The notes under the pieces: model-generated
Told to the model about the DNA's origin: nothing
Seen by the model: only the letters and a program-made list of their open reading frames with translations
Databases searched by the model: none
Position numbers and translations under genes: made by a program
Shown here: positions 1 to 64,000 of the stretch, piece after piece
How positions within the stretch are numbered: the first letter of the stretch is position 1
Layout of the letters: every line of letters starts with the position of its first letter
Source of the DNA: an uncultured cyanobacterium
Lineage (GTDB): Bacteria > Cyanobacteriota > Cyanobacteriia > Cyanobacteriales > Cyanobacteriaceae
Length of the DNA: 64,000 bases
NCBI GenBank assembly: GCA_963710605.1
Contig: CAVQBA010000006.1
Location: 256,001 to 320,000 of the forward strand
Reading direction: 5' to 3'

Positions 1-1
1 A

Positions 2-478
2 AGTAAAAGATTAAGCGATGAATTTAACCATCGTGGCGAAATCAGAAATAAATATCCCGATTTGATTATTATGTCCATAGGCGTTAACGATACACCCCGT
101 TTAGGACATTTACAAGGAAGAAACCTCACCGATTATCAAGAATTTACTCGACAAATTAATAACTTACTAAATCAAGCACAAAAACTAGCACCAGTTTTAT
201 TTATCGGCATGATACCAGTAGATGAGACTAAAATGCCATTTCTTGATTGTATGTATTTTAATCGTCGAGATCAATATCATTACAAAGAAGTTACTAAAAA
301 TGCTTGTCAAGTTCTAGATATTCCTTATTTGGATATATTTGATTTATGGATGAGTCGAGGCGAAAACTGGTACAAATCGCAAATATCTGCCGATGGATTG
401 CACCCAAATGCTGAAGGATATGCTAATTTATACCAAGAGATTAGTAATTGGCAGTTTCTGCGTAAAATTATTGATTAA
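2..478 (+). CDS. SGNH/GDSL-family lipase/esterase, 5' end outside window
   Basis: Frame is open from position 2; GVND block III and DGLHPN catalytic motif. Confidence 0.85.
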   Translation, partial: SKRLSDEFNHRGEIRNKYPDLIIMSIGVNDTPRLGHLQGRNLTDYQEFTRQINNLLNQAQKLAPVLFIGMIPVDETKMPFLDCMYFNRRDQYHYKEVTKNACQVLDIPYLDIFDLWMSRGENWYKSQISADGLHPNAEGYANLYQEISNWQFLRKIID

Positions 479-589
479 TTGCTTAAAAAACAAGCACAAT
501 TAAAATAACTATGATACTATCTGAAATTAAGTTAAGTAAAAATAGGTAAAGAATCTTAAAATAATTGTGTAGGGGAATATTCACTATTT

Positions 590-1666
590 ATGAAAAATCA
601 AAGATTATCCGCAGATAATTTACCCATGAACAAAAATTATAATCGCCCCCTCAAAATAGGTGTTATTGGGGTAGGTAATATGGGACAACATCATACCAGA
701 GTTTTGAGCTTACTCAAAGACGTTGAGTTAGTAGGAATTGCTGACGTTAACGTCGAAAGAGGTTTGGATTTAGCTGGTAAGTATAGAGTTCGTTTTTTTG
801 AAAATTACCAAGAATTATTACCTCATGTAGAAGCAGTTTGTATTGCCGCCCCAACTAAACTGCATCATCAATTAGGTTTAGAATGTCTTAACGCTGGCGT
901 ACATATTTTAATCGAAAAACCAATTGCCGCTAGTATAGCTGAAGCCGAATCTTTAGTTAACGCCGCCGCTACTGCTAATTGTATTTTACAAGTCGGACAT
1001 ATCGAACGTTTTAATCCAGCTTTCCAAGAATTGAGTAAGGTATTAAAAACAGAAGATATACTTGCACTTGAAGCCCACAGAATGAGCCCCTACTCTAATC
1101 GTGCTAATGATGTTTCTGTGGTTTTAGATTTAATGATTCATGATTTAGATTTACTTTTAGAAGTAGCTAATTCTTATGTAGTCAAAGTTAATGCTACAGG
1201 TAGCCGTTTAGCAAATTCTCAACATCTAGATTATGTTACTGCTACTCTTAATTTTGCTAATGGTATCGTTGCCACTGTCACGGCAAGTAAAGTAACTCAT
1301 CGTAAAATTCGTGGTTTAGCCGCCCATTGTCAAAATAGCCTAACTGAGGCAGATTTCCTTAACAATGAAATTTTAATTCATCGTCATACTACTGCTAATT
1401 ATACTACCGACTATGGACAAATTTGTTATCGTCAAGATGGTTTAATTGAAAAGGTTTACACCAGTAATATTGAACCTTTACACGCTGAATTAGAACATTT
1501 TGTTAGTTGTGTTAGAGGTGGTAATCAACCTTCTGTTGGTGGCGAACAAGCCTTAAAAGCCTTACGTTTAGCTAGTTGTATCGAAAAGTTGGCTTTAGAT
1601 GGTAAAGTGTGGGAAGATTCTTCGATTGATTTACATCAATTAAACGGACACATTGTCAGCATCTAA
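590..1666 (+). CDS. Gfo/Idh/MocA family oxidoreductase
   Basis: GVIGVGNMG Rossmann motif, EKPIA, GHIERFNP, DLMIHD. Confidence 0.92.
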   Translation: MKNQRLSADNLPMNKNYNRPLKIGVIGVGNMGQHHTRVLSLLKDVELVGIADVNVERGLDLAGKYRVRFFENYQELLPHVEAVCIAAPTKLHHQLGLECLNAGVHILIEKPIAASIAEAESLVNAAATANCILQVGHIERFNPAFQELSKVLKTEDILALEAHRMSPYSNRANDVSVVLDLMIHDLDLLLEVANSYVVKVNATGSRLANSQHLDYVTATLNFANGIVATVTASKVTHRKIRGLAAHCQNSLTEADFLNNEILIHRHTTANYTTDYGQICYRQDGLIEKVYTSNIEPLHAELEHFVSCVRGGNQPSVGGEQALKALRLASCIEKLALDGKVWEDSSIDLHQLNGHIVSI

Positions 1667-1667
1667 C

Positions 1668-1724
1668 AGTTAAGAGTTAAGAGTTAAGAGTTAAAAGTTA
1701 AAACCTATAAGCTATAAGCTAAGA
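1668..1724. repeat. Short tandem heptamer repeats (GTTAAGA)n, STRR-like
   Basis: GTTAAGA tandem copies directly after the stop codon, decaying into TAAGCTA units. Confidence 0.85.
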
Positions 1725-1850
1725 GTTATTTATTGTCAATTCTCAATTGTCAATTATTATACATACCATAGTGTTCGTAACGATAATTAACTACTTATTA
1801 CTTATTAGACTTCTTTCATAATTAACAATTAAAGTTAGAAGATAAAAATT

Positions 1851-2129
1851 ATGGAATTAATTACAGGTGAAGAGTTAATTGACTTTGCCACAACTATCAA
1901 ATCAAAATCAGATTTTGAGTATTTTCTTCTATGTTTTGTCGAAGACTATAAAAAAAATCAAAATGAATGGGAGAATAAAAATTTGCTGAGTTATTTGGAA
2001 GGGATGAGATATTTTGTTCCGAGTATGGCTAACTACTATAAAAATATGAATGAAGAGGTTGATGTCGAACATGCAAGTTGGCGTATTGTTGCTGAAGTAT
2101 TAATTGCGGCAACTATTTATGGTAATTAA
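1851..2129 (+). CDS. Small acidic protein resembling DUF7660 / putative immunity-type proteins
   Basis: WEN..L..YLEGM...Y.N...ASW..VAEVL.AA.IY pattern, recognised from memory. Confidence 0.6.
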   Translation: MELITGEELIDFATTIKSKSDFEYFLLCFVEDYKKNQNEWENKNLLSYLEGMRYFVPSMANYYKNMNEEVDVEHASWRIVAEVLIAATIYGN

Positions 2130-2311
2130 ATACGATCGTATCTGTTATCTAGTATGTCAACGGAAAATTAACTAAAGTAGGATTGTTATTTTGTAGTATG
2201 ATAGTCGATCTTATTGGGTGTGTTTTTTAAAATCATTACATATTTAAGATCGTCTTATACAGCATAGAACGCATCACCCTTGCTGTTAAGTACGAATGAT
2301 TTACACTGTGG

Positions 2312-2481
2312 TCGATCGAGATAATATTTGCGTTGGGTTTATCCTCCAAGTCAGAACCTGTTGATAGTGGCTTATGCTAATTATCCTGTTGGTCAGTCTT
2401 TTATTTGGTAGGTGATGTCGATGTCTGTTTGGAGTAGAAGGGTTGACCAGATGTGGTTTACGCTATTATTGAGTTGATTAT
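2312..2481 (-). pseudogene. Repeat B copy 1: decayed fragment of a large protein gene
   Basis: Minus strand reads NQLNNSVNHIWSTLLLQTDIDITYQIKD*PTG*LA*ATI..., homologous to 2641-2800 and 3550-3720. Confidence 0.75.
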
Positions 2482-2508
2482 TGGAAAGATACTCCTTGAT
2501 GGTGATGC

Positions 2509-2640
2509 AAGTACGATCGACATCTCGTAGGTTGGGTTAAGCCTCGAAAAGATTAATATACATTCGATACATAAAATAAAAGCCAAACCCAATAACCGTC
2601 GCCTTAATAAAACTAGAAATAGCGATCGTAACCTAACCCT
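2509..2640 (+). repeat. Repeat A copy 1, containing a REP-like GTAGGTTGGGTT...AAACCCAA element
   Basis: Near-identical to 3417-3549 and 4126-4246; begins AAGTACGATCGACATC. Confidence 0.9.
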
Positions 2641-2800
2641 CGATCGATCGAGACAATTTCTACCTTGGGTTTACCTTCCGAATCGAAATCTGTAATGATG
2701 GCTTCTGCTAGTTGTCCAGAAGGTAAGTCTTTTATTTGATAGGTTATCGATGTTTGTTTGAGGTAGAAAAGTTGACCAGATTTGGTTTACGCTATTATTT
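2641..2800 (-). pseudogene. Repeat B copy 2: fragment of a large protein gene
   Basis: Minus strand reads NNSVNQIWSTFLPQTNID (frameshift) TYQIKDLPSGQLAEAIITDFDSEGKPKVEIVSIDR. Confidence 0.8.
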
Positions 2801-2847
2801 TATCGATCGAGTGTTTGTAGATTTGAATTAGATATTGAAGGAGAAAT

Positions 2848-3372
2848 TTGATGACCAGTATTATTATTGATCCCATTGAGCATAAACGTAGAATGGATAC
2901 TTGGAGTTATATTGACAGAATTTGGGACAGAAGCGATATCGCTCAAGAAGAAATTGTTAATATTTTTGATCAGTTCTTTGCTCCCACTATTACTGTTCGG
3001 GAATTGCGGGAATATTATGCCAGAGGAGAAAGAGAATTCATTGACATCAGTTTGCCCCATAAAGCTAATTTGACGGGAATCAATTTGGCTGGTGCGAATT
3101 TGATTGGTGCCAAGTTTAATCACTCCAATCTGACTGGGGCTAATTTGAACGGGGCTAATTTGAGATATGCTTGGATTAATGGAGTTAACTTCACTGAAGC
3201 TAATTTGGAAGGTGTTGATATTTCCTGGGCTGATGCTACTGGAGCTATTTTAAAAAATGCTAGTTTGCTCAATGCGATTGGACAATTTGGTATTAATTGT
3301 GATGCTCTTTATGAAAATACTATCAGACCTAATGGAAGCATTATCAAAGGACCCTATCGCCCTTTCGGATAA
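2848..3372 (+). CDS. Pentapeptide repeat protein (start may be ATG 2851)
   Basis: YARGEREF leader followed by ANLTG/INLAG/ANLIG/ANLNG repeats; GAAGGAG RBS upstream. Confidence 0.9.
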   Translation: MMTSIIIDPIEHKRRMDTWSYIDRIWDRSDIAQEEIVNIFDQFFAPTITVRELREYYARGEREFIDISLPHKANLTGINLAGANLIGAKFNHSNLTGANLNGANLRYAWINGVNFTEANLEGVDISWADATGAILKNASLLNAIGQFGINCDALYENTIRPNGSIIKGPYRPFG

Positions 3373-3416
3373 TTCTAATAAGTTATTATTCGCTAATAAA
3401 AAAACTGGTAGCCTAT

Positions 3417-3549
3417 AAGTACGATCGACATCTCGTAGAAAAAGGTGAAGCCCCGAAAAGATTAATATACATTCGATACATAAAATAAAAGCCAAACCCA
3501 ACAACCGTCACCTCAGTTAAACTAGAAATAGCGATCGTAACCTAACCCT
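3417..3549 (+). repeat. Repeat A copy 2
   Basis: Direct repeat of 2509-2640. Confidence 0.9.
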
Positions 3550-3720
3550 CGATCGAGACAATTCCTACCTTGGGTTTATTTTGAGAGTCAAAACCTGTGA
3601 TAGTGACTTGTACTAATTGCCCTATTGGTAAGTCTTTTATTTCATCGATTATCGATGTTTGTTTGAGGTAGGAGAGTTAACCAGATTTGATTTACGCTAT
3701 TATTTAGTTGATTAATTATT
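3550..3720 (-). pseudogene. Repeat B copy 3: fragment of a large protein gene
   Basis: Minus strand reads QIINQLNNSVNQIWLTLLPQTNID... then IKDLPIGQLVQVTITGFDSQNKPK; first part is in frame with antisense ORF 3642-4199. Confidence 0.8.
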
Positions 3721-3734
3721 TGAGGATTTGAACT

Positions 3735-4115
3735 ATGACTATGGAAGGTGGAGAATTGATCGCTCGTTATGGGGCGGGAGAAAGAGACTTTGCTGGAGTC
3801 GATTTGAGTGATGCCGATTTGCAAGATGTTCATTTGGATGGGATCAATTTGGAAGGGGCTATCTTGGATGGGGCTAATATGTGTTTTAGCACTTTTTCTC
3901 ATGCTAACTTCAAAAATGCCAGTATGGAAGAAATTGTTGCTCAAGAAACTTTCTTTGGAGATGCCACTTTTGAAAATGCTAATCTCAGAAATGCTATTAT
4001 TGCTGAATGTTGTATTGATAGAGCTAGTTTCAAAGGAGCTAATATTGAAGGTGTCGATGATAGCCTTTTCTACGGGGAGTATATATGGAGCGATGGAAAA
4101 GTCATTAGTGAGTGA
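3735..4115 (+). CDS. Pentapeptide repeat protein
   Basis: ELIARYGAGERDF leader followed by VDLSD/ADLQD/INLEG/ANLRN repeats; GAGGA RBS. Confidence 0.9.
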   Translation: MTMEGGELIARYGAGERDFAGVDLSDADLQDVHLDGINLEGAILDGANMCFSTFSHANFKNASMEEIVAQETFFGDATFENANLRNAIIAECCIDRASFKGANIEGVDDSLFYGEYIWSDGKVISE

Positions 4116-4125
4116 GTAATCTTCA

Positions 4126-4246
4126 AAGTACGATCGACATCTTGTAGGTTGGGTTAAAGCCTCGAAAAGCTCAATATAAATTCGATACATAAAATACAAG
4201 CGAAAGCTAACAACAGTCGCCTCAGTAAAACTAGAAATAGCGATCG
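4126..4246 (+). repeat. Repeat A copy 3
   Basis: Direct repeat of 2509-2628, ending at GCGATCG. Confidence 0.88.
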
Positions 4247-4278
4247 ATCCCCCTAAATCCCCCTTAGAAAGGGGGACT
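4243..4278. repeat. 36-bp REP-like repeat, exact inverted partner of 5516-5551
   Basis: ATCGATCCCCCTAAATCCCCCTTAGAAAGGGGGACT. Confidence 0.9.
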
Positions 4279-4327
4279 CGATCTATTTATGTATCGCTTT
4301 TATAGATTGAATTGGTCTTCTTACTTA

Positions 4328-5455
4328 TTACTCCCACAATCGCCGACGAGACGAACCATTATAGCGGTGATGGCTATCATACAATAACTGCGGTATATCT
4401 AAAGATTCGGGGCATTTAGGTAAACATTCGCCACATTCGGTACATTTGTTTCCTTTTTGTCCCCAAAACCAATGCCCTGCATTTTCAAACATTTGATAAC
4501 GATATTTAGCGTATTCTGTCATCTCCAAACCAACACCAAGATTACGCAGACGTAATATTTCAGATATATTGATATTTTCAGGGCAAGGTAAACATAGATG
4601 ACATTGACTACATCGATCGGTTTGTAAAATCTCGCTCAATGCGGTTTCAATTTTAGCAAAAGTTTGTTGTTCTTCAAAAGTTAACGATCGATCGTCTTCG
4701 GCGACTGATAATGGTACGATAAACTGTTCTGGATTACTTGCCCCTAAACTCAATGTGGTAATACGTCGATCGTTAAGTAAAAAACGGTAATTCAAATACA
4801 TCGGTGTAAAAGGCTGACAAAGACTACTCAATTTAGTTGAAGGTTGATGTAACAACCCTCCTTTGTCTACAGGAGAAATAATAAATACACCCATATCTTT
4901 CTCTTGGGCTAATGTTAAAGCAGGGCTATTTCTTTGCCAAAAATAATAGTAGTGTAAATTAACAAACGAAAATAGATTTGTTTCGATCGTCTTGCTAATT
5001 AAATCTAAATTACCATGAGTAGAAAAACCAATATGTTTAATTTTTCCTAATTGTTGTGCTTTTTTTAAAACATCTAAGCAACTGTTTTTTTGCGTAACAA
5101 TTTCTAAATGTTGTGGCGTATTAATTCCGTGAATAGCAACACAATCAAGATAATCTACTTGTAAATTAGCTAAAGATTCATCTAACCATTTTTGCATTAT
5201 TTGAGCAGAATCAACAGGAGTAAATTTAGTCGTAATAACAATTTTTTCACGAGGAATATTTAACTGTTTTAAAGCCTTACCCAAATATTGTTCACTTTCA
5301 CCGTAAGCCTTTGCAGTTTCTATATGATTGATACCTAATTCTAATGCTTCATTAACGGTGTCTAACAATTGATTATAATTATCACAACAACGCATCAAAC
5401 CAAGAGAGAAAACCGACATTTTTAATTCTGTCTTACCAAAACGACGATATAGCAT
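4328..5455 (-). CDS. Aldo/keto reductase with C-terminal 4Fe-4S dicluster domain
   Basis: MLYRRFGKT start, GINHIETA..YG.SE, HIGFSTHG, CSQCHLCLPCP and CTECGECLPKCP. Confidence 0.92.
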   Translation of the reverse strand: MLYRRFGKTELKMSVFSLGLMRCCDNYNQLLDTVNEALELGINHIETAKAYGESEQYLGKALKQLNIPREKIVITTKFTPVDSAQIMQKWLDESLANLQVDYLDCVAIHGINTPQHLEIVTQKNSCLDVLKKAQQLGKIKHIGFSTHGNLDLISKTIETNLFSFVNLHYYYFWQRNSPALTLAQEKDMGVFIISPVDKGGLLHQPSTKLSSLCQPFTPMYLNYRFLLNDRRITTLSLGASNPEQFIVPLSVAEDDRSLTFEEQQTFAKIETALSEILQTDRCSQCHLCLPCPENINISEILRLRNLGVGLEMTEYAKYRYQMFENAGHWFWGQKGNKCTECGECLPKCPESLDIPQLLYDSHHRYNGSSRRRLWE

Positions 5456-5515
5456 TGCATAGTTAATAGTTGATATAGCGTTTCCTACATTTATGAGGTA
5501 TAGTTTATATTTGCA

Positions 5516-5551
5516 AGTCCCCCTTTCTAAGGGGGATTTAGGGGGATCGAT
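5516..5551. repeat. 36-bp REP-like repeat, inverted copy of 4243-4278
   Basis: AGTCCCCCTTTCTAAGGGGGATTTAGGGGGATCGAT. Confidence 0.9.
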
Positions 5552-5580
5552 ATGTGATTCATAATACTAATAATTGCTAT

Positions 5581-5850
5581 CTATAAAACGATCGTCTCTT
5601 GTCAAATGTGCTAAGTAATTAATTATTCATTCTAAGGGTTAGTTGTTGGGTTTCGTTTTTATTTTATTTGTAGTTTAGATCTTAAGCCTTTAGAGACTCA
5701 ACCCAACCTACAACTATAAAACGATCGTCTCTTGTCAAATGAGCTAAGTAATTAATTATTCATTTTAAGGGTTAGTTGTTGGGTTTCGTTTTTATTTTAT
5801 CTCTAGTTTAGATCTTAAGCCCTTGGAGGCTCAACCCAACCTACAACTAT
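5581..5850 (-). repeat. Tandem duplication of a 133-bp unit carrying the GTAGGTTGGGTTGAG...GAAACCCAAC REP-like element
   Basis: Units start at 5581 and 5714 with CTATAAAACGATCGTCTCTTGTCAAATG; the element is related to repeat A but on the opposite strand. Confidence 0.9.
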
Positions 5851-5863
5851 TCCTCTTTTGTTA

Positions 5864-5952
5864 CTCCCCTCTCCTGCGAGGAGCGGTCAGACCCCGCGTC
5901 GGCGTAGGACGCAAGGGAACGCTGACCAAGACAGAGGGGTTGGGGGTGAGGT
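5864..5952. repeat. GC-rich nested-hairpin dispersed repeat
   Basis: Outer arms CCCCTCT...AGAGGGG(TTGGGGGTGAGG); inner stems CTCCT/AGGAG, GGTCAG/CTGACC, GCGTC/GACGC. Confidence 0.7.
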
Positions 5953-5994
5953 AAAATCAAAATAAGGCTGGTACTTTTTTTCATGGAAATGTCT

Positions 5995-6774
5995 TTAATT
6001 ATCAATGACTAACTGCTGTTTAGAATTAAAAAATTTACGATAAACGCCTTCAGTAATAATTAAAGTAGTCATCAAATTAGATAAAGCAACCATAAACAAA
6101 ATTAAAATTTGATATGAAGCCGCTGATAAAGGATCGTTTCCTGCTAATACTTGCCCTGTAAACATCCCTGGTAAACTCACCATCCCAACTATCATCATCG
6201 TATTTAACGTGGGAATTAAAGCGACTTTAACTGCTCCAATACGGTATTTTTCGATCGCTTGTTTGTCTGTTGCCCCCAAACATAAATGGGTTTCAATCTC
6301 CAGACGATTATGTTTAATTGAGGTAGCAAGTCTTTCTCCTGATAAAGATGCACCATTAAGGGTGTTACCAAGTATCATACCGACTAAAGGGATAAGATAC
6401 TGAGGATTGTACCATCGATCGGGTTGAATAATAAAAATTATGCCATAACCCACAATTAATGAGGAGGTGAAAAATAATGCTCCCCAGACTATGGGTAATA
6501 AACCTGCCATCTTTTTCGCAATTCGATTTTTAGCCACGATCGCCGCAATTGTGATCATCACTGATACAATTGAAATTACCGCAACAGGATTATCGATCGC
6601 AAAAATAAATTCTAAGACATAACCGATAAACATTAGCTGAATCAAAGAGCGAATACCAGCTATTAAAAATTGACCTTCTAGCCCTAGTTTTTGCCACCTA
6701 GATAAAGCGATCGCAATTACAATCAGCCCCCCAGTCCAAAACAAATCAAGAAAGTCTAATTCGATAATTTCCAT
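5995..6774 (-). CDS. fetB: Iron-export ABC transporter permease, FetB/UPF0014 family
   Basis: R..IQL..IGYVL, P.YLIP..GMILGN, G.VSLPGMFTGQVLAG.DP..A..YQ. Confidence 0.85.
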   Translation of the reverse strand: MEIIELDFLDLFWTGGLIVIAIALSRWQKLGLEGQFLIAGIRSLIQLMFIGYVLEFIFAIDNPVAVISIVSVMITIAAIVAKNRIAKKMAGLLPIVWGALFFTSSLIVGYGIIFIIQPDRWYNPQYLIPLVGMILGNTLNGASLSGERLATSIKHNRLEIETHLCLGATDKQAIEKYRIGAVKVALIPTLNTMMIVGMVSLPGMFTGQVLAGNDPLSAASYQILILFMVALSNLMTTLIITEGVYRKFFNSKQQLVIDN

Positions 6775-6874
6775 CTTTTTAGAATTTAGAAGTCATAATT
6801 CAGGTGTTAGCCGTTAGCTCTTAACTTTTATCATTAATTAAAATAAAAATGAGACAATTTGAGAATTATTTCTT

Positions 6875-6979
6875 TTAGTTTAATTTATTAAACGGATTCT
6901 ATTAGCCTTGGCAATTTATTGCAAGGCGGGTTCGGGTTTCATATTTATACTGTCTCAAACTTAATTTAAACAACTATAA
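6875..6979. repeat. Dispersed repeat shared with 23131-23246
   Basis: GCCTTG.CAATT.ATTGCAAGGC hairpin plus TATACTGTCTCAAACTTAATTTAAACAACTATAA. Confidence 0.8.
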
Positions 6980-7020
6980 CTGTTTAACTTTTTACAAATT
7001 ACTTCCTCTTTCATCCTTGA

Positions 7021-7359
7021 CTAAGAATCGATCGAAAAAGAAAGACCACAGGTACAATGGTGAGTAATATCAGGGTTTTTAAATTGGAATGCACCCCCCA
7101 TCAAATCTTCTAAATAATCGATCGTCAAATTTTGGATTTGTTCATGACTTACTCGATCGGTAATAATTACAATACCCGAATCGTGAGTAAACTGTAAATT
7201 TTGCTGATCAGATTCAGCCATAAAATCTAACTGATAAATAAACTCCAAACAACCTCCCTCACTAACTTTGATTCGTAGATACTTAGAATCAGAATCAGAA
7301 TCTTGGTGATTTTTTAATCTCTCTAATTCAGCGATCGCTCTTGTTGTTAAATTAACCAT
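7021..7359 (-). CDS. HesB/IscA family Fe-S cluster assembly accessory protein
   Basis: GGC, EDLMGGAFQF.NP, CTCG.SF. Confidence 0.88.
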   Translation of the reverse strand: MVNLTTRAIAELERLKNHQDSDSDSKYLRIKVSEGGCLEFIYQLDFMAESDQQNLQFTHDSGIVIITDRVSHEQIQNLTIDYLEDLMGGAFQFKNPDITHHCTCGLSFSIDS

Positions 7360-7620
7360 AGGTAATTTAATTAATAATTAATAATTAATAATTAATAATT
7401 TTTTAATCTGTTATTATTTCAATTTGAGAAAATATTATCTCATAAATAATTGTCATTAGGGTATGAGAGAAAAAGAAAACACAAAGTTTTTATACTTATA
7501 AGTTCAAAAAACAACAAACAATGTTTAGTTTTGAAACTTGAATACTAGACACAGATATCAATATGTTTAGTGGGAAAAAATTCATTCTCCATTCTCCATT
7601 CTCCATTCTCCATTAATTAC

Positions 7621-8001
7621 CTATCCACGGGAATAATCATCTTGAAAACGGATAATGTCATCTTCGCCTAGATATTCGCCATTCTGGACTTCAATTAAAA
7701 CTAACTTGATTACCCCTGGATTTTCTAAACGATGAGCAGTACACTGAGGCACATAAGTAGATTCATTCGCACCTAAAATTGTTTCTTTATCACCACAAGT
7801 TACCTTAGCTGTACCTGATACGACAATCCAATGTTCGCTACGGTGGTGGTGCATTTGTAAACTTAATCGGTGTCCAGGTTGAACTTCAATTCGTTTGATT
7901 TTGTAACCTGTACCTTCTTCTAAAGTGGTAAAGCTACCCCAAGGACGAGTTTCAGACATATTTGCTTGATTAACAGGAGTTTGAGTAATAGACATAGACA
8001 T
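7621..8001 (-). CDS. Cupin protein, mannose-6-phosphate isomerase type II C-terminal-like
   Basis: RPWG, LSLQMHHHRSEHW, EVQNGEYLGEDDIIRFQDDY; start codon uncertain (7995-8007). Confidence 0.88.
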   Translation of the reverse strand: MSMSITQTPVNQANMSETRPWGSFTTLEEGTGYKIKRIEVQPGHRLSLQMHHHRSEHWIVVSGTAKVTCGDKETILGANESTYVPQCTAHRLENPGVIKLVLIEVQNGEYLGEDDIIRFQDDYSRG

Positions 8002-8093
8002 CACCAATTGAATTTAGTTTAAAAGCACTTTGCTGTAATTCTAACTTAAGATAACAATAGTTTAAGGTTTTATATAGTCAAAAAGAATACATT

Positions 8094-8834
8094 ATGGAAT
8101 TACATTTATGTACTTGGCAAGAAGTAGAAAATTATCTCAACAGTTCAGATAGTATTATTATACCGATCGGTTCTACAGAACAGCATGGTCCGACTGGATT
8201 AATTGGTACTGATGCTATTTGTGCTTATAAAGTAGCTATAGGAGTAGGAGAAAAAGCTAACGCCTTAGTTGCCCCGACGATGAATGTGGGGATGGCACTT
8301 CATCATACGGCTTTCCCCGGTAGTATTAGTTTACGCCCCACTACCTTAATTCTTTATATCCAAGATTATATTACCTCTTTAGCTAAAGCAGGTTTTCGTA
8401 AATTCTTTTTTATCAATGGGCATGGTGGTAATGTAGCTACATTAAGAGCGGCTTTTTCGCAAATATACGATCATTTAGATGGTTTAAATATAACTAATTC
8501 TGAACAAGTTAAATGTAAAGTAGCAAATTGGTATATGGGTAGGGAAGTTTATCAATTAGCAAAAAGCTTGTATGGTAAGGAAGAAGGCTCTCATGCTACC
8601 CCTTCTGAAGTTGCTTTAACTCAATATGTTTATCCAGAAGAAATTAAAACAGCTACCCTAAACCCAGAAGTATCAAAAGGTTATGCTATTTATGGAGCAA
8701 AGAGCTTTCGTAAAAGTTACCCAGATGGTAGAATGGGATCAAATCCCGCTTTGGCTACTCCTGAACACGGTCAACAATTCTACGAGTTGGCAGTAAAAGA
8801 ATTAACTCAAAGTTACGGGGAATTTATTCAATAA
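8094..8834 (+). CDS. Creatininase family protein
   Basis: P.GSTEQHGP...GTD, NGHGGN, HA...E. Confidence 0.9.
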   Translation: MELHLCTWQEVENYLNSSDSIIIPIGSTEQHGPTGLIGTDAICAYKVAIGVGEKANALVAPTMNVGMALHHTAFPGSISLRPTTLILYIQDYITSLAKAGFRKFFFINGHGGNVATLRAAFSQIYDHLDGLNITNSEQVKCKVANWYMGREVYQLAKSLYGKEEGSHATPSEVALTQYVYPEEIKTATLNPEVSKGYAIYGAKSFRKSYPDGRMGSNPALATPEHGQQFYELAVKELTQSYGEFIQ

Positions 8835-8869
8835 ATTTAGACATTTTTTCATCACCAGACTTTCATCAT

Positions 8870-9685
8870 ATGAAACCATATTTGGCGGCGGCGGTTTGCA
8901 TGACTAGTACTCCTGATATAGATCATAATCTAGCTCAGGCGGAAGAATTAATCGAGTTAGCAGTAAATCAAGGGGCAAAACTAATCGGTTTACCAGAAAA
9001 TTTTTCTTTTTTAGGTGAAGACGATGACAAAATTGCTCAAGCAAAAACGATCGTTTCTCGAAGCGAAAAGTTTCTCACTCAGATGTCACGGCGTTATCAG
9101 GTAACTATCCTTGGTGGTGGTTTTCCTGCTACTGTAGCAGACGATCATTCTAAAGTATCTAATACAGCAGTATTAGTTTCTCCTGATGGTTCGCAATTAG
9201 CTCGTTATCACAAGGTACATTTATTTGATGCTGATATGCCTGATGGTAATCATTATCAAGAATCTAGTTCGGTGATGGCAGGAGACAAATTACCTGATGT
9301 TTGTGATGCTGGAGATTTGGGTAAGTTAGGTTTTTCGATTTGTTATGATGTCCGTTTTCCTGAATTATTTCGTCATTTATCTGAGCAAGGGGCAGAAATA
9401 ATCTTTATCCCTGCGGCTTTCACCGCTTTTACTGGAAAAGATCATTGGCAAGTATTATTACAAGCAAGAGCGATCGAAAATACTAGTTATGTGATTGCCC
9501 CTGCCCAAACAGGTAATCATTATGGTCGTCGTTGTAGCCACGGTCATGCTATGATTATCGATCCTTGGGGTTGTATTCTCAAAAGCACTGGCACACAAAT
9601 TGGCATCGCTTTGGCTGAAATTAATCCACAACGATTACAACAAGTAAGAAAACAAATGCCTTGTTTACAACACCGAGTGTTTTGA
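8870..9685 (+). CDS. Carbon-nitrogen hydrolase, Nit1/deaminated glutathione amidase-like
   Basis: LPENF, YHKVHLFD, ICYDVRFPE catalytic triad; ARAIEN. Confidence 0.9.
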   Translation: MKPYLAAAVCMTSTPDIDHNLAQAEELIELAVNQGAKLIGLPENFSFLGEDDDKIAQAKTIVSRSEKFLTQMSRRYQVTILGGGFPATVADDHSKVSNTAVLVSPDGSQLARYHKVHLFDADMPDGNHYQESSSVMAGDKLPDVCDAGDLGKLGFSICYDVRFPELFRHLSEQGAEIIFIPAAFTAFTGKDHWQVLLQARAIENTSYVIAPAQTGNHYGRRCSHGHAMIIDPWGCILKSTGTQIGIALAEINPQRLQQVRKQMPCLQHRVF

Positions 9686-9760
9686 GTAAGGAGTAAGGAG
9701 TAATGAGTAATGAGTAATGAGTTAATTGTTAATTGTTAATTGCTTTATTGTTAATTGCTT
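9684..9760. repeat. STRR-like heptamer repeats between convergent genes, running into the nnr 3' end
   Basis: GAGTAAG/GAGTAAT units followed by TTAATTG units. Confidence 0.8.
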
Positions 9761-11302
9761 TATTGCTTTAACAATGTAATCAGCTAAAGTCACTCCATCA
9801 ACTCCCATTTCGCTGACATCTTCAACTGCTAAAATACCTGCTTGTTGATGTAACCATGCGGCTAGGGCTACCATATCAGCAACAGAATATTTAGTATAAT
9901 CTCCTTGAGAAACTAAAGCACAAATCAAACCACTGAGTACATCTCCATTTCCTCCTCTGGCTAAAGCGGGTGTACTCTTATTTATTACCCATGTATGTCC
10001 ACCTCGATCGCAAATCATAGTTTTAGCACCTTTAAGTAAAATAATACAATTTGCTTCTCTAGAGGCTTGTTGTACACCCTGTAAACGATTTTTGGTTAAA
10101 TCAATGTCAGGAAATAACCGTTTAAATTCTCCTTCATGAGGAGTAAGTATAGTAATACCTTGGCGTTGAGACAACAATGAGTAAACATTTTCTTCGGCTA
10201 AAAGATTTAAACCATCCGCATCAATTAATAATGTATTTTGACTAGCTAAAAGTTGTCCGACAAATTGACGGGCTAGAGATGTTACCTCACGAGAAAAACC
10301 CATCCCAAAACCAATCACGTCATATTTAGATAAATCATCAGGATGAATCGGAATTGTATTCATCTCTCCTGTATTTGTTTCGTTACTACCAATTACTAAT
10401 GCCATAGGAATATTTTGATTAATCAATGGTTTTACTGAGGAGGGAACAACCATGGTTAACATCCCCACACCGCCACTATTTGCTCCATATCCAGAGAGTA
10501 ATGCCGCTCCTGCATACCTAGCAGAGCCACAAATTAAAGCGATGTTTCCTTGGCGATATTTATGGGTATTGACACGGCGAGGTAATGGTAAGATTGCTTT
10601 GGCTTTTGTCGGGGTAATCAATTCTACTGCTGTACGAGGATTGATGAATTCGGTAACAACATGATCAGGAATACCAATATCAATTAAATACGAATTACCG
10701 ATGTATTCAACGGCGTTGTCTTGAAATAAACCGATTTTCCATAATCCTAAACAAAATGTATCTGTGGCTTTGATCGCAATTCCTTGTACTGTACCTGTAT
10801 CACTATTAATTCCTGATGGAATATCAATACTAACTACTGGTTGTGATAATTGATTAACAAATTCGATATCTTGAAATAGTCTTCCTTCGATCGATCGTTG
10901 TAAGCCGAAACCTAATAAACTATCAATGATAAAATTACACTGCTGTAACTCTTCTATCTGTTGAACAAAATTAAGCCCTAGAAATTGAGCATAATTAAGA
11001 TGTTGTAAGGTTAAATTTTTTGATTTATTCGCTAGAGGTGCATATAAATAAACATCATAACCATTAAGATGTAATTCTCTGGCAATTACCAAACCATCTC
11101 CACCATTATGACCACAACCAACAATTATGCCCACTTTATCATATTTGTTTTGAGGATATAATTGTTCAATTTTTTGGCTTGACAAAAGTGCAACTTTCTC
11201 CATTAAACTCGCTATAGGCATTTGATGAGCAAATAGTTGGTTCTCTATTTGTTGCATTTGTTGTGTGGTAACGATCGTTTGTGTTATGGTTGTTTTTCTC
11301 AT
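9722..11302 (-). CDS. nnr: Bifunctional NAD(P)H-hydrate epimerase/dehydratase
   Basis: G.GHNGGDG, DIPSG, IDADGLN, LTPHEGEF.RL, LARGG.GDVLSG. Confidence 0.92.
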   Translation of the reverse strand: MRKTTITQTIVTTQQMQQIENQLFAHQMPIASLMEKVALLSSQKIEQLYPQNKYDKVGIIVGCGHNGGDGLVIARELHLNGYDVYLYAPLANKSKNLTLQHLNYAQFLGLNFVQQIEELQQCNFIIDSLLGFGLQRSIEGRLFQDIEFVNQLSQPVVSIDIPSGINSDTGTVQGIAIKATDTFCLGLWKIGLFQDNAVEYIGNSYLIDIGIPDHVVTEFINPRTAVELITPTKAKAILPLPRRVNTHKYRQGNIALICGSARYAGAALLSGYGANSGGVGMLTMVVPSSVKPLINQNIPMALVIGSNETNTGEMNTIPIHPDDLSKYDVIGFGMGFSREVTSLARQFVGQLLASQNTLLIDADGLNLLAEENVYSLLSQRQGITILTPHEGEFKRLFPDIDLTKNRLQGVQQASREANCIILLKGAKTMICDRGGHTWVINKSTPALARGGNGDVLSGLICALVSQGDYTKYSVADMVALAAWLHQQAGILAVEDVSEMGVDGVTLADYIVKAIKQLTIKQLTINN

Positions 11303-11704
11303 TTTCGGGCTTAATCAGCTTTACCTTTTCTGCAAGTATTATCCTCTATTCAAAAGTTATTGATTCTAATTAATTTTGATTAGAATATCCTTTTGATTAA
11401 AGAATAAATAATTTGTTTTAAATTTGTAGTTAATTTTACTTTTATTGTAAAATTTTGTTACAAAATTATCGTTATAGATTCAAATTAAAACTTTATCAAG
11501 ACTTTACACAAAATACTAGTATTTATTGCCGAAAAAGAAGTAATGAATGCTATCTTAAAAATAGCAAATTCAAACACGAATCAATTAATTAAAGTTATTA
11601 AAACTAAAAAGTAGGTATTGAAATAAATACTTTCTTGAGTAATTTGTCGGTATGACCCAAACAATAACAATTAAGAAAAGAAGTAGAAACCATCAGGGGA
11701 GGAA

Positions 11705-12907
11705 ATGAATAGTAGTAGTACAATAGCGTTACAAAAAATACTCCAATCCCTAAGAGGAAAAAAGTTTACAGGCAGAATAGATATTAAGCAAAGTGACGGG
11801 CAACAGTGGCATATTTATCTGTGTTTAAGTCGTTTGGTATGGGCTGATGGTGGTTATCATCCTTTAAGAGAATGGAATAGATTACTAATTAAGTATTTTC
11901 CTGAATTAGATCATCAATTATTAGATTTAGAAAAAGCCAAAAAATACGAGTGTTGGAATTATTATTTGATAATCTCTTTATTACAAAGATTTTTAATTAC
12001 TAAAACACAAGCATATAGTTTAATTAAAACTAAAATAAAACAAACTTTATTAGATATTTATCAAGCTGAAGTTAATGATCAAGTTACTTATAAAATTATT
12101 GAATTAGAAAATAATTTTTCTGTAGAATCAGGGTTACGAATATCGATCGCTCTTTTTACGATCGATAAATTATTAGTTGAAACAGAAACTCAATGGCATA
12201 TGTGGCAAAAATTAGATTTAATTCCTTGGAATCCACATTCAGCACCAACAATTAGAAATCATGTTTTACTCAAACAACAGTTTCAAAATCAAGAAAAAAC
12301 ATATCAAAGATTAGTTTCTTTATTTAACGGTCAATTTACTTTAATTGAATTAGCCGATAAATTAAATTTAAATTTACTTAAACTAATGGTTTGGTTTAAA
12401 CCTTATTTTGAAAGTGGAATTGTTGAATTAGTACCAATTATCGATCGCCAAAATAAAGCTAATTTGATTGGAGTTAATAATAATAATCAAATTACTAAAC
12501 CAACTTCTCAACAATTAATTGTTTGTATTGATGACAGTATTCAAATTTGTGAGATAATGCAACATATCATCACCGAAGCAGGTTATCAATTTTTTTCAAT
12601 TCAAGATCCTCTCAAAGCTTTACCAATATTAATTAAAAGAAAACCAGATTTAATTTTACTCGATTTAGTGATGCCGATCGTTAATGGTTACGAAATTTGT
12701 ACCCAAATTCGTCGTGTCTCTGCTTTACAAAATATTCCTGTAATTATTTTAACGGGTAATGATGGTATGATCGATCGACTCAGAAGTAAAATGGTAGGGG
12801 CGAATGGCTTTTTAAGTAAACCAATCGATCAAGAAAAACTATTAAGTAAAATCAAATCTGTCTTAACAATCGCTTCAACGAGTGATTCGCCGACTCAATT
12901 AAGATAA
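11705..12907 (+). CDS. PatA-family response regulator (PATAN + C-terminal receiver)
   Basis: N-terminal FTGRIDI..W.IY...RL.WA.GG; C-terminal CIDDS, LLDLVMP..NGYEIC, FLSKP. Confidence 0.85.
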   Translation: MNSSSTIALQKILQSLRGKKFTGRIDIKQSDGQQWHIYLCLSRLVWADGGYHPLREWNRLLIKYFPELDHQLLDLEKAKKYECWNYYLIISLLQRFLITKTQAYSLIKTKIKQTLLDIYQAEVNDQVTYKIIELENNFSVESGLRISIALFTIDKLLVETETQWHMWQKLDLIPWNPHSAPTIRNHVLLKQQFQNQEKTYQRLVSLFNGQFTLIELADKLNLNLLKLMVWFKPYFESGIVELVPIIDRQNKANLIGVNNNNQITKPTSQQLIVCIDDSIQICEIMQHIITEAGYQFFSIQDPLKALPILIKRKPDLILLDLVMPIVNGYEICTQIRRVSALQNIPVIILTGNDGMIDRLRSKMVGANGFLSKPIDQEKLLSKIKSVLTIASTSDSPTQLR

Positions 12908-12996
12908 AGCCAAAAGCAAAATATTGTCACAGATAATTGATTATAGTTACAATGGTAAAATTGTCTAATAATTAAAATTACTATTTTTTAAAATTC

Positions 12997-13179
12997 ATGG
13001 CTGTACCAAAGAAGAAAACATCGAAATCTAAACGTAATCAACGTAGGGCACATTGGTTTAAAAAAGCCGAAAAAGAAGCTCAAAAAGCATTATCTTTAGG
13101 TAAATCAGTATTAACAGGAAACTCAAATAGTTTTGTTTATCCTACTAAAGACGACGACGAAGATGAAACTGAAGAATAA
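12997..13179 (+). CDS. rpmF: 50S ribosomal protein L32
   Basis: [20 protein letters not shown]. Confidence 0.97.
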
Positions 13180-13227
13180 CTATCAATTGTGAATTAGTAA
13201 ATAACAGCAATTGAATATCTTTAATGA

Positions 13228-13258
13228 GGTGCATCATGTTTTGCACCCTTATTTTTAT
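13228..13258 (+). terminator. Possible intrinsic terminator after rpmF
   Basis: GGTGCA...TGCACC stem followed by a T-rich tract. Confidence 0.45.
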
Positions 13259-13305
13259 CGAAAAATTACGGGTTTTAAACCCCGAATCACCCCCCTTTCA
13301 AAGGG

Positions 13306-13497
13306 CAGGGCTGTTTTATTCAAAGGAAGAAAAAAATAGCTATCTGCTCAAAACAAATAGCTAGAAGCTATTACTACATACAATACGATCGATCGAGAGT
13401 GGTTACATTGTGTTTTTACTATAGGAAAAAAACAGCTACATTTACTGCTATTTCTGGCGTTGTATAAGTTACAAAATTTGACAATGAATCAGCCCTG
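13306..13497. mobile_element. MITE of about 192 bp, ends reminiscent of ISAs1-family elements
   Basis: Terminal inverted repeats CAGGGCTGTTTTATT / AATGAATCAGCCCTG; imperfect flanking duplication CTTTCAAAGGG / CTTTACAAAGGG; no ORF. Confidence 0.7.
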
Positions 13498-13689
13498 CTT
13501 TACAAAGGGGTTGCACGAGTGCCCTTTGCCCTTTGCCCTTTGTTGACAAGTAGATATTGTAAAAGGTAATGAAATACAGATAATTAATAATTTACTGTTT
13601 AACTACTACTGATTAACGATTGCTTCTAAATCATGTCTTTTAAATTCTGTCTCCTACCTTCATAATAAATAAATGTTTTTACTGAGGCA

Positions 13690-14265
13690 TCAGTTATTAA
13701 GATTAAGATAATCTTCAGGTGTATTGCAGTTAAACAAAATAGTTTGATTATCAATTGAGATAGGAGTTACCTTAACGTTTTTTAACCAAGATTGAAAAGA
13801 TTTGCCCCCCGTGTTAAGGTATTGCTCAATAGAAGAAAGACAATTACGACGATAAAAACCACATAAACATTCCCATCGATTTTGATTATTTACTAGAAAA
13901 GCAACTGAATCTGGTGGTAATTGTTCTAGCTCATTGATCCAGTTTTCGATCGGTGCTAAATTAAAATAAGGTAAATCACAAGCTAATAACAACACCCATT
14001 GAGTTTGTATATGTGTTAATCCTTGGCTAAAAGCTGATAAAGGACCTTGAAATTTTTTAGCTTCGGTAATAAACTGACAATTATCGTCAACTAAATCTTG
14101 ATATTTTTCCTGCCATGGTGTAACGATATAAACTTGTTGGCTGAATTGATTTGCTTGTTGATAAATATGGCTTAAAAAAGATTTTCCTTCTATACTTAAT
14201 AAAGCTTTATCTTTCCCCATACGAGAGCTTTTTCCACCTGCTAAGATAATTGTTTCAATTTTCAT
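13690..14265 (-). CDS. mobA: Molybdenum cofactor guanylyltransferase
   Basis: ILAGGKSSRMGKDKALL, GPL, LACDLP, FNCNTPED. Confidence 0.93.
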   Translation of the reverse strand: MKIETIILAGGKSSRMGKDKALLSIEGKSFLSHIYQQANQFSQQVYIVTPWQEKYQDLVDDNCQFITEAKKFQGPLSAFSQGLTHIQTQWVLLLACDLPYFNLAPIENWINELEQLPPDSVAFLVNNQNRWECLCGFYRRNCLSSIEQYLNTGGKSFQSWLKNVKVTPISIDNQTILFNCNTPEDYLNLNN

Positions 14266-14591
14266 AAATAATTTAAATACAATAAAAACAATTGTGCCTT
14301 AAATAACTATCAATCCCTTATTCCGATTCAAAATAGTATAGTTAAAAACAAAAGAAAGTAAAACCTCAGAAAACTTATGAGCAAACGATTAGACAACAAA
14401 ACTGATAACTATAGTTTGACTAAATAATTGAGGAGAAAAAGTTATACCAAATCAAAAACTAAACAATAGGGTAACACTGTAACCAACAATTTGACAATAG
14501 AGATATTAAATTATTAATTATCTTTACCCGATACCTTTTTTTCAAAATTAATTGTCTATAATAAAAACTGACTTCACACAAGCCTAAAGCA

Positions 14592-16055
14592 ATGAATAAT
14601 TATCCAGATTTAAGTAGCACCAACTACTCCATAATTAGAGAATTAGGGCGAAACTCTGAAGGTGGTAGAGTTAGTTATTTAGCTACCGAAAACGATCGAC
14701 AAGTAGTGATTAAGCAATTCCGCTTTTTTACAGGTGAGAGTGATTGGCATGGATTTAAAGTATATGAAACAGAAGTAAATATTCTCAAAGAATTAAACCA
14801 TCCGCGCATACCTACATATATAGATTCATTTGAAACAGATGACGGTTTTTGTTTAGTACAAGAATATAAAGATGCACCTTCAATTGCAACTTTAAAAGAT
14901 TTGACTCCTCAAATAGTTCAGAAAATTGCTATTTCGATTTTAGAAATTTTAGAAGATTTACAATCAAGAAAACCTGCTATTATTCATCGAGATTTGAAAC
15001 CCGAAAATATCTTAGTAGATACTGATTATAATGCTTATTTAATTGATTTTGGTTTAGCTAAAAAACCAGACCAAAATATTGCTATTAGTAGTATGGCGAT
15101 GGGAACGCCGGGTTTTATGCCCCCAGAAGAAGTGTTTAGTCGTAGTGTAACTTCTGCATCCGATCTTTACAGTTTAGGAGCAACTTTAATTGGATTATTA
15201 ACTAATACTCCCTCGATCGAAATTAGTAGTTTAATTAATGATAATTATCGCTTTTATTTTCAAGATCAATTAGGAGAAATTAATCCTTTATTTGTAAATT
15301 GGTTAACCCTGATGGTTGAACCTAATCCGAAGAATAGATTTCCCAATGCAACTACAGCTTTAAAAGCAATTAAATCGATCGATATTGATAATTACGATCG
15401 ATACGATTCTTCTGTCTCTAATAAACCTAATAGTTTATTAATTGGCTCTAGGATTGTTATTGGCTTGGTTGTGAGTGCAAATATTTGGGGTAATTATATT
15501 GCTCCATCTTCTTCACCTAAAGTTACTACACAAAACCGATCGTTCAACCAAAAAGTTCATTTAGCACCAGATTCTGCACAGCAATGGTTTAAAACTATTA
15601 AACCTCAATGTAATTCAGTTGAGATTGGTACTACAATTGGTAATTTTCCACCTCCACAAACTACAGGCGGAATTGGTTACGCCAGTGCATGTTATGCTTT
15701 AGCTGGAAAAATTGAAGTAGCCGATCAATTAATTCAGTCTTTACCGCAAACTCAACAAGCTAAAGCGGCTAATATTGTCTTTAATATCGGACATCCTATT
15801 GCCGATGCGGGTGATGATGAGTCAGCAGGGGCAATTATGAATTTAGTTGTTAAATACCAACCTAACAATTATATGGCGTTGTATCATGCAGGAATGTCAG
15901 CTTATATTCTTGGTGATTTAACAATGTCGAAACAACATCTAGAGTCTTTTCTCGATATTTATAGTTGTAATAATCGTTGGCGACAAAATGCTTTGGAAAT
16001 TCTCGATCAGCCGAAGGCTGGCGCTGCGCGATCGTATTTGATCAATAATGGATAA
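14592..16055 (+). CDS. Membrane-anchored Ser/Thr protein kinase with TPR-like C-terminal domain
   Basis: VVIK, HRDLKPENI, IDFGLA, GTPGFMPPE, SDLYSLG; one hydrophobic segment; helical C-terminus. Confidence 0.92.
   Translation: MNNYPDLSSTNYSIIRELGRNSEGGRVSYLATENDRQVVIKQFRFFTGESDWHGFKVYETEVNILKELNHPRIPTYIDSFETDDGFCLVQEYKDAPSIATLKDLTPQIVQKIAISILEILEDLQSRKPAIIHRDLKPENILVDTDYNAYLIDFGLAKKPDQNIAISSMAMGTPGFMPPEEVFSRSVTSASDLYSLGATLIGLLTNTPSIEISSLINDNYRFYFQDQLGEINPLFVNWLTLMVEPNPKNRFPNATTALKAIKSIDIDNYDRYDSSVSNKPNSLLIGSRIVIGLVVSANIWGNYIAPSSSPKVTTQNRSFNQKVHLAPDSAQQWFKTIKPQCNSVEIGTTIGNFPPPQTTGGIGYASACYALAGKIEVADQLIQSLPQTQQAKAANIVFNIGHPIADAGDDESAGAIMNLVVKYQPNNYMALYHAGMSAYILGDLTMSKQHLESFLDIYSCNNRWRQNALEILDQPKAGAARSYLINNG
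16004..16034. mobile_element. 25-bp hairpin insertion at a CGATC(G) site (small dispersed repeat)
   Basis: CGATC-AGCCGAAGGCTGGCGCTGCG-CGATCG; GC-rich within an AT-rich gene; stem CAGCC/GGCTG. Confidence 0.7.
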
Positions 16056-16102
16056 TTAAAAATATTTTTGGCTATTTTCACTTCTTCACTTTTAACTTTT
16101 AA

Positions 16103-16120
16103 GGTGGGCATTGCCCACCT
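16103..16120. repeat. REP-like palindrome GGTGGGCATTGCCCACC between convergent genes
   Basis: Hairpin; related copy GGTGGGCTATGCCCACC near 37894-37910. Confidence 0.7.
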
Positions 16121-16158
16121 CTCTACGTCAATCTTATGATCAGGAATAAACAGAATTT

Positions 16159-17683
16159 TTAACCTTCGACTTTCAATTCTTTAATAGCGGGGCCGTGAAG
16201 AATTTTACCTGCGGTATCAAAACGTGAACCATGACAAGGGCAATCCCAACTTTTTTCAGCCGCATTCCAAGCCATAATACAGCCTAAGTGAGGACAAACA
16301 GCCGATACTTGGTGTAGTTCTCCTGTTTCGTCTCGGTAAGCACCAACTTTTTTAAGTCCTGCGGTAACTAGTTTTCCTTCGCCTATTTTCACGTCTTCGG
16401 GGCTTTCACCAAGGTTTTTAAAACGATCGCCTACCCAACGTGTACCAACATCTAAATTGTTTTTAATTGATGCTTTACTGACAAAAGGAGTGGCACGGGT
16501 GGAATCATAAAGCGTCGCCCATGAATTTTGTTGATTTAAAATTAAATCTTTTAATAACATCGCTGAAAGTGTACCGTTAGTCATTCCCCATAAACTAAAT
16601 CCTGTAGCGACATATGTATGTTTATGTAACGGTGTTAAATTACCGACATAAGGTACTTGATCGAATGATTTAAAATCTTGAGATGACCAATAATAATCGA
16701 TTTTTTCTACACCAAAATGTTCACGAGCATAATTACCCAAACGAGCAAAACGCTCTTCGGTATCGTCGGCTTCACCTACTTTATGCCCTTCACCACCGAT
16801 TAATAACAGAGTACCACCATCATCAGTAGGAGTTGTACGAATAGAGCGGTATTTATCTCCCGTGCCAATAAAGACTGCCGTTGTGGGTGCTTTGTCTGCA
16901 TCAATACGAGCACCGACTAAATAAGAGCGTTGCGGATGAGTTTTAGCAAAAAATAATCCTAAATCAAGAATAGGTAAATTAGTGGCAACAATTACATCAG
17001 TAGCGGTAATTGTCAATCCATCTACAGTTTTAACTTTGCAAGGCTCTTCACCATCAACAGTTTCAATGCGAGTTTGCTCGAATACATAAGAACCATCACC
17101 ATCAATTTTAGCCGCTAAAGCAAGTAAGTATTTACGTGGATGGAATTGGGCTTGATTGGTAAATTTAACCGCTCCTAAGACAGGAAATGGGAGGGGGACT
17201 TCATCGACAAAAGATGCCGGTAAACCAAGGGATTGAGCGGCTTCTACTTCTTTTTTTACTTTCTCTAAAGTGTCAGGAGATGTGGCAAATGTATAGGCAT
17301 CTTTACGCTCAAAATCACAATCGATTGATTCTGTTTCAACTAAGGTAGCAATTTGTTCGATTGCCGCTTGATTAGATTCACCATATGCTCGTGCTTTTTC
17401 TTCTCCCATTTTGTCAATGAGTGTCGCATATTTGAGTTGATGTAAGGCAGTAACTTTCGCAGTTGTATGTCCAGAAGCACCTTGAGCAATACTGTCAGCT
17501 TCAATTAAAGCTACTTTTTTTTCCTGCTTTTTTTAATAAATAAGCGGCGGTAACACCCGCTATTCCAGCACCAACAATGGCAACGTCAATTTCTATATTT
17601 TCAGTTAAAGAAGGATAGGTAGAAGCAAGAGTAGAATCAATCCAAAAAGACTGATGACTGTCTAAAAATGAAGGTATAGTCAT
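16159..17683 (-). pseudogene. FAD-dependent oxidoreductase with C-terminal Rieske domain (YhfW-like), frameshifted
   Basis: VGAGIAG in 17501-17683 joins ORF 16159-17409 (CPHLGC...WDCPCHGSRF) if one base is removed from the T8 run at 17515-17522. Confidence 0.85.
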
Positions 17684-17735
17684 GGCTTAATACTATTTAT
17701 AGTCTATAAAGTTTTGAGTGAGGATAAATACTTGA

Positions 17736-17836
17736 AGTGCCAATCTTCTACCAAGACAATAAATGTCAGAAGTAAAATTACAGGTCGAGGTATATTTACG
17801 ACCGGGAATCAACTCTAGTAGAAGATCATTGGCACT
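17736..17836 (-). ncRNA. Candidate structured leader RNA (unassigned)
   Basis: Long closing stem enclosing 2-3 hairpins, about 50 nt upstream of the ATG at 17683. Confidence 0.3.
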
Positions 17837-18157
17837 ATAACGGGGCATATGTACTGATTATACAAAGGTAAATAAATTTTAATATCTAACTAAAGGAAGA
17901 TGAGGAGATTATCGAAAAACTCTGTTTTTTTGACAGTTAATTAAGAGACTAAATCATAAACATAAATATTGTTTCATCTATAAGACTGAAATTATGTCAC
18001 TATATTTAACTAATTTTTGAATTTTGACAAGGATAGGATAGTTAGTTTTTTAACTGATAATATCAAGTTAAATTTTAGAAACAAACGGAAAAGTTTGCTT
18101 TAAATACTAGTAAGTAATCAATTTACTTTTTCAATAGACTTCTGGCAAATTACTAAC

Positions 18158-18544
18158 ATGAAATCACTATTAATACCGATCGCAATTATTATTGGTGCAA
18201 CAATAGGTGCAATATCTCGTTTTTATTTAACTGAATGGACAAAAAGAGTTTGGGGCGATCGATTTGCTTACGGCACATTTATCGTGAATATCACAGGATG
18301 TTTGTTAATCGGTTTATTTTTTACTTTATCTACATCTATTAAAGGTTACTCTACAGAATTAGATATTTTAATCAGAACAGGTTTTTTAGGCTCTTTTACC
18401 ACATTTTCTACTTACAGTTGGGAGACTTTTATCCTTTGGCATGATCATAAAGTATTGAGTCTGTTTTACTCGTTGGCAAGTGCTATTTTTGGGATAGCTG
18501 CGGTTTATCTTGGTATTCTATTGGGTAGGTTATTTATTAATTAA
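18158..18544 (+). CDS. crcB: Fluoride channel Fluc/CrcB
   Basis: GA.SR, GTFIVNITGC, TGFLGSFTTFSTY. Confidence 0.93.
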   Translation: MKSLLIPIAIIIGATIGAISRFYLTEWTKRVWGDRFAYGTFIVNITGCLLIGLFFTLSTSIKGYSTELDILIRTGFLGSFTTFSTYSWETFILWHDHKVLSLFYSLASAIFGIAAVYLGILLGRLFIN

Positions 18545-18552
18545 AAAAGATT

Positions 18553-18954
18553 ATGTTTCAATCAATTCGCCCTGCAATTGCAATCGCTTTAGGTGCAAGT
18601 ATAGGGGCATTGAGTAGATACTATCTGGGTGAACTAGTACAAAAAAACTTAGGTGAAGATTTTGGTTTTTATGGTACATTTATTGTCAACATAATCGGCT
18701 GTATCATGATTGGTTTTTTTCTGACGTTGGCTACAGAAAGAATCAAAAATTTTCATCCTGAAATAAAATTACTTTTAACAACAGGTTTTTGTGGTGCATT
18801 TACTACTTTTTCGAGTTTTGAATTAGAAACACAGATTTTTTTAGCCGGGTCGGATTTATTACTTGCTTTTAACTATTGGTTTAGTAGTATTGTAATGGGA
18901 ATAATTGGCATTTTTTTAGGTGTTAGATTAGCAAAATTAGCAACTAGCAATTAG
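18553..18954 (+). CDS. crcB: Fluoride channel Fluc/CrcB, second subunit of a probable heterodimer
   Basis: GALSRY, GTFIVNIIGC, TGFCGAFTTFSSF. Confidence 0.93.
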   Translation: MFQSIRPAIAIALGASIGALSRYYLGELVQKNLGEDFGFYGTFIVNIIGCIMIGFFLTLATERIKNFHPEIKLLLTTGFCGAFTTFSSFELETQIFLAGSDLLLAFNYWFSSIVMGIIGIFLGVRLAKLATSN

Positions 18955-18991
18955 CAATTAATAATTAACAATCAATAATCATTTTTATTAT

Positions 18992-21544
18992 ATGAATAAG
19001 TTTAGCCTTAAATCAAAAATTATTATTTTATTATTAGGAGTTAGTCTTTTTTCTATAGCCACAGGAAGTATTTTAAGTTGGTTAAGATTTAAAATATTAA
19101 TTGAAGAACAAGTTTTTACTCAATTAACTAGTATTAAAAAAACTAAATCTTATCATACCGAATATTATTTTGAAAACTTACGCAATCAGTTAGAAATATT
19201 AAGCGAAAATCAAATTTTAGTTACGGCAATAAGTGAATTTAATACGGCATTTCAAGAATTAGAAAATTATCAACTTTCTAGCAATATAAATCAAGAAGTG
19301 AAAACTTTTTATGAAGAGACTTTTTTTCCTAAATTAGCTCAAAATAGAGAAGGAGAGCAAATTTATAGTAATTATTCTCCTTTAAGTAAAGCAGGTATAT
19401 ATCTTCAGTACCATTATCTAGTTAAAAATCCTTTTTCTTTAGGTGAAAAAAACAAATTAAACTCAGCAAAAGATAATAGTAATTATAGTCAGGTACATAA
19501 TAAATATCATTCAATTTTGCAAGACTTAGTCAAAAAATTTGGCTATAATGATTTATTTTTAATTGATTATCAAACAGAGGCAATTATTTATTCAGTCTAT
19601 AAAGAAACTGATTATGCAACTAATTTACAAAAAGGAGCTTATAGTCGTAGCAACTTAGCTTCTGTTGTTAATGCAGTCAAAGACAATCCTGCTAAAGGTT
19701 TAGTTCATGTAACAGATTTTCAGTCTTATACACCTAGTTATGGTGAACCTGCGGCTTTTTTGGCAATACCTATTTATGATAATACTCAGATTACTGGTAT
19801 TTTAGCTGTTCAATTACCGATCGATAAACTTAACAGTATTTTAATAGAAGATAATGCTTTTCAAGGATTAGGAAATACAGGCGAAGTTTATTTATTTGGT
19901 AATGATTATTTAATGAGATCTCAAGCTAGATTATTAAAAGAAAATCCTCAAAAATATTCTCAACAAATTAAAAAATTAGGTTTACCTGAATTAACTATTA
20001 AATTAATTGAAAATTATCAAAGTTCGGTTTTTTTACAACCAGTAGATAGGAAAATAGCTAACTTAGCTATTTCAGGGGATTCAGGAAATATTATTACTGA
20101 AAATAATCAAGGTAAATTGATTTTTAGTTCTTATTCACCTTTAGATATAAAGGGATTACAGTGGGGTATTATTGCTCAAATAGAAGCCGATGAAGTTTTT
20201 GAACCTTTATATTCGTTTTTATCTAATTTAGTGGTTATCAGTGCCATTACCGCAGCACTTATTTTAGGTATATCAAATTTAGCTTCCCGAAATTTAATTA
20301 AGCCAATTCAATCTTTAATCAATTTAGGTGACAAAATACAAGCGGGAAATTACGATATTAAAGCACAATTGAATCGTAATGATGAATTACAAGAGTTAGC
20401 TCAAAGTATTAATCATATTATCGATCGAGTTCAAATTCAATCGCAATTAGTAGAAGAAAAAAGTCAAAAAAATAAAAGTTTATTATTAAATATTCTTCCT
20501 GATGTAGTTGTTGAAAGACTCAATCAAGGTGAACAATCAATTAATGATTCTGTTTCTCAAGCTACTGTTGTCGCCACTAGAATCGTCGGCTTAGATGAAT
20601 TAGCAACTCAAAGAAATCTTGCTGAAATTGCTGAAATTTTTAATCAGCTAATTAATAGTTTTGATGGGTTAGCAATCGAATATGGTATAGAAAAGCAAAA
20701 CACGATTGGGGCTGGATATATCGGTATTTGTGGTTTATCAGTCGCTTATTTAGATCATGAACAAAGATGTGTTAGGTTTACTTTTGAAATGCTAGAAGCG
20801 ATCGAATCTGTTAATGCAAAATATGAAACTAATCTTGGTTTAAGAATAGCAATTCATTCTGGGGCGTTAAGTGCAAGTATTATTGGTAAACAGAAATTTG
20901 CATATCAAGTTTGGGGAGAAACAATTGATAATATCATCAAAATCAATCAAGCACAAAAAATAAATAATATTTTAGTGACTCAATCTCTTCAAGAAAAATT
21001 AACAGATCAATATTTATTTATTAAACATTACGGTGTCGATAACGAAGCAAAAGGTAAGATTCAGACATGGATGTTGATGACACCTAAAGGTACATTCTCT
21101 AAACAAGTAGATTTAGTTCAAGATTCTTTCGTTAAATTATTACCTCAAATGGATTCGACAGGAGAATTGTTTTACGATCGATTATTTAAAGTTGCTCCTC
21201 AAGTTCGTCGTATGTTTAAAAAAGACATGAAAACACAACATCAAAATTTAATGTCAACTTTACAAATAGCAGTGAATGGTTTGAGGAATTTAGAAACTTT
21301 GTTACCGATTGTGCAAGATTTGGGGAGAAAACACGTAGGTTACCACGTTGTGCCCGAACAATACGATTTAGTCGCAGAAGTCTTGATTTGGACTTTAGAG
21401 CAACAACTAGCTCAAGATTTTACTCCTTCAGTCAAAGTAGCTTGGCGTACTGCTTTATCTTTAATTATTAATGTGATGAAAGATGCGGCTATGTCTGTAT
21501 CTGATTTAAATGTAGAAAACAAAAAAATTAATCAAGCTGTTTAA
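18992..21544 (+). CDS. Membrane sensor: TM-dCache-TM-HAMP-class III cyclase-like (degenerate)-globin
   Basis: YSVYKETDYATNL and GLG.TGEVYL Cache region; HAMP; LLLNILP, LRIAIHSG, Y.VWGET cyclase fold; C-terminal globin (ELFYDRLF..AP..R.MF, LGRKHVGY, AW). Confidence 0.88.
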   Translation: MNKFSLKSKIIILLLGVSLFSIATGSILSWLRFKILIEEQVFTQLTSIKKTKSYHTEYYFENLRNQLEILSENQILVTAISEFNTAFQELENYQLSSNINQEVKTFYEETFFPKLAQNREGEQIYSNYSPLSKAGIYLQYHYLVKNPFSLGEKNKLNSAKDNSNYSQVHNKYHSILQDLVKKFGYNDLFLIDYQTEAIIYSVYKETDYATNLQKGAYSRSNLASVVNAVKDNPAKGLVHVTDFQSYTPSYGEPAAFLAIPIYDNTQITGILAVQLPIDKLNSILIEDNAFQGLGNTGEVYLFGNDYLMRSQARLLKENPQKYSQQIKKLGLPELTIKLIENYQSSVFLQPVDRKIANLAISGDSGNIITENNQGKLIFSSYSPLDIKGLQWGIIAQIEADEVFEPLYSFLSNLVVISAITAALILGISNLASRNLIKPIQSLINLGDKIQAGNYDIKAQLNRNDELQELAQSINHIIDRVQIQSQLVEEKSQKNKSLLLNILPDVVVERLNQGEQSINDSVSQATVVATRIVGLDELATQRNLAEIAEIFNQLINSFDGLAIEYGIEKQNTIGAGYIGICGLSVAYLDHEQRCVRFTFEMLEAIESVNAKYETNLGLRIAIHSGALSASIIGKQKFAYQVWGETIDNIIKINQAQKINNILVTQSLQEKLTDQYLFIKHYGVDNEAKGKIQTWMLMTPKGTFSKQVDLVQDSFVKLLPQMDSTGELFYDRLFKVAPQVRRMFKKDMKTQHQNLMSTLQIAVNGLRNLETLLPIVQDLGRKHVGYHVVPEQYDLVAEVLIWTLEQQLAQDFTPSVKVAWRTALSLIINVMKDAAMSVSDLNVENKKINQAV

Positions 21545-21566
21545 TGTAATTAACTCAAAAGAAAAA

Positions 21567-23081
21567 ATGGCAAAATCAACTTTAGTTTGGGGATTAATTA
21601 TCATGATTGCTATTCCAATTGTGGCAGTTATTTTAATTGAGTGTATTCGTTATTTTGAGAAACAAAAAAGTTTGTTTACTCCTGTTGTTAAAAATATTTG
21701 GCAATATATTTTTCCTCTAACGGTTTTATTGTTAGTGATGACTAAACTTTTAAATTTTACCAGTAATAATATACTAGTAAAGGTCATTGAAACAGGTTTT
21801 TGGATTGGAGCATTTATTACTTTACTGGCAGTAATTAACTCAATTTTAACGACAAAAGAAGTAGGTAAAGGGCTTTCACAGATAAAAGTATCTAATCTAT
21901 TTTTTCAATTAACCCGTGGTTTAGTTTTAGCCGTTATTTTCTATTATGTTTTTGAAGTCGTTTGGCAAGTTAATTTAGCTAACTTAGCAGGTGCATTAGG
22001 AATTGGTTCGTTAGTAATTGCTTTAGCCCTGCAAGATACTTTTAGTGGTCTTGTTTCGGGTTTTTTATTAGCAATCGATCGACCTTTTAAAGTTGGTGAT
22101 TGGATAAAATTTAATGAAATTGAAGGAGAAGTTATTGACCAAAATTGGCGTGCGGTGAGAGTAGAAACATTGTTTGGTGATGAGATTATTATTCCTAATA
22201 GTATTTTATCTAAAGCGGTGATTACTAACCCTGTGAATCTTTATCCTTGGATTTGGCGAGAGTTAGATGTCCGTTTTGCTTATTATCATCCTCCTAATTT
22301 AATCAAAAAAATCATTTTAGAAGAAGTGTTCGAGAAAACACCCAGTATATTTGTTGAGCCTAAGCCTGTAGTTCGTGTTAGTGCTTATGAAGATTTTTAC
22401 ATTAAGTATTATATTGGTTTTGCGATGAACGATCGAGAATATCGTTCTTGTCTTGACTATGACGACATGGTTATGACTCAAATTTATTACGCTACAAAAC
22501 GAGCTAATTTGGTCACACCAATCTCAACTAAAATACAATTAAAAAGCGATCGACATCCTTATAATCCTTATTATGATCCTAATGATAAATACGATCGTGA
22601 TTATATTCAACAATTTTTACAACTACTATCTTATTTTTCTTATCTAGATGAAAAGACGATCGCAAATTTGACAACTAAAGCCAGTTTAAAAACTTATGGT
22701 ATGAATGAATATATTATTCAAGCACAAGAAACAGATCAAGGATTATATATTATTTTAGAAGGTAGTGTCAAACTTCAAATTAGAGATTGGCAAAATGAAC
22801 AAAAAATAGTTAGTCATCTATTCAAAGGTGATTTATTCGGTGAGATGGCACTTTTAGAAAACGAATCTTCTCCTGTTTCTATTCTGGCGATAGAAGATGT
22901 TACGGTAGTTATCTTTAACCATCAATTAATTAATACTATTATTGATAGTAACGCCAAATTTGGTCGAGATATGAATCAATTTATTGAAGAGCGGAAAAAA
23001 TTGATCGGTTTTGCTCAAGGCTTAGAAAATACAACTAAAAATCGAACCAACGAAGATGATTTTACACAGTTAATTGTTTAG
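21567..23081 (+). CDS. MscS-family channel with C-terminal cyclic-nucleotide-binding domain
   Basis: ALALQDT..GL.SG, DRPFKVGDWI, IIPNS; GLYIILEGSV and GDLFGEMALL. Confidence 0.9.
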   Translation: MAKSTLVWGLIIMIAIPIVAVILIECIRYFEKQKSLFTPVVKNIWQYIFPLTVLLLVMTKLLNFTSNNILVKVIETGFWIGAFITLLAVINSILTTKEVGKGLSQIKVSNLFFQLTRGLVLAVIFYYVFEVVWQVNLANLAGALGIGSLVIALALQDTFSGLVSGFLLAIDRPFKVGDWIKFNEIEGEVIDQNWRAVRVETLFGDEIIIPNSILSKAVITNPVNLYPWIWRELDVRFAYYHPPNLIKKIILEEVFEKTPSIFVEPKPVVRVSAYEDFYIKYYIGFAMNDREYRSCLDYDDMVMTQIYYATKRANLVTPISTKIQLKSDRHPYNPYYDPNDKYDRDYIQQFLQLLSYFSYLDEKTIANLTTKASLKTYGMNEYIIQAQETDQGLYIILEGSVKLQIRDWQNEQKIVSHLFKGDLFGEMALLENESSPVSILAIEDVTVVIFNHQLINTIIDSNAKFGRDMNQFIEERKKLIGFAQGLENTTKNRTNEDDFTQLIV

Positions 23082-23120
23082 TCAGAGTAATTTAATACTT
23101 TTGTATTGATGATAAAAGTT

Positions 23121-23310
23121 AAGACATAATTTTAGTTCAATTTATTGAACGGTTGTTGTAGCCTTGTCAATTGATTGCAAGGCGGGTTTTATCTTCTTTT
23201 TCTATTATTACTTATACTGTCTCAAACTTAATTTAAACAACTATAAGACATAATTTTAGTTCAATTTATTGAACGGTTATTTGTAGCCTTGAACTTAAGT
23301 TCAAGGCTAA
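23121..23310. repeat. Partial tandem duplication of the dispersed hairpin repeat also present at 6875-6979
   Basis: AAGACATAATTTTAGTTCAATTTATTGAACGGTT at 23121 and 23245. Confidence 0.85.
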
Positions 23311-23382
23311 TCATGTACGTTAACTAAAGTTAACTTTTAGTTTATTGGGAGATTTATTAGTGTATATAATCTTTTTTTGCTT

Positions 23383-23413
23383 AGGTGCAATTATGAAATT
23401 ACGATCGCACCTA
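23383..23413. terminator. Hairpin downstream of the phosphomannomutase gene
   Basis: TAGGTGC...GCACCTA. Confidence 0.4.
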
Positions 23414-23424
23414 ATATATTAATC

Positions 23425-24963
23425 CTAACTATTAAATTGTTCAAACACTGATAAATCTAATTGCTCAAACTGCTTAAAAAACATCAGTAAACGAGAAGCA
23501 ATTTTACTCACACCACCACTGATATTACTTTCTATATTTAAAGGTATAACAGGATCGTGTAAAGATAAACGTAATAAAAACCAACCTTTTTCTTGCTCAG
23601 ATTCACAAGCCACTCTTACCCCTTCATGATTGGGAGTAACTAGTTGCCAATCTGATTGAGTTTGAACAAATTCGCTTAATTCGTCAATTACTTTATTTCC
23701 ATATGCTTTAAAGTCATCTGTATTAATTGCAAAACGAAATTCTTCACTTTCAATCGGCTCAACTAAATCAGCGATTAAATCGGTTAATTTTTGCCCCTTT
23801 AAATTCAACTTGGCTAATTCGATTAATAATTTGGTGATTAAATAAGCACCATCATCAAGAAAATGGTTTTCTTTTAATGCCCCATGCCCTGAAGTTTCGA
23901 TCGCTAACCATGATTCCTCTCCTGCTTCGTTTAGCTTTAAAGATTCGTTGATAACGTTTTTGTAACCACGTTTGAAACGATGATGTTTACCTTGTAATTT
24001 TTCTACGATAAATTGAGTTAATCCATCAGAGGTAATTGAATCTGTAACAACAGTTGAGTGAGGATGCTCGGTTAAAACGATCGAACTGATTAAAGCAATC
24101 AGACGGTTACGATTTAATTCTTTACCCTCGGCATCAACCGCCGCTGAGCGATCGACATCAGTATCAAAAATAATACCAAAATCAGCTTGATTATCAACAA
24201 CAGCTTGAGAAATTGAAGCCATCGCCTCTTTGTTTTCAGGGTTAGGAATATGGTTAGGAAAATTACCATCAGGCTCTAAAAACTGACTTCCTGTAGTATC
24301 TGCCCCTAAGGGTTTTAATACTTTATCAGCGTAAAATCCACCTGCACCATTACCAGCATCTACGATTATTTTTAACCCTTGTAAAGGTTGCTCAAAACTG
24401 TCTGGATGATTGACAGCCTTTCTAATTTGTTGAACGAAACCATCGGCATAAACCGAAATAAAGTCATGGTTAGTTACTTTACCTTTGGTATCACTATCAA
24501 TAAATTCGTTTTGCTCAGCGAGGGTTAAAATATCAGTAATATTTTGTTTTCCTAAACCACCATTAGGGGTAAAAAATTTTAAACCATTACGATTAAAAGG
24601 TAGGTGACTAGCTGTTAACATAATCGCTCCATCGCAATTAAACCCATCGGTGATAGTACTCATAAACATTGCCGGAGTAGAGGCGATCGCAAAATTTAAT
24701 ACATTTGCCCCCAGACTATTGATACCTTCGCTTAAGGCTTTGAGTAATGTCTCTCCTGATAAACGACTATCTCTACCTACAGAAACAGTGAGTTGATTAG
24801 TTGGTTTTTGGCTTTGTTGACTTAACCATTGCGTAAAGGCTTTACCTAAAATGGTAACAACTTCAGGAGTTAGGTTAACCTTTTCGCCTTTTACTCCTTC
24901 AATTGCTACACCTCTAATATCAGAACCATTTTGTAGTTTTTGCCAATTAGTTGTTGTGATCAT
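23425..24963 (-). CDS. Phosphomannomutase/phosphoglucomutase
   Basis: GSDIRG, TASH phosphoserine, FDTDVDR metal loop, ETSGH; likely start ATG 24963. Confidence 0.92.
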   Translation of the reverse strand: MITTTNWQKLQNGSDIRGVAIEGVKGEKVNLTPEVVTILGKAFTQWLSQQSQKPTNQLTVSVGRDSRLSGETLLKALSEGINSLGANVLNFAIASTPAMFMSTITDGFNCDGAIMLTASHLPFNRNGLKFFTPNGGLGKQNITDILTLAEQNEFIDSDTKGKVTNHDFISVYADGFVQQIRKAVNHPDSFEQPLQGLKIIVDAGNGAGGFYADKVLKPLGADTTGSQFLEPDGNFPNHIPNPENKEAMASISQAVVDNQADFGIIFDTDVDRSAAVDAEGKELNRNRLIALISSIVLTEHPHSTVVTDSITSDGLTQFIVEKLQGKHHRFKRGYKNVINESLKLNEAGEESWLAIETSGHGALKENHFLDDGAYLITKLLIELAKLNLKGQKLTDLIADLVEPIESEEFRFAINTDDFKAYGNKVIDELSEFVQTQSDWQLVTPNHEGVRVACESEQEKGWFLLRLSLHDPVIPLNIESNISGGVSKIASRLLMFFKQFEQLDLSVFEQFNS

Positions 24964-25267
24964 GATCAAAAATTTTTGAAATTGATAATTACTGATGAAG
25001 AGGCGACTAATCCTCTTTACAATTAACGATAACAATTCCCTTTCAAAAACAAGAACAAAAAGTAGCTTTACTTAATATTCTTAGTTTTTAAGAAAAAAAA
25101 GAGCAAAAATTACCCTGAATTGAGGATAGTCTTAAATACTTAATAGTTGATCGTGATTTTATTTTTCACTAAATACTAAAATATAATCTGATTGTGAAGT
25201 ATCTCAATACTAAATTGAGTAAGAAATAGCAATTATTAATTATTAATTATTAATTATTAATTACTTT

Positions 25268-28198
25268 TTACCAAGTAAAATTAGTTTCGTAAACTTTCTT
25301 GCAGATAAAGTAAGAAAAGACTAAAAATAAAATCATTGGAATTGCGATCGCAATTAAGTTTGACAGACCAAAAGTCTCTAAAATATTTTTTAAAGGTAAA
25401 ACGAATTGGTGAGTGATAAAAAATGGAAATGCTAAAATCCCAATAGTTGCTGTTGCTTGAAAGATAAATTTAAGCCACTGAGGAAATTCATTGTATTGAG
25501 ATAAAATACGATCGTTAATTTTTAAAAGTACTAAAATCGCTCCAATATTAAATATCCAAGTCCAAGAAGATACTGGACGTGGCCACGTCCACCAAGTATC
25601 AAATGAATCAGCATGAGAAGAAGTGACTAGTGCGAAGGAAATCAAAGCAAGACCAATCCAAATGTAGTCAGTATTAAGCGGATTTATTTCTTTATTTATT
25701 TTCTTCCTCATGGCAATACCAATACTCATACCAACTAATACGCCAGGAGTGAGGCTAAAGTAACCAAATTTGGCAACCATCAAAATTTTAAATAATTCAA
25801 CTAAGCCATAGGCTGTGTAATTTCCCCAACCTTGTAAGAAAAAATAATATAAAAAGTGAATTAGTACACCCAAACACAAACTGACAACAACAGGATTTTT
25901 AACTTTCTCTAGTAACTTAAACCACAATCCGAGAGTAGCAGTAATTAAGAAGAAATAGCTAATAACAGAATAGAAAGAGTTAGTAAAATTAGTAAATGAA
26001 TCAAATCGATTAGTAGCTAATTGCAGTCCAATCACTCTAATTGATAGAGCGATAATACCTACAAATAAAAGTTTTAACGTTGTTTTAATAAGTTTGTAAA
26101 AACGTTGACGATCGTTTTTATATATTTCAAACAAAGAATAACCAGCCGAAACACCATACACAATACTAAAACCTTGAGTACCTGCCGCAAATATATTCGC
26201 CATCACAGGTGCTAATATTTGACCAATAACTGAAGGTAGCTTATCAAAAAGACCAGCTGACCAATGTCCAGATATAACGCAAAAAACTAAAAATCCACGA
26301 ATTATATTGATATTAAAACCTGTTTTAGTATAAAGATTAGAAATAGTGTGAGATATTTTAACAGGTTCTTTTTCGGTATTTTGAGAGGCTTGAATTCTTT
26401 GAGCTAATTCTCTAACTGACAAACCTTGTAACATTCCCCTGACAATCTCACGAGGAATACCTAACTGCTCCATTTTGACCATTACTGAGATCGCTGTTAA
26501 GGAGTCTCCACCAATGGAAAAGAAGTTACTCTCAGGTTCAATGTTATCTACTCCTAGAACTTCTTGCCAAACTTTAATAATATGTTGTTCTTGTTCGTGC
26601 TGAGTATTTGTCGTAGTGGTTGCTGTTGTCGTTTTTGAGCCTTCAATTCTCTGGGCTAACTCCCTGACTGACAAGCCTTGCAACATTCCCCTAACAATAT
26701 CACGAGAGATACCTAACTGCTCCATTTTGACCATTACTGAGATCGCTGTTAAGGAGTCTCCACCGATTGAAAAGAAGTTGCTATCTGGTTCAATATTTTC
26801 TACTCCTAATATTTCTTGCCAAACCTCGATGATATGTCTTTCTTGTTCACTGAGATGATTACCACCATTGGTTGAGAAGACATCAACATCAGGGGCTGTA
26901 CTATCAATTTTTGGTTCAGCTTCAAATAGTTTAGTTAATTCTTTTCTTTTGATTTTACCTGTGTTAGTAGTGGGAAATTCATCCAACTCAATTAGTTTAA
27001 TGGCATCAAAACTACGAATATTATTTGCCGCCATTGCTTCTGTGGCGGCTTTTTTGACTGATTCTAATGGTAAATTGTATTCTTTTAAGGTAGCAATTAG
27101 GATACCATCACCTCTCATAACATCTGGTATTCTGGTAACTGCAACACCTGATTTGATTTGAAGTGTTTCTCTGATGTGTTTTTCGATCGTTTCTGGTGAT
27201 ATTTTGATTCCACCACAGTTAATTAAATCATCCGCTCTACCTTGATAGTAAATATAACCATTCTCAATCTTACCTAAATCGTTAGTAGTTAACCATCCTT
27301 GTTGATCAATATTTTCAATTAATTCACCGTTAACTAACATTTTGCGAGCAACGTTATCTCCTTTAATCATTATTTTTTGTTCAGGAGATAATTTGATTTG
27401 CATATTACCGTAACCTTTACCTACAGATTCTAAATCGATACCTGAAGTTTGATCAATTTCTAAAAATGTACTTCGAGATGCTTCAGTTAAACCGTAGTGT
27501 TGAAGTATTTTAGCATTAGGAAAAAGAGCTTTGATTTGTTCTTTTTCTTTTTGACTCATGTATTGACTACCAATTTCAATCCACTTTACTTGATGAGTTT
27601 CTTGACCAAAAATTTGTTGACATTGAAATAACAATCGCCATAAACTAGGAACAGCAGAGATAGCATTAATCGATCCTTCTAACAGCATATCTCTGATTTC
27701 TAGCGGATTAAATCCATTTTCAGGTAAATAAAATTCTCCTCCTGCGGTGGCAACGGCTCGGCATCTACCAAAACCGAATGAATAATTAACTGGAATACCC
27801 ACATATTCTCTAATAGTTGAATCGACTTTCATTGTGTGGTTAAGACGCTCAACAACATCGTTTAAGTTTTGATGAGATAACAATACCCCTTTAGGATTTC
27901 CTGTTGTACCTGAAGTAAAAGCTATTTGGGCGAGCGATTCTGTTTGTTGAGGAATAAAACCTATTTTACACCAACCAAACTCTAATTTGGGGGTAATTAT
28001 TTTTTTTGCCCCTGTTAAATCTATTTTATAGTAATCTTGTTCACTCGTTAAAAATACGGCTATTTTTTTTTCTTGAAAACAGTTAAAAATTGTCCTGATA
28101 AAATCGATCGAATTAACTGAGACAACCCCAACTATTTCTCTAGTATTTGCACCAAAAATATGTTGTTTCGTTTGTGGGGAGATAATATCGTTTTCCAT
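25268..28198 (-). CDS. NRPS-like protein: adenylation domain + two carrier domains + polytopic membrane (acyltransferase-like) domain
   Basis: FTSGTTGNPKG, YGLTEA, TNDLG, GRADD, TGKIKR; GGDSL twice; about 350-aa hydrophobic C-terminus starting NIIRG..VF.VI.GH. Confidence 0.85.
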   Translation of the reverse strand: MENDIISPQTKQHIFGANTREIVGVVSVNSIDFIRTIFNCFQEKKIAVFLTSEQDYYKIDLTGAKKIITPKLEFGWCKIGFIPQQTESLAQIAFTSGTTGNPKGVLLSHQNLNDVVERLNHTMKVDSTIREYVGIPVNYSFGFGRCRAVATAGGEFYLPENGFNPLEIRDMLLEGSINAISAVPSLWRLLFQCQQIFGQETHQVKWIEIGSQYMSQKEKEQIKALFPNAKILQHYGLTEASRSTFLEIDQTSGIDLESVGKGYGNMQIKLSPEQKIMIKGDNVARKMLVNGELIENIDQQGWLTTNDLGKIENGYIYYQGRADDLINCGGIKISPETIEKHIRETLQIKSGVAVTRIPDVMRGDGILIATLKEYNLPLESVKKAATEAMAANNIRSFDAIKLIELDEFPTTNTGKIKRKELTKLFEAEPKIDSTAPDVDVFSTNGGNHLSEQERHIIEVWQEILGVENIEPDSNFFSIGGDSLTAISVMVKMEQLGISRDIVRGMLQGLSVRELAQRIEGSKTTTATTTTNTQHEQEQHIIKVWQEVLGVDNIEPESNFFSIGGDSLTAISVMVKMEQLGIPREIVRGMLQGLSVRELAQRIQASQNTEKEPVKISHTISNLYTKTGFNINIIRGFLVFCVISGHWSAGLFDKLPSVIGQILAPVMANIFAAGTQGFSIVYGVSAGYSLFEIYKNDRQRFYKLIKTTLKLLFVGIIALSIRVIGLQLATNRFDSFTNFTNSFYSVISYFFLITATLGLWFKLLEKVKNPVVVSLCLGVLIHFLYYFFLQGWGNYTAYGLVELFKILMVAKFGYFSLTPGVLVGMSIGIAMRKKINKEINPLNTDYIWIGLALISFALVTSSHADSFDTWWTWPRPVSSWTWIFNIGAILVLLKINDRILSQYNEFPQWLKFIFQATATIGILAFPFFITHQFVLPLKNILETFGLSNLIAIAIPMILFLVFSYFICKKVYETNFTW
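26391..26848 (-). repeat. Internal duplication encoding the two carrier (PCP/ACP) domains
   Basis: About 26391-26596 and 26645-26848 are highly similar at DNA and protein level. Confidence 0.9.
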
Positions 28199-28670
28199 CG
28201 TTTATCCTCAGTATTAAAATACAAAATAATTTATTCACAAAGCAAGGAATGAGAAATATAGGTTATTAAAACAGTTAATTTATTGAATTTAAATCAAAAC
28301 TGCTGTTAAGTTTAGCATTTAAATCTTTATATCTTTTTACGTCAATAAGGTCAAGACAATTATCTTCAATCATTGATATTAAAATGAGAAGTTTAGCTAA
28401 AAATATTATCCTATCATGATTTAGCTTGTGTCTTTTACCTTACTCGATCGAGCGTATCATAACGTTTTTACTCAATATTCAAATACAAAATTGGTTCGTT
28501 TAAAAATAAGATATTTTAATTACTAGTTGATGATTACTATTTAAATACAAATCTAGGGAATTAATTTTAGTATGGGTTGAGTTTAACTAAATGATTGAAA
28601 AGATAGCCAACCGCACAACCCATCACCATATATTTAAACTCTATTATCTGCACATACAGCCGAATTAATA

Positions 28671-29687
28671 TTTTTTTTTAGGCTGTCATGCCAACTAATA
28701 TTTTTCTAGGCCGACAAAAGTGCTTCTGCCGTGAGCGGCTAAGAGATTATCTAACAACATAATATCTCCTTTTTGCCAAGGGAATTTGATCTCTTCTTCT
28801 AGATAAATTTGTCTAATTTGGTCTAATACAGATGGCTCTATTTCGCTACCATCACCATAATAAGAATTACGAGGAAGTTCGTTTGGTTCAAACAAAGATA
28901 ACAATTTTTGTTGAATATCAGGCTTCATATTAGACAGATGAAATAGATGTGCTTGATTAAACCATACTTTTTCTTTAGTAACAGGATGAGTTAAGACTGC
29001 TTGACAAGTTTGATAAGTTCTGAGATGATTTTCGTTTACCCATTCTTGTTTAATTCCGATTTTGTCACATATTTTTTTCAATTCTGATTTACTTTCAGTT
29101 TGAAACACTTGTTGCCACGGTAAATCTAAGCCATTACCGTAGTTACGAATATACATAATTTTTTTGTCTTCAAACTTAGAGCGAATGCTAGGATCAATTT
29201 TTTGGTAAACTGCTTTACTATCAGCGATCGGTGTATAGCCAAGTTCTAATGCGGGTTGAACACAATAAAAACCGATTTTCATTGGCCAGCTAAGACTATA
29301 GGACATTTCGTTATGCAAAGGAATAGACTGCTGGGCTGGATATTCTGTTGAGGTATAAACCTTATTACCAACTTTAGAGCGAGGGGTAGAAGCATAAGAA
29401 TATGTTAATAACTTACCAAAAGTCTTGGCGATTAAGTTTTCAAAATCTTCGACACCATTAACTTGAAAGCCTCTAAGTAAAACACCTCCATGTTCTAATA
29501 TTTTTTCTTGAACAAATTGTTTATTTTTAACAACCCAATCAACAACATTGATGTCTTTTTCTGAAGCTTTCATCAGTAAAGGAAGCATTGAGTTTTCATG
29601 CAAAGGAGAACATTCAACTAATTCTTGTCCTAATTCTTGTTTGCCAAAACTTGAGGTGAGATTCAATCTAGAAAGTAAATTTTTCAT
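28671..29687 (-). CDS. TauD/TfdA (SyrP-like) Fe(II)/2-oxoglutarate dioxygenase, apparent 1-bp frameshift near the 3' end
   Basis: VYTSTEYP, HNEMSY, WFNQAHLFH, WQKGD..LLDN...AHGR; adding one C near 28710 restores ...FVGPRKILVGMTA*. Confidence 0.88.
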
Positions 29688-30015
29688 AAAATTAATTGAT
29701 ATAAGTTAGTAAATTTCAACACATTTTGCTGATTGTATCTAGGTTGATACTTAAATCCTTCGAGCAACTTTTAAGTATCTGCGTACTTAATTTAGCCAAT
29801 ACTCGTTTAAGCAAAAATCAATATTTTGCCTTGATTATACTTTGGGCTACAATAATCAGCTTCAAATTCTTTAATCATTTTAGCTATTTAATCATCCTTT
29901 TTCCTGAATTGTTTATGTAGTATATTTATTTTAGATTGTTGTTTAAATTATTAGTTATTTACTAATAAAATACAGAATAGACAACATTTATTAAATAAAT
30001 TGACAATCTCAAACT

Positions 30016-31224
30016 TTAACTTGTTGTTGTCTTGATAAACAACTCTTTTAATTTTCGAGCTTCTGTATTAATGTTATGTTGTTCAATCACTTTTTCTTTT
30101 CCTAAGATACCCATTTGTTTCAGTTTTTCAATCGAGGTGTCTAGTGCAAGTTCAATCGAATCAGCTAAACTATCAATATCTCCTGCAGATATTAACCAAC
30201 CAGATTCTTCATTAACGACTAATTCAGGAATACCTGCAACATAAGTACTAATAACTGGTCTAGCTAAAGCTAAAGATTCCATAATCACAACGGGTAAACC
30301 TTCAGCAAAACTAGGCATTACCATTAATTTCGCTTCTTTAATTTTCTCTTTCACTTCATCACTAGTTGCCCAACCTGTAATATTAACTTCGGATTCTAAA
30401 TTCAGTGTTTTGGCTAAGTTTTCGATCGCACCTCTTAATTCTCCATCTCCTACTAAAGTCAGTTGAAAATCTATACCTTTTTCTTTTAATCTACCCAATG
30501 CTTGCAATAAAAGTAATTGTCCTTTCTGAGGGCATAATCTACCTACTTGGATTAATTTATTTGCTCGAGGAAGTTGGCTTATTTCAGCTTTAATAAATTT
30601 TTCATCTAAACCACAACGAATAATATTTATTTTCTGCCAATCTTGATAGTCACACCAACGGTATGCCTGACTTTTTCCATACGAACTAATTACTGCTACA
30701 AATTTAGCCCTTTTAATTTTTTCAGGTAATGCGATCGCTTTTGGCTTATCAAACTCTTCTGGGCCATGAATAGTAAAGCTATAACTGGTTTCACCTAACA
30801 TACTACAAAGCATAGCAACTGCTGTTGAATTAGTCCCAAAGTGAGCGTGTATATGCTTTATCTGAGCTTTTGATAATAAAAATGATAAAACACAAGCTTC
30901 AGCTAAATAAGCAAAATGGAGTATCAATCCTCGTTCTGAACCATAACCTATTTTACAAGTTAATTGTAATGCACGAATAAACGAAACAGGCTTAAGTAAT
31001 ATTGTTTTGAATATATTAAATAACAAACCAATGATACCAACATCAAGTAGATAAGTAGTTTGTTTTAGTTCTTTTAAATCTTCCTCATCAACTAATTGCG
31101 TGGCACAAGAGCGAACCGAATATCTAGTAATTTCCATTCCTTTAGCTTCTAATGCCAATATTTCTCGGCGAATAAAGCTATGGCTTACTTTCGGATATTG
31201 ATTAACAAGATAAGCTATTTTCAT
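30016..31224 (-). CDS. GT4 glycosyltransferase, WcaL-like
   Basis: YP..SHSFIRREI, HAHFG, VGRL..QKG, EGLPVVIMESLA, GIPELV. Confidence 0.9.
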   Translation of the reverse strand: MKIAYLVNQYPKVSHSFIRREILALEAKGMEITRYSVRSCATQLVDEEDLKELKQTTYLLDVGIIGLLFNIFKTILLKPVSFIRALQLTCKIGYGSERGLILHFAYLAEACVLSFLLSKAQIKHIHAHFGTNSTAVAMLCSMLGETSYSFTIHGPEEFDKPKAIALPEKIKRAKFVAVISSYGKSQAYRWCDYQDWQKINIIRCGLDEKFIKAEISQLPRANKLIQVGRLCPQKGQLLLLQALGRLKEKGIDFQLTLVGDGELRGAIENLAKTLNLESEVNITGWATSDEVKEKIKEAKLMVMPSFAEGLPVVIMESLALARPVISTYVAGIPELVVNEESGWLISAGDIDSLADSIELALDTSIEKLKQMGILGKEKVIEQHNINTEARKLKELFIKTTTS

Positions 31225-31379
31225 TGATAATGAATAATGAATAATTAATAATGAATAATTAACAGGGAATAGGGAATAGGGAATAAAAAGAATTGTTCTG
31301 TAAGTTCGTTCAGTGCGAGAATGGAAAATGATTAATGTACGAGTGCCTTTTAACTGTTAACTATTTACTGTTAAGGCTA

Positions 31380-32306
31380 TTAACCATGAAACACCAAACT
31401 CAGACATAATAATATTCCGCTAACAAAATGCCAATTAACAGCAATAAATTTACTATTTTTAACTTTGTTAGGTCGATCGTGATTTTCTCTCACTAGTTTG
31501 CTTAATTGTAAAGCAATCGGTAAACTTAAAAGAACGAGCAAACTTGTTAAGGGTAAAATACCTAACCAAATAAAAATTAAGGAAAAAGTATAGAATTTAA
31601 CTAAATTAATCGTCAAGATATTCGAGCCGTTTTTTGTCCCAAAACGAACTATAGGTGATTTTTTACCTGCGGCTAAGTCGTCTTTGACTTGATGAAAATG
31701 TGAACACAAAAGAATAACTGAAGTGGAAAGACCGATTAAAATTGATACCCAAAGACTATTAATTGAAAAACTTTGACTTTGGCTATAATATACTGCTTCG
31801 ATCGCCATCGGACCAAAAGTAAAGAAACAAATAATTTCTCCTAAACCTAAATAACCCAAACGAAAAGGAGGACCTTGGTAAGTATAGCCTAAAAAACAAC
31901 AACCAATAATAATTGTCAAAACAGTCAAGTCTTGTTGCCAATAATTAATTAAGCCAATACCAACTAATCCTAAAACTAACATCACATTCGCTATCCAAAA
32001 GATTAATTGACGATTACCTGTCAAATTAACGATAGAATGAGCTTTATTAACATCAATACCTGTATCCGCATCAAATACATCGTTAGTTAGATTTAACCAA
32101 GCAATAATAGAGATTGCCGAAAATAAAAACGTTAGATAAATATTGAGGTTAAACAATCCCGTTTCCCAGTATGCAAAAGCAGTGGCAAAACTAATGGGAA
32201 TTACTGCTACTGTGTACATTGGTGGCTTGATAGCACCGTACCAAAGTTGACTCTGATTTGGTGATTGTTCAACAATCGGTAATATTTGTTCTTTAGCAAT
32301 ACTCAT
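31380..32306 (-). CDS. menA: 2-carboxy-1,4-naphthoquinone phytyltransferase
   Basis: AIKPPMY, NLTNDVFD..TGID, YQGPPFRLGY.GLGE; divergent from menF. Confidence 0.92.
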   Translation of the reverse strand: MSIAKEQILPIVEQSPNQSQLWYGAIKPPMYTVAVIPISFATAFAYWETGLFNLNIYLTFLFSAISIIAWLNLTNDVFDADTGIDVNKAHSIVNLTGNRQLIFWIANVMLVLGLVGIGLINYWQQDLTVLTIIIGCCFLGYTYQGPPFRLGYLGLGEIICFFTFGPMAIEAVYYSQSQSFSINSLWVSILIGLSTSVILLCSHFHQVKDDLAAGKKSPIVRFGTKNGSNILTINLVKFYTFSLIFIWLGILPLTSLLVLLSLPIALQLSKLVRENHDRPNKVKNSKFIAVNWHFVSGILLCLSLVFHG

Positions 32307-32573
32307 GGTCTGTGGTTTAAAATGATACTTTAAATAAGTTTTTATACTTAATCAATCAAATTTTAATGATTTGGAGTTGTCTTTATCTCTATTGTTACAG
32401 GATAGTAGATCAATTACTTCAATCTTAGTTTTCGTTAACATTTTGATAAATAACTTCATTTATGAATTTTTATTTTTACTTTTAATTCTCAGTACCGACA
32501 GAAATTATAATTTTAAAATATCCAGTAATAAAATTATCTTTTTTAAAATCTTTATTATTAATTATTCACCATT

Positions 32574-33998
32574 ATGGTCGTAATTCCTAATCCTCCTAAT
32601 ATAATAGATTATCTTTATGAATTGAAAAATTTAATTTTTTCTAGTAGTTTATCTGCCAATAATACTCATAATAATCAACCAATTTATTCTTTTTCACAAG
32701 AAATAGATGCAATAGATCCTTTAATCTTTTTCTCAGTTCTACAAGAGTCAAATAAAGTATCTTTTTACTGGCAAAATAATCAAAAAAAAGAAGCGATCGT
32801 GGCTATAGGAGCGATTAAAATCCTTAATATAGATTCTCCCAAACAGTTTCGTCAACTCAAAGAGAAACGTTTTGATAATTGTCAAGATTTTATTTTAGAA
32901 AATCAAAAATTTATTACTTATACTAATGAAGATGTAGCATTTCATAATAGTTATTTTTTTTCCTATTTTAGTTTTTTTGCCAAAAATAATATTCAGAACA
33001 ATTTTTCTGATAGTAGTATTTTTCTTCCTTATTTACAATTAACGAAAAAAGATAAAAAATATATTTTAACTATTAATACTCATAATAAAATTGAGTTAGT
33101 AAAGAAATATTTAAATCAACGTAATTTTAGTCAACAGTTAAAAGCGATATATCAAAATCAAGAACAAAAAACTCACAATACTAAATACGAAATTGACGAG
33201 AAACAATATGATGGTTTTGAAGATAAAGTAAAAAATGCCCTCGAAACGATCGCTACCAAGAAATTAAGTAAAATAGTTGTAGCTCATGCTTTAGAAGTAA
33301 AAACAAAAGATAATTTTCGGATTGTCAAATCGTTACAAAACTTAAGGAAAAATCATCCAGATTGTTATATTTTTGCTCTTGGTAATCACACAGAAGAATA
33401 TTTTATTGGTGCTAGTCCAGAAAGACTACTTTCAGTCAAAAAAAATCAGTTGATTAGTGATGCCTTAGCAGGTTCAGCACCGAGGGGAAAACAGTCGCAA
33501 GAAGATATTTTAATCGGTGAACAATTATTACAAGGAGAAAAAGAAAAAAGAGAACATCAAGTTGTGGGGCAATTTATTTATGAACAACTTAAAAAAATGA
33601 ATTTATTGCCTCAAAAAGCACCTTTACAATTATTAAAGTTATCTAATATTCAACATTTATGGACACCTATTTATGCTGAATTAAATAACAATATTCATCC
33701 TTTAAAAATTATCAGTAAACTACATCCTACTCCCGCCGTAGCAGGTGAACCTGTTGATATTGCTTGCCAAGAAATTGCTAAATTAGAAGACTTTGAACGA
33801 TCGTTATACGCCTCACCTATTGGCTGGATTAATCTCAATGGTGATTGTGAATTTATTGTGGGTATTCGTTCAGCTTTGATTAAACACAATAAAGCAACTT
33901 TTTATGCAGGAGCGGGTATTGTCGCCGGTTCACAGCCAAAGCAGGAATTAATTGAAATTAAGCTTAAATTTCAAGCTCTTTTACAAGCACTAATATAA
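32574..33998 (+). CDS. menF: Isochorismate synthase
   Basis: KIVVA, GASPERL, ALAGSAPRG, KE..EH, LHPTPAV.G, AGAGIV.GS. Confidence 0.92.
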   Translation: MVVIPNPPNIIDYLYELKNLIFSSSLSANNTHNNQPIYSFSQEIDAIDPLIFFSVLQESNKVSFYWQNNQKKEAIVAIGAIKILNIDSPKQFRQLKEKRFDNCQDFILENQKFITYTNEDVAFHNSYFFSYFSFFAKNNIQNNFSDSSIFLPYLQLTKKDKKYILTINTHNKIELVKKYLNQRNFSQQLKAIYQNQEQKTHNTKYEIDEKQYDGFEDKVKNALETIATKKLSKIVVAHALEVKTKDNFRIVKSLQNLRKNHPDCYIFALGNHTEEYFIGASPERLLSVKKNQLISDALAGSAPRGKQSQEDILIGEQLLQGEKEKREHQVVGQFIYEQLKKMNLLPQKAPLQLLKLSNIQHLWTPIYAELNNNIHPLKIISKLHPTPAVAGEPVDIACQEIAKLEDFERSLYASPIGWINLNGDCEFIVGIRSALIKHNKATFYAGAGIVAGSQPKQELIEIKLKFQALLQALI

Positions 33999-34119
33999 GA
34001 ATTGACAATCAATATTTTTATTTTATTTAAATTGTTTATTACCAAATTTTGAATGGATTTCCCCATCCTTTGAAGGAGGGGTTAGGGGTGGTTGATATCT
34101 CTTTTAACTTAATTATTAA

Positions 34120-35224
34120 TTACAAAGATATAACTAAATAAGCATCTTGGAATTTTGCTCCTTTAACAGGTTTACCTTTAAGAATAGGAGGTAACAAAAT
34201 ATTTCTTCTTTGCTCACCTGCACTAATAGTTATTTCTGGTTCATGATTGAGTAAGTTTGACCTCTTTTTTCTTAAATCCAGGTAAATGTACTTTAACTTC
34301 TCTATTGTTAGTATCAACGATTAAAGGATGAGGTGCTTGAGTTGCCTGTATTTGAAAATCAGGTAAACTGTTAATCAATTCCTCCCAATGATCATTTTCT
34401 TTTGAGTTTAGATTGGTGATGCTTAAAGGTGCAAATTCATCAACTAGATTGATAGTCGTTTCATCAGGGTTAAGAGATAAAACACCACCGATAGTTAAAC
34501 CCACTTGTTGTGCACTTCCCCAACAATATTTGGCGGAAGCGATCGTTTCTGTCTCTGAATTAGTAACTAAAAAAGCGGCTACTCGCTCAGGATTACTAAT
34601 CGCTTTGATACCGTTATCTAACATCTGATTCGCTTGGTTAGTTGGTTGAGAAGCTAAATCATTACCACTCCAAGAAACATTTAAAATAGCACTGGTCACC
34701 GGTTGAATAAAAGGAGATAAAGTTTTGACTATGTCTGAGTTTTCTAATAAGTTACGTACTCTTCTGATATACCAACTTAGAGTATCAGGAATGCCGAACA
34801 TTCTTAAAACATCTAGACTACTATTACCGTCATAGATAATAACATCATAATCACCTGTTTGGTCTTGCTCTCGTAAATAGTTTAAAGCTAAAGCTTCATC
34901 CATACCCGGAATTATAGCTAATTCTTCCGCAAATATATTATTTAAAATAGGCGATCGTAAATACTTACGCTCTTGTTTTTTAACCTCATCCCAACTATCG
35001 GTTAATAACTGAGTCGGTTTTAATCGAATAACAGATAAATTAGAACTAATTGTTTGGATTCCTGATTCTATTTCTGTGCCTAATTGTGAAGCAAAAGCAG
35101 AGCTGTAATCTTGTGTTACTAATAATACTCTTTTTCCTTCTTGAGCATATTTTTTAGCGGATGCGATCGCAATTGTGGTTTTACCGACACCACCTTTACC
35201 GAGAAAAGTTAATATAAAAGCCAT
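34120..35224 (-). pseudogene. ArsA/Get3-family ATPase with C-terminal HSP20-like domain, frameshifted near 34245
   Basis: GKGGVGKTT P-loop; C-terminal ...KLTQ continues in another frame as PEITISAGEQRRNI.LP..L.G..V.GAKF. Confidence 0.85.
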
Positions 35225-35340
35225 TTGATAAAAAAAAACTATCTAGTTGAGAAATATAATGATGGGCAATGGCTGATTAAGAAGAAATATAAGTGCAGTT
35301 TCCTCAATAATCATTGCTCATAACCCTAGTGTTACACAAA

Positions 35341-35541
35341 TTATTTAACTACTTTAACTTCATCTTCAAAAAACCAACCTGTAGTAGAATCAGGAAATTC
35401 AACAAAGACACCAACACCGCTACCGTCAGTCATTTTAAAAGATTTAATTACTGCTTCTTGTCCTTGTTGGGCTTTTTCGATGTATTTATCATTGACTTTT
35501 TCTTTAAGACGGCAAACTTTTACTTTTTGTCCTACTTCCAT
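35341..35541 (-). CDS. petP: Cytochrome b6f subunit PetP (DUF2862)
   Basis: MEVGQKVKVCRL...FKMTDGSGVG..VEF.D....WFFEDE. Confidence 0.85.
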   Translation of the reverse strand: MEVGQKVKVCRLKEKVNDKYIEKAQQGQEAVIKSFKMTDGSGVGVFVEFPDSTTGWFFEDEVKVVK

Positions 35542-35725
35542 GATAGTTTCTCTAAAATTATTTTCTTAACAACTCTTAATTTTAACGGAATTTGGTCATT
35601 TTCTCGTCAAAGAATCTAGTTTAGTTGATAGTTGATAGCGGTCATTGGACGAAGAAGTCTTCTAAAGCAATGAATAATTGACCAAGACGTTGATAGTTAA
35701 AAACTAAAAACTAAAATATGATATT

Positions 35726-36358
35726 TCATTCATAAAAAACAGTTAGATATTGCCAATGATATTCATCTTCTAAAGAAGTTTGCTTCTGTTTTAGTAAAGC
35801 TATTTCTAGCAAGCTTTGGGTACTAAAAGCTATTTTTTCAGGAGCTTGTATTTTGATTAGCTTACCTGAACAACTCTTTTTTTGCTCGATCGTTTCTTGC
35901 CATTGTAAAGGTGTAAATTTAGCCTCTGTAGTGATAACTTTGAGCGGTTGTTGAGGAGTTATAAACTGATAAATTGCCCCAAAAACATTCTCGTTATGAG
36001 ATTGAATCTCGACAGCGATATATTGTTCTGGTTGTAACTTGTCGTGATGATACCAAGCGATCGCTATTAAAGTAGAAATACCATAAACAGGTACTTGTAA
36101 CTGTTGAGCTAGAGTTTTAGCCGTAACGACTCCAATTCTAGTACTAGTATAACTACCAGGACCATTCGCCACAGCAATAAAATCTAAATCTTGCCATGAT
36201 TGAGGTTGAATAAATTCAGCTAATTTGATCTGTATTTCATTCGCTAATTGCCTACCTAAATCCCATGACTGTTGCCGAAACGAACCTTGATGATTAACCA
36301 AACAAATTCCTAATTCTCCTGTAGTGGTATGTAAAGCTAATCCTTGTGGTGTTGTCAT
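35726..36358 (-). CDS. tsaB: tRNA threonylcarbamoyladenosine biosynthesis protein TsaB
   Basis: LALHTT, AVANGPGSYTSTRIGVVTAKTLAQQL. Confidence 0.9.
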   Translation of the reverse strand: MTTPQGLALHTTTGELGICLVNHQGSFRQQSWDLGRQLANEIQIKLAEFIQPQSWQDLDFIAVANGPGSYTSTRIGVVTAKTLAQQLQVPVYGISTLIAIAWYHHDKLQPEQYIAVEIQSHNENVFGAIYQFITPQQPLKVITTEAKFTPLQWQETIEQKKSCSGKLIKIQAPEKIAFSTQSLLEIALLKQKQTSLEDEYHWQYLTVFYE

Positions 36359-36643
36359 GATGATAGTTGATAGTTAGTAATTAATAATTGATAATTAATA
36401 ATTAATAATTGTGCTTGCTGATTATGATTTCGATTTAAGACAAAGATGCAAATACTCAATTGTCAATTGTTCTATGAATAATAGTATTATAGAATTAATC
36501 AATAACAATAGGCAAAAGAGTTAAGAGAACAAAAAATCTGAAACTCAAACACAATCAAAATATTTAATGTATGTTGTTTGTGACTCTATTGAAACTCTTA
36601 AACAAAAAAAAGCAATTTATTTAATTATTCAAATATAAGCTTT

Positions 36644-37828
36644 ATGGCTCAAATAGAAACTAGAACAGAACCCATGGTAATTAACATGGGGCCTCATCAC
36701 CCTTCAATGCACGGGGTGTTAAGACTCATTGTTACCTTAGATGGAGAAGATGTCATCGATTGCGAACCAGTAATTGGTTATCTACATCGAGGCATGGAAA
36801 AAATTGCTGAAAATCGGACTAACGTAATGTTTGTTCCTTATGTAAGTCGTTGGGATTACGCAGCAGGAATGTTTAACGAAGCCATTACTGTTAATGCACC
36901 AGAAAAACTTGCTGATATAGAAGTGCCTAAAAGGGCTCAATATATTCGGGTGATTATGCTCGAATTAAATCGTATCGCTAACCATCTACTTTGGCTTGGC
37001 CGATTTTTAGCTGATGTGGGCGCACAAACACCTTTCTTTTACATTTTCCGTGAAAGAGAAATGATTTATGATTTGTGGGAATCAGCTAGTGGTATGCGTT
37101 TAATTAATAATAATTATTTCCGTATTGGTGGAGTTGCTGTCGATTTGCCTTACGGTTGGATGGACAAATGCGAAGATTTTTGTGAATATTTTTTACCTAA
37201 AGTTGATGAGTACGAACAATTAATTACTAATAATCCTATTTTCCGTAGAAGAGTAGAAGGTGTTGGTACTATTACTCGTGAACAAGCAATCAATTGGGGT
37301 TTATCTGGTCCTATGTTACGTGCTTCGGGGGTGAAGTGGGATTTACGTAAAGTCGATCATTATGAGTGTTATGACGATTTTGATTGGGATGTACATTGGG
37401 AAACTTCAGGTGATTGTTTCGCTCGTTACGTAGTTCGTGTACGAGAAATGCGTGAATCAATTAAAATTATTCGTCAAGCAATGAAAGCAATACCCGGTGG
37501 TGCTTACGAAAATTTAGAAGCCAAACGAATGACTGAAGGTAAAAAATCTCAGTGGAATGATTTTGAGTATCAGTATATCGCTAAAAAAGTACCGCCTACT
37601 TTTAAAATACCTGCTGGTGAACATTATGTTCGTGTAGAGACAGGTAAAGGCGAGTTAGGAGTATTTATTGTTGGGCAAGATGATGTTTTCCCTAATCGTT
37701 GGAAAATACGCGCTCCTGACTTTAATAATTTACAAATTTTACCTGATTTACTTAAAGGGGTAAAACTTGCTGATATTATGCCGATTCTTGGTAGTATCGA
37801 TATTATTATGGGTTCTGTCGATCGATAA
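36644..37828 (+). CDS. ndhH: NAD(P)H-quinone oxidoreductase subunit H
   Basis: [35 protein letters not shown]. Confidence 0.97.
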
Positions 37829-37928
37829 TTTTAACTCGAACAAATATCATTAGTTTTCGGATTTAAGTATTTAAGTAGTAATATTAAATACATGGTGGGC
37901 TATGCCCACCTTACTACCACCTAATCTT

Positions 37929-37966
37929 CAATTCTCAATTCTCAATTCTCAATTCTCAATTCTCAA
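37929..37966. repeat. STRR-like (CAATTCT)n repeat
   Basis: About five tandem heptamers. Confidence 0.88.
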
Positions 37967-37970
37967 AAGT

Positions 37971-38681
37971 ATGTGTGGTAGATTTACCTTAACTAAAACA
38001 AAAGAGCAAATTATTGATTATCTTTCTTCTTTGTCAGTGCCAGTCGATAATTTAGATAGTTTTTCTCCTAGTTATAATATAGCCCCTACACAAAAGGTAA
38101 TGACGATCGTTTCAGTAGATAATCAATTATCTTGTCGGTGGCAACGTTGGGGATTAATCCCTAAATGGACAAAAAAAGCGAGTAAGACTAATCCTTTGAT
38201 TAATGCTCGGATGGAAACCTTATCACAAAAACCTTCATTTAAAGACGCATTTATTCATCGTCGGTGCTTGATTTTAGCCGATGGTTTTTATGAATGGAAT
38301 CGCCATTCTTACGGCAAAAACCCACTTTACTTTCATTTACCAAATCAAGAATTATTCGCTTTTGCTAGTTTATGGGAATCTTGGCAAAATTCTGAGGGTA
38401 AAACAATCAATAGTGCCACCATTATCAATACCTCAGCACAAGGAGTGATGGAGGAAATTCACCCAAGGATGCCCGTTATTTTATCACCTTCGGTTTATCA
38501 GCAATGGTTGAATCCACAATTAAATTCACCATCAGATTTGAGTTTGTTATTACAAAACACTCAACAAAACTTTACTTATTATCCAGTTAGTCAGCAAGTT
38601 AATTTTGTGAAAAATAATTACCCTGATTTATTAAAAAAAGAAACCCTTAAGCGTACACAACAACTAAGTTTATTTGAATAA
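37971..38681 (+). CDS. SOS response-associated peptidase (SRAP/YedK family)
   Basis: True start MCGRF at 37971; YNIAPTQ, WGLIP.W, INAR.ET, GFYEW, IH.RMPVIL. Confidence 0.92.
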   Translation: MCGRFTLTKTKEQIIDYLSSLSVPVDNLDSFSPSYNIAPTQKVMTIVSVDNQLSCRWQRWGLIPKWTKKASKTNPLINARMETLSQKPSFKDAFIHRRCLILADGFYEWNRHSYGKNPLYFHLPNQELFAFASLWESWQNSEGKTINSATIINTSAQGVMEEIHPRMPVILSPSVYQQWLNPQLNSPSDLSLLLQNTQQNFTYYPVSQQVNFVKNNYPDLLKKETLKRTQQLSLFE

Positions 38682-38831
38682 AAATCTCAAAAAATTAGTT
38701 TTATCTTTTGATTAATAATTAATTATTTAACTCATTTTTAATTAGCAAAATAAGACAATAAGCCCACTGGTTACTTTGGAATGCAAAATTCTCCTATATA
38801 ATAACTTTGTGTAATTTTAATTGTTGAGATA

Positions 38832-39890
38832 ATGAATTTTATTAATGATTGGAGTCTAATTATTAAGATTGTTATTCCTGTAATCACTATTTTAGTAGCA
38901 GGATTAATTGGCTATATTATTGATAGGCGTTTAAAAAGTTTTAGAAAAAACCTTGACCCTGAAAGTTTTTTAGGTCAATATTCTTCTTTAATCAAATCGT
39001 TTGAAGGCTCAATCACTACTTTAGCAGTAGTAGGAGCGATCGCTTTAGTATTACCAATAATGTATTTACCTCCTACATTCAATAGTTTAGCGGAGAAAAT
39101 ATTAATTGTAATAGCTTTAGGAATGGCCACTTTAGTTGTTTCTCGTTTAGCCGTTAATACAATTCAGTTGTATAGTATTCAACACGAAACTACAGTTTCC
39201 TTAACTTCATTATTTGAATATTTAACTAAAGTTATTATCTTTAGTATTGGTTTTCTGATTATTATTCAATCAATAGGAATTCAGATAACTGCTTTAATCA
39301 CCGCTTTTGGGGTAGGTAGTTTATCAATTGGTTTAGCATTTCAAAGTACATTGGGAAACTTAATTTCGGGTGTTAATATTATTATTTCTCGTAAAATAAG
39401 ACCGGGAGATTATATTAAATTAAAAGACGGTGAAGAGGGTTATGTTCTTGATGTCGAACTAAAATACACAATCATCAGAGATATTTACAATAATGTAATT
39501 GTTATTCCTAATGGTAGTATTGTCGATGCTAGTTTTAAAAACTATACCCTAGAAGAACCGTGGATGCTAATTCCAATCAAGGTAGGTGTTAGCTACGATA
39601 GTGATTTAGAAAAGGTAGAACAAGTTACTTTAAATACAGCTAAAAAAATTATTCAAGAGATGGAAAATGGAATAACTGATTTTGAACCGTTTTTGAGATA
39701 TGAAAGTTTTGATTATTTTGCCATTACTTTAGTCGTCTATTTAAAAATTAATGAATATTACGATCGTTTGGTAGTAACTCATCAATTTATTAAGGAAATT
39801 CACCGCAATTATCAATTAGAAGATATTAAAATGGCTTTTCCTCTTTCCGAAAATTTTTTAATGTTCAAAGATAATCAAACATTTAAATAA
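38832..39890 (+). CDS. MscS-family mechanosensitive channel
   Basis: GVGSL.IGLAFQ.TL.NLISG, GDYI, IPN, VGVSYDSDLEKV. Confidence 0.9.
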   Translation: MNFINDWSLIIKIVIPVITILVAGLIGYIIDRRLKSFRKNLDPESFLGQYSSLIKSFEGSITTLAVVGAIALVLPIMYLPPTFNSLAEKILIVIALGMATLVVSRLAVNTIQLYSIQHETTVSLTSLFEYLTKVIIFSIGFLIIIQSIGIQITALITAFGVGSLSIGLAFQSTLGNLISGVNIIISRKIRPGDYIKLKDGEEGYVLDVELKYTIIRDIYNNVIVIPNGSIVDASFKNYTLEEPWMLIPIKVGVSYDSDLEKVEQVTLNTAKKIIQEMENGITDFEPFLRYESFDYFAITLVVYLKINEYYDRLVVTHQFIKEIHRNYQLEDIKMAFPLSENFLMFKDNQTFK

Positions 39891-40831
39891 AAGCTTTATT
39901 TATTATTAATTAAATATTATTTTCTTGATGTTGTATTATCTAATTATATTTTTGGAGATCAGCAATAGTTATTCAGAATTAATTTTTAATCAAAGATACA
40001 AAACTTTACTTAGTGGGAAAATAAATAACTACTGAGCGATTAGCGTAAGTTAATATTTTTAAATAAAATGATCAATTTAGTTGGATTAAAAAAATAAATA
40101 TGTTATATAATAAATACATATAAACAAAAACAAAAATATTCTATTGAGCAAGCTTAACTATTGCTATATTAGTTTTGTTGATCTATAACTAATCATTTTA
40201 CCAATCAAAGCGATCGTTTATTTTGGAGCTATATTTTGAGATAATTGTTTAGATTTGTGTTCTAAAATTCTAAATCAATGATTGACCACTGAAACCATTG
40301 TACTTTCAGTGAAAATGACTAGAACGATTCAACATTTGATGACAGTCAAACCAAAAAAATTGACAAAATCTTCCCAAAAAATAAAAAGGTTTGTTAACCT
40401 AGTGGTCAGGGAAGATTTATAACAATCAAGCGAAACAGACTTATGTATTATAAAAAAGATTTGTCTTTGATAAATAGAAAATATCGTTTCTGGATGCCAT
40501 TTTCTGTGAAATTCATTACAATATCTGAAGATTTCATCAAACTCATTTTTATCAAAACTTAAAAATGAATAAATTTTTCTCATCAAGAAAAAGAGTTAAT
40601 GGAATCATAAAACGATCGAGCAGGATAAATTCGATAGTTTTGTCACAAACATTTAGATATGACCTATCATAATTGTTTATTTATAATTCATTAGTCCCCA
40701 ATTATACCAGACTGGAAGACCATGAGGAAAACAGTCAACCGAATTGACTTAAATGTTAGAAAAATTAACTAATATTAGGATTTTGAACAAGACTCTGTAA
40801 TTACCAACAATACAAAAATGGCAACTTAACA

Positions 40832-40861
40832 TTGACAGTTTTCTCGATTACTGACTAATAT
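40832..40861 (+). promoter_or_regulatory. Candidate sigma70-type promoter upstream of sigA
   Basis: TTGACA-N18-TAATAT. Confidence 0.35.
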
Positions 40862-41041
40862 TGGGATCAATAAAAATTAAGCGATAAATGCTTAACAAAA
40901 CGATCGTAAGTCGTTGAGATTGTGCATTGTGTAATTTATGGTAATTAAAAAAACAGAAGACTGTTAATATCATCATCAATATTTTATATTTAACCGTTTA
41001 TCTTCTAAACAAAATTTTATAAGGAGCAAGAGGAAAACCTA

Positions 41042-42217
41042 ATGACGCAGGCACAAGAAATTTTAGCACCTATTTCACCCGCTAACGGATTAGAAGAAAT
41101 GTTGGATATGACTCCAGCGAAATTGAAAAAATCCAAACAATCAAAAAGCAATGAATTAAGCGAAGTGATTGTCGAAGCCGATTCCATTGGTGTTGCTGAT
41201 GTCAACAACAAAAAAACACGCAAAGTTAGTGGTACAAGTCGTCGTCGCACACAAACTAAAAAGAAACCTTTTACTGAAGACTCAATTCGTATTTATCTCC
41301 AAGAAATTGGTAGAATTCGTTTACTTCGGGCAGAAGAAGAGATTGAATTAGCCAGACAGATTGCTGATTTGTTAGATATGGAATCAATTCACTTAACATT
41401 AAGTGAACATTTAGGGCGAACACCAAAACACGAAGAATGGGCTCAAGCTTGCGATTTACCTAATCTACGAAGTTTTAATCGACGTTTACATATCGGTAGA
41501 AGGGCAAAAGACAAAATGGTACAATCTAACCTGCGTTTAGTTGTTTCCATCGCCAAAAAATACATGAATCGAGGTTTATCGTTTCAAGATTTGATTCAAG
41601 AAGGAAGTTTAGGTTTGATTCGGGCGGCAGAAAAATTTGATCATGAGAAAGGTTACAAATTTTCCACTTACGCTACATGGTGGATTCGTCAAGCTATAAC
41701 TCGTGCCATAGCAGATCAATCTCGAACAATTCGACTCCCAGTGCATCTTTATGAAACTATCTCTCGCATCAAAAAGACGACTAAGATGCTATCTCAAAAA
41801 ATGGGTAGAAAGCCAACTGAAGAAGAAATAGCAGAAGATATGGAAATGACCATTGAAAAACTTCGTTTCATTGCTAAATCTGCACAGCTACCTATTTCTT
41901 TAGAAACACCTATTGGTAAAGAAGAAGATTCTCGTTTAGGTGATTTTATTGAAGCTGATGGCGAAACACCAGAAGATGAAGTTTCTAAAAATCTGTTAAG
42001 AGAAGATTTAGAAAATGTACTGGATTCATTAAGCCCACGAGAGCGTGATGTTTTAAGATTACGTTATGGTTTGGATGATGGACGAATGAAAACTTTAGAA
42101 GAAATCGGACAAATATTCAATGTCACTCGTGAGCGTATTAGACAAATAGAAGCTAAAGCTTTACGTAAACTGCGTCATCCTAATCGTAATAGCATCCTCA
42201 AAGAATACATCCGATAA
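41042..42217 (+). CDS. sigA: Principal RNA polymerase sigma factor SigA/RpoD
   Basis: [62 protein letters not shown]. Confidence 0.97.
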
Positions 42218-42219
42218 AT

Positions 42220-42251
42220 AATTGACAATTGACAATTGACAATTGACAATT
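42220..42251. repeat. STRR-like (AATTGAC)n repeat
   Basis: Four tandem heptamers after the sigA stop. Confidence 0.85.
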
Positions 42252-42326
42252 AAGTAAGAGGCAAAAAGCAATAAATAAGAAGTTTTAATTGCTAATTGCT
42301 AATCGCTAATTGTTAATTGTTTTTTT

Positions 42327-43115
42327 ATGCTTAGTAGTTTACAAAATCCTTTGATTAAACAAATACGTAAGTTGCATCGTCGTCAGGAAAGACATCAGCA
42401 AAATTTACATTTGTTAGAAGGGAGTAATCTCGTTATAGCGGCGATCGAAGTCGGTTATCCTTTAGTTAATGTCTTGGCAACGTCTTTATGGGTGCAAAAA
42501 AATTCTGCTTATTGGCAACAATTACAAAATTTAGCCCAAAAAACTGAAGTTGTTACACCCGAATTGATGCAGAAATTAGCCACAACAGTTAATCCTGATG
42601 GTGTTGTTGCTACTGCCCATCGTCAAGAGGCTGACAAATCGCCACCAACTAATTTGCGATGTGGATTAGTTTTAGAAACAATTCAAGATCCCGGTAATTT
42701 AGGTACAATTATTCGCACTAGTGTAGCGACTAATGTCGATTTTATCTGGTTAAGTGAAGATAGCGTTGATTTAGATCATCCCAAAGTAATGCGTGCTTCT
42801 GTCGGTGAGTGGTTTAAAATAAAGGCTCAAAGAGAAAAAGAGCTTTTAGCTTTAGTGCAAAAATATCATCACGAAGGTGTACAAATTGTCGCCACTTCTT
42901 TGACAGCACAAAAGACTCATTGGCAAATTGATTTTCGTCAACCAACTCTTATTTTGTTAGGAAATGAAGCACAAGGATTATCGCCTCAATTAGCCAGTTT
43001 GGCGACTGAGAATGTCAAAATTCCTTTAGCTAATGATGTTGAATCTCTTAATGTTGCGATCGCTACTGCATTTATTTTAGCTGAATATCAAAGACAATTA
43101 ACGATCGAGCATTAA
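42327..43115 (+). CDS. TrmH/SpoU family RNA methyltransferase
   Basis: IQDPGNLGTIIRT, GNEAQG, ESLNVA. Confidence 0.92.
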   Translation: MLSSLQNPLIKQIRKLHRRQERHQQNLHLLEGSNLVIAAIEVGYPLVNVLATSLWVQKNSAYWQQLQNLAQKTEVVTPELMQKLATTVNPDGVVATAHRQEADKSPPTNLRCGLVLETIQDPGNLGTIIRTSVATNVDFIWLSEDSVDLDHPKVMRASVGEWFKIKAQREKELLALVQKYHHEGVQIVATSLTAQKTHWQIDFRQPTLILLGNEAQGLSPQLASLATENVKIPLANDVESLNVAIATAFILAEYQRQLTIEH

Positions 43116-43169
43116 TGTTATTGCAGAGTAGAAAATAAGTTATCGGCAATTAATTTTGCAAAAACTTGA

Positions 43170-44030
43170 TTAAACATCAGTAATTATTCCCGTAACCACG
43201 ATCGAACTACGTTTTCTTTCTTTAGCTGTTTTTATATTCTGTTCGGCTTGTTTGAGTAACTGATGACTATCTATTGTATAGGCAGAATCGGCGATCGCAC
43301 CACCAACAAATACTTTAAGAGGCAAAGTTGTACCGTCGGCTTTTTGTAAAGGAGATTCTGTCAGCTTTTCGATGAGATATTCACCATGCTCGGTGGCTTC
43401 TTGACCAATTAATCCTAAAGTAAGATAGATAAATATATTATTGTTGGTGACTCCGATGAAGCTATCAGCCGAAGCAACACTACTTAATCGATTAGAAATG
43501 GCTCGATAAATAGCATTTTCTTGCTTTTCTAAAGTATTACTTTGATCAGATTGGGCTGGTTCGATCGATAATAAAAATACGCAGAGGGAATTGTAACGGC
43601 TATTACTCGATTGATTACTTACTTGCTGTAGTAAATAATTCGTTAAAATAACCGCTGAATCTTCTTTGAGTAAGCCTGTAACTGAATCATTTAAGCCAAA
43701 AGCTTGTACCAATTCTTCGTTTTTTTGCTCGTATATCTTACTTTGTTGTTTTTGTTGAGAAATATCTGTATCGCTTGATTGTAATTCAGATTCTAAAGCC
43801 TGAATTCTCTGACGTTGTTTAATTGTTTGCAATCCTCTTTTGATAATAGTCGGAATTGAAAGTAATAAACTGATAATAATTCCTAAGCCCAAAGTAATTA
43901 AAAGAATAATTGCTAAAGATTGTTGAAATTGCCATACACCAAGACTAATGACTACTACAGTCGAATTCTGAAACGCAAATAGAATTGCGACTATGGCGAC
44001 AATTAATCCACTAATGATGAGAATAGTCAT
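43170..44030 (-). CDS. LapA-domain membrane protein with degenerate GGDEF-like C-terminal domain
   Basis: FAFQN..VV.I.L..W (LapA-like), coiled coil, DSVTGLL and LL.QA...I..AK ending; no GGDEF signature. Confidence 0.65.
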   Translation of the reverse strand: MTILIISGLIVAIVAILFAFQNSTVVVISLGVWQFQQSLAIILLITLGLGIIISLLLSIPTIIKRGLQTIKQRQRIQALESELQSSDTDISQQKQQSKIYEQKNEELVQAFGLNDSVTGLLKEDSAVILTNYLLQQVSNQSSNSRYNSLCVFLLSIEPAQSDQSNTLEKQENAIYRAISNRLSSVASADSFIGVTNNNIFIYLTLGLIGQEATEHGEYLIEKLTESPLQKADGTTLPLKVFVGGAIADSAYTIDSHQLLKQAEQNIKTAKERKRSSIVVTGIITDV

Positions 44031-44124
44031 ACAATTTTTTAACTTTCAACTATATCGTTGATTTATATTTTCTACCTATGATTATATCAAGATCACGATT
44101 TTAATAAATAGAAGATTAATTAAA

Positions 44125-44228
44125 TATGGCAGAAAACAAGATGGTTAGGACGTTATAAATCCCCACGGGTCCCCTTATAAAGGGGGAAATACAATTAAAG
44201 TGTCCTAACTCACCCGTTACTTGCTATA
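44125..44228. mobile_element. MITE-like element containing a REP hairpin
   Basis: TATGGCA...GTTAGGAC / GTCCTAAC...TGCTATA inverted ends; internal CCCCTTATAAAGGGG. Confidence 0.6.
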
Positions 44229-44435
44229 GTATTGAAGTTATCTTCTGACTAACTTTTCTTTTAGACATCAAAATATAGTTTGTTGATTAAAAAGTAGTTA
44301 TCGATTAAATTTGTGACAAAGTATTCGATCGTTAAATATTGCTAAGAATTGTAAAATTTGAGTTGAAAATGAGTATAAGCTGATCAAACTTCAAAAATAA
44401 ATGTTAATAATTTTGTTACTGTTTTGGTAAATTAC

Positions 44436-45335
44436 CTATCGATCGATTTTAATTTTATATAAATCCATAATATTGAGATTAAAATTAACTTTTAGAAAAC
44501 GATTTATTTTCAATAGTTCGATCGTAAATCCTTGAACATCGTAATTTTTTTCTTGTAATTTTTTGACTAATTGATAACTTTTATTGTCAGTTAACATTTG
44601 CTCTTCAAGTTTTCTTTCTTCTTCTGATAAAGTTTCTAAAGCTAATAAAAGTAAAGTTCCTTCTCTGATACTTTGGATTTGTATAGGAGTCAAAGTTAGG
44701 TTTTGTAAAATACTTTTTTTGAGAGTAGTTTTCTGATTATTAGTTTTACTTGAACTATTCTTAGTTTGATTCTTATTTTTAGTTTTTTCTACTCCTTTTT
44801 GATTAGATTTATTGATAGTATTGAGAAAGTTAGTGGGATTGGCTATAAATTTTTTATGGACAATCGCAATTCTTGTGGCATCTCCTGCGGCAGTATGTAG
44901 TTTAATCTTTCCTACATCAACTCCTTTAAGATTTTTAACTTCTTGAGCTAACAAATTATTGAGTTGAAACAACTTATTAATAACTTCCAGTGAAAGACGA
45001 TTACCATCAGATAAGTTAGCGATATTTTCTTGTAAATCTTCTATCTTTAATTTAATCAAATCAACTTTAGCTTCTTCAAGTATTTTCAAATCTTGACGAC
45101 TATCCCAAAAAACAAAAGTATCGAAATTATATTTTTCGAGCATTTGCTTAATAATTTGTTTTAATTCTCGCAAGACAACATCTAGTTGTTGATGATAATC
45201 AAATTGATAATGGTTAAAGTTTAATTTTTTCTTGTTACTAAACCAAGCACAAGCAATTTCTGTTGGTTGTTTATGTCTTTTTAGATCAATTACTTTGTCT
45301 TTAAATTCTAAATCTATATAAGCAATTTTACTCAT
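44436..45335 (-). CDS. Putative DEDDh 3'-5' exonuclease domain protein with Lys-rich C-terminal extension
   Basis: YIDLEF (ExoI), W...QD (ExoII), LHTAAGDA (ExoIII). Confidence 0.65.
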   Translation of the reverse strand: MSKIAYIDLEFKDKVIDLKRHKQPTEIACAWFSNKKKLNFNHYQFDYHQQLDVVLRELKQIIKQMLEKYNFDTFVFWDSRQDLKILEEAKVDLIKLKIEDLQENIANLSDGNRLSLEVINKLFQLNNLLAQEVKNLKGVDVGKIKLHTAAGDATRIAIVHKKFIANPTNFLNTINKSNQKGVEKTKNKNQTKNSSSKTNNQKTTLKKSILQNLTLTPIQIQSIREGTLLLLALETLSEEERKLEEQMLTDNKSYQLVKKLQEKNYDVQGFTIELLKINRFLKVNFNLNIMDLYKIKIDR

Positions 45336-45544
45336 TGTTTTTTGGTTAGTAATTCTTGAAAAAAAGGATCATCAATAAAAAATCATTAATTTAACCTGTG
45401 AATAATCATCTAATCACATTAATCTTAAGTTATTAATTGTTAATGAATATACTCTATTTTCTTGTAAGTTAGATAACATAATAATCAAGAAAGACTAACT
45501 CGATCGAGTTGGTTTAATTATTAGTACAATCATATTAAAAATAG

Positions 45545-46000
45545 ATGACCAGTATATTAAGTGAAGCAGGTATTACTGCTGATGACTATTGTCTTTTCGG
45601 ATTAGCCACTTGTTTTGTCAGAGAAGAAGGAGAAACCAAACAAATAGAAGTTATCGAACCCATCCCCTCAGCGGCAATAGAAGCACTATTAAAAGGAATT
45701 CCGACTTCTTACAAATTAGCCGTCGCTAAAAACGTAGGTGATATTATCAATGAGGATAAGTTACAAAAACCTAGTGAATTTCCTAGTGATAGTCAATTTG
45801 GTGAAAACTTTATTGAAAGAACTTTTGCGGCTACTCGTACCTACAAAAGTAAGCCCTCCGCTCAAAAATATATAGCTTTAGGTAGCTCTAAAACAGATTT
45901 AAACTACTCTATGGAAAGAAAAAGAATTTTGAATAATGCTAAGGCTGTATCTGATGATGATAATGTCAAACAACACCCTCATACTCATAATAAAGTTTAA
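45545..46000 (+). CDS. Conserved cyanobacterial hypothetical protein
   Basis: DDY...GLATCF, EPIPSA, AATRTY, RILN....DNVKQH.HTH. Confidence 0.8.
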   Translation: MTSILSEAGITADDYCLFGLATCFVREEGETKQIEVIEPIPSAAIEALLKGIPTSYKLAVAKNVGDIINEDKLQKPSEFPSDSQFGENFIERTFAATRTYKSKPSAQKYIALGSSKTDLNYSMERKRILNNAKAVSDDDNVKQHPHTHNKV

Positions 46001-46286
46001 GACAGTCTAATTGATAACGCCTAATGTGACGAAAATTATTGTGTTTGAATGTAATCGGTTTTAAGCTCTTCTAAGCTAGTTAAAAAAGGTTTTCAAGAGC
46101 TTTTTAGATAAATTATTTAATCATTACTTTAGTATAATAATCACAGCAAAATTGAAAGAAAAGCGATCGTGCTTGATTTTAGATAGCTCGATTGTAGTTA
46201 GTAAATAAATCAAATACTTTTCACATTAGACGTAATCAAATAATTTAAAAAAGTCGCTACACAGCAGAATATATAACCAATCAAAT

Positions 46287-46761
46287 ATGCTCAAACTATA
46301 CGGTGCTAGTCAAAGTCGTGCTTCAATCATTAAATGGTATCTAGAAGAAATAAACGTAAAATACGAATTTATTTCAGTCGATTTATCAGCAGGTGAACAT
46401 TTACAACCACCTTTTTTGAAATTGAATCCGATGGGTAAAGTTCCTGTTATTGTCGATGAAGAAGTTACCTTATTCGAGTCAGGAGCGATTTTACTTTATT
46501 TAGCTGAAAAATATGGGCAAGAAATTACCTCTTTAGCTCAAAGAAGTATTATTAACCAATGGATTTCATTTGCTAATTCAACTTTGTTTGTTGGTTTATT
46601 TATTGAAAAGATTAGAGAAAAAGAGATGCCCAGACTATTATCATCAATGGATAATATTTTAGCAAATAATTCTTTTATATTCGGTGAGCAATTTACAGTG
46701 GCTGATGTAGCTGTAGGTTCGATGTTAGCCTATACTCAAATCCTTTTAAAGTTAGATTTAA
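46287..46761 (+). pseudogene. Glutathione S-transferase, 5' part, interrupted by an IS element
   Basis: SRA.II.WYLEE, NPMGKVP, FESGAILLYL, FTVADVA. Confidence 0.9.
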
Positions 46762-46899
46762 CGAGACGGGGAGTTTGAGGGGCAATAAATCCTCGCTCCT
46801 TTAGGACGGGGATACATGGACACCTCAAGTAAAATTGAAGCCCTCAACGAGCGATAAATTTTACAATCTATGTTATAATTTTATCGTAAACTTGAGTAC

Positions 46900-48108
46900 G
46901 TGATAATGCTAAAAGTCGTCAAAGTAAGATTGTATCCCACACAGCCACAGAAAACGCAGTTATCAAAGGCGTTTGGTTGTACTCGTTGGCTACATAACCG
47001 ATTCTTGGCTTTGACAAATGAGACTTATAAAAGCACTGGTAAAGGGTTATCTCGCTATGATCTACAAAAACAGTTGCCAGAACTCAAAAAAGAACATGAG
47101 TGGCTAGGCGAAACTTACTCTCAATGTTTACAAGTAGTATGTCTAAATCTATCTCGTGCTTTCATCAACTTCTTTGAAAAACGATCGCCTTCAGGCGCCG
47201 AGCCTTCAGCTCGATCGGCTTTTCCTCGATTCAAGTCTAAACATGGCAAGCAATCATTGTCTTATCCTCAAAATGTAAAAGTGCTTGACAATTGTCTCAA
47301 GTTTCCTAAACTTGGTGAGGTCTATGCTAAAGTACATCGACCCATTGAAGGCAAGGTAAAAACGGTTACTATCAGTTTGAATAAAGCTGGTCAATACTAC
47401 GCTTCAGTTTTATTCGAGGATAGTAAAGAAAAGCCTAAGCAATCAACTGACGGAAAAGCGATTGGTATTGATATGGGATTGACTCATTTTTGCATTACCT
47501 CAGATGGTTCTAAATATGATAATCCTCGTTGGTTAGAAAAGCATGAGCGTAACCTAATACTGAAACAAAAAGCATTGTCACGCAAACAAAAGGATAGCAA
47601 TAACCGCAACAAAACAAGGGTTAAAGTTGCCAAAGTACACAATAAAATATCTCGTTGTCGAGAGGATTTTCAGCACAAGCTATCACGCAAGATAGTCAAC
47701 GAAAACCAAGTTATTGTAGTTGAAAATCTCAATATCAAAGGTATGGTCAAAAATCATTGTCTAGCTAAATCTATCTCTCAAGTAGGTTGGGGTAGTTTTA
47801 TGACAATGCTGAAATATAAAGCAGAAGATGAAGGTAAAGTATATCTAGAAATAGATCGCTTTTTCCCTAGTTCTAAAACCTGCTCTAACTGTTTGAATAT
47901 AGTTGACAGTTTACCCCTTGATATTCGTCACTGGACTTGTAATAGTTGTGGAACAAAGCATGATCGAGACATAAACGCCTCTATCAATATAAGAGATGAA
48001 GGTATGCGAATTATTTCCTCTGGAACGGGGGATAAAGCTTATTGTCCAGATGTAAGACGTAGTAGAGGCGGACGAAAGAAAACTACTACTACGCTATCTG
48101 TTGGATAA
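46900..48108 (+). CDS. tnpB: RNA-guided endonuclease TnpB
   Basis: RLYP...Q...L...FGC.R, GIDMG, VVENL, SSKTCSNC...W.C..C...HDRDINA; RuvC D-E-D intact. Confidence 0.95.
   Translation: MIMLKVVKVRLYPTQPQKTQLSKAFGCTRWLHNRFLALTNETYKSTGKGLSRYDLQKQLPELKKEHEWLGETYSQCLQVVCLNLSRAFINFFEKRSPSGAEPSARSAFPRFKSKHGKQSLSYPQNVKVLDNCLKFPKLGEVYAKVHRPIEGKVKTVTISLNKAGQYYASVLFEDSKEKPKQSTDGKAIGIDMGLTHFCITSDGSKYDNPRWLEKHERNLILKQKALSRKQKDSNNRNKTRVKVAKVHNKISRCREDFQHKLSRKIVNENQVIVVENLNIKGMVKNHCLAKSISQVGWGSFMTMLKYKAEDEGKVYLEIDRFFPSSKTCSNCLNIVDSLPLDIRHWTCNSCGTKHDRDINASINIRDEGMRIISSGTGDKAYCPDVRRSRGGRKKTTTTLSVG
47182..47217. mobile_element. 30-bp in-frame double-hairpin insertion flanked by duplicated CGATCG
   Basis: CGATCG-CCTTCAGGCGCCGAGCCTTCAGCT-CGATCG. 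Confidence 0.75.
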
Positions 48109-48141
48109 GAAGCCTCACGCCTTTAGGCTGAGGTAGTTCAC

Positions 48142-48221
48142 GCTCTTATCCTCATATTAGCCAGTATCTAGAGAAAATTACTCAACGCCCTGCTTTTAAA
48201 AATACGATCGGTAAAAGATAA
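48142..48221 (+). pseudogene. Glutathione S-transferase, 3' part
   Basis: SYPHISQYLEKITQRPAFKNTIGKR*, a typical GST C-terminus. Confidence 0.9.
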
Positions 48222-48537
48222 ATAGACAATTTTGAGTAGAATCAACTATAGTAAGGCGAGTGTTAATGTTTAATTGAGCATCTTTTTTCGATTTTACTCC
48301 TTTTGCGACTCATAGTGATTTAATTGTTTTTGCCCATTAAAATCAAAAATTATTTGTAGATGATTTGTTTGAGTAACTAAATTCGAGCGATTACCAAAGA
48401 AATAGTTTACACTAGGATGTCAGAGAAAAAAGAAACAAAAATTGTCTCTATCTGTCATTAAGTAATAATATGTTTATTAAAATTATTTCCCGTATTTAAA
48501 TATATGCTGAATCGGGATTATCATCAGGAGTAATAAT

Positions 48538-50553
48538 ATGGTCAAATTTTATGCTTTTATTCTTAGCTGTTTAAGCATTGTGTCTTTAGCTACACCCGCT
48601 CAAGCAGGAAGACTATTATTTTGGCGATTTGATGATAATCAAAATCGTCTTACTTTTACAACAGATCAAGGTGTACAACCTACGGCTCAACTAATAGCTA
48701 ATCCAACTAGATTAGTGATCGATTTACCAGGTACAGTCTTGGGGAGACCGACAATTAATGAAAGCTATCGTGGCGTAATTACTAGCTTAAGAATTGGTCA
48801 ATTTAATAGTAATACAACTAGAGTTGTCGTTGAATTAGCTCAAGGATATGTCTTAGATCCACAACAAATTAAAGTCAAAGGCATTTCACCTACTCAATGG
48901 GCAGTTGATCTACCTAACCCTCAAAGAGGTAATTTTCCTTCTTCTCAAAATAATTCTTCTAATAATACCTCTAATCAAACTGTTACTCGCCCCGTTAATC
49001 CACCAACGAACAATCAGACAACTACAACTAATAATACGAGTAATTCATCTACTAGTAGTGGTGATGATGGCTTACTGATTACATCAAGTGGCTTAGTTGT
49101 TAATCTTAATGGCAGTTATCAAAATGGTATTGAAATAGAACGTAGTCAAGATCGCCGTGAAATAACGATCGAAATTGATCAACTCAAAGTTCCAACTAAT
49201 TTAATTAGATCTTGGCAGGTTAATCAATATGGTGTAAGCGAAGTTAACGTTACTCAGACCAATGAGAATAAGGCTACTGTGACGATGAAAGTCGATCGTG
49301 ATAGCCCAGAATGGCAAGCTACATTTATGCGAACAGGAGGGCTTTTGATTTGGCCTCAAGGAGGAGTTAGCAGAGTCAAAAATTTATCTTCTCCTCAAGT
49401 CATTAGTAATAACAACAACAATAACAATAACAACAGTAAATCTATTTCGGTTATTTCTCCTTCGACTAATTCTAACAATAATGTTATTGAAGTAAGTCAA
49501 AGACCAACAACTACTAATACTACTAACAATAATCAAACTGCTATTCTTGATTATCTACAAATTAGCTACAACCAATTATTGATTAAGAGTAATGTCTCTA
49601 TTCAAGCAAAAGCTAACTGGATTAATGGAAATAAAGTTTATCAAATTCGTTTAGAAAATACTAAGCTATCACCTGTATTTCAAGATCCAACTCTGCCTAA
49701 AGATAGTCCGATCGCTCGATTACGGATTTTAGAACCGAATGATAAAACAGTAATCCTCGAAATTGAACCAGCAAACGATACTCAAATTCAGCGTTTAAAC
49801 CAATTACGTAATAATCTTTGGACTTTAGCCTTAAATAAAGATCGTAATTTTGCTCGTCAAATACCAATTAACACAAGAGTTCCTATTAATCAAGGTTCAT
49901 TAACAATTGATCCATTTAATAACACTCCTACTCGTAACAACACTAATCCTAACTCTATTGCCGTTACACCAAGTCGTCCAACTACGATTAATCCTTCAGC
50001 CGTAAAATCGAAAGCTGTAGTATTTATCGATCCCGGTCATGGTGGAAAAGATCCAGGTGCGATCGGTATAGGTGGAATACAAGAAAAAAGAATTGTTATG
50101 GCAATTTCTCAAAAAGTCGCCCAAATTCTTGAGCAACAAGGAATACAAGTACGTATGACTCGTGATAGCGACTATTTTGTCAGTTTAGCAGGACGGACTA
50201 ATATGGCAAATAAAGCCAATGCTGATTTGTTTGTTAGTATTCATGCTAACTCAGCAGGAAGCAATAAACCTCAAGTAAGTGGCTACGAAACTTATTACTT
50301 TCAAACTGGTAAAGGTTTAGCTGATGTAATTCATCGTAATGTCTTAAGACGAGTTGACGTAAGAGATCGTAAAGTTAGACAAGCTCGTTTTTATGTTTTA
50401 CGTAAATCAAGTATGCCTTCTGTGTTGGTGGAAACAGGTTTTCTTACTGGTACTGAGGATGCGGCTAAATTAACGAATCCTACCTATCAAACACAAATGG
50501 CACAAGCGATCGCCTCAGGAATTATTGAGTATATTCAAGCTAATCGTCTTTAA
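48538..50553 (+). CDS. amiC: N-acetylmuramoyl-L-alanine amidase with AMIN domains
   Basis: Signal peptide, NPTRLVIDLPG, Asn/Thr-rich linkers, IDPGHGG.DPGA, SIHAN, LVETGF. Confidence 0.92.
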   Translation: MVKFYAFILSCLSIVSLATPAQAGRLLFWRFDDNQNRLTFTTDQGVQPTAQLIANPTRLVIDLPGTVLGRPTINESYRGVITSLRIGQFNSNTTRVVVELAQGYVLDPQQIKVKGISPTQWAVDLPNPQRGNFPSSQNNSSNNTSNQTVTRPVNPPTNNQTTTTNNTSNSSTSSGDDGLLITSSGLVVNLNGSYQNGIEIERSQDRREITIEIDQLKVPTNLIRSWQVNQYGVSEVNVTQTNENKATVTMKVDRDSPEWQATFMRTGGLLIWPQGGVSRVKNLSSPQVISNNNNNNNNNSKSISVISPSTNSNNNVIEVSQRPTTTNTTNNNQTAILDYLQISYNQLLIKSNVSIQAKANWINGNKVYQIRLENTKLSPVFQDPTLPKDSPIARLRILEPNDKTVILEIEPANDTQIQRLNQLRNNLWTLALNKDRNFARQIPINTRVPINQGSLTIDPFNNTPTRNNTNPNSIAVTPSRPTTINPSAVKSKAVVFIDPGHGGKDPGAIGIGGIQEKRIVMAISQKVAQILEQQGIQVRMTRDSDYFVSLAGRTNMANKANADLFVSIHANSAGSNKPQVSGYETYYFQTGKGLADVIHRNVLRRVDVRDRKVRQARFYVLRKSSMPSVLVETGFLTGTEDAAKLTNPTYQTQMAQAIASGIIEYIQANRL

Positions 50554-50689
50554 TTTTGAATCAATTAATAGTTTACATACTTGGGTATTGAGAATTAGTT
50601 AACTTCTATTTAATTAATTATGGTAGCTATTTTCTCATGTGGTGTACGAACTAAAAACAAAATTATAAATAGCTTTACCTAAATAAAAA

Positions 50690-50760
50690 ATAGTTTGTAG
50701 TTACCCCTGATGGTGTCTAAAAAGCGATTAAGATAAGGGCAATAGCCCTAACTACGAACT
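50690..50760. repeat. REP-like inverted repeat
   Basis: GTTTGTAGTTA...AGGGCAATAGCCCT-AACTACGAAC. Confidence 0.5.
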
Positions 50761-51429
50761 TAATCTTTCTGACGTTTAATTAATTGGGGCTACTTACAAG
50801 CATAGATATATTATGTATTATCGTAATTTGCTATGTGTTACATGAGTTGGAGTAATATTTTTTGGTCTTATAGTGGTAATTTAGTTAAAGTTAGGATATA
50901 TTTTATGTGAATTCTTAATCAAAAATATATACGGCTCAAAACTAATTACTGACAATCCAAAATGTGGTCATTAAATACTTACTGTCAAACTAATGATGAA
51001 ATCGCTAAAAGATCAAGTGTTCAATTTTATAATTAGTAGGTAAGAATAATTATTTTTTGCTAACAGATGATTATTGATAATTTGTCTTGAGTTGTCTATT
51101 TTTTTAAGCTAACTTCACTGAGATATTAATTACTAATGAAACAAATTATTAAATTTTATACTAAAGTTAGTTGAGATTCGATAATTAAAAAAATACTTAG
51201 TCAATACTTCTTTGGGAATAGTTACTCTTAAGTAGGGTAGCGTAGTTCTTTTTTATTTAATTTAAGATAAATAAGGGAATTAATTGAGTCTTTTTTGATC
51301 TATTTTAATATCCGTAAAAGTGAAAAATAATCAAATTATTCCTATCGGAGTATTTACATTTGTAAGTAGTTTTGCTTAAATTAAGATAATTTTAATAATC
51401 TTGAATAGCTATAATTAATCAGCAATAAT

Positions 51430-52299
51430 ATGAAACAATCTTTAGGTAATAGAATCGGTGTTTTTGATAGTGGTGTGGGGGGTTTAACGGTTCTTCGGAA
51501 ACTTTTTCGTCATTTACCGAATGAATCAATGCTTTATTTTGCTGATACTTTACGTCTTCCCTACGGAAGTCGTTCACAGCAAGAAATAATTCTTTTTGTC
51601 AGACATATATTAGATTGGATGCAACAACAACAAGTCAAAATGGTGATAATGGCTTGTAATACAAGTTCTGCATTAGCTTTACAAACTGTACAATCTGAAT
51701 ATAATTTTCCGATTTTAGGTTTAATTCATCCTGCGGCTAAAGGTGCTGTTGAAAATGGTCAAAAAATAGGCGTTATTTCTACTGTCGCTACGGCTAAAAG
51801 TAATGCTTATTACAACGCAATCAAAGAAGTTGATCATAATGTTGACGTTTGGCAAGTAGGATGTTCTGAATTCGTACCTTTGATTGAGCAAAATCGCATT
51901 TATGAATCTTATACCAAAAAAATAGCTACAGAATATTTAACTCCTTTAATTGACAATCGTATTGATAGTTTAATTTACGGTTGTACTCATTATCCTCACT
52001 TAGAAGGTGTTTTAACACAAATTTTACCTGAATCAGTTAAATTAATCGACCCAGCCAACTATTTAGTTGAAGCTGTTGAAAAAGAATTAAAACTACTCAA
52101 TTTATTAAATAACACAGGTAATTTGTTACCAACTCGTTTTTGTGTTAGTGGTAATCCTGAAGATTTTGCTAAAATTTCTAAACAATGGCTTGGTTTTACT
52201 CCCACAGTAGAAAAAGTTCATCTATCTACTGATGATAATTTGCTTGATTTACCCGTTAAAACCGAAACACTTTTAGATAATCAAAAAATATATGCCTAA
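51430..52299 (+). CDS. murI: Glutamate racemase
   Basis: IGVFDSGVGGLTV, PYG, ACNTSS, GCTHYP. Confidence 0.96.
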   Translation: MKQSLGNRIGVFDSGVGGLTVLRKLFRHLPNESMLYFADTLRLPYGSRSQQEIILFVRHILDWMQQQQVKMVIMACNTSSALALQTVQSEYNFPILGLIHPAAKGAVENGQKIGVISTVATAKSNAYYNAIKEVDHNVDVWQVGCSEFVPLIEQNRIYESYTKKIATEYLTPLIDNRIDSLIYGCTHYPHLEGVLTQILPESVKLIDPANYLVEAVEKELKLLNLLNNTGNLLPTRFCVSGNPEDFAKISKQWLGFTPTVEKVHLSTDDNLLDLPVKTETLLDNQKIYA

Positions 52300-52617
52300 A
52301 GTATTAATCTGTAATTTTGAGTATTTAGTCTAAACTAAAATCACTATAACTTCATTTTCTCCAATTACCGTTAACTTTGGTTAATTTTAATCATCGTTGA
52401 TGGTTTATTTATTTTTCAAGGTTTATTACTACCTTCAAGTCGTTTTTTTCCTTGACAAAAAGGAGAATTTTTTGTTCTGGCGGAGTATTATTAAAAAATA
52501 TCTCAATAACACAAAAAGATTATTAGTAAAAACTAAGTATTATTTCAGCTACATCTTATTTAGTTTGGATAAAATAAAAAGAGATTATTAAAAACAAAAC
52601 AATTAATTTTTTAAATT

Positions 52618-53100
52618 ATGAAAAGAAGAACAATGTTAAGTACTAGTGTAGGTACGATCGCATTTTTATTAGGAATTACAGCAACCAAATCATCAGTGAG
52701 TCAAAAACCAGACAAAATCGATATGTCAGATGCACAATGGCAAGAAAAGCTAACCTCTGAACAATATAATGTTTTAGTCAAAGAAGGAACAGAAAGACCT
52801 TTTTCGAGTAAACTATACGACGAAAAAAGAAAAGGTATCTATGCTTGTGCGGCTTGTAATACACCGTTATTTGAATCGAAAGCTAAATTTGATAGTGGCA
52901 CAGGTTGGCCTAGTTTTTATCAAACAATTGGTGATAACGTTGAAACCAAAAAAGATTTTAAACTAATTTTACCTCGTACAGAATATCATTGTGCTACATG
53001 TGATGGACATCAAGGTCATGTTTTTAATGATGGCCCCAAACCTACAGGTAAACGTTATTGTAACAATGGTGTTGCTTTAAAATTTATTGCTGAGGCATAA
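52618..53100 (+). CDS. msrB: Peptide-methionine (R)-S-oxide reductase with N-terminal RR signal-like sequence
   Basis: GTERPF, KFDSGTGWPSF, GHVF.DGP.PTG.RYC.N. Confidence 0.95.
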   Translation: MKRRTMLSTSVGTIAFLLGITATKSSVSQKPDKIDMSDAQWQEKLTSEQYNVLVKEGTERPFSSKLYDEKRKGIYACAACNTPLFESKAKFDSGTGWPSFYQTIGDNVETKKDFKLILPRTEYHCATCDGHQGHVFNDGPKPTGKRYCNNGVALKFIAEA

Positions 53101-53107
53101 TATCAAC

Positions 53108-53719
53108 ATGAAAAGATTTATTGCGATCGTTTTACTGACTTTTTTTCTAGTCGTTCCCTCTGCTTGTGCTCAAAACACCAACAGTAATAGTAATAGTACT
53201 ACCGCTACTTTTGCGGGAGGTTGCTTTTGGTGTATGGAAAGTGATTTTGATAAAGTTGATGGAGTATTATCGACAACTTCTGGCTATATAGGAGGGAAAT
53301 TAGATAACCCCACTTATAAGCAAGTTAGTCGAGGTAAAACAGGTCATGCCGAATCAGTAGAAGTAGAGTACGATCCTACTAAAGTAAGTTATCAGCAATT
53401 ATTAGATACTTTCTGGGTTAATGTTGATCCTACCGTCAAAAATCGACAGTTTTGTGACATTGGTAGTCAATATCGTACAGCTATCTTTTATCACAATGAC
53501 CAACAAAAACAGTTAGCATTAGCAAGTAAAAAAAAGATACAAGACAAACTAAATACCAAAGTTTTTACTGAAATTGTTTCTGCCACCAAATTTTATTCAG
53601 CCGAAGGTTATCATCAAGACTACTATCTTAAAAATCCACTTAAATATAAATATTATCGTTTTGCTTGTGGTAGAGATAAACGACTCACCGAACTTTGGGG
53701 CGAATCAGCTACCCATTAA
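53108..53719 (+). CDS. msrA: Peptide-methionine (S)-S-oxide reductase with signal peptide
   Basis: FAGGCFWCME, TGHAE, G.QYRTAIF, AE.YHQDYY; likely start ATG 53108. Confidence 0.95.
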   Translation: MKRFIAIVLLTFFLVVPSACAQNTNSNSNSTTATFAGGCFWCMESDFDKVDGVLSTTSGYIGGKLDNPTYKQVSRGKTGHAESVEVEYDPTKVSYQQLLDTFWVNVDPTVKNRQFCDIGSQYRTAIFYHNDQQKQLALASKKKIQDKLNTKVFTEIVSATKFYSAEGYHQDYYLKNPLKYKYYRFACGRDKRLTELWGESATH

Positions 53720-53758
53720 TCAACAATTATTAACCGATTACAATCGATCGGTTATTTT

Positions 53759-53786
53759 GTAGGGGCAGAATATATTCTGCCCCTAC
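53759..53786. repeat. Perfect GTAG-type REP palindrome, possible bidirectional terminator
   Basis: GTAGGGGCAGAATATATTCTGCCCCTAC between convergent genes. Confidence 0.8.
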
Positions 53787-54856
53787 TCCATGTGGTGCTT
53801 GAGGTTTTCCGTATGTTTCTGAACAACCCATTGCAAGAAACGATTCCATGCCCACCATCGATCGGGATCGTCGAATTTTTCTTGACATTTGTGACTACTG
53901 ATGTATCCAACATGACCACCATATTTAGTTAAGACTAAATCGATCGCTTTATTTTCTTCACTAATATTGGTAAGATCGTTGACTAAACTGGGTGCGAACA
54001 TCGGATCATCGATCGCATACAGAATTAAAGTCGGTTTAGTAATTTTAGACATGATAGTCAAAGGGCTACTAACTCGGTAATATTCTTCAACGGTAGCGAA
54101 ACCTAATTGAGGAATAACAAGATAGCGATCGAATTCTTGAATACTATTAGCTCGATCGATTTGTTTGCGGCTAATAAAATCAGGATGCGCTTGATGAATT
54201 TCTTCGGCTAATTGTTTTAAAGCACGAGTAATTGCTTTTTCTAAATATTTACCTAAACGATCGTTTTCTAAATAATTTAACGATCGACTTGCATCCAAAC
54301 TAGGACAAATAGCACAACCACCACCAATATCATTTTCCTCTAAATTTAATTCAGGATATTTATCTAACCTCGATGCTTCGTACAAACCCCATAAAGCTAG
54401 TTTTCCTCCTAAAGAATATCCCGTAAACCAAAATTGAGCGGGGCAACCAATTTCTTTAGCTTGACTGGCAATATGAATATAATCTTGCCCTTCATACAAA
54501 CCATCAGATGTTAGATGAGGTGACAATAAAGCTGTTTTACCATGAGCTCTCCAATCGAATAATATCACAGCATAACCTTGAGCATAGGCTTTACGTCCTA
54601 AAATTCTCAAAAACCATTGATTTTCTAATGTTCCTGTAATACCATAAGTACCGACTATCGTACCCTTAGCATTATTTGGGATAGCTACCAAAGCAAAAAT
54701 AGGTACATTATCAGCCCCCTGAAAAATATGCTCTTGATAATCAGGCTCATCATAATCGATCGTTTCTTGCCAGTTTTTCTGTGCCTGTAAAGCGATATAA
54801 ATAGTTTGAACTAAACCGTTACGTAACCAAAACTTAGGTTGATAATGCCACATCAA
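53783..54856 (-). CDS. YheT-family alpha/beta hydrolase
   Basis: NG..QTI, DWRAHG, GYSLGG, DDP, GGHVGY. Confidence 0.88.
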   Translation of the reverse strand: MMWHYQPKFWLRNGLVQTIYIALQAQKNWQETIDYDEPDYQEHIFQGADNVPIFALVAIPNNAKGTIVGTYGITGTLENQWFLRILGRKAYAQGYAVILFDWRAHGKTALLSPHLTSDGLYEGQDYIHIASQAKEIGCPAQFWFTGYSLGGKLALWGLYEASRLDKYPELNLEENDIGGGCAICPSLDASRSLNYLENDRLGKYLEKAITRALKQLAEEIHQAHPDFISRKQIDRANSIQEFDRYLVIPQLGFATVEEYYRVSSPLTIMSKITKPTLILYAIDDPMFAPSLVNDLTNISEENKAIDLVLTKYGGHVGYISSHKCQEKFDDPDRWWAWNRFLQWVVQKHTENLKHHME

Positions 54857-54858
54857 AA

Positions 54859-54994
54859 GAGTAAGGAGTAATGAGTAATGAGTAAGGAGTAATGAGTAAG
54901 GAGTAATGAGTAAGGATGAAGGAATAAGGAATAGAGAATAAAAATTATCAAGTAACTCTTAACTTTTAACTTTTAACTTTTAACTTTTAACTTT
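54859..54994. repeat. STRR-like heptamer arrays (GAGTAAG/GAGTAAT)n and (TAACTTT)n
   Basis: About eight and five tandem units respectively. Confidence 0.88.
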
Positions 54995-56211
54995 TACGCG
55001 CTTCTTAAAGCAACAATCGGATCTAATTTAGCGGCTTGTTTAGCAGGTACAACACCAAAAAATAAACCAATTCCACCAGAAATACCGACAGCTAAAACGA
55101 TCGTATTTACTGAAATAGCAGTTGGTAAAGGTGAAACAACGCCAACAGTAAGTAAAACGCCGATACCAATCAACGTACCAACCACACCACCAGTAACACA
55201 GATAATTACAGCTTCAATCATAAACTGTGACAAAACGTCTTGCTCAGTAGCCCCGATCGCTTTTCTCAAGCCTATTTCTTGAGTCCTTTCACTCACAGAA
55301 ACTAACATAATATTCATTACGCCAATACCGCCAACCAAAAGCGAAATACAAGCGATCGCCGCTAACATAATTGTCAATCCTCCTGTGACAGTATTGACGG
55401 TGCTTAAAATATCTTTTTGGGTTTCCACACGAAAATCATCTTCCCCAACTATTTTGTGTCTGAGTCTGAGTAAATTTTCAATTTGAAACTGAGCTGAATC
55501 AATACCGCTTGCTTCTTTCGCCGAAATAGAAATAAAACTTAATTCCATCCCATATTGTGAGGTTTTACCAACTATTTGGTTACCCATAGTTGATAGAGGT
55601 ATATAAATTGTTTCGTCTTGATTATTGCCTAAAGACGAGCCTTTAGATTCCATTATGCCGACAACTTCAAAAGAAACATTTTTAATCCGGATACTTTTAC
55701 CGATCGCATTTTCATTTGGGAAAAAATCTTGGGCAATTTGAGAGCCAAGTATAGCGATTTTATTATTTCTTTTTAAATCTAATTCATTGACAAATCTACC
55801 TTGTTGTAAATCAAAACTACGTACTATCAAAAACTCAGGTGTTGTACCAATAATCGAAACATTATTATTTTTACTCCCAGCGGTAACTAATAAACGGGAA
55901 TTTATTTGTGGTGCAACTTGATCTATACTTGGTACCTGAGATGCGATCGCTTTAGCATCAGCTAAAACTAAAGTATTTGGTGTTTCAAAAGTTGTACGAC
56001 GAGCTTCTCTACTACCTGGTACAACAAATAAAGTATTAGCACCCAAAGACTCAAATTGCTCCGAGGCTAGTTTTTGAGCCGCTTCTCCAATACCGATAAT
56101 CGCAATCACAGAAGCGTTACCAATGATGATACCCAACATGGTTAAACTACTACGCATTTTGTGGCTAACTAAAGTAGTTATCGCCATTTTCATTGAGTCA
56201 CTGAATTTCAT
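54994..56211 (-). CDS. ABC transporter permease, MacB/FtsX family
   Basis: RS.LTMLGIIIG, ISLLVGGIGVMNIMLVSV.ER..EIGLRKAIGA, AAKLDPI.ALR. Confidence 0.93.
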   Translation of the reverse strand: MKFSDSMKMAITTLVSHKMRSSLTMLGIIIGNASVIAIIGIGEAAQKLASEQFESLGANTLFVVPGSREARRTTFETPNTLVLADAKAIASQVPSIDQVAPQINSRLLVTAGSKNNNVSIIGTTPEFLIVRSFDLQQGRFVNELDLKRNNKIAILGSQIAQDFFPNENAIGKSIRIKNVSFEVVGIMESKGSSLGNNQDETIYIPLSTMGNQIVGKTSQYGMELSFISISAKEASGIDSAQFQIENLLRLRHKIVGEDDFRVETQKDILSTVNTVTGGLTIMLAAIACISLLVGGIGVMNIMLVSVSERTQEIGLRKAIGATEQDVLSQFMIEAVIICVTGGVVGTLIGIGVLLTVGVVSPLPTAISVNTIVLAVGISGGIGLFFGVVPAKQAAKLDPIVALRSA

Positions 56212-56365
56212 CTTCTTACGTCTATATCATTAATAATCGATCGTCTTTACTGTAATTGTAACGTCTAATCAATTAGCAATAGGGAATAGAAAATGAAGAA
56301 ATATTCTCAATTCTCACCGAATAATTGCAAAGCAAGAATTCATCTCAATTCTCAATTCTCAATTC

Positions 56366-57397
56366 TCAATTATCCCGAACTTGCCATTGATCAAAAATAT
56401 CTTTAATCAAGATTTCTTTAACTAAAATTTGACCGATGATAGTTAAAGGTAAAACTAAAAGCAAACCCAATAACCCCAAAAAGTTAGTGTAAACAACTTC
56501 ACCGACAATCACATTAGCTGGAATTAATTTGACTTTATTCGGTCTTAATTTAGCGAGGATAACTCGATCGACAATTACATGAATCACGATATAACTAATT
56601 AAAATTAACCAAGGTTTTAAACCAGAAGTAATAAAAGCGATCGCCATTGGTGAAATGACACTAACTACGACTCCAATATAAGGAGTAAATGCGAGTACTC
56701 CTGCTAATAAAGATTGAGCTAAAACCAAAGGAATTTGAAAAATATATAAGCAAATATAAGTCAAAATAACGATACTAACAATTTTGATAAAAGTATTAAT
56801 TAACCACTCTTCTAAATCTACTTTAATTATTTCAATAATAGTAGTTACTCTAGGACGATAAAAACTGGGGAAAAAACGAATAAATCCTTTTTTATATGCA
56901 ATTGGATCAGCTAAAAACATTAATGTTAAAGCAAATAACAACAAACTGCTTAGTAAAGAGCCTAAAAATCCGGAAATGAAACCTAAACCTTTAGTTAATA
57001 ATTCTCGGAAAATTGCTTGTATTTGTGGTAATATTTCTTCTAAATTAAAGATGAACTGACTAAACTCTGGAGAGATATTGTCTCTTATTTGATCTAAGCG
57101 GATAATAAGTTTGTCTAACCCTACAGGTACTAACTCAAATAGTTGTTGAAATTGAAGAAATAAAGATGGAACAACTAAAGTCGTAAAAGATAAAATCAGA
57201 ATAACAAAACTAATACCTGATACTAAAATAGCATATTGTCTTTTAATATTAATTAGTTCTAGTTTTTTGACAATAAAATTAAGTGTTGAAGCTAAAATTA
57301 CAGCAGTAAAAACCAATAAAATTAGCTTTCTTATTTGCCAAATAATATAGACTAAAATAATAACTGTACTAAAGCTAATCCATTTGGCGAAATTCAT
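56366..57397 (-). CDS. AI-2E family transporter
   Basis: Polytopic protein; LAG.L.F.PYIG, LGL.GLLL.LPL. Confidence 0.85.
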   Translation of the reverse strand: MNFAKWISFSTVIILVYIIWQIRKLILLVFTAVILASTLNFIVKKLELINIKRQYAILVSGISFVILILSFTTLVVPSLFLQFQQLFELVPVGLDKLIIRLDQIRDNISPEFSQFIFNLEEILPQIQAIFRELLTKGLGFISGFLGSLLSSLLLFALTLMFLADPIAYKKGFIRFFPSFYRPRVTTIIEIIKVDLEEWLINTFIKIVSIVILTYICLYIFQIPLVLAQSLLAGVLAFTPYIGVVVSVISPMAIAFITSGLKPWLILISYIVIHVIVDRVILAKLRPNKVKLIPANVIVGEVVYTNFLGLLGLLLVLPLTIIGQILVKEILIKDIFDQWQVRDN

Positions 57398-57593
57398 TAA
57401 TATTTTTTTTGCTTAAAAAAAGTTGATAGTGGTTAACGATTGTTAAAAAGTTTTTAGTTATGACTAAAAGCCATTAATTATCAATAAAATTTTAATTTTG
57501 TGGTTATCTATCAATAGATAATTATTTTATTTTTGTTGAGTATCTCGTGTACTCAACATGACTGATACTATGGATTCACAGAATAAAAATTAC

Positions 57594-57791
57594 TTAACTT
57601 TTAAACTGCTTATGTCTAAGTAAAAGAATAAATAACAAACTTAGTACAGGTGATAAAATAATTGATAAAGCTAAATAGATTTGATGATCACTAATCAACC
57701 AATTATCTAAACCGTATTTGATAAAAAAAGACATGATAGCTGAAAAAAGAGTAACTTTACTAATAAAAAATAACTGATCTTTGGTCAACAT
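57594..57791 (-). CDS. Small two-TM hypothetical protein
   Basis: F..KV...S...S..IKYG...AL.II..P pattern. Confidence 0.6.
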   Translation of the reverse strand: MLTKDQLFFISKVTLFSAIMSFFIKYGLDNWLISDHQIYLALSIILSPVLSLLFILLLRHKQFKS

Positions 57792-58094
57792 AATATTACA
57801 AAAGCAAAATAAAATAAAGTTTTTTCTAGTTTAAATATTAATTTGTTATCATTAAGCTGAAGTATTAAAATTATATATGATCAATACATTAAAAAAGCAT
57901 TCAACTTATAAGTTAATTTAACTAGCTATTGTATAAATTAATTAATAATATAATCAAATAATAATCATTAGGTTACTAAATTTAATTTAACTCAATTTGT
58001 TTTAATCAAGTTTAAAAAAATTACTTATTACTTATTAATATATTCTTAAATAAGTAGTTTGTAATCTAATTTATTTATTGATAGACTAAAATTT

Positions 58095-58652
58095 TTATTT
58101 TAATTTCTTTTTGATAAAAGATACGATTTGATTCATTTGTTTTTTGAGAATAACAACTTCAGATTCTAATTTAGTAACCTTAGCTTGTAGCTGTTTGACT
58201 TGAATACTGTCGTCGGATACATTACCTGTTGTTGCTGTAGCCGAAGAAGTTGAACCAACATTAAGTTTAGCTAATTGCTTGGATTTCTCCATCGATTCAC
58301 GAATTCCTTGAATTAGCTGTTTTTGATCGAAGGGTTTTTCTAAGAAAGAAAAAAACTCAAACGGTTCGCGTATCTTCTCGGTTACTTCATCTTTTCTTCC
58401 TGACATCATTAGCAAAGGAATTGCTTTAAGTGTAGGATCTTTTTGGATGGTTTGATAAACTTCATAACCGCTTTTTTTAGGCAAAAAGAAGTCCAACATA
58501 ATCAAATTAGGATTACAACTTCTCACTAATTCTAGTGCTTGTAGTCCATCTTTTGCTTCTACGACTTCAAATTTTCCCTCTGGTAACATATCTTTGACAG
58601 TTCTTCTGATGACCATACTGTCATCGATAACTAAAATTTTGTGGGTAGGCAC
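58095..58652 (-). CDS. Response regulator (receiver + coiled-coil tail)
   Basis: ILVIDDS, MLD..LP..SGYEV, EKPF; GTG start with AGGAG RBS. Confidence 0.9.
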   Translation of the reverse strand: MPTHKILVIDDSMVIRRTVKDMLPEGKFEVVEAKDGLQALELVRSCNPNLIMLDFFLPKKSGYEVYQTIQKDPTLKAIPLLMMSGRKDEVTEKIREPFEFFSFLEKPFDQKQLIQGIRESMEKSKQLAKLNVGSTSSATATTGNVSDDSIQVKQLQAKVTKLESEVVILKKQMNQIVSFIKKKLK

Positions 58653-58751
58653 AAATAAACTCCTTACAACTATAAAAACTCTAAGTAACTATTAGATTAA
58701 GTATATTAAACTATGATGAAAAGTGATTATTTTCTCTAATTTTTTCTAATC

Positions 58752-59654
58752 ATGATTAATGATGTTAATACAGATTTGAACCTAAAGTCTAATTTAGTTA
58801 ATTTACCTCCTTGGTTACGATCGTCTATTGGTAAAGCATCACAAATTTCTCATGTGCAAAAAATAATCAAAGAAAGAAACATTCATACTATCTGTGAAGA
58901 AGGGCGTTGTCCAAATCGAGCCGAATGTTATTCTCAAGGTACAGCAACTTTTCTGTTGATGGGACTTATTTGCACCCGTAATTGTGGTTTTTGCCAAGTT
59001 TCTAAAGGAGTACCTCCTCAAGATTTAGATGCCGATGAGCCTCAAAAAGTAGCCGAATCCGTTAACTTACTCCAGCTTAAGTATGTCGTATTGACTTCGG
59101 TAGCTAGGGATGATTTAGAGGATGGGGGTGCTAGTTGGTTTGTTAAGGTTATTAACGCTATTCGGCACTCAAATCCTGACACCAAAATAGAAGTTCTTAC
59201 TCCCGATTTTGGAACGAGAAAAAATGCTCAATGGCAACAAAGAAAAAGTATTAAAACTATTGTTGATGTTCATCCTGCTTGTTATAACCATAATTTAGAA
59301 ACTGTGGCTAGATTACAAAATACTGTTCGTAGAGGGGCAAAATACGATCGTTCTTTACGAGTATTAAAGATAGTTAAAGAATTAAATCCTCAGATACCAA
59401 CAAAATCAGGCTTAATGTTAGGCTTAGGAGAAACCAAGTCCGAAATTATTTCGACTTTGGAAGATTTGAGGAAAGTAAAATGCGATCGTCTTACATTAGG
59501 ACAATATTTACGACCATCTTTAGCTCATTTACCTGTCGAAAAATATTGGACTCCTACAGAATTTACGGAACTAAAAACTATAGCTGAGAGTCTTGGTTTT
59601 ATAAAAGTAAGTAGTGGACCTTTAGTTAGAAGTTCTTATCACGCTGAAGATTAA
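58752..59654 (+). CDS. lipA: Lipoyl synthase
   Basis: [26 protein letters not shown]. Confidence 0.96.
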
Positions 59655-60108
59655 ATTTAATTAATTTTCTAATTTTTTAATAATTTAACTTAATCTTATC
59701 TATTAACTGTAATAATTAATACATATTTTTATTTTATTTTATAGCTTACTGTTATAATTAGCAAGTCATTTATTCCTATTGGTTGATGGACACTTTTTTA
59801 CTTTAGTTTATGATAAAATATCAGGAAAATTGGCTATATTAATGTTTATAATCAAATCAATGATTCAAAGCATGAGTATAATAAATAAGAACTTACTCTT
59901 GTCAAATCTGTAGATCAAAATCTAAAATATAAACAAATTTTATTAATAATTAAAGTGCTAAAGTATCATCTTTATCAAAACTTTAATAAATAAGTAGTTA
60001 TTAATGCTGATCTACTAATTATTTTCAGTATAATTACTGAAAGCAATAATTAAAAAATAGTTAATAATTAAGACAAATGATATCTAACAAATATCTGAAA
60101 TTAGACCT

Positions 60109-60813
60109 ATGACATTATCAAAACGTATTCCTTTGACAAATAGCTCTCAAACCATTAAACAAAATAAGAAATTGTCTTCAAACTATACTATTTCATCTTC
60201 ATCAGTTCATCCTTCAGTCAAAAGTTTTATTAAAAGACTAATTGATATAGCTGGTGCGATCGTGGGTTTAGTTCTAACCGCAATTATTATTATTCCATTA
60301 GCAATAATAATCAAATTAGATAGTAATGGACCTATTTTGTATAGTCAAATTCGTTGTGGCTTAGGTAATAAAAAGTTTCGGATTTGGAAATTTCGTTCGA
60401 TGTATGTAGATGCAGATCAAAAAAAGCATTTAGTTAAAAATAATGCGAAAGGACATATTTTTAAAAATGATCAAAATCCTCGCATCACTAGGGTAGGTAA
60501 GTTTATTCGTCGTAGTAGTTTAGATGAATTTCCTCAATTTTGGAATGTTTTATTAGGGGATATGAGTTTAGTCGGTACTCGCCCTCCTACTCCTGATGAA
60601 GTTGAAAATTATGATGAGCATCATTTACAACGATTAAATATTAAACCCGGAATAACAGGAGAGTGGCAAGTAAATGGTAGATCGTCAATTGAAGATTTTG
60701 AAGATATTGTTAAATTAGATTTAGAATATCAACATAAATGGTCTAACTTATATGATCTTAGTTTAATTCTTCAAACAATTTCTGTAGTTTTTAAATGTAA
60801 AGGGGCTCATTAA
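60109..60813 (+). CDS. Sugar transferase (priming phosphoglycosyl transferase domain)
   Basis: KRLIDI, KFRSM, SLDEFPQF.NVL.GDMSLVG.RP, KPGITG.WQV. Confidence 0.92.
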   Translation: MTLSKRIPLTNSSQTIKQNKKLSSNYTISSSSVHPSVKSFIKRLIDIAGAIVGLVLTAIIIIPLAIIIKLDSNGPILYSQIRCGLGNKKFRIWKFRSMYVDADQKKHLVKNNAKGHIFKNDQNPRITRVGKFIRRSSLDEFPQFWNVLLGDMSLVGTRPPTPDEVENYDEHHLQRLNIKPGITGEWQVNGRSSIEDFEDIVKLDLEYQHKWSNLYDLSLILQTISVVFKCKGAH

Positions 60814-60865
60814 TCAAAAATTAATATATGATATACAGAAGAAATTTGCTAACTAGTTCGATCGT

Positions 60866-61600
60866 ATGATCAAATATCAAACACAAAAAAGTTTTTCACT
60901 TAAAGTAGTTAACGTCTTCAAAATTATCATTGTCTTAATTATTGTTTCAGGAGTAGGTAATTTATTTGTTGCTGAGGAAAAAAAAACAGAGCTGAAAAAA
61001 GCTAGTCAGCAAATTATCTCTACTATCTCTGGAAGCCCTCCTCTGGCTATGAAAGGTGGTAATCCTCGTATCAGAGCTTTAATGCGAACGATTAGTTCTA
61101 GCGAAGCAAATTATATTAAACCTTATAATGTTATTTATGGTGGTGAGCATATAGAGGATTTGAGTCAACATCCTAATGTATGTATCAAAATTAGTAATGG
61201 TCCTAACAGAGGTAATTGTTCTACTGCCGCTGGAAGATATCAGTTTTTAAACACTACTTGGGCGGAAAAATCAGCTTTATATCATTCTGAGCCTAATTCA
61301 TTTGTTGTCTGGAAAAAATATAGTTTTGAAGCGATACATCAAGACGAAGTTTTATACAAATGGTTAACTGATTCACAAGCTTGGGAAAAAGATATTGTTT
61401 TGTTATTAGAAGAAGGAAATATAGAAAAAGTTTTAGAAGTTTTATCCCCTACTTGGACAAGTTTAGGTTATGGCATCGAAGATAATGTTATGACTAGGCA
61501 TTTACCGACTATTTACCGTAAACTGCTTAAAGAAGAATTTAAAAATATTAATCGTCAATCAATCATTAATCATCAACAATCCACTGTCAATGGAGAATAG
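60866..61600 (+). CDS. Lambda-lysozyme-like muramidase (GH24/GH104) with N-terminal TM segment
   Basis: RALMRTI..SE, Y.V.YGG, STAAGRYQFL..TW, W.SL. Confidence 0.85.
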   Translation: MIKYQTQKSFSLKVVNVFKIIIVLIIVSGVGNLFVAEEKKTELKKASQQIISTISGSPPLAMKGGNPRIRALMRTISSSEANYIKPYNVIYGGEHIEDLSQHPNVCIKISNGPNRGNCSTAAGRYQFLNTTWAEKSALYHSEPNSFVVWKKYSFEAIHQDEVLYKWLTDSQAWEKDIVLLLEEGNIEKVLEVLSPTWTSLGYGIEDNVMTRHLPTIYRKLLKEEFKNINRQSIINHQQSTVNGE

Positions 61601-61954
61601 AAAACGATCGATTAACTAGTCTTTCGTCCACTGTTAAACAAAATCATAAAATTAATCTGTGTTTTTTTTTGATTAATCTGTGTTTTTTTTTGATTAATTT
61701 GCTGATTAGTATTTCTTCATTTTCAGCTATCATCATCATCATCGTAATTATATTTAGCATTAATTCTGGTTGATTAAATATAATTACGACAAAAACCTAA
61801 TCAACTTTAGATGATTTATCTAACAAATTAAATATAATTAGATCAATAAGTAATTTTATTAGATAAACTTAAGTGAGTTGATTAAGTAATTAACGATCGT
61901 TTTCTGAGCTATACGTACGTATATTATTTTTGTTTTTTCCGCTCAAATTAGTAA

Positions 61955-63193
61955 TTAACTAAAATTCATCTTCGTCGTGATTCTTTTCATTGCTTCGATT
62001 ACATTGTTTCGACTATTAAAAGCACTTAAACGGAAATAACCTTCTCCTGCCGCACCAAAACCCGAACCCGGTGTACCGACAATATTGACGTTATAAAGTA
62101 GTTTATCAAAGAAATCCCAACTAGATACACCATCAGGAGTTTTAACCCAAACATAAGGTGCATTAACACCACCATAGACATCTAATCGGGCCGAGGTCAA
62201 TTCTTCACGAATAATTCGAGCGTTTTCGAGATAAAAACTAACTAATTCACTAATTTGTTTTTTTCCTGACTCAGAATAAACCGCTTCAGCACCACGTTGT
62301 ACGATATAAGAAACACCGTTAAATTTAGTTGATTGACGACGATTCCATAATTTCCAAATTTCAACTTCACTACCGTCACTAGCTTTACCTTTAAGATTTT
62401 TAGGCACTACAGTGAAGGCACAACGAGTACCTGTGAAACCAGCATTTTTAGAAAAAGAACGAAATTCGATCGCACAATCTCTCGCACCTTCGATTTCGTA
62501 TATCGAATGAGGTAATGTTTCATCAGTAATAAACGCTTCATAAGCCGCATCAAAAAGAATGATAGCGTCATTTTCTAAGGCATATTTCACCCATGATTGC
62601 AAATACTCTTTAGTTGCCGTTGCCCCAGTTGGGTTGTTAGGGAAACAAAGATAGATTAAATCAACCGACTCGGTGGGTAACTGTGCCGTAAAATCATTAT
62701 CCGCACTGATAGGTAAATAAACTAAACCTTCATATTCTCCTTTTTCGTTGGCTTCGCCCGTGTTACCTGCCATAACATTGGTATCAACATAAACAGGGTA
62801 AACAGGGTCAGTTACAGCAATTTTGTTATCTGAGCCAAAAATATCGAGTATATTACCACAGTCACACTTAGAACCATCGGAGATAAAGATTTCATCGGCG
62901 GATACATCACACCCACGACTTTGGAAATCATGTTGAGCGATCGCTTCTCTCAACCAAGGATAACCTTGCTCCGGGCCATAACCACGAAAACTTGCCCTAT
63001 CTGCCATCTCGACGATCGCCTCTTTCATTGCCTCCCTAGAAGCGTCTGGTAAAGGTTCGGTAACGTCTCCAATACCTAGTTTAATAATATTGGCATTAGG
63101 ATTGTCTTGAGCAAAAGCATTTACTCGTCTGCCAATTTCAGGAAATAAATAACCTGCTTTTAGTTTTAAATAATTATCGTTTATTCTCGCCAT
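61955..63193 (-). CDS. dapL: LL-diaminopimelate aminotransferase
   Basis: [48 protein letters not shown]. Confidence 0.96.
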
Positions 63194-63257
63194 TCTAAAT
63201 CAATTGTTCGCTAATTGTTTTTAGTTTATCATTATTTTTAAACCCTAATTATTAGTT

Positions 63258-64000
63258 ATGAAAATTCCTTCTGTTTTAACCATTGCCGGTTCAGATAGTG
63301 GTGGTGGTGCAGGTATTCAAGCTGATTTAAAAACCTTTGTCTGTCATCAAGTACATGGTGCGAGTGTCATTACTTGTATCACAGCTCAAAATACTCATGC
63401 TGTTACTGATGTGATGGCTATACCTGAATCGATGATATTGAGTCAACTAGAAGCCGTTACCAGTGATTTAGAAATCGCCGCCCTTAAAACTGGTATGTTA
63501 CTTAACTCAGAAATTATCTTAACAGTAGCTAATTTTTTAAAGCAAAAATCATTACCAAATATTGTAGTTGATCCTGTGATGGTTTCACGTACAGGATCGG
63601 TTTTAATTGACGAAAAGGCAATAACAACTATGGTTGAGGAATTAATTCCTTTAGCTTTACTTGTAACGCCTAATATTTATGAAGCTCAAATTTTGAGTGG
63701 GATAAAAACGATCGATAATATTGACGATATGCTACAAGCCGCCCATAAGATTTATCAGTTAGGAGCAAAAAATATTTTGATTAAAGGTGGTAATGCTAAA
63801 GATAAATTGAAAGCGATCGATCTTTTTTATGATGGTAAGCAAATGCAAACTCAACAAGCAGAAGTTGTTAACACTTCTAATACACATGGCACAGGTTGTA
63901 CATCAAGTGCGGCAATTACAGCTAACTTAGCTCAAGGTAAATCGTTATTTAACGCTGTTGCTCAAGCAAAAGAATATGTTACCCACGCCTTAGAATTTGG
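63258..64000 (+). CDS. thiD: Hydroxymethylpyrimidine/phosphomethylpyrimidine kinase, 3' end outside window (absent from the ORF track)
   Basis: MKIPSVLTIAGSDSGGGAGIQADLKTF, KTGML, VDPVM, TPN..EA, THGTGC. Confidence 0.94.
   Translation, partial: MKIPSVLTIAGSDSGGGAGIQADLKTFVCHQVHGASVITCITAQNTHAVTDVMAIPESMILSQLEAVTSDLEIAALKTGMLLNSEIILTVANFLKQKSLPNIVVDPVMVSRTGSVLIDEKAITTMVEELIPLALLVTPNIYEAQILSGIKTIDNIDDMLQAAHKIYQLGAKNILIKGGNAKDKLKAIDLFYDGKQMQTQQAEVVNTSNTHGTGCTSSAAITANLAQGKSLFNAVAQAKEYVTHALEF

Follow-up and report, generated by a model that had tools for sequence, protein, structure and literature searches.

Tandem pentapeptide-repeat genes in a cyanobacterial genome as probable remnants of modules nested antisense in giant nuclease-HExxH genes

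MfpA, Qnr and AlbG are DNA-mimicking pentapeptide-repeat proteins (PRPs), which target gyrase. Dedicated protein inhibitors are described for non-specific beta-beta-alpha-Me nucleases, namely for NucA of Anabaena (NuiA) and for EndoG (EndoGI) (PMC2790893). For E. coli O157:H7 the gene pop inside ompA is described as an embedded antisense overlapping gene (PMC7103648). According to the parts of the literature considered, long stretches in which both strands code for protein count as great rarities among bacteria, and they are dropped during automatic annotation (PMC7103648, PMC8665328). Within the literature searched, no description was found of a PRP gene nested in a gene for a nuclease and a protease-like HExxH domain. 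Here an array of PRP genes is presented which probably goes back to such an arrangement.

The analysed stretch of DNA (the window) comprises 64,000 nucleotides of an uncultured cyanobacterium (assembly GCA_963710605.1, contig CAVQBA010000006.1, positions 256,001 to 320,000). Three tandem units were found at 2312-4250, each composed of a repeat B, a cargo and a repeat A. PRP genes are present in units 2 and 3; in unit 1 about 15-25 nt without a gene separate B1 from A1. The features are as follows; the outer limits of the A copies are approximate, and the HExxH domain is the metzincin-like domain to which repeat B is assigned below.

1851-2129, plus strand: open reading frame (ORF) of 92 aa with DUF7660 (Pfam PF24693, E 3.6e-23), neighbour of the array
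2313-2481, minus strand: B1, putative decayed relic of about the first 55 codons of the HExxH domain (nhmmer E 6e-45)
2505-2643, plus strand: A1, dispersed 74-nt core at 2523-2592 with locally shared tails
2645-2827, minus strand: B2, putative relic of the N-terminus of the HExxH domain
2851-3372, plus strand: PRP2, 173 aa (PF00805, E 5e-20), ATG at 2851, stop codon ending at 3372
3413-3552, plus strand: A2, core at 3431-3503
3550-3732, minus strand: B3, putative relic of the N-terminus of the HExxH domain, frameshifted
3642-4199, minus strand: antisense open frame of 185 codons, running from A3 through the entire PRP3 into B3
3735-4115, plus strand: PRP3, 126 aa (PF00805, E 4e-16), acidic with a pI of 4.08
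4122-4250, plus strand: A3, core at 4139-4212
5644-5713 and 5777-5846, minus strand (opposite orientation): two more A cores, detected with nhmmer beyond the reductase gene

The B copies were located by a repeat search and by a genome-wide nhmmer search. They are 76-82% identical to each other in gap-free segments, and the blastn E-values between them (1e-31 to 1e-43) are beyond chance. For a 113-nt segment of A, named D2, 94% and 76% identity to the reference copy was measured. The two A cores at 5644-5846 are part of a 133-nt tandem duplication (5580-5712 and 5714-5845, 95% identical in blastn). The genes flanking the array were assigned by Pfam to a GFO/IDH/MocA oxidoreductase and to an aldo/keto reductase that also carries a 4Fe-4S domain. 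No integrase or transposase was found among the ORFs of at least 40 aa in 1-7000. The first-pass annotation was thus correct in describing three tandem units with two divergent PRP genes and one nearly empty unit, placed between ordinary metabolic genes with no integrase or transposase nearby. It had also called the 92-aa ORF immunity-like, which was not confirmed, as nothing marks this ORF as an immunity gene. Besides Pfam, it gave no NCBIfam match, only DUF7660 clusters in the Atlas, and no paper on it was found. The ORF occurs once in the genome, and hence it is not part of the recurrent module.

Repeat B reads as decayed coding DNA of the minus strand; it corresponds to the N-terminal part, about 60 codons, of a metzincin-like HExxH domain. 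For six B copies elsewhere in the genome the similarity extends upstream past B, and at these extended copies the minus strand reads ...NQLNNSVNHIWSTLLPQTNIDITYEIKDLPSGQLAEATITGFD...LLTTILHEAAHLYGF, within ORFs of 460 and 788 aa. Among three B copies still inside long ORFs, the minus-frame codon positions 1, 2 and 3 differ 24, 2 and 62 times, which argues that B was conserved at the protein level. In the window, the pairwise differences between B copies are flat over the codon positions (11/13/12, 10/10/16 and 9/11/13) and stops are present. B1 matches the HExxH domain with 74% identity and with 4 stops in a tblastn-type match. The conserved flanks had been taken for cassette boundaries. This did not stand, since A is a general dispersed repeat and B would owe its conservation to the former coding of a conserved domain on the opposite strand, not to a role as recombination site. 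In general, "conserved non-coding flanks" can be coding relics of the other strand. A consistently stronger conservation of B than of the cargo was considered and rejected: of 17 pairs, which were selected for similar PRPs, only 9 had HExxH codons (the first 60 at most) that had diverged less than the PRP. When the 26 intact loci are compared in all 325 combinations, the mean identity is 0.62 for the HExxH part and 0.42 for the PRP.

The predicted structure of the HExxH domain has a pLDDT of about 90 across residues 1-185. With Foldseek the best match to this model was leishmanolysin (E 1.5e-4, TM 0.38), followed by catalytic domains of MMPs with E-values of 0.04 or weaker. H455, E456 and H459 do not vary among the 44 sequences compared. 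No Pfam family covers the HExxH region and no sequence match to the PDB was obtained; with NCBIfam a metalloprotease was matched below threshold only. On the HExxH motif and the matrixin/leishmanolysin-like predicted fold, the domain is classified as metzincin-like, i.e. as a putative zinc metalloprotease.

Complete versions of the module were examined in other genomes. In 66 of 79 loci, from many cyanobacterial genera, a PRP gene abuts the HExxH domain. The intact layout is a single ORF with an Endonuclease_NS domain, a linker of 150-300 residues, the HExxH domain and Ig-like repeats. The small acidic PRP gene lies wholly within the linker region on the opposite strand, in codon-for-codon register, and only a few bases separate its ATG from the codon with which the HExxH domain begins. 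The big ORF continues in frame from the nuclease through the HExxH domain in all 28 tested loci. Of the 66 PRPs abutting the HExxH domain, 64 share the codon register of the big ORF, 62 are free of antisense stops, and 59 are spanned over their full length by an open frame of the big ORF; the overlap measures 330-950 nt. In 27 loci of the intact type, no antisense stop was counted in 4,925 codons.

The codons TTA, CTA and TCA are read as stops on the opposite strand. Together they occur 5 times in the 11,822 codons of the 66 PRPs, compared to 6.15 per 100 codons in 183 flanking ORFs. Codons with Tyr or Cys in antisense are depleted as well, but GAA, AAA, CAA and GGA are not. In the intact relatives both frames are thus open across the overlap beyond the expectation from codon usage. 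In each of 22 pairs the PRP varies most at codon position 3 (743/583/1334 differences in total at positions 1/2/3), and the amino-acid identity of the PRP is higher than that of the linker frame in all 17 pairs compared. The PRP frame is the more constrained of the two frames. The third-position variation of the PRP on the one hand, and the avoidance of stop, Tyr and Cys codons with the in-frame continuity of the big ORF on the other hand, point to selection on both products. GAGG or GGAG precedes the ATG in many of the sequences inspected (uncounted), and some of the nested ORFs are annotated by NCBI as pentapeptide repeat-containing proteins. The linker was modelled by AlphaFold2 with a pLDDT of 21-33 and without secondary structure, which, with a poor linker alignment, is weak evidence of disorder. 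The protein of the antisense frame was also considered as a PRP itself; this was rejected, as no Pfam family was found in three antisense-containing ORFs.

In the window, PRP2 and PRP3 are classified as pentapeptide-repeat proteins by the Pfam threshold (71.2 and 58.6 bits, PF00805 cut-off 20.2), and they are only distantly alike. In both Pfam and NCBIfam they matched pentapeptide families only; the NCBIfam matches were weak, with scores far under the cut-offs of the families of MfpA/Qnr/AlbG type. PRP2 has an N-terminal extension like the Chamaesiphon-type nested PRPs of loci L074 and L107. A GGAG is located 8 nt upstream of the ATG of PRP2 and a GAGG 9 nt upstream of that of PRP3. PRP2 contains 10 TTG codons and one TTA, hence one antisense stop; PRP3 contains no TTA, CTA or TCA. 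In 19 B-linked PRPs of this genome these three codons amount to 0.45 per 100 codons, compared to 8.5 in 1684 background ORFs. In the 32 other PRP ORFs of the genome 9.6 per 100 codons were counted, and five of these ORFs share the low-TTA bias. The stop-codon avoidance of the PRPs in the window is interpreted as a fossil of former dual coding. Likewise, the antisense frame at 3642-4199 appears to be the fossil of a frame that once encoded the linker of the host gene; its end, ...NQLNNSVNQIWLTLLPQTNIDNR, corresponds to the beginning of the HExxH domain. Continued selection on the antisense frame of the orphans was considered and rejected, as the 14 antisense stops in the 19 PRPs of this genome, compared to none in the 4,925 codons of the intact-type loci, fit a roughly estimated neutral decay. 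No nuclease-HExxH fusion is present in the genome. Its sole PF01223 match is a separate ORF of 256 aa, and its single long HExxH gene (788 aa) is without a nuclease domain. Thus, the orphan PRPs have no partner in cis.

The array is best explained, with a probability of roughly 0.8, as three tandem decayed copies of a dual-coding module from giant exoprotein genes, in which the PRPs have outlived their host. The host gene would have been lost except for about the first 60 codons of the HExxH domain (B), by now interrupted by stops and frameshifts. Units 2 and 3 still contain an intact PRP, which would have been deleted from unit 1, and a copy of A closes each unit. B may have been kept for carrying the promoter and the Shine-Dalgarno region of the PRP, and recombination among the many A copies may have produced the tandem arrangement.

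Repeat A is a general dispersed repeat. Its 74-nt core was found in 70 genome copies (39 plus, 31 minus), and the 8-bp terminal inverted repeat is intact in 46 of them. Being short and multi-copy, with terminal inverted repeats and in both orientations, A belongs to the MITE/REP type. It resembles the MITE/REP-like repeats of cyanobacteria in these properties and in its intergenic position, but differs from them in that about a third of the copies (21 of 70) accompany PRP modules.

The first-pass annotation had interpreted the array as a reservoir of swappable modules. In this case, B and A would be homology arms by which PRP cassettes move from one locus to another or into a master gene, similar to orphan toxin/immunity modules in polymorphic toxin systems. 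We consider this unlikely, although several observations are in accordance with it. The order B-PRP-A recurs at 12 of the 23 B copies of the genome; 8 further copies are B-PRP without A, 2 are B-A without a gene (one is unit 1) and one is B alone. Tandem arrays occur at three loci, the window and two others. The A1-B2 and A2-B3 junctions are 84% identical over about 320 nt, and the PRPs they enclose belong to different subfamilies. Simple tandem duplication is insufficient to explain this, so that an exchange of cassettes or gene conversion may have contributed. Furthermore, the similarities of PRP, nuclease and HExxH domain are barely correlated in 26 intact loci (Spearman 0.11-0.13; 0.12 for the PRP with the nuclease and 0.13 for the PRP with the HExxH domain, where the permutation fractions are 0.13 and 0.11, from noisy local alignments of repeats), and some pairs have PRPs of 74-76% identity with HExxH N-termini of only 31-47%; both suggest modular recombination. 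The locus also varies between genomes: the array is missing at this locus in the same-genus genome G001. On the other side, no recombinase was found in 1-7000. The divergence of the cargo was confirmed, but not its variety, as a small PRP of one subfamily lies downstream of 20 of the 23 B copies, and one gene family provides the cargo here and there. The window copies of B, about 20% diverged, without codon periodicity and with stops, resemble old dead DNA and not maintained arms. An intact nuclease-HExxH gene as recipient is lacking in this genome, and 49 of the 70 A copies lie away from PRP genes. What is supported of the first-pass interpretation is the recurrent order, the tandem loci, the absence of the array from G001 and the nuclease next to the PRP in the complete relatives, which is in accordance with orphan genes of immunity type; no swapping event was observed.

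Still less probable are ordinary PRP paralogues with cis-regulatory flanks, where B is promoter and 5' leader, A is a terminator and the antisense frames are meaningless. B ends at the Shine-Dalgarno sequence and the ATG; in B2 the plus strand contains a promoter-like site, TTGACC..TATTAT, with the Shine-Dalgarno sequence and ATG of PRP2 just downstream. A promoter-like TTGAC-N15-19-TAnnnT was found in 11 of 16 B-linked copies of this genome, compared to 5 of 63 from other genomes. Every orphan PRP, in this or other genomes, has retained at least about 40-60 codons' worth of upstream DNA, and the 8-bp inverted repeat at the ends of A could be read in the same sense. However, Rfam gave no match in positions 1-8000 at E up to 1, and for A neither a consensus fold over the 70 copies nor compensatory changes in the 8 terminal pairs were detected. 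The third-position variation of B in long ORFs, the big ORF unbroken from nuclease to HExxH domain in every tested locus, and a stop-free antisense frame that normal codon usage cannot yield argue against regulatory flanks as well.

An integron-like cassette array without integrase (CALIN), with A as attC-type site, is very improbable: A has terminal inverted repeats and at a few other loci separates small accessory genes (one presumably an SMI1/KNR4-like ORF, called from sequence, others small unknown ORFs) at a spacing of about 800-950 nt, but no integrase was found in 1-7000, the A copies point either way and many stand alone among housekeeping genes, each PRP gene is equipped with a Shine-Dalgarno sequence and a promoter-like site of its own, and the intergenic unit consists of A plus a coding relic of about 320 nt, compared to 60-140 nt for attC, so that by cargo, spacer make-up and integrase scan the array does not appear to be of this class.

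If the PRPs are remnants of a dual-coding module, the question of their function arises. PF01223 (Endonuclease_NS) was detected in all 28 upstream segments tested. In most of them the domain ends a short distance ahead of the 3' end of the PRP, and the nuclease motif has an invariant G-H. Independently called database proteins have the same fused architecture with a linker of 'TSQIS' type. PRPs have a general reputation as DNA mimics. The median pI of the nested PRPs is 4.7, only modestly lower than that of background ORFs (5.8) and other PRPs (5.3). Based on the invariable adjacency, the reputation as DNA mimics and the acidity, the PRP is a candidate inhibitor of the nuclease. A complex prediction for the nuclease domain (residues 325-590) and the nested PRP of locus L077 scored 0.15 against a mark of 0.32, which speaks neither for nor against such a role. 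The nearly uncorrelated similarities of PRP, nuclease and HExxH domain give no co-variation support for an inhibitor role. The PRP, likely a DNA-mimicking beta-helix, may inhibit the nuclease domain of the host protein, and the surviving orphans may be immunity-type genes which persist after loss of the toxin-type gene. It is a tentative proposal, and rather doubtful at present, that an antidote PRP is encoded antisense inside a secreted-nuclease gene and that the orphan arrays form a protection repertoire against the nucleases of neighbours. If true, neither the PRP nor the nuclease gene could be inherited or lost alone, because they share their DNA, and the pair would be a phylum-wide, fully nested antisense pair with toxin-antidote logic, maintained by selection. 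The proposal offers a testable function for a part of the large, mostly unexplained pentapeptide-repeat family of cyanobacteria.

The array can be compared to several known systems. Similar to orphan modules of CDI/Rhs systems, as far as the source describes them, tandem small genes stand here with a fragment of a large secreted-protein gene in many divergent versions per genome, and complete relatives have a nuclease domain beside the small gene (Zhang et al. 2012, PMC3482391). A putative toxin domain with an adjacent small gene, as in polymorphic toxins, was found in 28 of 28 intact relatives, but not in the genome of the window. In contrast to the described CDI/Rhs modules, the fragment probably derives from the protease-like domain that follows the nuclease and not from the C-terminal tip of a toxin; the nuclease is internal, as the HExxH domain and the Ig-like repeats come after it. 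In addition, the small gene lies antisense inside the large one and not downstream of it, and immunity and cell-to-cell delivery are putative.

With NucA/NuiA and EndoG/EndoGI, in the described part, the putative system has in common the nuclease family PF01223, the invariant G-H of the active site and the need of the producer to protect its own nucleic acids; the candidate inhibitor differs in being a pentapeptide-repeat protein. MfpA, Qnr and AlbG share the repeat family, the small size and the acidity, but the scores obtained here are far below their cut-offs and the proposed target is a nuclease instead of gyrase. As described for pop in ompA, a protein-coding ORF of several hundred bases would be fully embedded in antisense in another gene. 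Different from that case, as far as it is described, both partners belong to recognisable families, the overlap reaches 330-950 nt, and the arrangement has been kept in 66 loci from a wide range of cyanobacterial genera, where it has left a strong mark on codon usage. Thus, with two recognisable partners, a small gene overlapped over its whole length, this number of loci and the codon mark, the nested pair would be a clean model for two proteins sharing the same DNA.

The anatomy of the array was shown by a repeat search of 1500-4800 and genome-wide profile searches in the assembly carrying the window as C6:256001-320000 (3.93 Mb, 7 contigs, completeness 84.9%). The three tandem units described in the first-pass annotation were recovered as three copies each of the repeats B and A, in the order B1-A1, B2-gene-A2 and B3-gene-A3:

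1851-2129, ORF for a DUF7660 protein
2313-2481, minus-strand relic, repeat B1
about 2505-2643, repeat A1
2645-2827, minus-strand relic, repeat B2
2851-3372, plus strand, gene PRP2
about 3413-3552, repeat A2
3550-3732, minus-strand relic, repeat B3
3735-4115, plus strand, gene PRP3
about 4122-4250, repeat A3

By Pfam both array genes encode pentapeptide-repeat proteins (PRPs), as expected for the cargo, and the genes on both sides were likewise confirmed as ordinary oxidoreductases. The 92-aa ORF described as immunity-like encodes a DUF7660 protein according to the HMM check and is single-copy in the genome. No Rfam match was found in window 1-8000.

Further repeats surround the array. Heptamer tandem repeats (AGTTAAG, then AGCTATA; 319 blastn-short matches genome-wide) lie at 1664-1730, directly 3' of the oxidoreductase stop codon, and resemble cyanobacterial short tandemly repeated sequences. 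On both sides of the minus-strand aldo/keto reductase gene at 4328-5455 lie inverted copies (4243-4282, 5516-5551) of a G/C-run palindromic element of about 36-40 nt, CCCCCTAAATCCCCCTTAGAAAGGGGG type, with 54 blastn matches genome-wide. A 133-nt unit is tandemly duplicated at 5580-5845 (95% identity), each copy with a reverse-oriented A core. At 5850-5955 a GC-rich element of about 106 nt (35 blastn matches in the genome) lies within an AT-rich intergenic region.

With nhmmer profiles, the 74-nt core of A was detected 70 times in the whole genome and B 23 times. A small PRP gene lies directly downstream of B at 20 of the 23 copies, and A also follows at 12 of these 20. Two copies form a B-A unit with the gene deleted and one B stands alone. 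The empty units are unit 1 of the window, whose B1 was set apart from the PRP of unit 2 by hand, and C4:387972-388213. B goes with a single gene family. The dispersal of A was shown by the same search: only 21 of the 70 cores are near these PRP genes, and 39 cores are in plus and 31 in minus orientation, sitting between unrelated genes. Repeat A is of a general kind; the 8-bp inverted repeat at its ends, GTTGGGTT/AACCCAAC, is intact in 46 copies, and neither compensatory changes nor a consensus fold were found among the 70. From the proposed conserved flanks, the B-gene-A order recurs at 12 of 23 B copies and A occurs mostly elsewhere. The cargo proteins have an N-terminal ELLRRYxAGERDF-type motif in common, many also a C-terminal TIMPDGS-type motif; thus, the supposedly variable cargo is one PRP subfamily. 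In a mini-PRP of 80 aa (C6:396024-396371), both motifs remain and nearly all repeats are missing. Loss of the repeat region by internal deletion seems to be recurrent, as in this mini-PRP and the empty units.

The origin of B was shown by six copies outside the window, where the similarity extends farther upstream than B. There, an open minus-strand frame, 460 or 788 aa long, reads ...NQLNNSVNHIWSTLLPQTNIDITYEIKDLPSGQLAEATITGFD... and then ...LLTTILHE(A/T)AHLYGF. This minus-strand domain is an HExxH domain. A confident fold was predicted over residues 1-185, with leishmanolysin as top structural match (E 1.5e-4, TM 0.38) and MMP catalytic domains next (E 0.04 or weaker). No Pfam family was reported for the HExxH region, and an NCBIfam metalloprotease match was sub-threshold only. 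B corresponds to the ~60 codons with which the domain begins.

Minus-frame differences between B copies, by codon position (1 / 2 / 3)
Three copies that remain part of long ORFs: 24 / 2 / 62
Window B2 versus B3: 11 / 13 / 12
Window B2 versus B1: 10 / 10 / 16
Window B3 versus B1: 9 / 11 / 13

All three window copies carry stops or frameshifts in this frame and are, by this pattern, dead relics.

Searches with the HExxH domain identified 131 database relatives, cyanobacterial for the most part. In many of them PF01223 (Endonuclease_NS) precedes the HExxH domain and PKD, Big_9 or cadherin-like domains follow it, and the linkers bear the antisense-PRP signature 'TSQIS...SSIxSQQFFS'. A scan of species-representative genomes yielded 79 loci from Waterburya, Xenococcus, Myxosarcina, Crocosphaera, Nostoc, Calothrix, Tolypothrix, Chamaesiphon, Anabaena, Prochloron and others. 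The N-terminus of the domain was present in 77 ORFs, 66 of them with a PRP frame on the opposite strand ending at most 150 nt from the domain start. PRP and host gene are codon-aligned at 64 of these 66 loci, antisense stops are absent at 62, and the host frame is open over the whole PRP at 59. No opposite-strand PRP was found at the two non-cyanobacterial loci with the domain start (Lentisphaerae, Pirellulaceae). PF01223 was detected in all 28 upstream segments tested, mostly stopping just short of the PRP 3' end, with an invariant G-H in the nuclease motif. At loci L045, L049, L051 and L057, from Tolypothrix and Calothrix strains, the nuclease-HExxH gene with its nested PRP is intact and plasmid-borne. 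Orphan PRPs occur in other genera too, keeping 43-200 residual HExxH codons.

The dual-coding signature was shown in the codon usage. TTA, CTA and TCA together were counted 5 times in 11,822 PRP codons (66 loci), compared with 6.15 per 100 in 183 flanking ORFs. These antisense stops number 0 in 4,925 codons at 27 intact-type loci of other genomes and 5 in 6,897 codons at 39 loci whose host gene is truncated or short at its N-terminus. GTA, ATA, ACA and GCA, antisense to Tyr or Cys, are depleted too; no depletion of GAA, AAA, CAA or GGA was found in nested PRPs. Thus, the codon data suggest that the linker is translated, with compositional limits. Codon position 3 of the PRP is most variable in all 22 alignable pairs (totals 743/583/1334), and PRP identity exceeds linker-frame identity in 17 of 17 pairs from other genomes. 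GAGG or GGAG precedes the PRP ATG in many aligned sequences (uncounted), and some nested ORFs are annotated by NCBI as pentapeptide repeat-containing proteins. With AlphaFold2 the nuclease part reached pLDDT 84-97 and the linker 21-33, the latter without secondary structure. Taken together, these data mark the PRP as a genuine protein shaped by purifying selection. For the linker, the main requirement is an open frame free of Tyr and Cys.

In the window's genome, the minus frame is open across the entire PRP gene, whose start ATG is read as His (CAT); an example is the 185-codon frame at 3642-4199. Since 58% of Leu codons in this AT-rich genome are TTA, an ordinary gene read in codon register on its antisense strand meets stops throughout.

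TTA+CTA+TCA per 100 codons in the window's genome
1684 background ORFs: 8.5
32 other PRP ORFs (five with low-TTA bias too): 9.6
19 B-linked PRPs (3135 codons): 0.45

Leu in the B-linked PRPs is TTG to 57% and TTA to 3.4%, and TCA is absent. Stand-alone PRPs with similar end motifs have normal codon usage. One antisense stop was found in PRP2, none in PRP3 and 14 in all 19 genes combined. HExxH sequence survives in the genome as a single long gene (788 aa, without nuclease domain), as a few broken genes and as many relics consisting of B only; PF01223 is present once, in a separate gene. What remains of the codon bias in this genome is a fading fossil of earlier dual coding. The GC-rich element of window 5850-5955 might encode peptide stretches of the 'PSPSEGEG' kind, which occur in the broken HExxH-gene ORFs elsewhere in the genome. 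At one orphan (L003, C7:5543-6445, minus strand) the antisense ORF starts like the C-terminal end of Endonuclease_NS (...VDDIETLTGLDFFTNIPLDVQNAIERRL), so the modules may once have been part of nuclease-bearing genes; a Pfam scan of the antisense-containing ORFs was negative.

In nucleotide comparisons, A and B are restricted to their own genome apart from a single weak match in G001, a 67%-complete genome of the same genus; they were not found in the 19 other relatives searched. The cross-strain comparison proposed earlier revealed a difference: in G001 both genes upstream of the array are present, with 82% identity over window 11-1655, and are followed by a transposase-like gene, named from sequence alone, and other genes, without DUF7660, PRP, A or B at this locus. 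The transposase-like gene is a split ORF pair after the oxidoreductase gene (L122, contig C86, about 3037-4324), at the point of the window's DUF7660 gene and array. Identity between the A-B composites A1B2 and A2B3 is 84%, yet they flank PRPs of different subfamilies. PRP2 has an N-terminal extension as in the Chamaesiphon loci L074 and L107. Across intact loci the similarities of PRP, nuclease and HExxH domain are nearly uncorrelated. From the composites and these uncorrelated parts, modular recombination is plausible. For the suggested swappable modules, like composites around unlike PRPs speak in favor; an exchange event was not observed.

B might be retained for a putative PRP promoter and Shine-Dalgarno region inside it. 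Of 16 B copies of this genome, 11 contain the pattern TTGAC-N15-19-TAnnnT, compared with only 5 of 63 elsewhere. Exchange between A copies could have built the tandem order. The PRP may be an inhibitor of the adjacent nuclease; we infer this solely from the adjacency in 28 of 28 loci and the acidity of the nested PRPs (median pI 4.7). Full-text literature searches retrieved no papers on antisense-nested PRP genes, PRPs as nuclease inhibitors or DUF7660. Some PRPs are DNA mimics, to which a nuclease-inhibiting PRP can be likened. The pairing of PRP and nuclease would also resemble nuclease/inhibitor pairs such as NucA/NuiA (PMC2790893).

Follow-up and report, generated by a model that had tools for sequence, protein, structure and literature searches.

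Codon use in two cyanobacterial pentapeptide-repeat genes probably inherited from former antisense nesting in a giant host gene

Two pentapeptide-repeat protein (PRP) genes of a cyanobacterial genome, PRP1 and PRP2, avoid the codons that would place stops in the codon-aligned frame of the opposite strand. We consider it highly probable (roughly 0.9) that this signature was inherited from former antisense nesting in a giant host gene. Both genes lie in the 64,000-nucleotide stretch of DNA analysed here (the window), and the evidence consists of codon statistics, nesting in other genomes and the pattern of selection. The proposed history is as follows. PRP1 and PRP2 would belong to a subfamily of small acidic PRPs encoded antisense, in codon register, entirely inside a giant, cysteine-free, multi-domain exoprotein gene, where in most loci the PRP would separate an Endonuclease_NS domain from a conserved HExxH-type domain. 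One DNA would then carry two readings: a folded PRP, and a linker of the giant protein that is rich in Ser, Ile, Gln and Thr and probably disordered. With the linker frame having to remain open, TTA, CTA and TCA would be barred from the PRP and Leu would be written as TTG; because the host protein avoids cysteine, the PRP would also avoid ACA and GCA. In the window's genome the host genes would mostly have decayed while the PRP genes persisted as 'solo' genes, each window PRP retaining about 60–70 frameshifted host codons upstream (repeat B) and a dispersed repeat downstream (repeat A). Odd codons and open antisense frames would thus be inherited from former dual coding, with erosion just starting.

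Codon signature of PRP1 and PRP2

PRP1 and PRP2 are pentapeptide repeat proteins, with tandem A(D/N)LXX repeats that exceed the Pfam gathering threshold (PF00805, 71.1 and 58.6 bits respectively, cut-off 20.2). PRP1 has an alternative start at a TTG at 2848, and its closest nested homologue, at locus L078, is 48% identical across 166 aa. PRP2 is similar to Np275/Np276 (2J8K, E = 2e-17), HetL/All3740 (3DU1, E = 3e-14) and Alr5209 (6OMX, E = 5e-8), with the same N-terminal ...RYxxGERDF-type cap region; by this comparison its sequence relatives include proteins whose right-handed quadrilateral beta-helix has been solved. However, the two PRPs score far beneath the corresponding NCBIfam equivalog cut-offs (NF052603, 52.3 and 62.4 bits against 125; NF047416, 50.8 and 48.5 bits against 260). 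No protein identical to PRP2 was present in a collection of 15 billion proteins.

A preliminary description of this DNA had reported that the two genes avoid TTA, CTA and TCA, and a recount gave the same result. TTA or CTA occurs at 1 of the 21 Leu codons of the two genes, and TCA at none of their 16 Ser codons (0/8 in each gene). TTG makes up nine of the 13 Leu codons in PRP1, where TTA, CTT, CTC and CTG occur once each, and six of the eight in PRP2, where the others are one CTT and one CTC. TTA is used heavily elsewhere: in the background set, ORFs of at least 250 aa from the same genome, TTA, TTG and CTA account for 58%, 13% and 9% of Leu codons and TCA for 18% of Ser codons. GC3 is 31% in the two genes and 23% in the genome.

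The codon-aligned antisense frame is, as had been described, open over PRP2 and interrupted once in PRP1 (Table 1), compared with 7 and 26 stops in the remaining two antisense frames of PRP1 and 5 and 16 in those of PRP2. The minus-strand ORF noted over PRP2 is real; its 185 open codons exceed the gene at either end and extend into repeat B. Host codon use applied to the two protein sequences predicts 10.2 antisense stops in PRP1 (observed 1) and 6.9 in PRP2 (observed 0), and the probability of at most one across both genes is 1.1e-10. When 2882 ORFs of the genome were ranked by observed over expected antisense stops, the lowest 15 were all pentapeptide ORFs, PRP1 included; PRP2 is not part of this ranking because greedy ORF calling chose the longer antisense ORF there. 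Nesting would account for this most deviant codon use among the 2882 ORFs of an AT-rich genome.

Table 1. Features of the window discussed in the text (positions in the 64,000-nucleotide stretch).
Feature	Position	Strand	Description
Repeat B copy 1	2299..2480	-	host-domain residues 7-66, frameshifted; no PRP gene attached
Repeat A copy 1	2509..2647		dispersed short repeat
Repeat B copy 2	2628..2830	-	host-domain residues 1-70, frameshifted; upstream of PRP1
PRP1	2851..3372	+	pentapeptide-repeat gene, 173 aa, N-terminal extension; today a standalone member of the antisense-nested subfamily
Sole TTA codon of PRP1	3250..3252	+	the single stop (TAA) of the antisense frame that is codon-aligned with PRP1
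Repeat A copy 2	3417..3556		immediately 3' of PRP1
Repeat B copy 3	3548..3735	-	remnant of host HExxH-type domain, first ~62 codons (...NQLNNSVNQIW...), frameshifted
Open codon-aligned antisense frame across PRP2	3642..4199	-	probable linker-segment relic of former host gene
PRP2	3735..4115	+	pentapeptide-repeat gene, 126 aa, N-terminal motif ...ELIARYGAGERDF
Repeat A copy 3	4126..4265		immediately 3' of PRP2

Comparison with the other pentapeptide genes of the genome, which the preliminary description had proposed, separated two classes. The signature is shared by 22 small PRP genes, with 15 antisense-stop codons observed against 302 expected; their Leu is encoded by TTA in 3% of cases and their Ser by TCA in 0%, compared with 58% and 18% in the host. 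The other 26 PRP genes have observed/expected ratios of 0.47–1.24 and normal host codon use. DGR-type mutagenesis, tRNA-specific codon avoidance and a general A3 or GC shift were also considered and were dropped as misfits with the codon pattern; the idea of integron-like cassettes was set aside as well.

Nested homologues in other cyanobacteria

Database searching gave 191 relatives of the conserved host domain at E ≤ 1e-3, and in many of those read an antisense-PRP-like segment precedes it, in some together with an endonuclease domain. From cyanobacteria other than the window's we surveyed 80 loci, selected via the conserved domain, so that the survey is silent on the number of subfamily PRPs outside such genes. 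A PRP ORF lies on the opposite strand, abutting the conserved domain, in 73 of the 80. All 71 loci analysed are codon-aligned and lack TTA, CTA and TCA in the PRP, and the long frame covers the whole PRP in 70 of them. In the 60 loci with sufficient flanking sequence to serve as background, no antisense stop was observed in the nested PRPs against 606 expected, with TTA and CTA making up a median 38% of Leu codons in the flanking parts of the host genes. In these genomes both frames are therefore open throughout the overlap, beyond chance. The embedded PRPs are 120–318 codons long, and their pI is below 6 in 70/70. Culturable candidates for an intact pair among the loci are Xenococcus sp. PCC 7305, Crocosphaera chwakensis CCY0110, Tolypothrix tenuis PCC 7101, Plectonema radiosum NIES-515 and Calothrix NIES strains.

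The host genes vary in architecture. In 50 of the 80 loci the long frame includes an upstream Endonuclease_NS domain and joins it to the downstream HExxH domain, and four further loci also have the endonuclease domain (54 in total); variability of the host is indicated by the 19 of 71 loci in which no endonuclease domain is seen upstream. Every sequence of alignment A1 has the HExxH motif. The conserved domain matched no Pfam family at E ≤ 0.1, and its similarity to the NF038122 family metalloprotease is below threshold (17.4 bits, cut-off 80, E = 0.0037).

The preliminary description had proposed that the PRP genes are or were nested in a larger minus-strand gene, to be given up if long minus-strand homologues did not exist or if a donor's general codon usage explained the TTG bias, homologues carrying antisense stops at the expected frequency. 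The search that it suggested, with the translation of 3642–4199 (-), matched long frames at 26 loci of other cyanobacteria (best L011, E = 5e-16). These matches fall at the junction of the antisense-PRP segment and the conserved domain, with an antisense PRP ORF at that place. Long homologues thus exist, those analysed are free of antisense stops, and the proposal is supported: 'were' fits the window and 'are' fits the homologues elsewhere.

The substitution pattern bears on both readings. Across positions 1/2/3 of the PRP codons the differences are 0.27/0.18/0.41, similar to the 0.29/0.22/0.46 and 0.25/0.16/0.44 of the single-coded flanks counted in the frame of the flanks. Among 4366 codons that changed, the change is synonymous in the PRP for 42% and in the other reading for 13%. 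This pattern indicates amino-acid selection on the PRP reading. When pairs were picked and aligned on the linker reading, 13,719 changed codons included 2789 synonymous for the linker and 3399 synonymous for the PRP, so in this linker-biased alignment the constraint on both readings looks nearly equal. An ATG opens the PRP in 59 of 60 loci, a Shine–Dalgarno core lies upstream in 45 of 70 (12.5% of control positions), and nested PRPs conserve the motifs of both PRP termini.

The linker reading shows selection on composition only, with no stops and nearly no Cys, which goes beyond stop avoidance. Codons that read as Cys on the opposite strand are depleted in the PRPs (ACA 17 against 146 expected, GCA 19 against 370; 36 against 516 in total), and the flanking parts of the host proteins contain no Cys among 18,913 residues. 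Cysteine avoidance is a second, independent signature tying the linker reading to the host protein. The linker itself is predicted to be disordered, with a mean pLDDT of 43 and no secondary structure. Where the host gene is intact, we infer from these sequences that both readings are translated.

Host-gene remnants in the window and rival explanations

Repeat B is, on its similarity to the host domain, the broken start of a minus-strand host gene. Its third copy doubles on the plus strand as the upstream region of PRP2; tblastn divided this copy into two pieces in different frames (domain residues 1–27 and 19–62), and copies 2 and 3 have a 2-nt gap in common. Blastn found 22 copies genome-wide, the majority ending at a PRP start. 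The host-gene remnant upstream of each window PRP is only ~60–70 codons, frameshifted and truncated, and the search of the window for an intact host gene spanning a PRP yielded domain residues 1–70 or fewer, in two frames, followed by repeat A. Since the host gene is frameshifted and truncated, we infer that the window copies are relics. Repeat A comes after the PRP stop codons, cutting off the former host gene. It has 36 blastn matches in the genome, many distant from PRPs; folding of its copies gave no consistent structure (z-scores −0.9, +0.2 and −2.2), and Rfam gave no match at E ≤ 0.1 across 1700–4400. Elsewhere in the genome (G000:C7:497848-499356) the antisense frame of one of the 22 signature PRPs continues into a 271-residue conserved domain with an HExxH motif. 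For the endonuclease domain (PF01223) the genome has a single match, on its own at C5:276186-276791.

At least one antisense stop is present in 11 of the 22 PRPs of the subfamily in the window's genome, but in none of the 71 nested PRPs (Fisher P = 1e-8). This higher frequency in the solo copies reflects relaxation, and we therefore read the TTA of PRP1 as early decay of the antisense frame following loss of the host gene. Solo copies can nevertheless diverge while the frame stays open, as in the tandem pair C6:565282 / C6:566065, which has 38 third-position differences and no antisense stop in either copy. The strong signature in solo PRPs reflects either recent decay or a persisting constraint beyond this account. 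A DNA search for the cassette array in 20 relatives gave weak repeat-level matches only, so that the decay is not datable through orthologous solo copies. In a protein search of the same relatives the host domain was not found with the query used in 19 of 20, remnants turning up only in the same-genus genome (67% complete). A search of public sequencing runs for positions 2300–4300 of the window listed none that contains them, RNA runs included.

One alternative is that both strands of the window still code today, with the minus-strand ORFs over PRP1 and PRP2 (3642–4199 among them) translated and functional now. The 185-codon frame running past PRP2 on either side, the half of the solo PRPs that lack an antisense stop and the diverged tandem pair all favour it. 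Nonetheless we regard it as improbable: in all three window copies the host remnant is frameshifted and ends after ~60–70 codons, PRP1 already contains an antisense stop, the antisense ORFs of the window PRPs, that at 3642–4199 included, have no Pfam match, in intact genes the corresponding segment is predicted to be disordered, and the longest such frame in the genome has no ATG upstream of the conserved domain. The codon bias could instead be donor usage that came with cassettes acquired horizontally, leaving the open antisense frame as a by-product, an explanation that the preliminary description had itself named as fatal to its proposal. GC3 is raised in the two genes, GGA, CCC, AGC and TTC also deviate from host usage, and the lack of the host domain in 19 of 20 relatives with the query used fits acquisition as well as patchy retention. 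Yet in the 22 signature genes the AAA, GAA and CAA fractions (AAA/AAG, GAA/GAG and CAA/CAG) are those of the host although TTA/TTG is inverted, and TTA, CTA and TCA are absent from 71 loci in genomes of varied composition, whose host-gene flanks use TTA and CTA freely. Donor usage is thus very unlikely to be the cause.

Just as unlikely is that the PRP reading is a mere mirror of a repetitive linker in a long gene and no real gene. The five-residue periodicity of the linker (xSQIS-like) necessarily mirrors A(D/N)LXX, and seven of the eight nested PRPs queried are missing from the 15-billion-protein collection. However, the PRP frame is the one favoured by the substitution pattern, the start codon, Shine–Dalgarno core and terminal motifs are conserved, the PRP ORFs are intact in the window's genome despite destruction of the long gene, and both Pfam and solved PRP structures are matched strongly. 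On the nested reading, the missing proteins expose an annotation blind spot; in one annotated plasmid, the incomplete gene table of PLSDB gives just the 11,597-aa host gene at this position. Repeat history rather than selection, with TTG spread by amplification of a 15-nt unit (GCT AAT TTG ...), would suit the direct 15-nt periodic repeats within both genes (family D1). It is hardly credible, since the 26 further PRP genes of the same genome have such repeats and host-like TTA, and since the bias extends to the non-repeat N-terminal parts and to Ser, Thr and Ala codons.

A possible nuclease link and known systems

Known pairs of a nuclease and its cognate inhibitor or immunity protein inside the cell include NucA/NuiA of Anabaena, colicin DNase/Im and CdiA-CT/CdiI. 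By analogy with these, both strands may be translated in living cyanobacteria, the nested acidic PRP acting inside the cell as a DNA-mimic immunity protein against the endonuclease domain that the opposite strand of the same giant gene encodes a few dozen codons off, and the solo PRPs of the window might be orphan immunity genes kept after loss of the nuclease. We hold this idea tentatively, as doubtful. The PRP is encoded ~20–120 codons from the Endonuclease_NS domain of a probably secreted protein, and all 54 loci with an endonuclease domain also carry a PRP. A nuclease domain adjoining the candidate inhibitor was found in other loci but not in the window's genome. The resemblance to nuclease/inhibitor pairs lies in the acidic PRP being encoded near this domain; unlike in such pairs, identities do not track, and 19 nested loci have the PRP only, with no endonuclease in view. 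Specifically, across 820 non-independent pairs drawn from 41 loci, PRP identity co-varied weakly with endonuclease identity (Spearman rho 0.10) and no more strongly than with that of the downstream domain (0.16), giving no support for PRP and endonuclease as a co-evolving module. If the idea were true, toxin and antidote would be physically inseparable in inheritance and their expression coupled via fully complementary transcripts. The loci provide a candidate link between pentapeptide proteins and secreted nucleases. MfpA and Qnr have been described as DNA-mimic PRPs, and YjbI-type PRP genes as adjoining His-Me finger nuclease toxins (PMC5714182).

Long antisense overlaps of bacterial genes are contested, most proposals being young, poorly conserved and confined to a single organism. 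Here, comparative data alone yield a clean case (71 loci, 0 against 606 antisense stops) and a testable system for two proteins sharing one sequence. Embedded antisense genes have been proposed in E. coli (bioRxiv 10.1101/2020.11.18.388249). Such genes and the present ones are alike in that opposite-strand proteins come from one DNA, the smaller gene lying wholly within the larger. Unlike those, the embedded gene here belongs to an old, structurally known family, the arrangement recurs in many cyanobacterial lineages, and the main amino-acid constraint falls on the embedded gene, the host reading being a linker. A literature search that took in the Nostoc 7120 proteogenomics study (PMC8557916) returned no paper on pentapeptide genes nested antisense in larger genes, and a term search found the word 'antisense' neither in a PRP review (PMC8145042) nor in the Alr5209 paper (PMC7337050).

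The window also resembles the arrays of orphan immunity genes or cassettes that exist in polymorphic toxin loci, in that its small genes are in tandem, each following a conserved piece of a large gene for an exoprotein. It differs from them in that the fragments come from the opposite-strand region beside the small gene and not from a toxin tip. A promoter and terminator scan of 2250–4350 counted 9 promoter-like sites where shuffled sequences gave 6.5 ± 2.5, which is not informative; one promoter-like site, at 2772–2801, lies inside repeat B, upstream of PRP1.

Codon use of the pentapeptide-repeat genes

Codon use was recounted over the two small pentapeptide-repeat protein (PRP) genes of the window, PRP1 and PRP2. 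The preliminary description had noted a shortage of TTA, CTA and TCA, and this was borne out: 15 of 21 Leu codons are TTG, one is TTA and none is CTA, and TCA is absent from the 16 Ser codons. The codon-aligned antisense frame, as also noted there, has one stop in PRP1 (3250–3252) and none in PRP2; the remaining antisense frames of the two genes have 5 to 26 stops each. In the genome as a whole (3.93 Mb, 33% G+C), 58% of Leu codons are TTA and 18% of Ser codons are TCA. If the same two proteins were encoded with host codon use, the expectation would be 10.2 antisense stops in PRP1 and 6.9 in PRP2, giving P = 1.1e-10 for one or fewer over both genes.

Features in and around the cassette array, in window coordinates
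Feature	Position	Strand	Evidence
DUF7660 gene, 92 aa	1851-2129	+	PF24693, E = 4e-23
Repeat A copies	2509-2647, 3417-3556, 4126-4265		Dispersed short repeat, blastn
PRP1	2851-3372	+	Pfam PF00805, 71.1 bits (cut-off 20.2)
PRP2	3735-4115	+	Pfam PF00805, 58.6 bits (cut-off 20.2)

A longest-ORF rule chooses the 185-aa ORF at 3642–4199 (−) over the real PRP2 (126 aa). The exact PRP2 sequence is absent from a large protein collection, and the gene may be missing from public annotation.

Avoidance of antisense stops is a property of a whole family of PRP genes and no local accident. In a ranking of 2882 ORFs of the genome by the ratio of observed to expected antisense stops, pentapeptide ORFs fill all of the 15 lowest places. 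PRP classes were drawn from a genome Pfam scan, with 50 ORFs tabulated gene by gene and two of <90 aa set aside. The small class, 22 genes of 99–266 aa that mostly start ...EELLRRYxAGERDF, has 15 antisense-stop codons against 302 expected; the observed/expected ratio of the remaining 26 PRP genes is 0.47–1.24. TTA and TTG account for 3% and 58% of small-class Leu codons. The AAA, GAA and CAA fractions of this class equal those of the host, which rules out a general G+C or third-position shift, and ATA, GTA, ACA and GCA are low too. Past each PRP end the antisense frame stays open for a median of 20–21 codons in the small class, compared with 6.5–7 in the other class. Elsewhere in the window's own genome (G000), a cluster of ORFs whose codon use is unusual (G000:C4:1402797-1409942), one of them transposase-like, has ratios of 0.11–0.44; this cluster may be foreign DNA or contamination.

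The host gene and its nested PRPs in other cyanobacteria

A repeat, B, with 22 blastn hits in the genome, ends at the start codon of small-class PRP genes. At G000:C7:498661-499164, the aligned antisense frame goes on for 271 residues past the PRP start (...NQLNNSVNHIWSTLLPQTNIDITYEIKDLPSGQLAEATITGFD...DHDANGVGWFID...LHETAHLYGF...), forming in total a 503-codon open frame. Because this frame runs into a conserved domain, repeat B is the start of a minus-strand coding sequence. The domain (HExxH domain) has no Pfam family and scores 17.4 bits against NCBIfam NF038122, below the cut-off of 80. In the protein collection, 191 sequences are related to the domain at E <= 1e-3, with E <1e-45 for each of the best 120, and among the names given to these relatives are PKD, VCBS, Ig-like, cadherin-like and DNA/RNA non-specific endonuclease. 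Among 20 relatives whose sequences were obtained, many have a segment resembling a reverse-complemented PRP just ahead of the domain, with xSQIS-type periodicity (...KVSFSSSIxSQQFLSxH), and in several an endonuclease domain precedes this segment in a single ORF throughout. The Pfam order in four long frames is Endonuclease_NS, PRP-antisense segment, HExxH domain, Big_9/cadherin-like, PKD x5–8 and, in one frame, Calx-beta.

The host gene is thus real and widespread. At locus L085 (AP018293.1:40000-56000, Calothrix sp. NIES-4105 plasmid3) it is annotated as a single CDS of 11,597 aa, 'peptidase S8/S53', adjoining genes for a 'toxin secretion ABC transporter' and a 'filamentous hemagglutinin outer membrane protein'; the PLSDB gene table, which is incomplete, has no PRP inside this CDS.

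Loci from other genomes were collected by searching one genome per species with an alignment of the domain (A1) and taking the best 80 of 136 relatives. By their record titles, they span Xenococcus, Waterburya, Crocosphaera, Calothrix, Nostoc, Tolypothrix, Chamaesiphon, Acaryochloris, Leptolyngbya, Thermosynechococcaceae and others. In 73 of the 80, an HMM derived from the small PRPs of G000 detected an opposite-strand PRP ORF that abuts the domain. Two of these, L065 and L070, were left out by a 250-nt distance rule, and the 71 analysed include L054, with 32 codons only, at a contig edge. In all 71 loci the PRP is codon-aligned to the domain frame and lacks TTA, CTA and TCA. In 70 of them the open frame on the domain strand spans the PRP from end to end, often extending >800 codons beyond it, up to the locus edge. 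Across the 60 loci with enough background, no antisense stop was observed, against 606 expected from codon use in the adjoining stretches of these long frames. The endonuclease domain lies upstream of the PRP in the same open frame in 50 of the 80 loci and in another frame in two; it is not in view in 19. Both PRP and endonuclease domain are there in L065 and L070, missed by the distance rule, and seven loci have neither.

The homology search suggested in the preliminary description also gave a positive result: the translation of 3642–4199 (−) matches 26 loci on the long-frame strand (best E = 5e-16), at the junction of the domain and the linker, which is the host reading across the PRP. The nearest nested relative of PRP1 is that of L078 (48% identical). 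Another locus, L005, has three head-to-tail PRP ORFs on the minus strand (1519–2013, 2017–2523 and 2527–2982; each E ~1e-36 with the subfamily HMM), seemingly antisense within a long open frame (25–3960) between the endonuclease and HExxH domains. They would form an array of three nested PRPs, of which the analysis covered the last.

No description of the antisense-nested arrangement was found in the literature, and a term search for 'antisense' gave no mention in a PRP review (PMC8145042) or the Alr5209 paper (PMC7337050). In an exact look-up, from which other start codons could hide some, seven of eight nested PRPs from other genomes had no entry in a 15-billion-protein collection; the eighth is annotated as WP_375340499.1.

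Selection on the two readings

For 46 pairs whose alignment followed the PRP protein (55–98% identity), differences at PRP codon positions 1, 2 and 3 numbered 2023, 1437 and 3172, and 1828 of 4366 changed codons were synonymous for the PRP compared with 557 for the other reading. For the 42 pairs from other-genome loci only, per-site differences in the PRP region (0.27/0.18/0.41) resemble those of single-coded flanks in their own frame (0.29/0.22/0.46 and 0.25/0.16/0.44). Since this choice of pairs favours the PRP, the count was repeated on 143 pairs for which the linker reading served for both selection and alignment. In these, per-site differences at positions 1, 2 and 3 of the long frame are 0.44/0.28/0.41, which is no normal coding pattern, and 2789 changes were synonymous for the linker compared with 3399 for the PRP. 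Substitution counts from both pair sets point to amino-acid selection acting mainly on the PRP reading. PRPs start with ATG at 59 of 60 loci and with GTG at the other, and a GGAG/GAGG/AGGA core lies 5–16 nt upstream in 45 of 70, compared with 12.5% of control positions. On the other strand, the reverse complement of this ATG encodes a His that is nearly invariant in the long protein (alignment A4).

The long-frame reading nevertheless appears to be selected for more than openness. Codons that give antisense Cys are rare in PRPs (ACA 17 vs 146 expected; GCA 19 vs 370), and those that give antisense Tyr are reduced (ATA 44 vs 98; GTA 30 vs 106), which accounts for the wider codon avoidance in the window PRP genes. 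Cys is absent from all 18,913 residues of the host proteins' endonuclease and HExxH parts (41 loci, including L006, L014, L016 and L066), and together with the antisense Cys avoidance this ties the linker segment to the host protein. The segment is Ser/Ile/Gln/Thr-rich and has no predicted structure (AlphaFold2, 24-row alignment, mean pLDDT 43).

Probable host-gene decay in the window's genome and possible function

Within G000, a near full-length domain is found in an 817-codon frame (C6:181722-184172), which has a nested PRP-like ORF as well, and the domain is also kept in the C7 frame. All further copies are frameshifted or shrunk to repeat B, and the sole Endonuclease_NS match stands alone at another site. 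The three window copies of repeat B retain domain residues 1–70 or fewer, split across two frames, with a 2-nt gap common to copies 2 and 3. Past repeat B, the window remnants are cut off by repeat A (GTAGGTTGGGTT...AAACCCAAC-like), which follows the stop codon of small-class PRP genes and marks the former host gene's cut-off point. Its 36 blastn hits in the genome lie both after PRP genes and distant from them; it matches nothing in Rfam and shows no consistent fold. Of the 22 own-genome small PRPs, 11 carry one antisense stop or more, PRP1 among them, compared with 0 of 71 nested elsewhere (P = 1e-8). Given the domain remnants and these stops, the window pair most probably consists of tandem solo PRP genes left after decay of their host gene. 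At another site in G000, a diverged tandem pair is still free of antisense stops. No orthologues that could date the decay were found in 20 relatives.

Nested PRPs are acidic (pI <6 in 70/70, median 4.7), contain Cys, unlike the host protein, and adjoin a nuclease domain whose protein is probably secreted; each of the 54 loci that have this domain also has a PRP. DNA-mimic PRPs are already known, and PRP genes beside His-Me finger nuclease toxins are remarked on in PMC5714182. With this acidity, the nuclease neighbour and the known DNA mimics, a putative inhibitor or immunity role is a reasonable guess; PRP/nuclease co-variation gave no support for an inhibitor role.

The DUF7660 gene lies directly upstream of the cassette array, and a short run of TAAGAGT-like tandem units (1664–1728) lies past the stop of the upstream oxidoreductase-like ORF.

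Follow-up and report, generated by a model that had tools for sequence, protein, structure and literature searches.

A globin-tailed cyanobacterial receptor with a degenerate class III cyclase domain, encoded beside an MscS-like channel

The window analysed here, a stretch of 64,000 nucleotides from an uncultured cyanobacterium, encodes an 850-residue membrane receptor in which a class III cyclase-homology domain (CHD) is followed by a globin. All six catalytic positions of the CHD are replaced and, judged from its sequence, the domain is very probably no longer a cyclase. The receptor gene is followed by the gene of an MscS-like channel, and the two form a conserved, widespread two-gene cassette. 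We put at about even the chance that the protein is a non-catalytic dimeric receptor, which combines the input from a periplasmic ligand with that from a heme and passes its state on without a nucleotide.

The receptor gene (18992..21544, + strand, as are all features below) is an intact open reading frame, as supported by the ORF list, the Pfam domains and 17 protein clusters of like architecture. The N-terminal transmembrane helix comprises approximately residues 10–31 (19019..19084), a hydrophobic run in the translation that lies inside a helix of the AF2 model spanning residues 6–71. The periplasmic region extends from about residue 32 to residue 403 and contains a dCache_1 sensor, for which the best Pfam stretch covers residues 184–395 (19541..20176; PF02743, 48.4 bits against a cut-off of 45). 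A second transmembrane helix, at about residues 404–427 (20201..20272), coincides with a model helix of hydrophobic sequence and is followed by a HAMP domain at residues 431–481 (20282..20434; PF00672, 34.4 bits against a cut-off of 25). The protein is thus a dCache_1/HAMP membrane receptor, with the periplasmic sensor flanked by two transmembrane helices. A helical linker (residues 486–519; 20447..20548) leads into the CHD (residues 520–696; 20549..21079), the last strand of which is joined in the model by only about five residues to a C-terminal 3-on-3 globin (residues 701–840; 21092..21511). The domain order read in the original prediction is borne out by the Pfam domains and the model, and the globin, placed there at about 21100–21490, is found at closely similar limits from the AF2 helices.

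The fusion is not an artefact of assembly, a possibility that the original prediction had left open, since a domain-architecture search recovered the same arrangement from relatives, in 17 protein clusters and at a further 11 genome loci, each of them cyanobacterial. The globin-tailed receptors form a single clade of 17 tips with an SH-like support of 0.94 (FastTree, midpoint-rooted). The window receptor lies on a long branch in this tree, which is compatible with a relaxed function. Within the same taxonomic family, a homologue was found in only 2 of 18 genomes; neither copy has the globin, and one of them is interrupted by an in-frame TAA. A literature search for the Cache-HAMP-CHD-globin architecture, with most subscription journals outside its coverage, found no description.

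The CHD has retained the class III fold. It matches the PF00211 Guanylate_cyc profile with 95 bits (cut-off 21.9), and the Foldseek matches of its model to solved cyclase domains have TM-scores of 0.69–0.81, normalised to the target, with structures of soluble guanylate cyclase (sGC) and tmAC among them. The active site is lost. In HMMER alignments to the C1 and C2 domains of the solved adenylyl cyclases AC8 and AC9, the first and second metal-binding Asp residues of C1 correspond to R530 and A574, the substrate-specifying Lys and Asp of C2 to N570 and Q639, and the transition-state Asn and Arg to D646 and K650. None of the six residues is retained (0/6), and the substrate pair is not of the alternative Glu/Cys type either. 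The motifs ATRIVGL, NTIGA and WGETIDNIIK, from which the original prediction had concluded that the metal-binding Asp residues and the Asn/Arg pair were gone and that the protein was a pseudo-cyclase, begin at residues 528, 570 and 641, respectively; the alignments confirm these losses, and on sequence criteria the pseudo-cyclase assignment stands. It extends beyond the window copy. In the 17 clusters that share the architecture, metal site 1 is occupied by Arg (11), Lys (2), Gln (2), Ser (1) or His (1), and in none of them by Asp (0/17). The 11 further genome loci lack this Asp too. Since the dead site is common to all 17 clusters, it appears to be an old state that has been maintained. We saw no conserved acidic pair in the family alignment that could compensate for the loss.

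The catalytic positions are not kept constant within the clade. In the 15-sequence family alignment, mean column entropy is 1.42 for the CHD, 1.34 for the globin, 1.26 for the pre-CHD linker and lowest for the Cache domain (1.18), so that the CHD as a whole is conserved to a similar degree as the globin. The six catalytic columns, on the other hand, fall at the 49th–96th percentile of CHD column entropy and lie outside the conserved CHD set in the globin clade. In the linker, which we take to resemble the cyclase transducer element of class IIIa/b cyclases, N494, L498, N500, P503, G513 and E514 are unchanged in all 15 family members.

The C-terminal globin is of the flavohemoglobin-like (F) type. 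Its PF00042 match, at residues 727–829, spans nearly the entire profile (positions 3–117 of 117; 62.5 bits against a cut-off of 22), its model contains helices A–H at residues 701–849 with pLDDT mostly between 73 and 89, and its best NCBIfam match is Hmp. In the alignment to Hell's Gate globin I (HGbI, 3S1I; E 1.8e-24), the pocket consists of a B10 Tyr (on Y29), a CD1 Phe, an E7 Gln (on Q50), an E11 Leu and an F8 His, H781 of LGRKH. The pocket residues named in the original prediction, B10 Tyr, CD1 Phe, E7 Gln and the proximal His, are all among them, and on this set of residues the domain likely binds heme. O2 and NO, which the original prediction had proposed as the signal, would be candidate ligands. 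Among 28 distinct sequences of related globins, 16 have His at F8 and 12 have Tyr, so that gas binding cannot be what the whole family has conserved. The receptor has no Protoglobin match (PF11563) at E ≤ 0.1, and it does not belong to the globin-coupled sensors of the S family, as its globin is C-terminal and of the PF00042 type. A C-terminal position had been regarded as unusual. This holds in comparison with classical globin-coupled sensors; it does not hold for this type of globin, which among 40 related proteins scanned is C-terminal to an MCP signalling domain in 11, to CheW in one and to a CHD in four. The occurrence of the same type on MCP, CheW and PAS signalling proteins identifies it as a sensory module. 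A word-based protein search with the globin alone, allowing longer lengths, gave two matches.

The channel gene (21567..23081) starts 22 nt downstream of the receptor gene and encodes an intact 504-residue protein of the bCNG type, with an MscS core (PF00924, 70.3 bits) and a C-terminal cNMP-binding domain (PF00027, 66.8 bits). The latter covers residues 375–462 (22689..22952). In alignments to four PKG cNMP-binding domains, its phosphate-binding cassette reads FGEMALLENESSPVS, in which the G-E of the canonical pattern (G-E ... R-[ST]-A) is kept, while R-[ST]-A has become S-P-V, and S435 replaces the Arg of cNMP receptors. This Ser is unchanged in 42 of 42 aligned channels and present in 70 of 72 channel ORFs; the G-E is kept in 65 of the 72. 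A word-based protein search with the C-terminal domain gave three matches.

Receptor and channel travel together. Of 77 receptor loci, 63 have the channel gene as the next one downstream in the same orientation, and these take in bins of Caldilineaceae, Myxococcota and Gammaproteobacteria. At the globin-tailed loci (n = 12), it is directly downstream in nine, adjacent on the opposite strand in one and about 10.4 kb downstream in two; in locus L006 an opposite-strand ORF of 3139 residues is inserted between receptor and channel, and L003 is recorded by distance only. The state of the channel domain does not follow that of the cyclase. Ser-type channels stand beside cyclases with the complete canonical set (D, K, D, D, N, R) in L083 and P0063, and a second, more distant cassette of Xenococcus (L099) combines an Arg-type channel (GQRSD) with a receptor that, by eye, has two of the six residues. 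These three cases rule out a co-degeneration of the cyclase and the channel Arg. An Arg-less channel domain is not confined to cassettes with a dead cyclase, which is a counterpoint to coupling free of cyclic nucleotides. The Ser-type domain may bind cyclic nucleotides in a non-canonical manner. A complex prediction with two copies of receptor residues 486–850 plus channel residues 330–504, each supplied as an alignment, gave a score of 0.13 (mark, 0.32), a result that bears on binding in neither direction.

In its own genome (3.93 Mb in 7 contigs, 84.9% complete), the receptor gene is the only match to PF00211, although at this completeness a second CHD could be unassembled. The genome has seven cNMP_binding matches, in none of which a canonical R-[ST]-A is evident by eye, with one ATRWDG being ambiguous. 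The closest relatives keep a CCP/MauG-like di-heme peroxidase, a DAHL-domain protein, the receptor, the channel and a PstS-like binding protein together. When the MauG-like, DAHL and PstS-like proteins were used as queries against the window's genome, every match fell within the IS200-like portion of the DAHL open frame; these three neighbours have been lost. Within 17300–23600, no fluoride riboswitch upstream of the crcB pair was detected by Rfam at the gathering threshold, and a scan for promoters and terminators returned counts at the level of shuffled sequence, with no terminator-like site between the four + strand genes.

With its catalytic residues lost and a channel co-encoded, the receptor probably signals by a change of shape rather than through a second messenger. 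In the mechanism that we propose, the receptor would be a dimer in which the CHD is kept as a conformational transducer. Two inputs would act on the CHD dimer, a periplasmic ligand sensed by the Cache domain and, by way of the globin, the redox or ligation state of the cytoplasmic heme; the conformational state of the dimer would be relayed without a diffusible nucleotide. The co-encoded channel would be the most likely target, and its Arg-less cNMP-binding-homology domain could serve as the contact or regulatory module. That the output is the neighbouring channel, reached by direct contact, is a tentative assignment that we hold at somewhat less than an even chance. More speculative, and in our estimate rather unlikely, is the extension to the cassette as a whole: it would be a receptor–channel machine that works without cyclic nucleotide, clearest in the globin-tailed branch, in which the CHD dimer and the Arg-less domain form a protein–protein coupling pair, so that the periplasmic ligand and the heme state gate or tune the MscS-like channel.

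The dead site might instead reflect decay, with the receptor persisting as a functionless relic of the larger five-gene cluster. The disappearance of the three neighbours that the closest relatives retain would fit such a history, as would the long branch with its 0/6 residues and the scarcity of homologues in the family, one of them interrupted by a stop. However, both the 850-residue receptor frame and the channel frame are intact, the heme-pocket and invariant linker residues are all kept in the window copy, CHD and globin are conserved to a like degree in the 15 family members, and a site that is dead in all 17 clusters is old and maintained; we consider the relic explanation improbable. 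The retained fold could also mean that the pocket between the two CHDs of the dimer, now degenerate, serves as a ligand site without catalysis, comparable to the forskolin site of mammalian cyclases, which would make the CHD a third sensor. The Arg at metal site 1, found in 9 of the 15 aligned sequences and at 22 of the 77 loci, could bind an anion in such a pocket. The pocket positions, however, vary as much as or more than the average CHD column, and the lack of a conserved residue combination argues against a specific ligand, leaving this explanation quite improbable. A residual or non-canonical catalysis, with a cyclic nucleotide or related nucleotidyl product that acts on channel gating at a non-canonical site, would accord with the G-E conserved in most channels and with L083, where all six residues are paired with the same Ser-type channel domain; from the latter, the ancestral logic may have run from cyclase through product to channel. 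As the metal-binding, substrate-specifying and transition-state residues are all replaced and no acidic pair takes their place, we regard residual activity as very unlikely for the window receptor.

Two further explanations assign the CHD or the globin a different role. If the globin were the output, the Cache, HAMP and CHD modules would control a heme reaction such as NO detoxification, as the flavohemoglobin-type B10 Tyr/E7 Gln pocket and the Hmp match might suggest; moreover, the second globin of the genome belongs to a 1467-residue, SyNOS-like NO synthase. The protein has no reductase domain, though, and on MCP and CheW proteins the same type of globin can only be a sensor. A link to the NO synthase was ruled out, as PF02898 is found in 0 of 11 other genomes with globin-tailed receptors, and a heme output is highly unlikely. 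Signalling by heterodimerisation, one of the routes offered in the original prediction, would have the pseudo-cyclase pair with and regulate an active cyclase subunit. In animals there are class III cyclases that work as heterodimers with one site degenerate, and the fold matches of the CHD include structures of sGC and tmAC. In the window's genome, at 84.9% completeness, however, there is no other PF00211 match to serve as partner, and the window CHD lacks both complementary half-sites and has nothing to give to a shared active site, so that for this genome heterodimerisation is close to refuted.

The non-catalytic dimeric receptor, which we prefer over these alternatives, shares features with several known systems. 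The CHD fold is that of tmAC C1/C2 and of sGC, and in sGC a heme sensor is likewise coupled to a dimer of CHDs. These enzymes keep one of their active sites intact and produce cAMP or cGMP, whereas the window receptor has lost both half-sites, is expected to be a homodimer and carries its heme domain after the CHD. Degenerate GGDEF/EAL receptors of the LapD type use a second-messenger enzyme fold as a non-catalytic module within a HAMP-containing membrane receptor. They differ in fold and messenger, and they bind the nucleotide as a ligand, for which nothing in the present receptor speaks.

Among solved structures, the globin tail is closest to HGbI (3S1I, 3UBC) and HGbRL (3WFW; E 2.4e-23), which have the same B10 Tyr/E7 Gln/F8 His pocket. 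HGbI is a single-domain globin and HGbRL, according to its PDB title, is fused to Roadblock/LC7, which shows that this type of globin occurs in regulatory fusions; unlike the receptor globin, neither is part of a membrane receptor. The globin-coupled sensors of the S family, which comprise HemAT, diguanylate-cyclase, kinase and adenylate-cyclase forms (PMC7475203), likewise join a heme globin to signalling domains, adenylate cyclase included. In them, a sensor-type globin at the N-terminus precedes an active output domain at the C-terminus, whereas in the present receptor a flavohemoglobin-like globin is C-terminal and the dead CHD lies upstream of it.

The downstream gene, with its MscS beta-domain and cNMP_binding domain, has precisely the architecture of the bCNG channels, a mostly cyanobacterial family according to a 2026 review, which states that their physiological role and the part of cyclic nucleotides in their gating are not understood and that structural data are absent (PMC13591265). 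The present cassette differs in the near-universal replacement of the phosphate-binding Arg by Ser, and its partner cyclases range from canonical to completely dead. The kinetoplastid PKA regulatory subunits provide a precedent, an Arg-less cNMP-binding domain that ignores cAMP (PMC10959531). As in the channel, the cassette Arg is there replaced by a polar residue and the next Ala by Val; the kinetoplastid domains bind the ribose hydroxyls through an extra Glu (G-E-x-E), in place of which the channel has G-E-M-A. Nucleoside binding by the channel domain is not indicated without this Glu, and we did not adopt it.

Among pseudo-enzymes, the kinases and the enzymes of c-di-GMP metabolism are well studied, the bacterial class III cyclases hardly at all, and here constraint has kept a dead CHD, joined to a heme domain, in a whole clade. 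The flavohemoglobin-type globins emerge as a widespread sensory addition to the C-terminus of MCP, CheW and receptor proteins, which widens the textbook picture of globin-coupled sensors. The cassette also offers a natural test of bCNG gating, since the window organism has both channel and receptor but yielded neither an active class III cyclase nor an evident canonical cNMP receptor. If the cassette does work without cyclic nucleotide, it would represent a chemically and gas/redox-gated bacterial ion channel made from second-messenger parts, and for this branch the name "bacterial cyclic-nucleotide-gated channel" would be wrong.

The receptor gene is an intact open reading frame of 850 residues (18992-21544, forward strand of the window), in which Pfam detects a dCache_1 domain (residues 184-395; 48.4 bits against a cut-off of 45), a HAMP domain (residues 431-481), a class III cyclase-homology domain (CHD; Guanylate_cyc, PF00211, residues 520-696, 95 bits) and a globin (PF00042, residues 727-829, 62.5 bits). 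The AlphaFold2 model, based on an alignment of 15 family members (mean pLDDT 72, pTM 0.45), is composed of a long N-terminal helix, a mixed α/β periplasmic region and membrane helix 2 at residues 404-427, after which come HAMP, another long helix, an α/β domain that resembles a CHD and, at residues 701-849, six globin helices. The CHD part resembles solved cyclase catalytic domains (Foldseek; TM-score 0.69-0.81, normalised to the target), and about five residues separate its last strand from the start of the globin in the model.

The six canonical cyclase positions were mapped by HMMER alignments to solved mammalian cyclases. R530 and A574 occupy the first and second metal-binding Asp positions, N570 and Q639 the substrate Lys and Asp positions, and D646 and K650 those of the catalytic Asn and Arg. 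Since all six positions are changed, the replaced motifs described in the original prediction had been read correctly. None of the 17 clusters that contain both PF00211 and PF00042 has Asp at metal site 1. Among 77 receptors, the number of catalytic residues kept ranges from zero to five of the six (none at 12 loci, one at 21, two at 12, three at 15, four at 7 and five at 10). In public annotation, the family proteins are named 'adenylate/guanylate cyclase domain-containing protein'.

The closest solved relatives of the globin tail are Hell's Gate globin I (HGbI; 3S1I, E 1.8e-24) and the Roadblock-fused HGbRL (3WFW), with E. coli Hmp next (9e-12); the Hmp globin is also the top NCBIfam match. 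With helix labels following the usual globin nomenclature, the receptor Tyr, Phe, Gln and His781 align on HGbI residues Y29 (B10), CD1 Phe, Q50 (E7) and proximal His, respectively, and the window globin has the complete Y/F/Q/L/H pocket set. By these matches, the tail belongs to the flavohemoglobin lineage and is not a protoglobin-like sensor globin. In contrast to the classical globin-coupled sensors, in which a protoglobin-like globin is N-terminal (PMC7475203), the window receptor bears its flavohemoglobin-lineage globin at the C-terminus.

A search with receptor residues 500-850 matched 79 proteins, and PF00211 and PF00042 occur together in 17 clusters, including the window's own, of which those with names are cyanobacterial (Calothrix, Microcoleaceae and Oscillatoriales). 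In species-representative genomes, 311 related stretches were detected, and a globin tail is encoded by 11 of the best 80, which were retained for analysis (Xenococcus sp. PCC 7305; Kamptonema sp. UHCC 0994; Xenococcus, Calothrix, Microcoleaceae, Lyngbya and Rivularia bins; and other bins). With the same fusion in 17 clusters and at 11 loci, the fusion described in the original prediction is real and not an artefact. In a midpoint-rooted FastTree phylogeny of the 77 receptors, the globin-tailed proteins group within a single 17-tip clade (support 0.94), which also holds five globin-less members. At least one of these, at locus L002, genuinely lacks the globin, because the channel gene begins about 50 nt past its 715-aa receptor frame. 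Within the window's taxonomic family, a receptor homologue was found in two of the 18 genomes searched, both without the globin; one of them (G017:C1:3484583-3486682, reverse strand; 38% identity) contains one in-frame TAA and is possibly a pseudogene. The single same-genus genome searched (67% complete) contained no homologue.

When the globin tail served as query in an exhaustive profile search, 7144 proteins were retrieved at E ≤ 0.001 and 74 at E ≤ 1e-30; the architectures of 40 of the 150 listed matches were scanned. Fourteen combine the globin with an MCP signalling domain (with the globin at the C-terminus in 11 and at the N-terminus in 3), four with a CHD, three with PAS domains, two with pentapeptide repeats and one with CheW, while 16 contain globin only, often in tandem. 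The C-terminal flavohemoglobin-type globin follows MCP or CheW in, for example, P0135, P0162, P0164, P0184, P0185 and P0193, and the accessible text of the globin review PMC7475203 does not mention such fusions. As judged from these architectures, this globin type is frequently attached to signalling proteins, at either end, which favours an input role of the tail over the rival reading of the globin as an output. A caveat to the input role is that Tyr replaces the proximal His (F8) in 12 of 28 distinct related globin sequences (including P0006, P0008, P0009, P0010, L003 and L006). Five of these 12 also have Arg in place of the E7 Gln, so that two positions of the heme pocket change as a pair.

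The channel gene (21567-23081, forward strand) starts 22 nt after the receptor gene and encodes an MscS-like protein with a C-terminal cNMP_binding domain, an architecture termed bCNG (review PMC13591265). At 63 of 77 loci, the window included, it directly follows the receptor gene in the same orientation; it is 1.7-3.3 kb downstream at four, upstream at two, on the opposite strand at three and not within the flanking DNA covered at five. At two of these five, L003 and L006, it is encoded on the receptor strand at a distance of about 10.4 kb downstream, and L006 has a 3139-aa opposite-strand ORF in between. In Xenococcus sp. PCC 7305 (L100:4104-13523, reverse strand), 3139-aa and 208-aa opposite-strand ORFs separate the two genes by about 10.4 kb; the L003 genome has the same spacing, and both genomes encode globins of the F8 Tyr/E7 Arg variant. 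Caldilineaceae, Myxococcota and Gammaproteobacteria bins likewise contain the cassette of receptor and channel genes.

In the closest relatives, the pair is part of a five-gene cluster (L004:3204-4298, 4519-5982 and 10113-11270, forward strand; equivalents in L002-L007, L010 and L012). A MauG/MbnH-like di-heme peroxidase and a DAHL-domain protein are encoded upstream of the pair at 9 of 81 loci, and a PstS-family periplasmic binding protein downstream of the channel at 18 of 81. The C-terminal end of the DAHL frame also matches an IS200-like transposase, and queries with the three proteins against the window's genome matched only that part. In the window, two tandem genes for CrcB, a fluoride channel, precede the pair on the receptor strand (18158-18544 and 18553-18954); crcB adjoins the receptor at none of 80 related loci, and no fluoride riboswitch or other Rfam family reached the gathering threshold within 17300-23600. 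A 976-aa ORF (25268-28198, reverse strand), read by eye, shows an apparent adenylation-type motif (SGTTGNPKG) and two apparent carrier-protein motifs (GGDSL) that lie in near-identical repeats, ahead of a long, multi-pass hydrophobic C-terminal region.

On alignment with four PKG cNMP-binding domains, S-P-V of the channel falls on R-[ST]-A of the phosphate-binding cassette, and G-E is retained. The Arg position is Ser in all 42 aligned channels and in 70 of 72 channel ORFs, the remaining two having a contig-end gap and Asn. In cNMP receptors, this Arg neutralises the cyclic phosphate and forms hydrogen bonds to it, and kinetoplastid PKA subunits that lack it are unresponsive to cAMP (PMC10959531). 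The Ser-type domain might bind nucleotide in some other way.

Coupling between the loss of the cyclase residues and that of the channel Arg was ruled out. The L083 receptor and the protein P0063 retain all six catalytic residues, and their channel domains have Ser. On the other hand, a second, more distant cassette in the L100 Xenococcus genome (L099:2-1366 and 1495-2916, forward strand) has Arg in the channel (GQRSD) beside a receptor that keeps two of the six residues, the first Asp and the Lys, as read by eye. The two losses are therefore uncoupled. In P0063 (944 aa, one contig), a canonical Cache-HAMP-cyclase runs on in frame into the C-terminal channel half, which includes the cNMP-binding domain but not the MscS membrane part; this looks like a deletion that fused both cassette genes.

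Across 15 aligned members of the globin-tailed family, mean column entropy is lowest in the Cache region (1.18), followed by the helical linker that precedes the CHD (1.26), the globin (1.34), the CHD (1.42) and HAMP (1.74), and the linker contains six invariant residues (N494, L498, N500, P503, G513 and E514). The six catalytic columns lie between the 49th and 96th percentiles of CHD column entropy. This pattern therefore indicates that the CHD is retained as a structure with its former active site free to vary, which fits a transducer or scaffold role. The CHD could instead have acquired a new, specific ligand pocket, but the freely varying active-site columns argue against it. Residual catalysis by the CHD is a further rival; with all six residues replaced, the receptor would be unable to make cyclic nucleotide. 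As for the rival of decay in the window's genome, the conservation pattern and the recurrence of the family show that the receptor is nonetheless maintained.

Heterodimerisation with an active cyclase, as suggested in the original prediction, would call for a partner, but the receptor is the sole PF00211 match in the window's genome (3.93-Mb assembly, 7 contigs, 84.9% complete). Its seven cNMP_binding matches, among them NtcA-like and further CRP-family proteins, show no canonical R-[ST]-A on inspection by eye, although one, reading ATRWDG, is ambiguous. It encodes one CYTH protein of 166 aa; the CYTH family is widespread and consists mostly of non-cyclases. With no cAMP or cGMP source evident, both heterodimerisation and supply of nucleotide in trans were dropped for this genome, subject to the incompleteness of the assembly. 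The genome also has 12 MscS-family genes, of which another one, besides the cassette channel, lies within the window (~39348-39548, forward strand; G000:C6:295348-295548). Its only other globin belongs to a 1467-aa ORF on contig C1 (L082:63-4463, reverse strand) with Globin, NO_synthase oxygenase, Flavodoxin, FAD_binding_1 and NAD_binding_1 domains, a SyNOS-like cyanobacterial NO synthase; an NO synthase was found in none of the 11 other genomes with globin-tailed receptors.

The domains are individually known, as is the channel family. In the searchable literature, which mostly excludes subscription journals and does not include the primary bCNG papers, no paper was found that pairs bCNG with adenylate cyclase. 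Within the same coverage, three features appear undescribed: a Cache-HAMP receptor in which a dead CHD is followed by a C-terminal globin of flavohemoglobin type, the breadth of catalytic degeneration across the cassette, and the channel's uniform lack of the phosphate-binding Arg. The receptor would have two sensory ends, Cache and globin, with no enzymatic output, and, judged by gene order, the channel as its one constant companion. Taken together with catalytic loss and maintenance, these features suggest that the channel reads a conformational signal in the CHD dimer, with its Arg-less nucleotide-binding-homology domain as the probable route.
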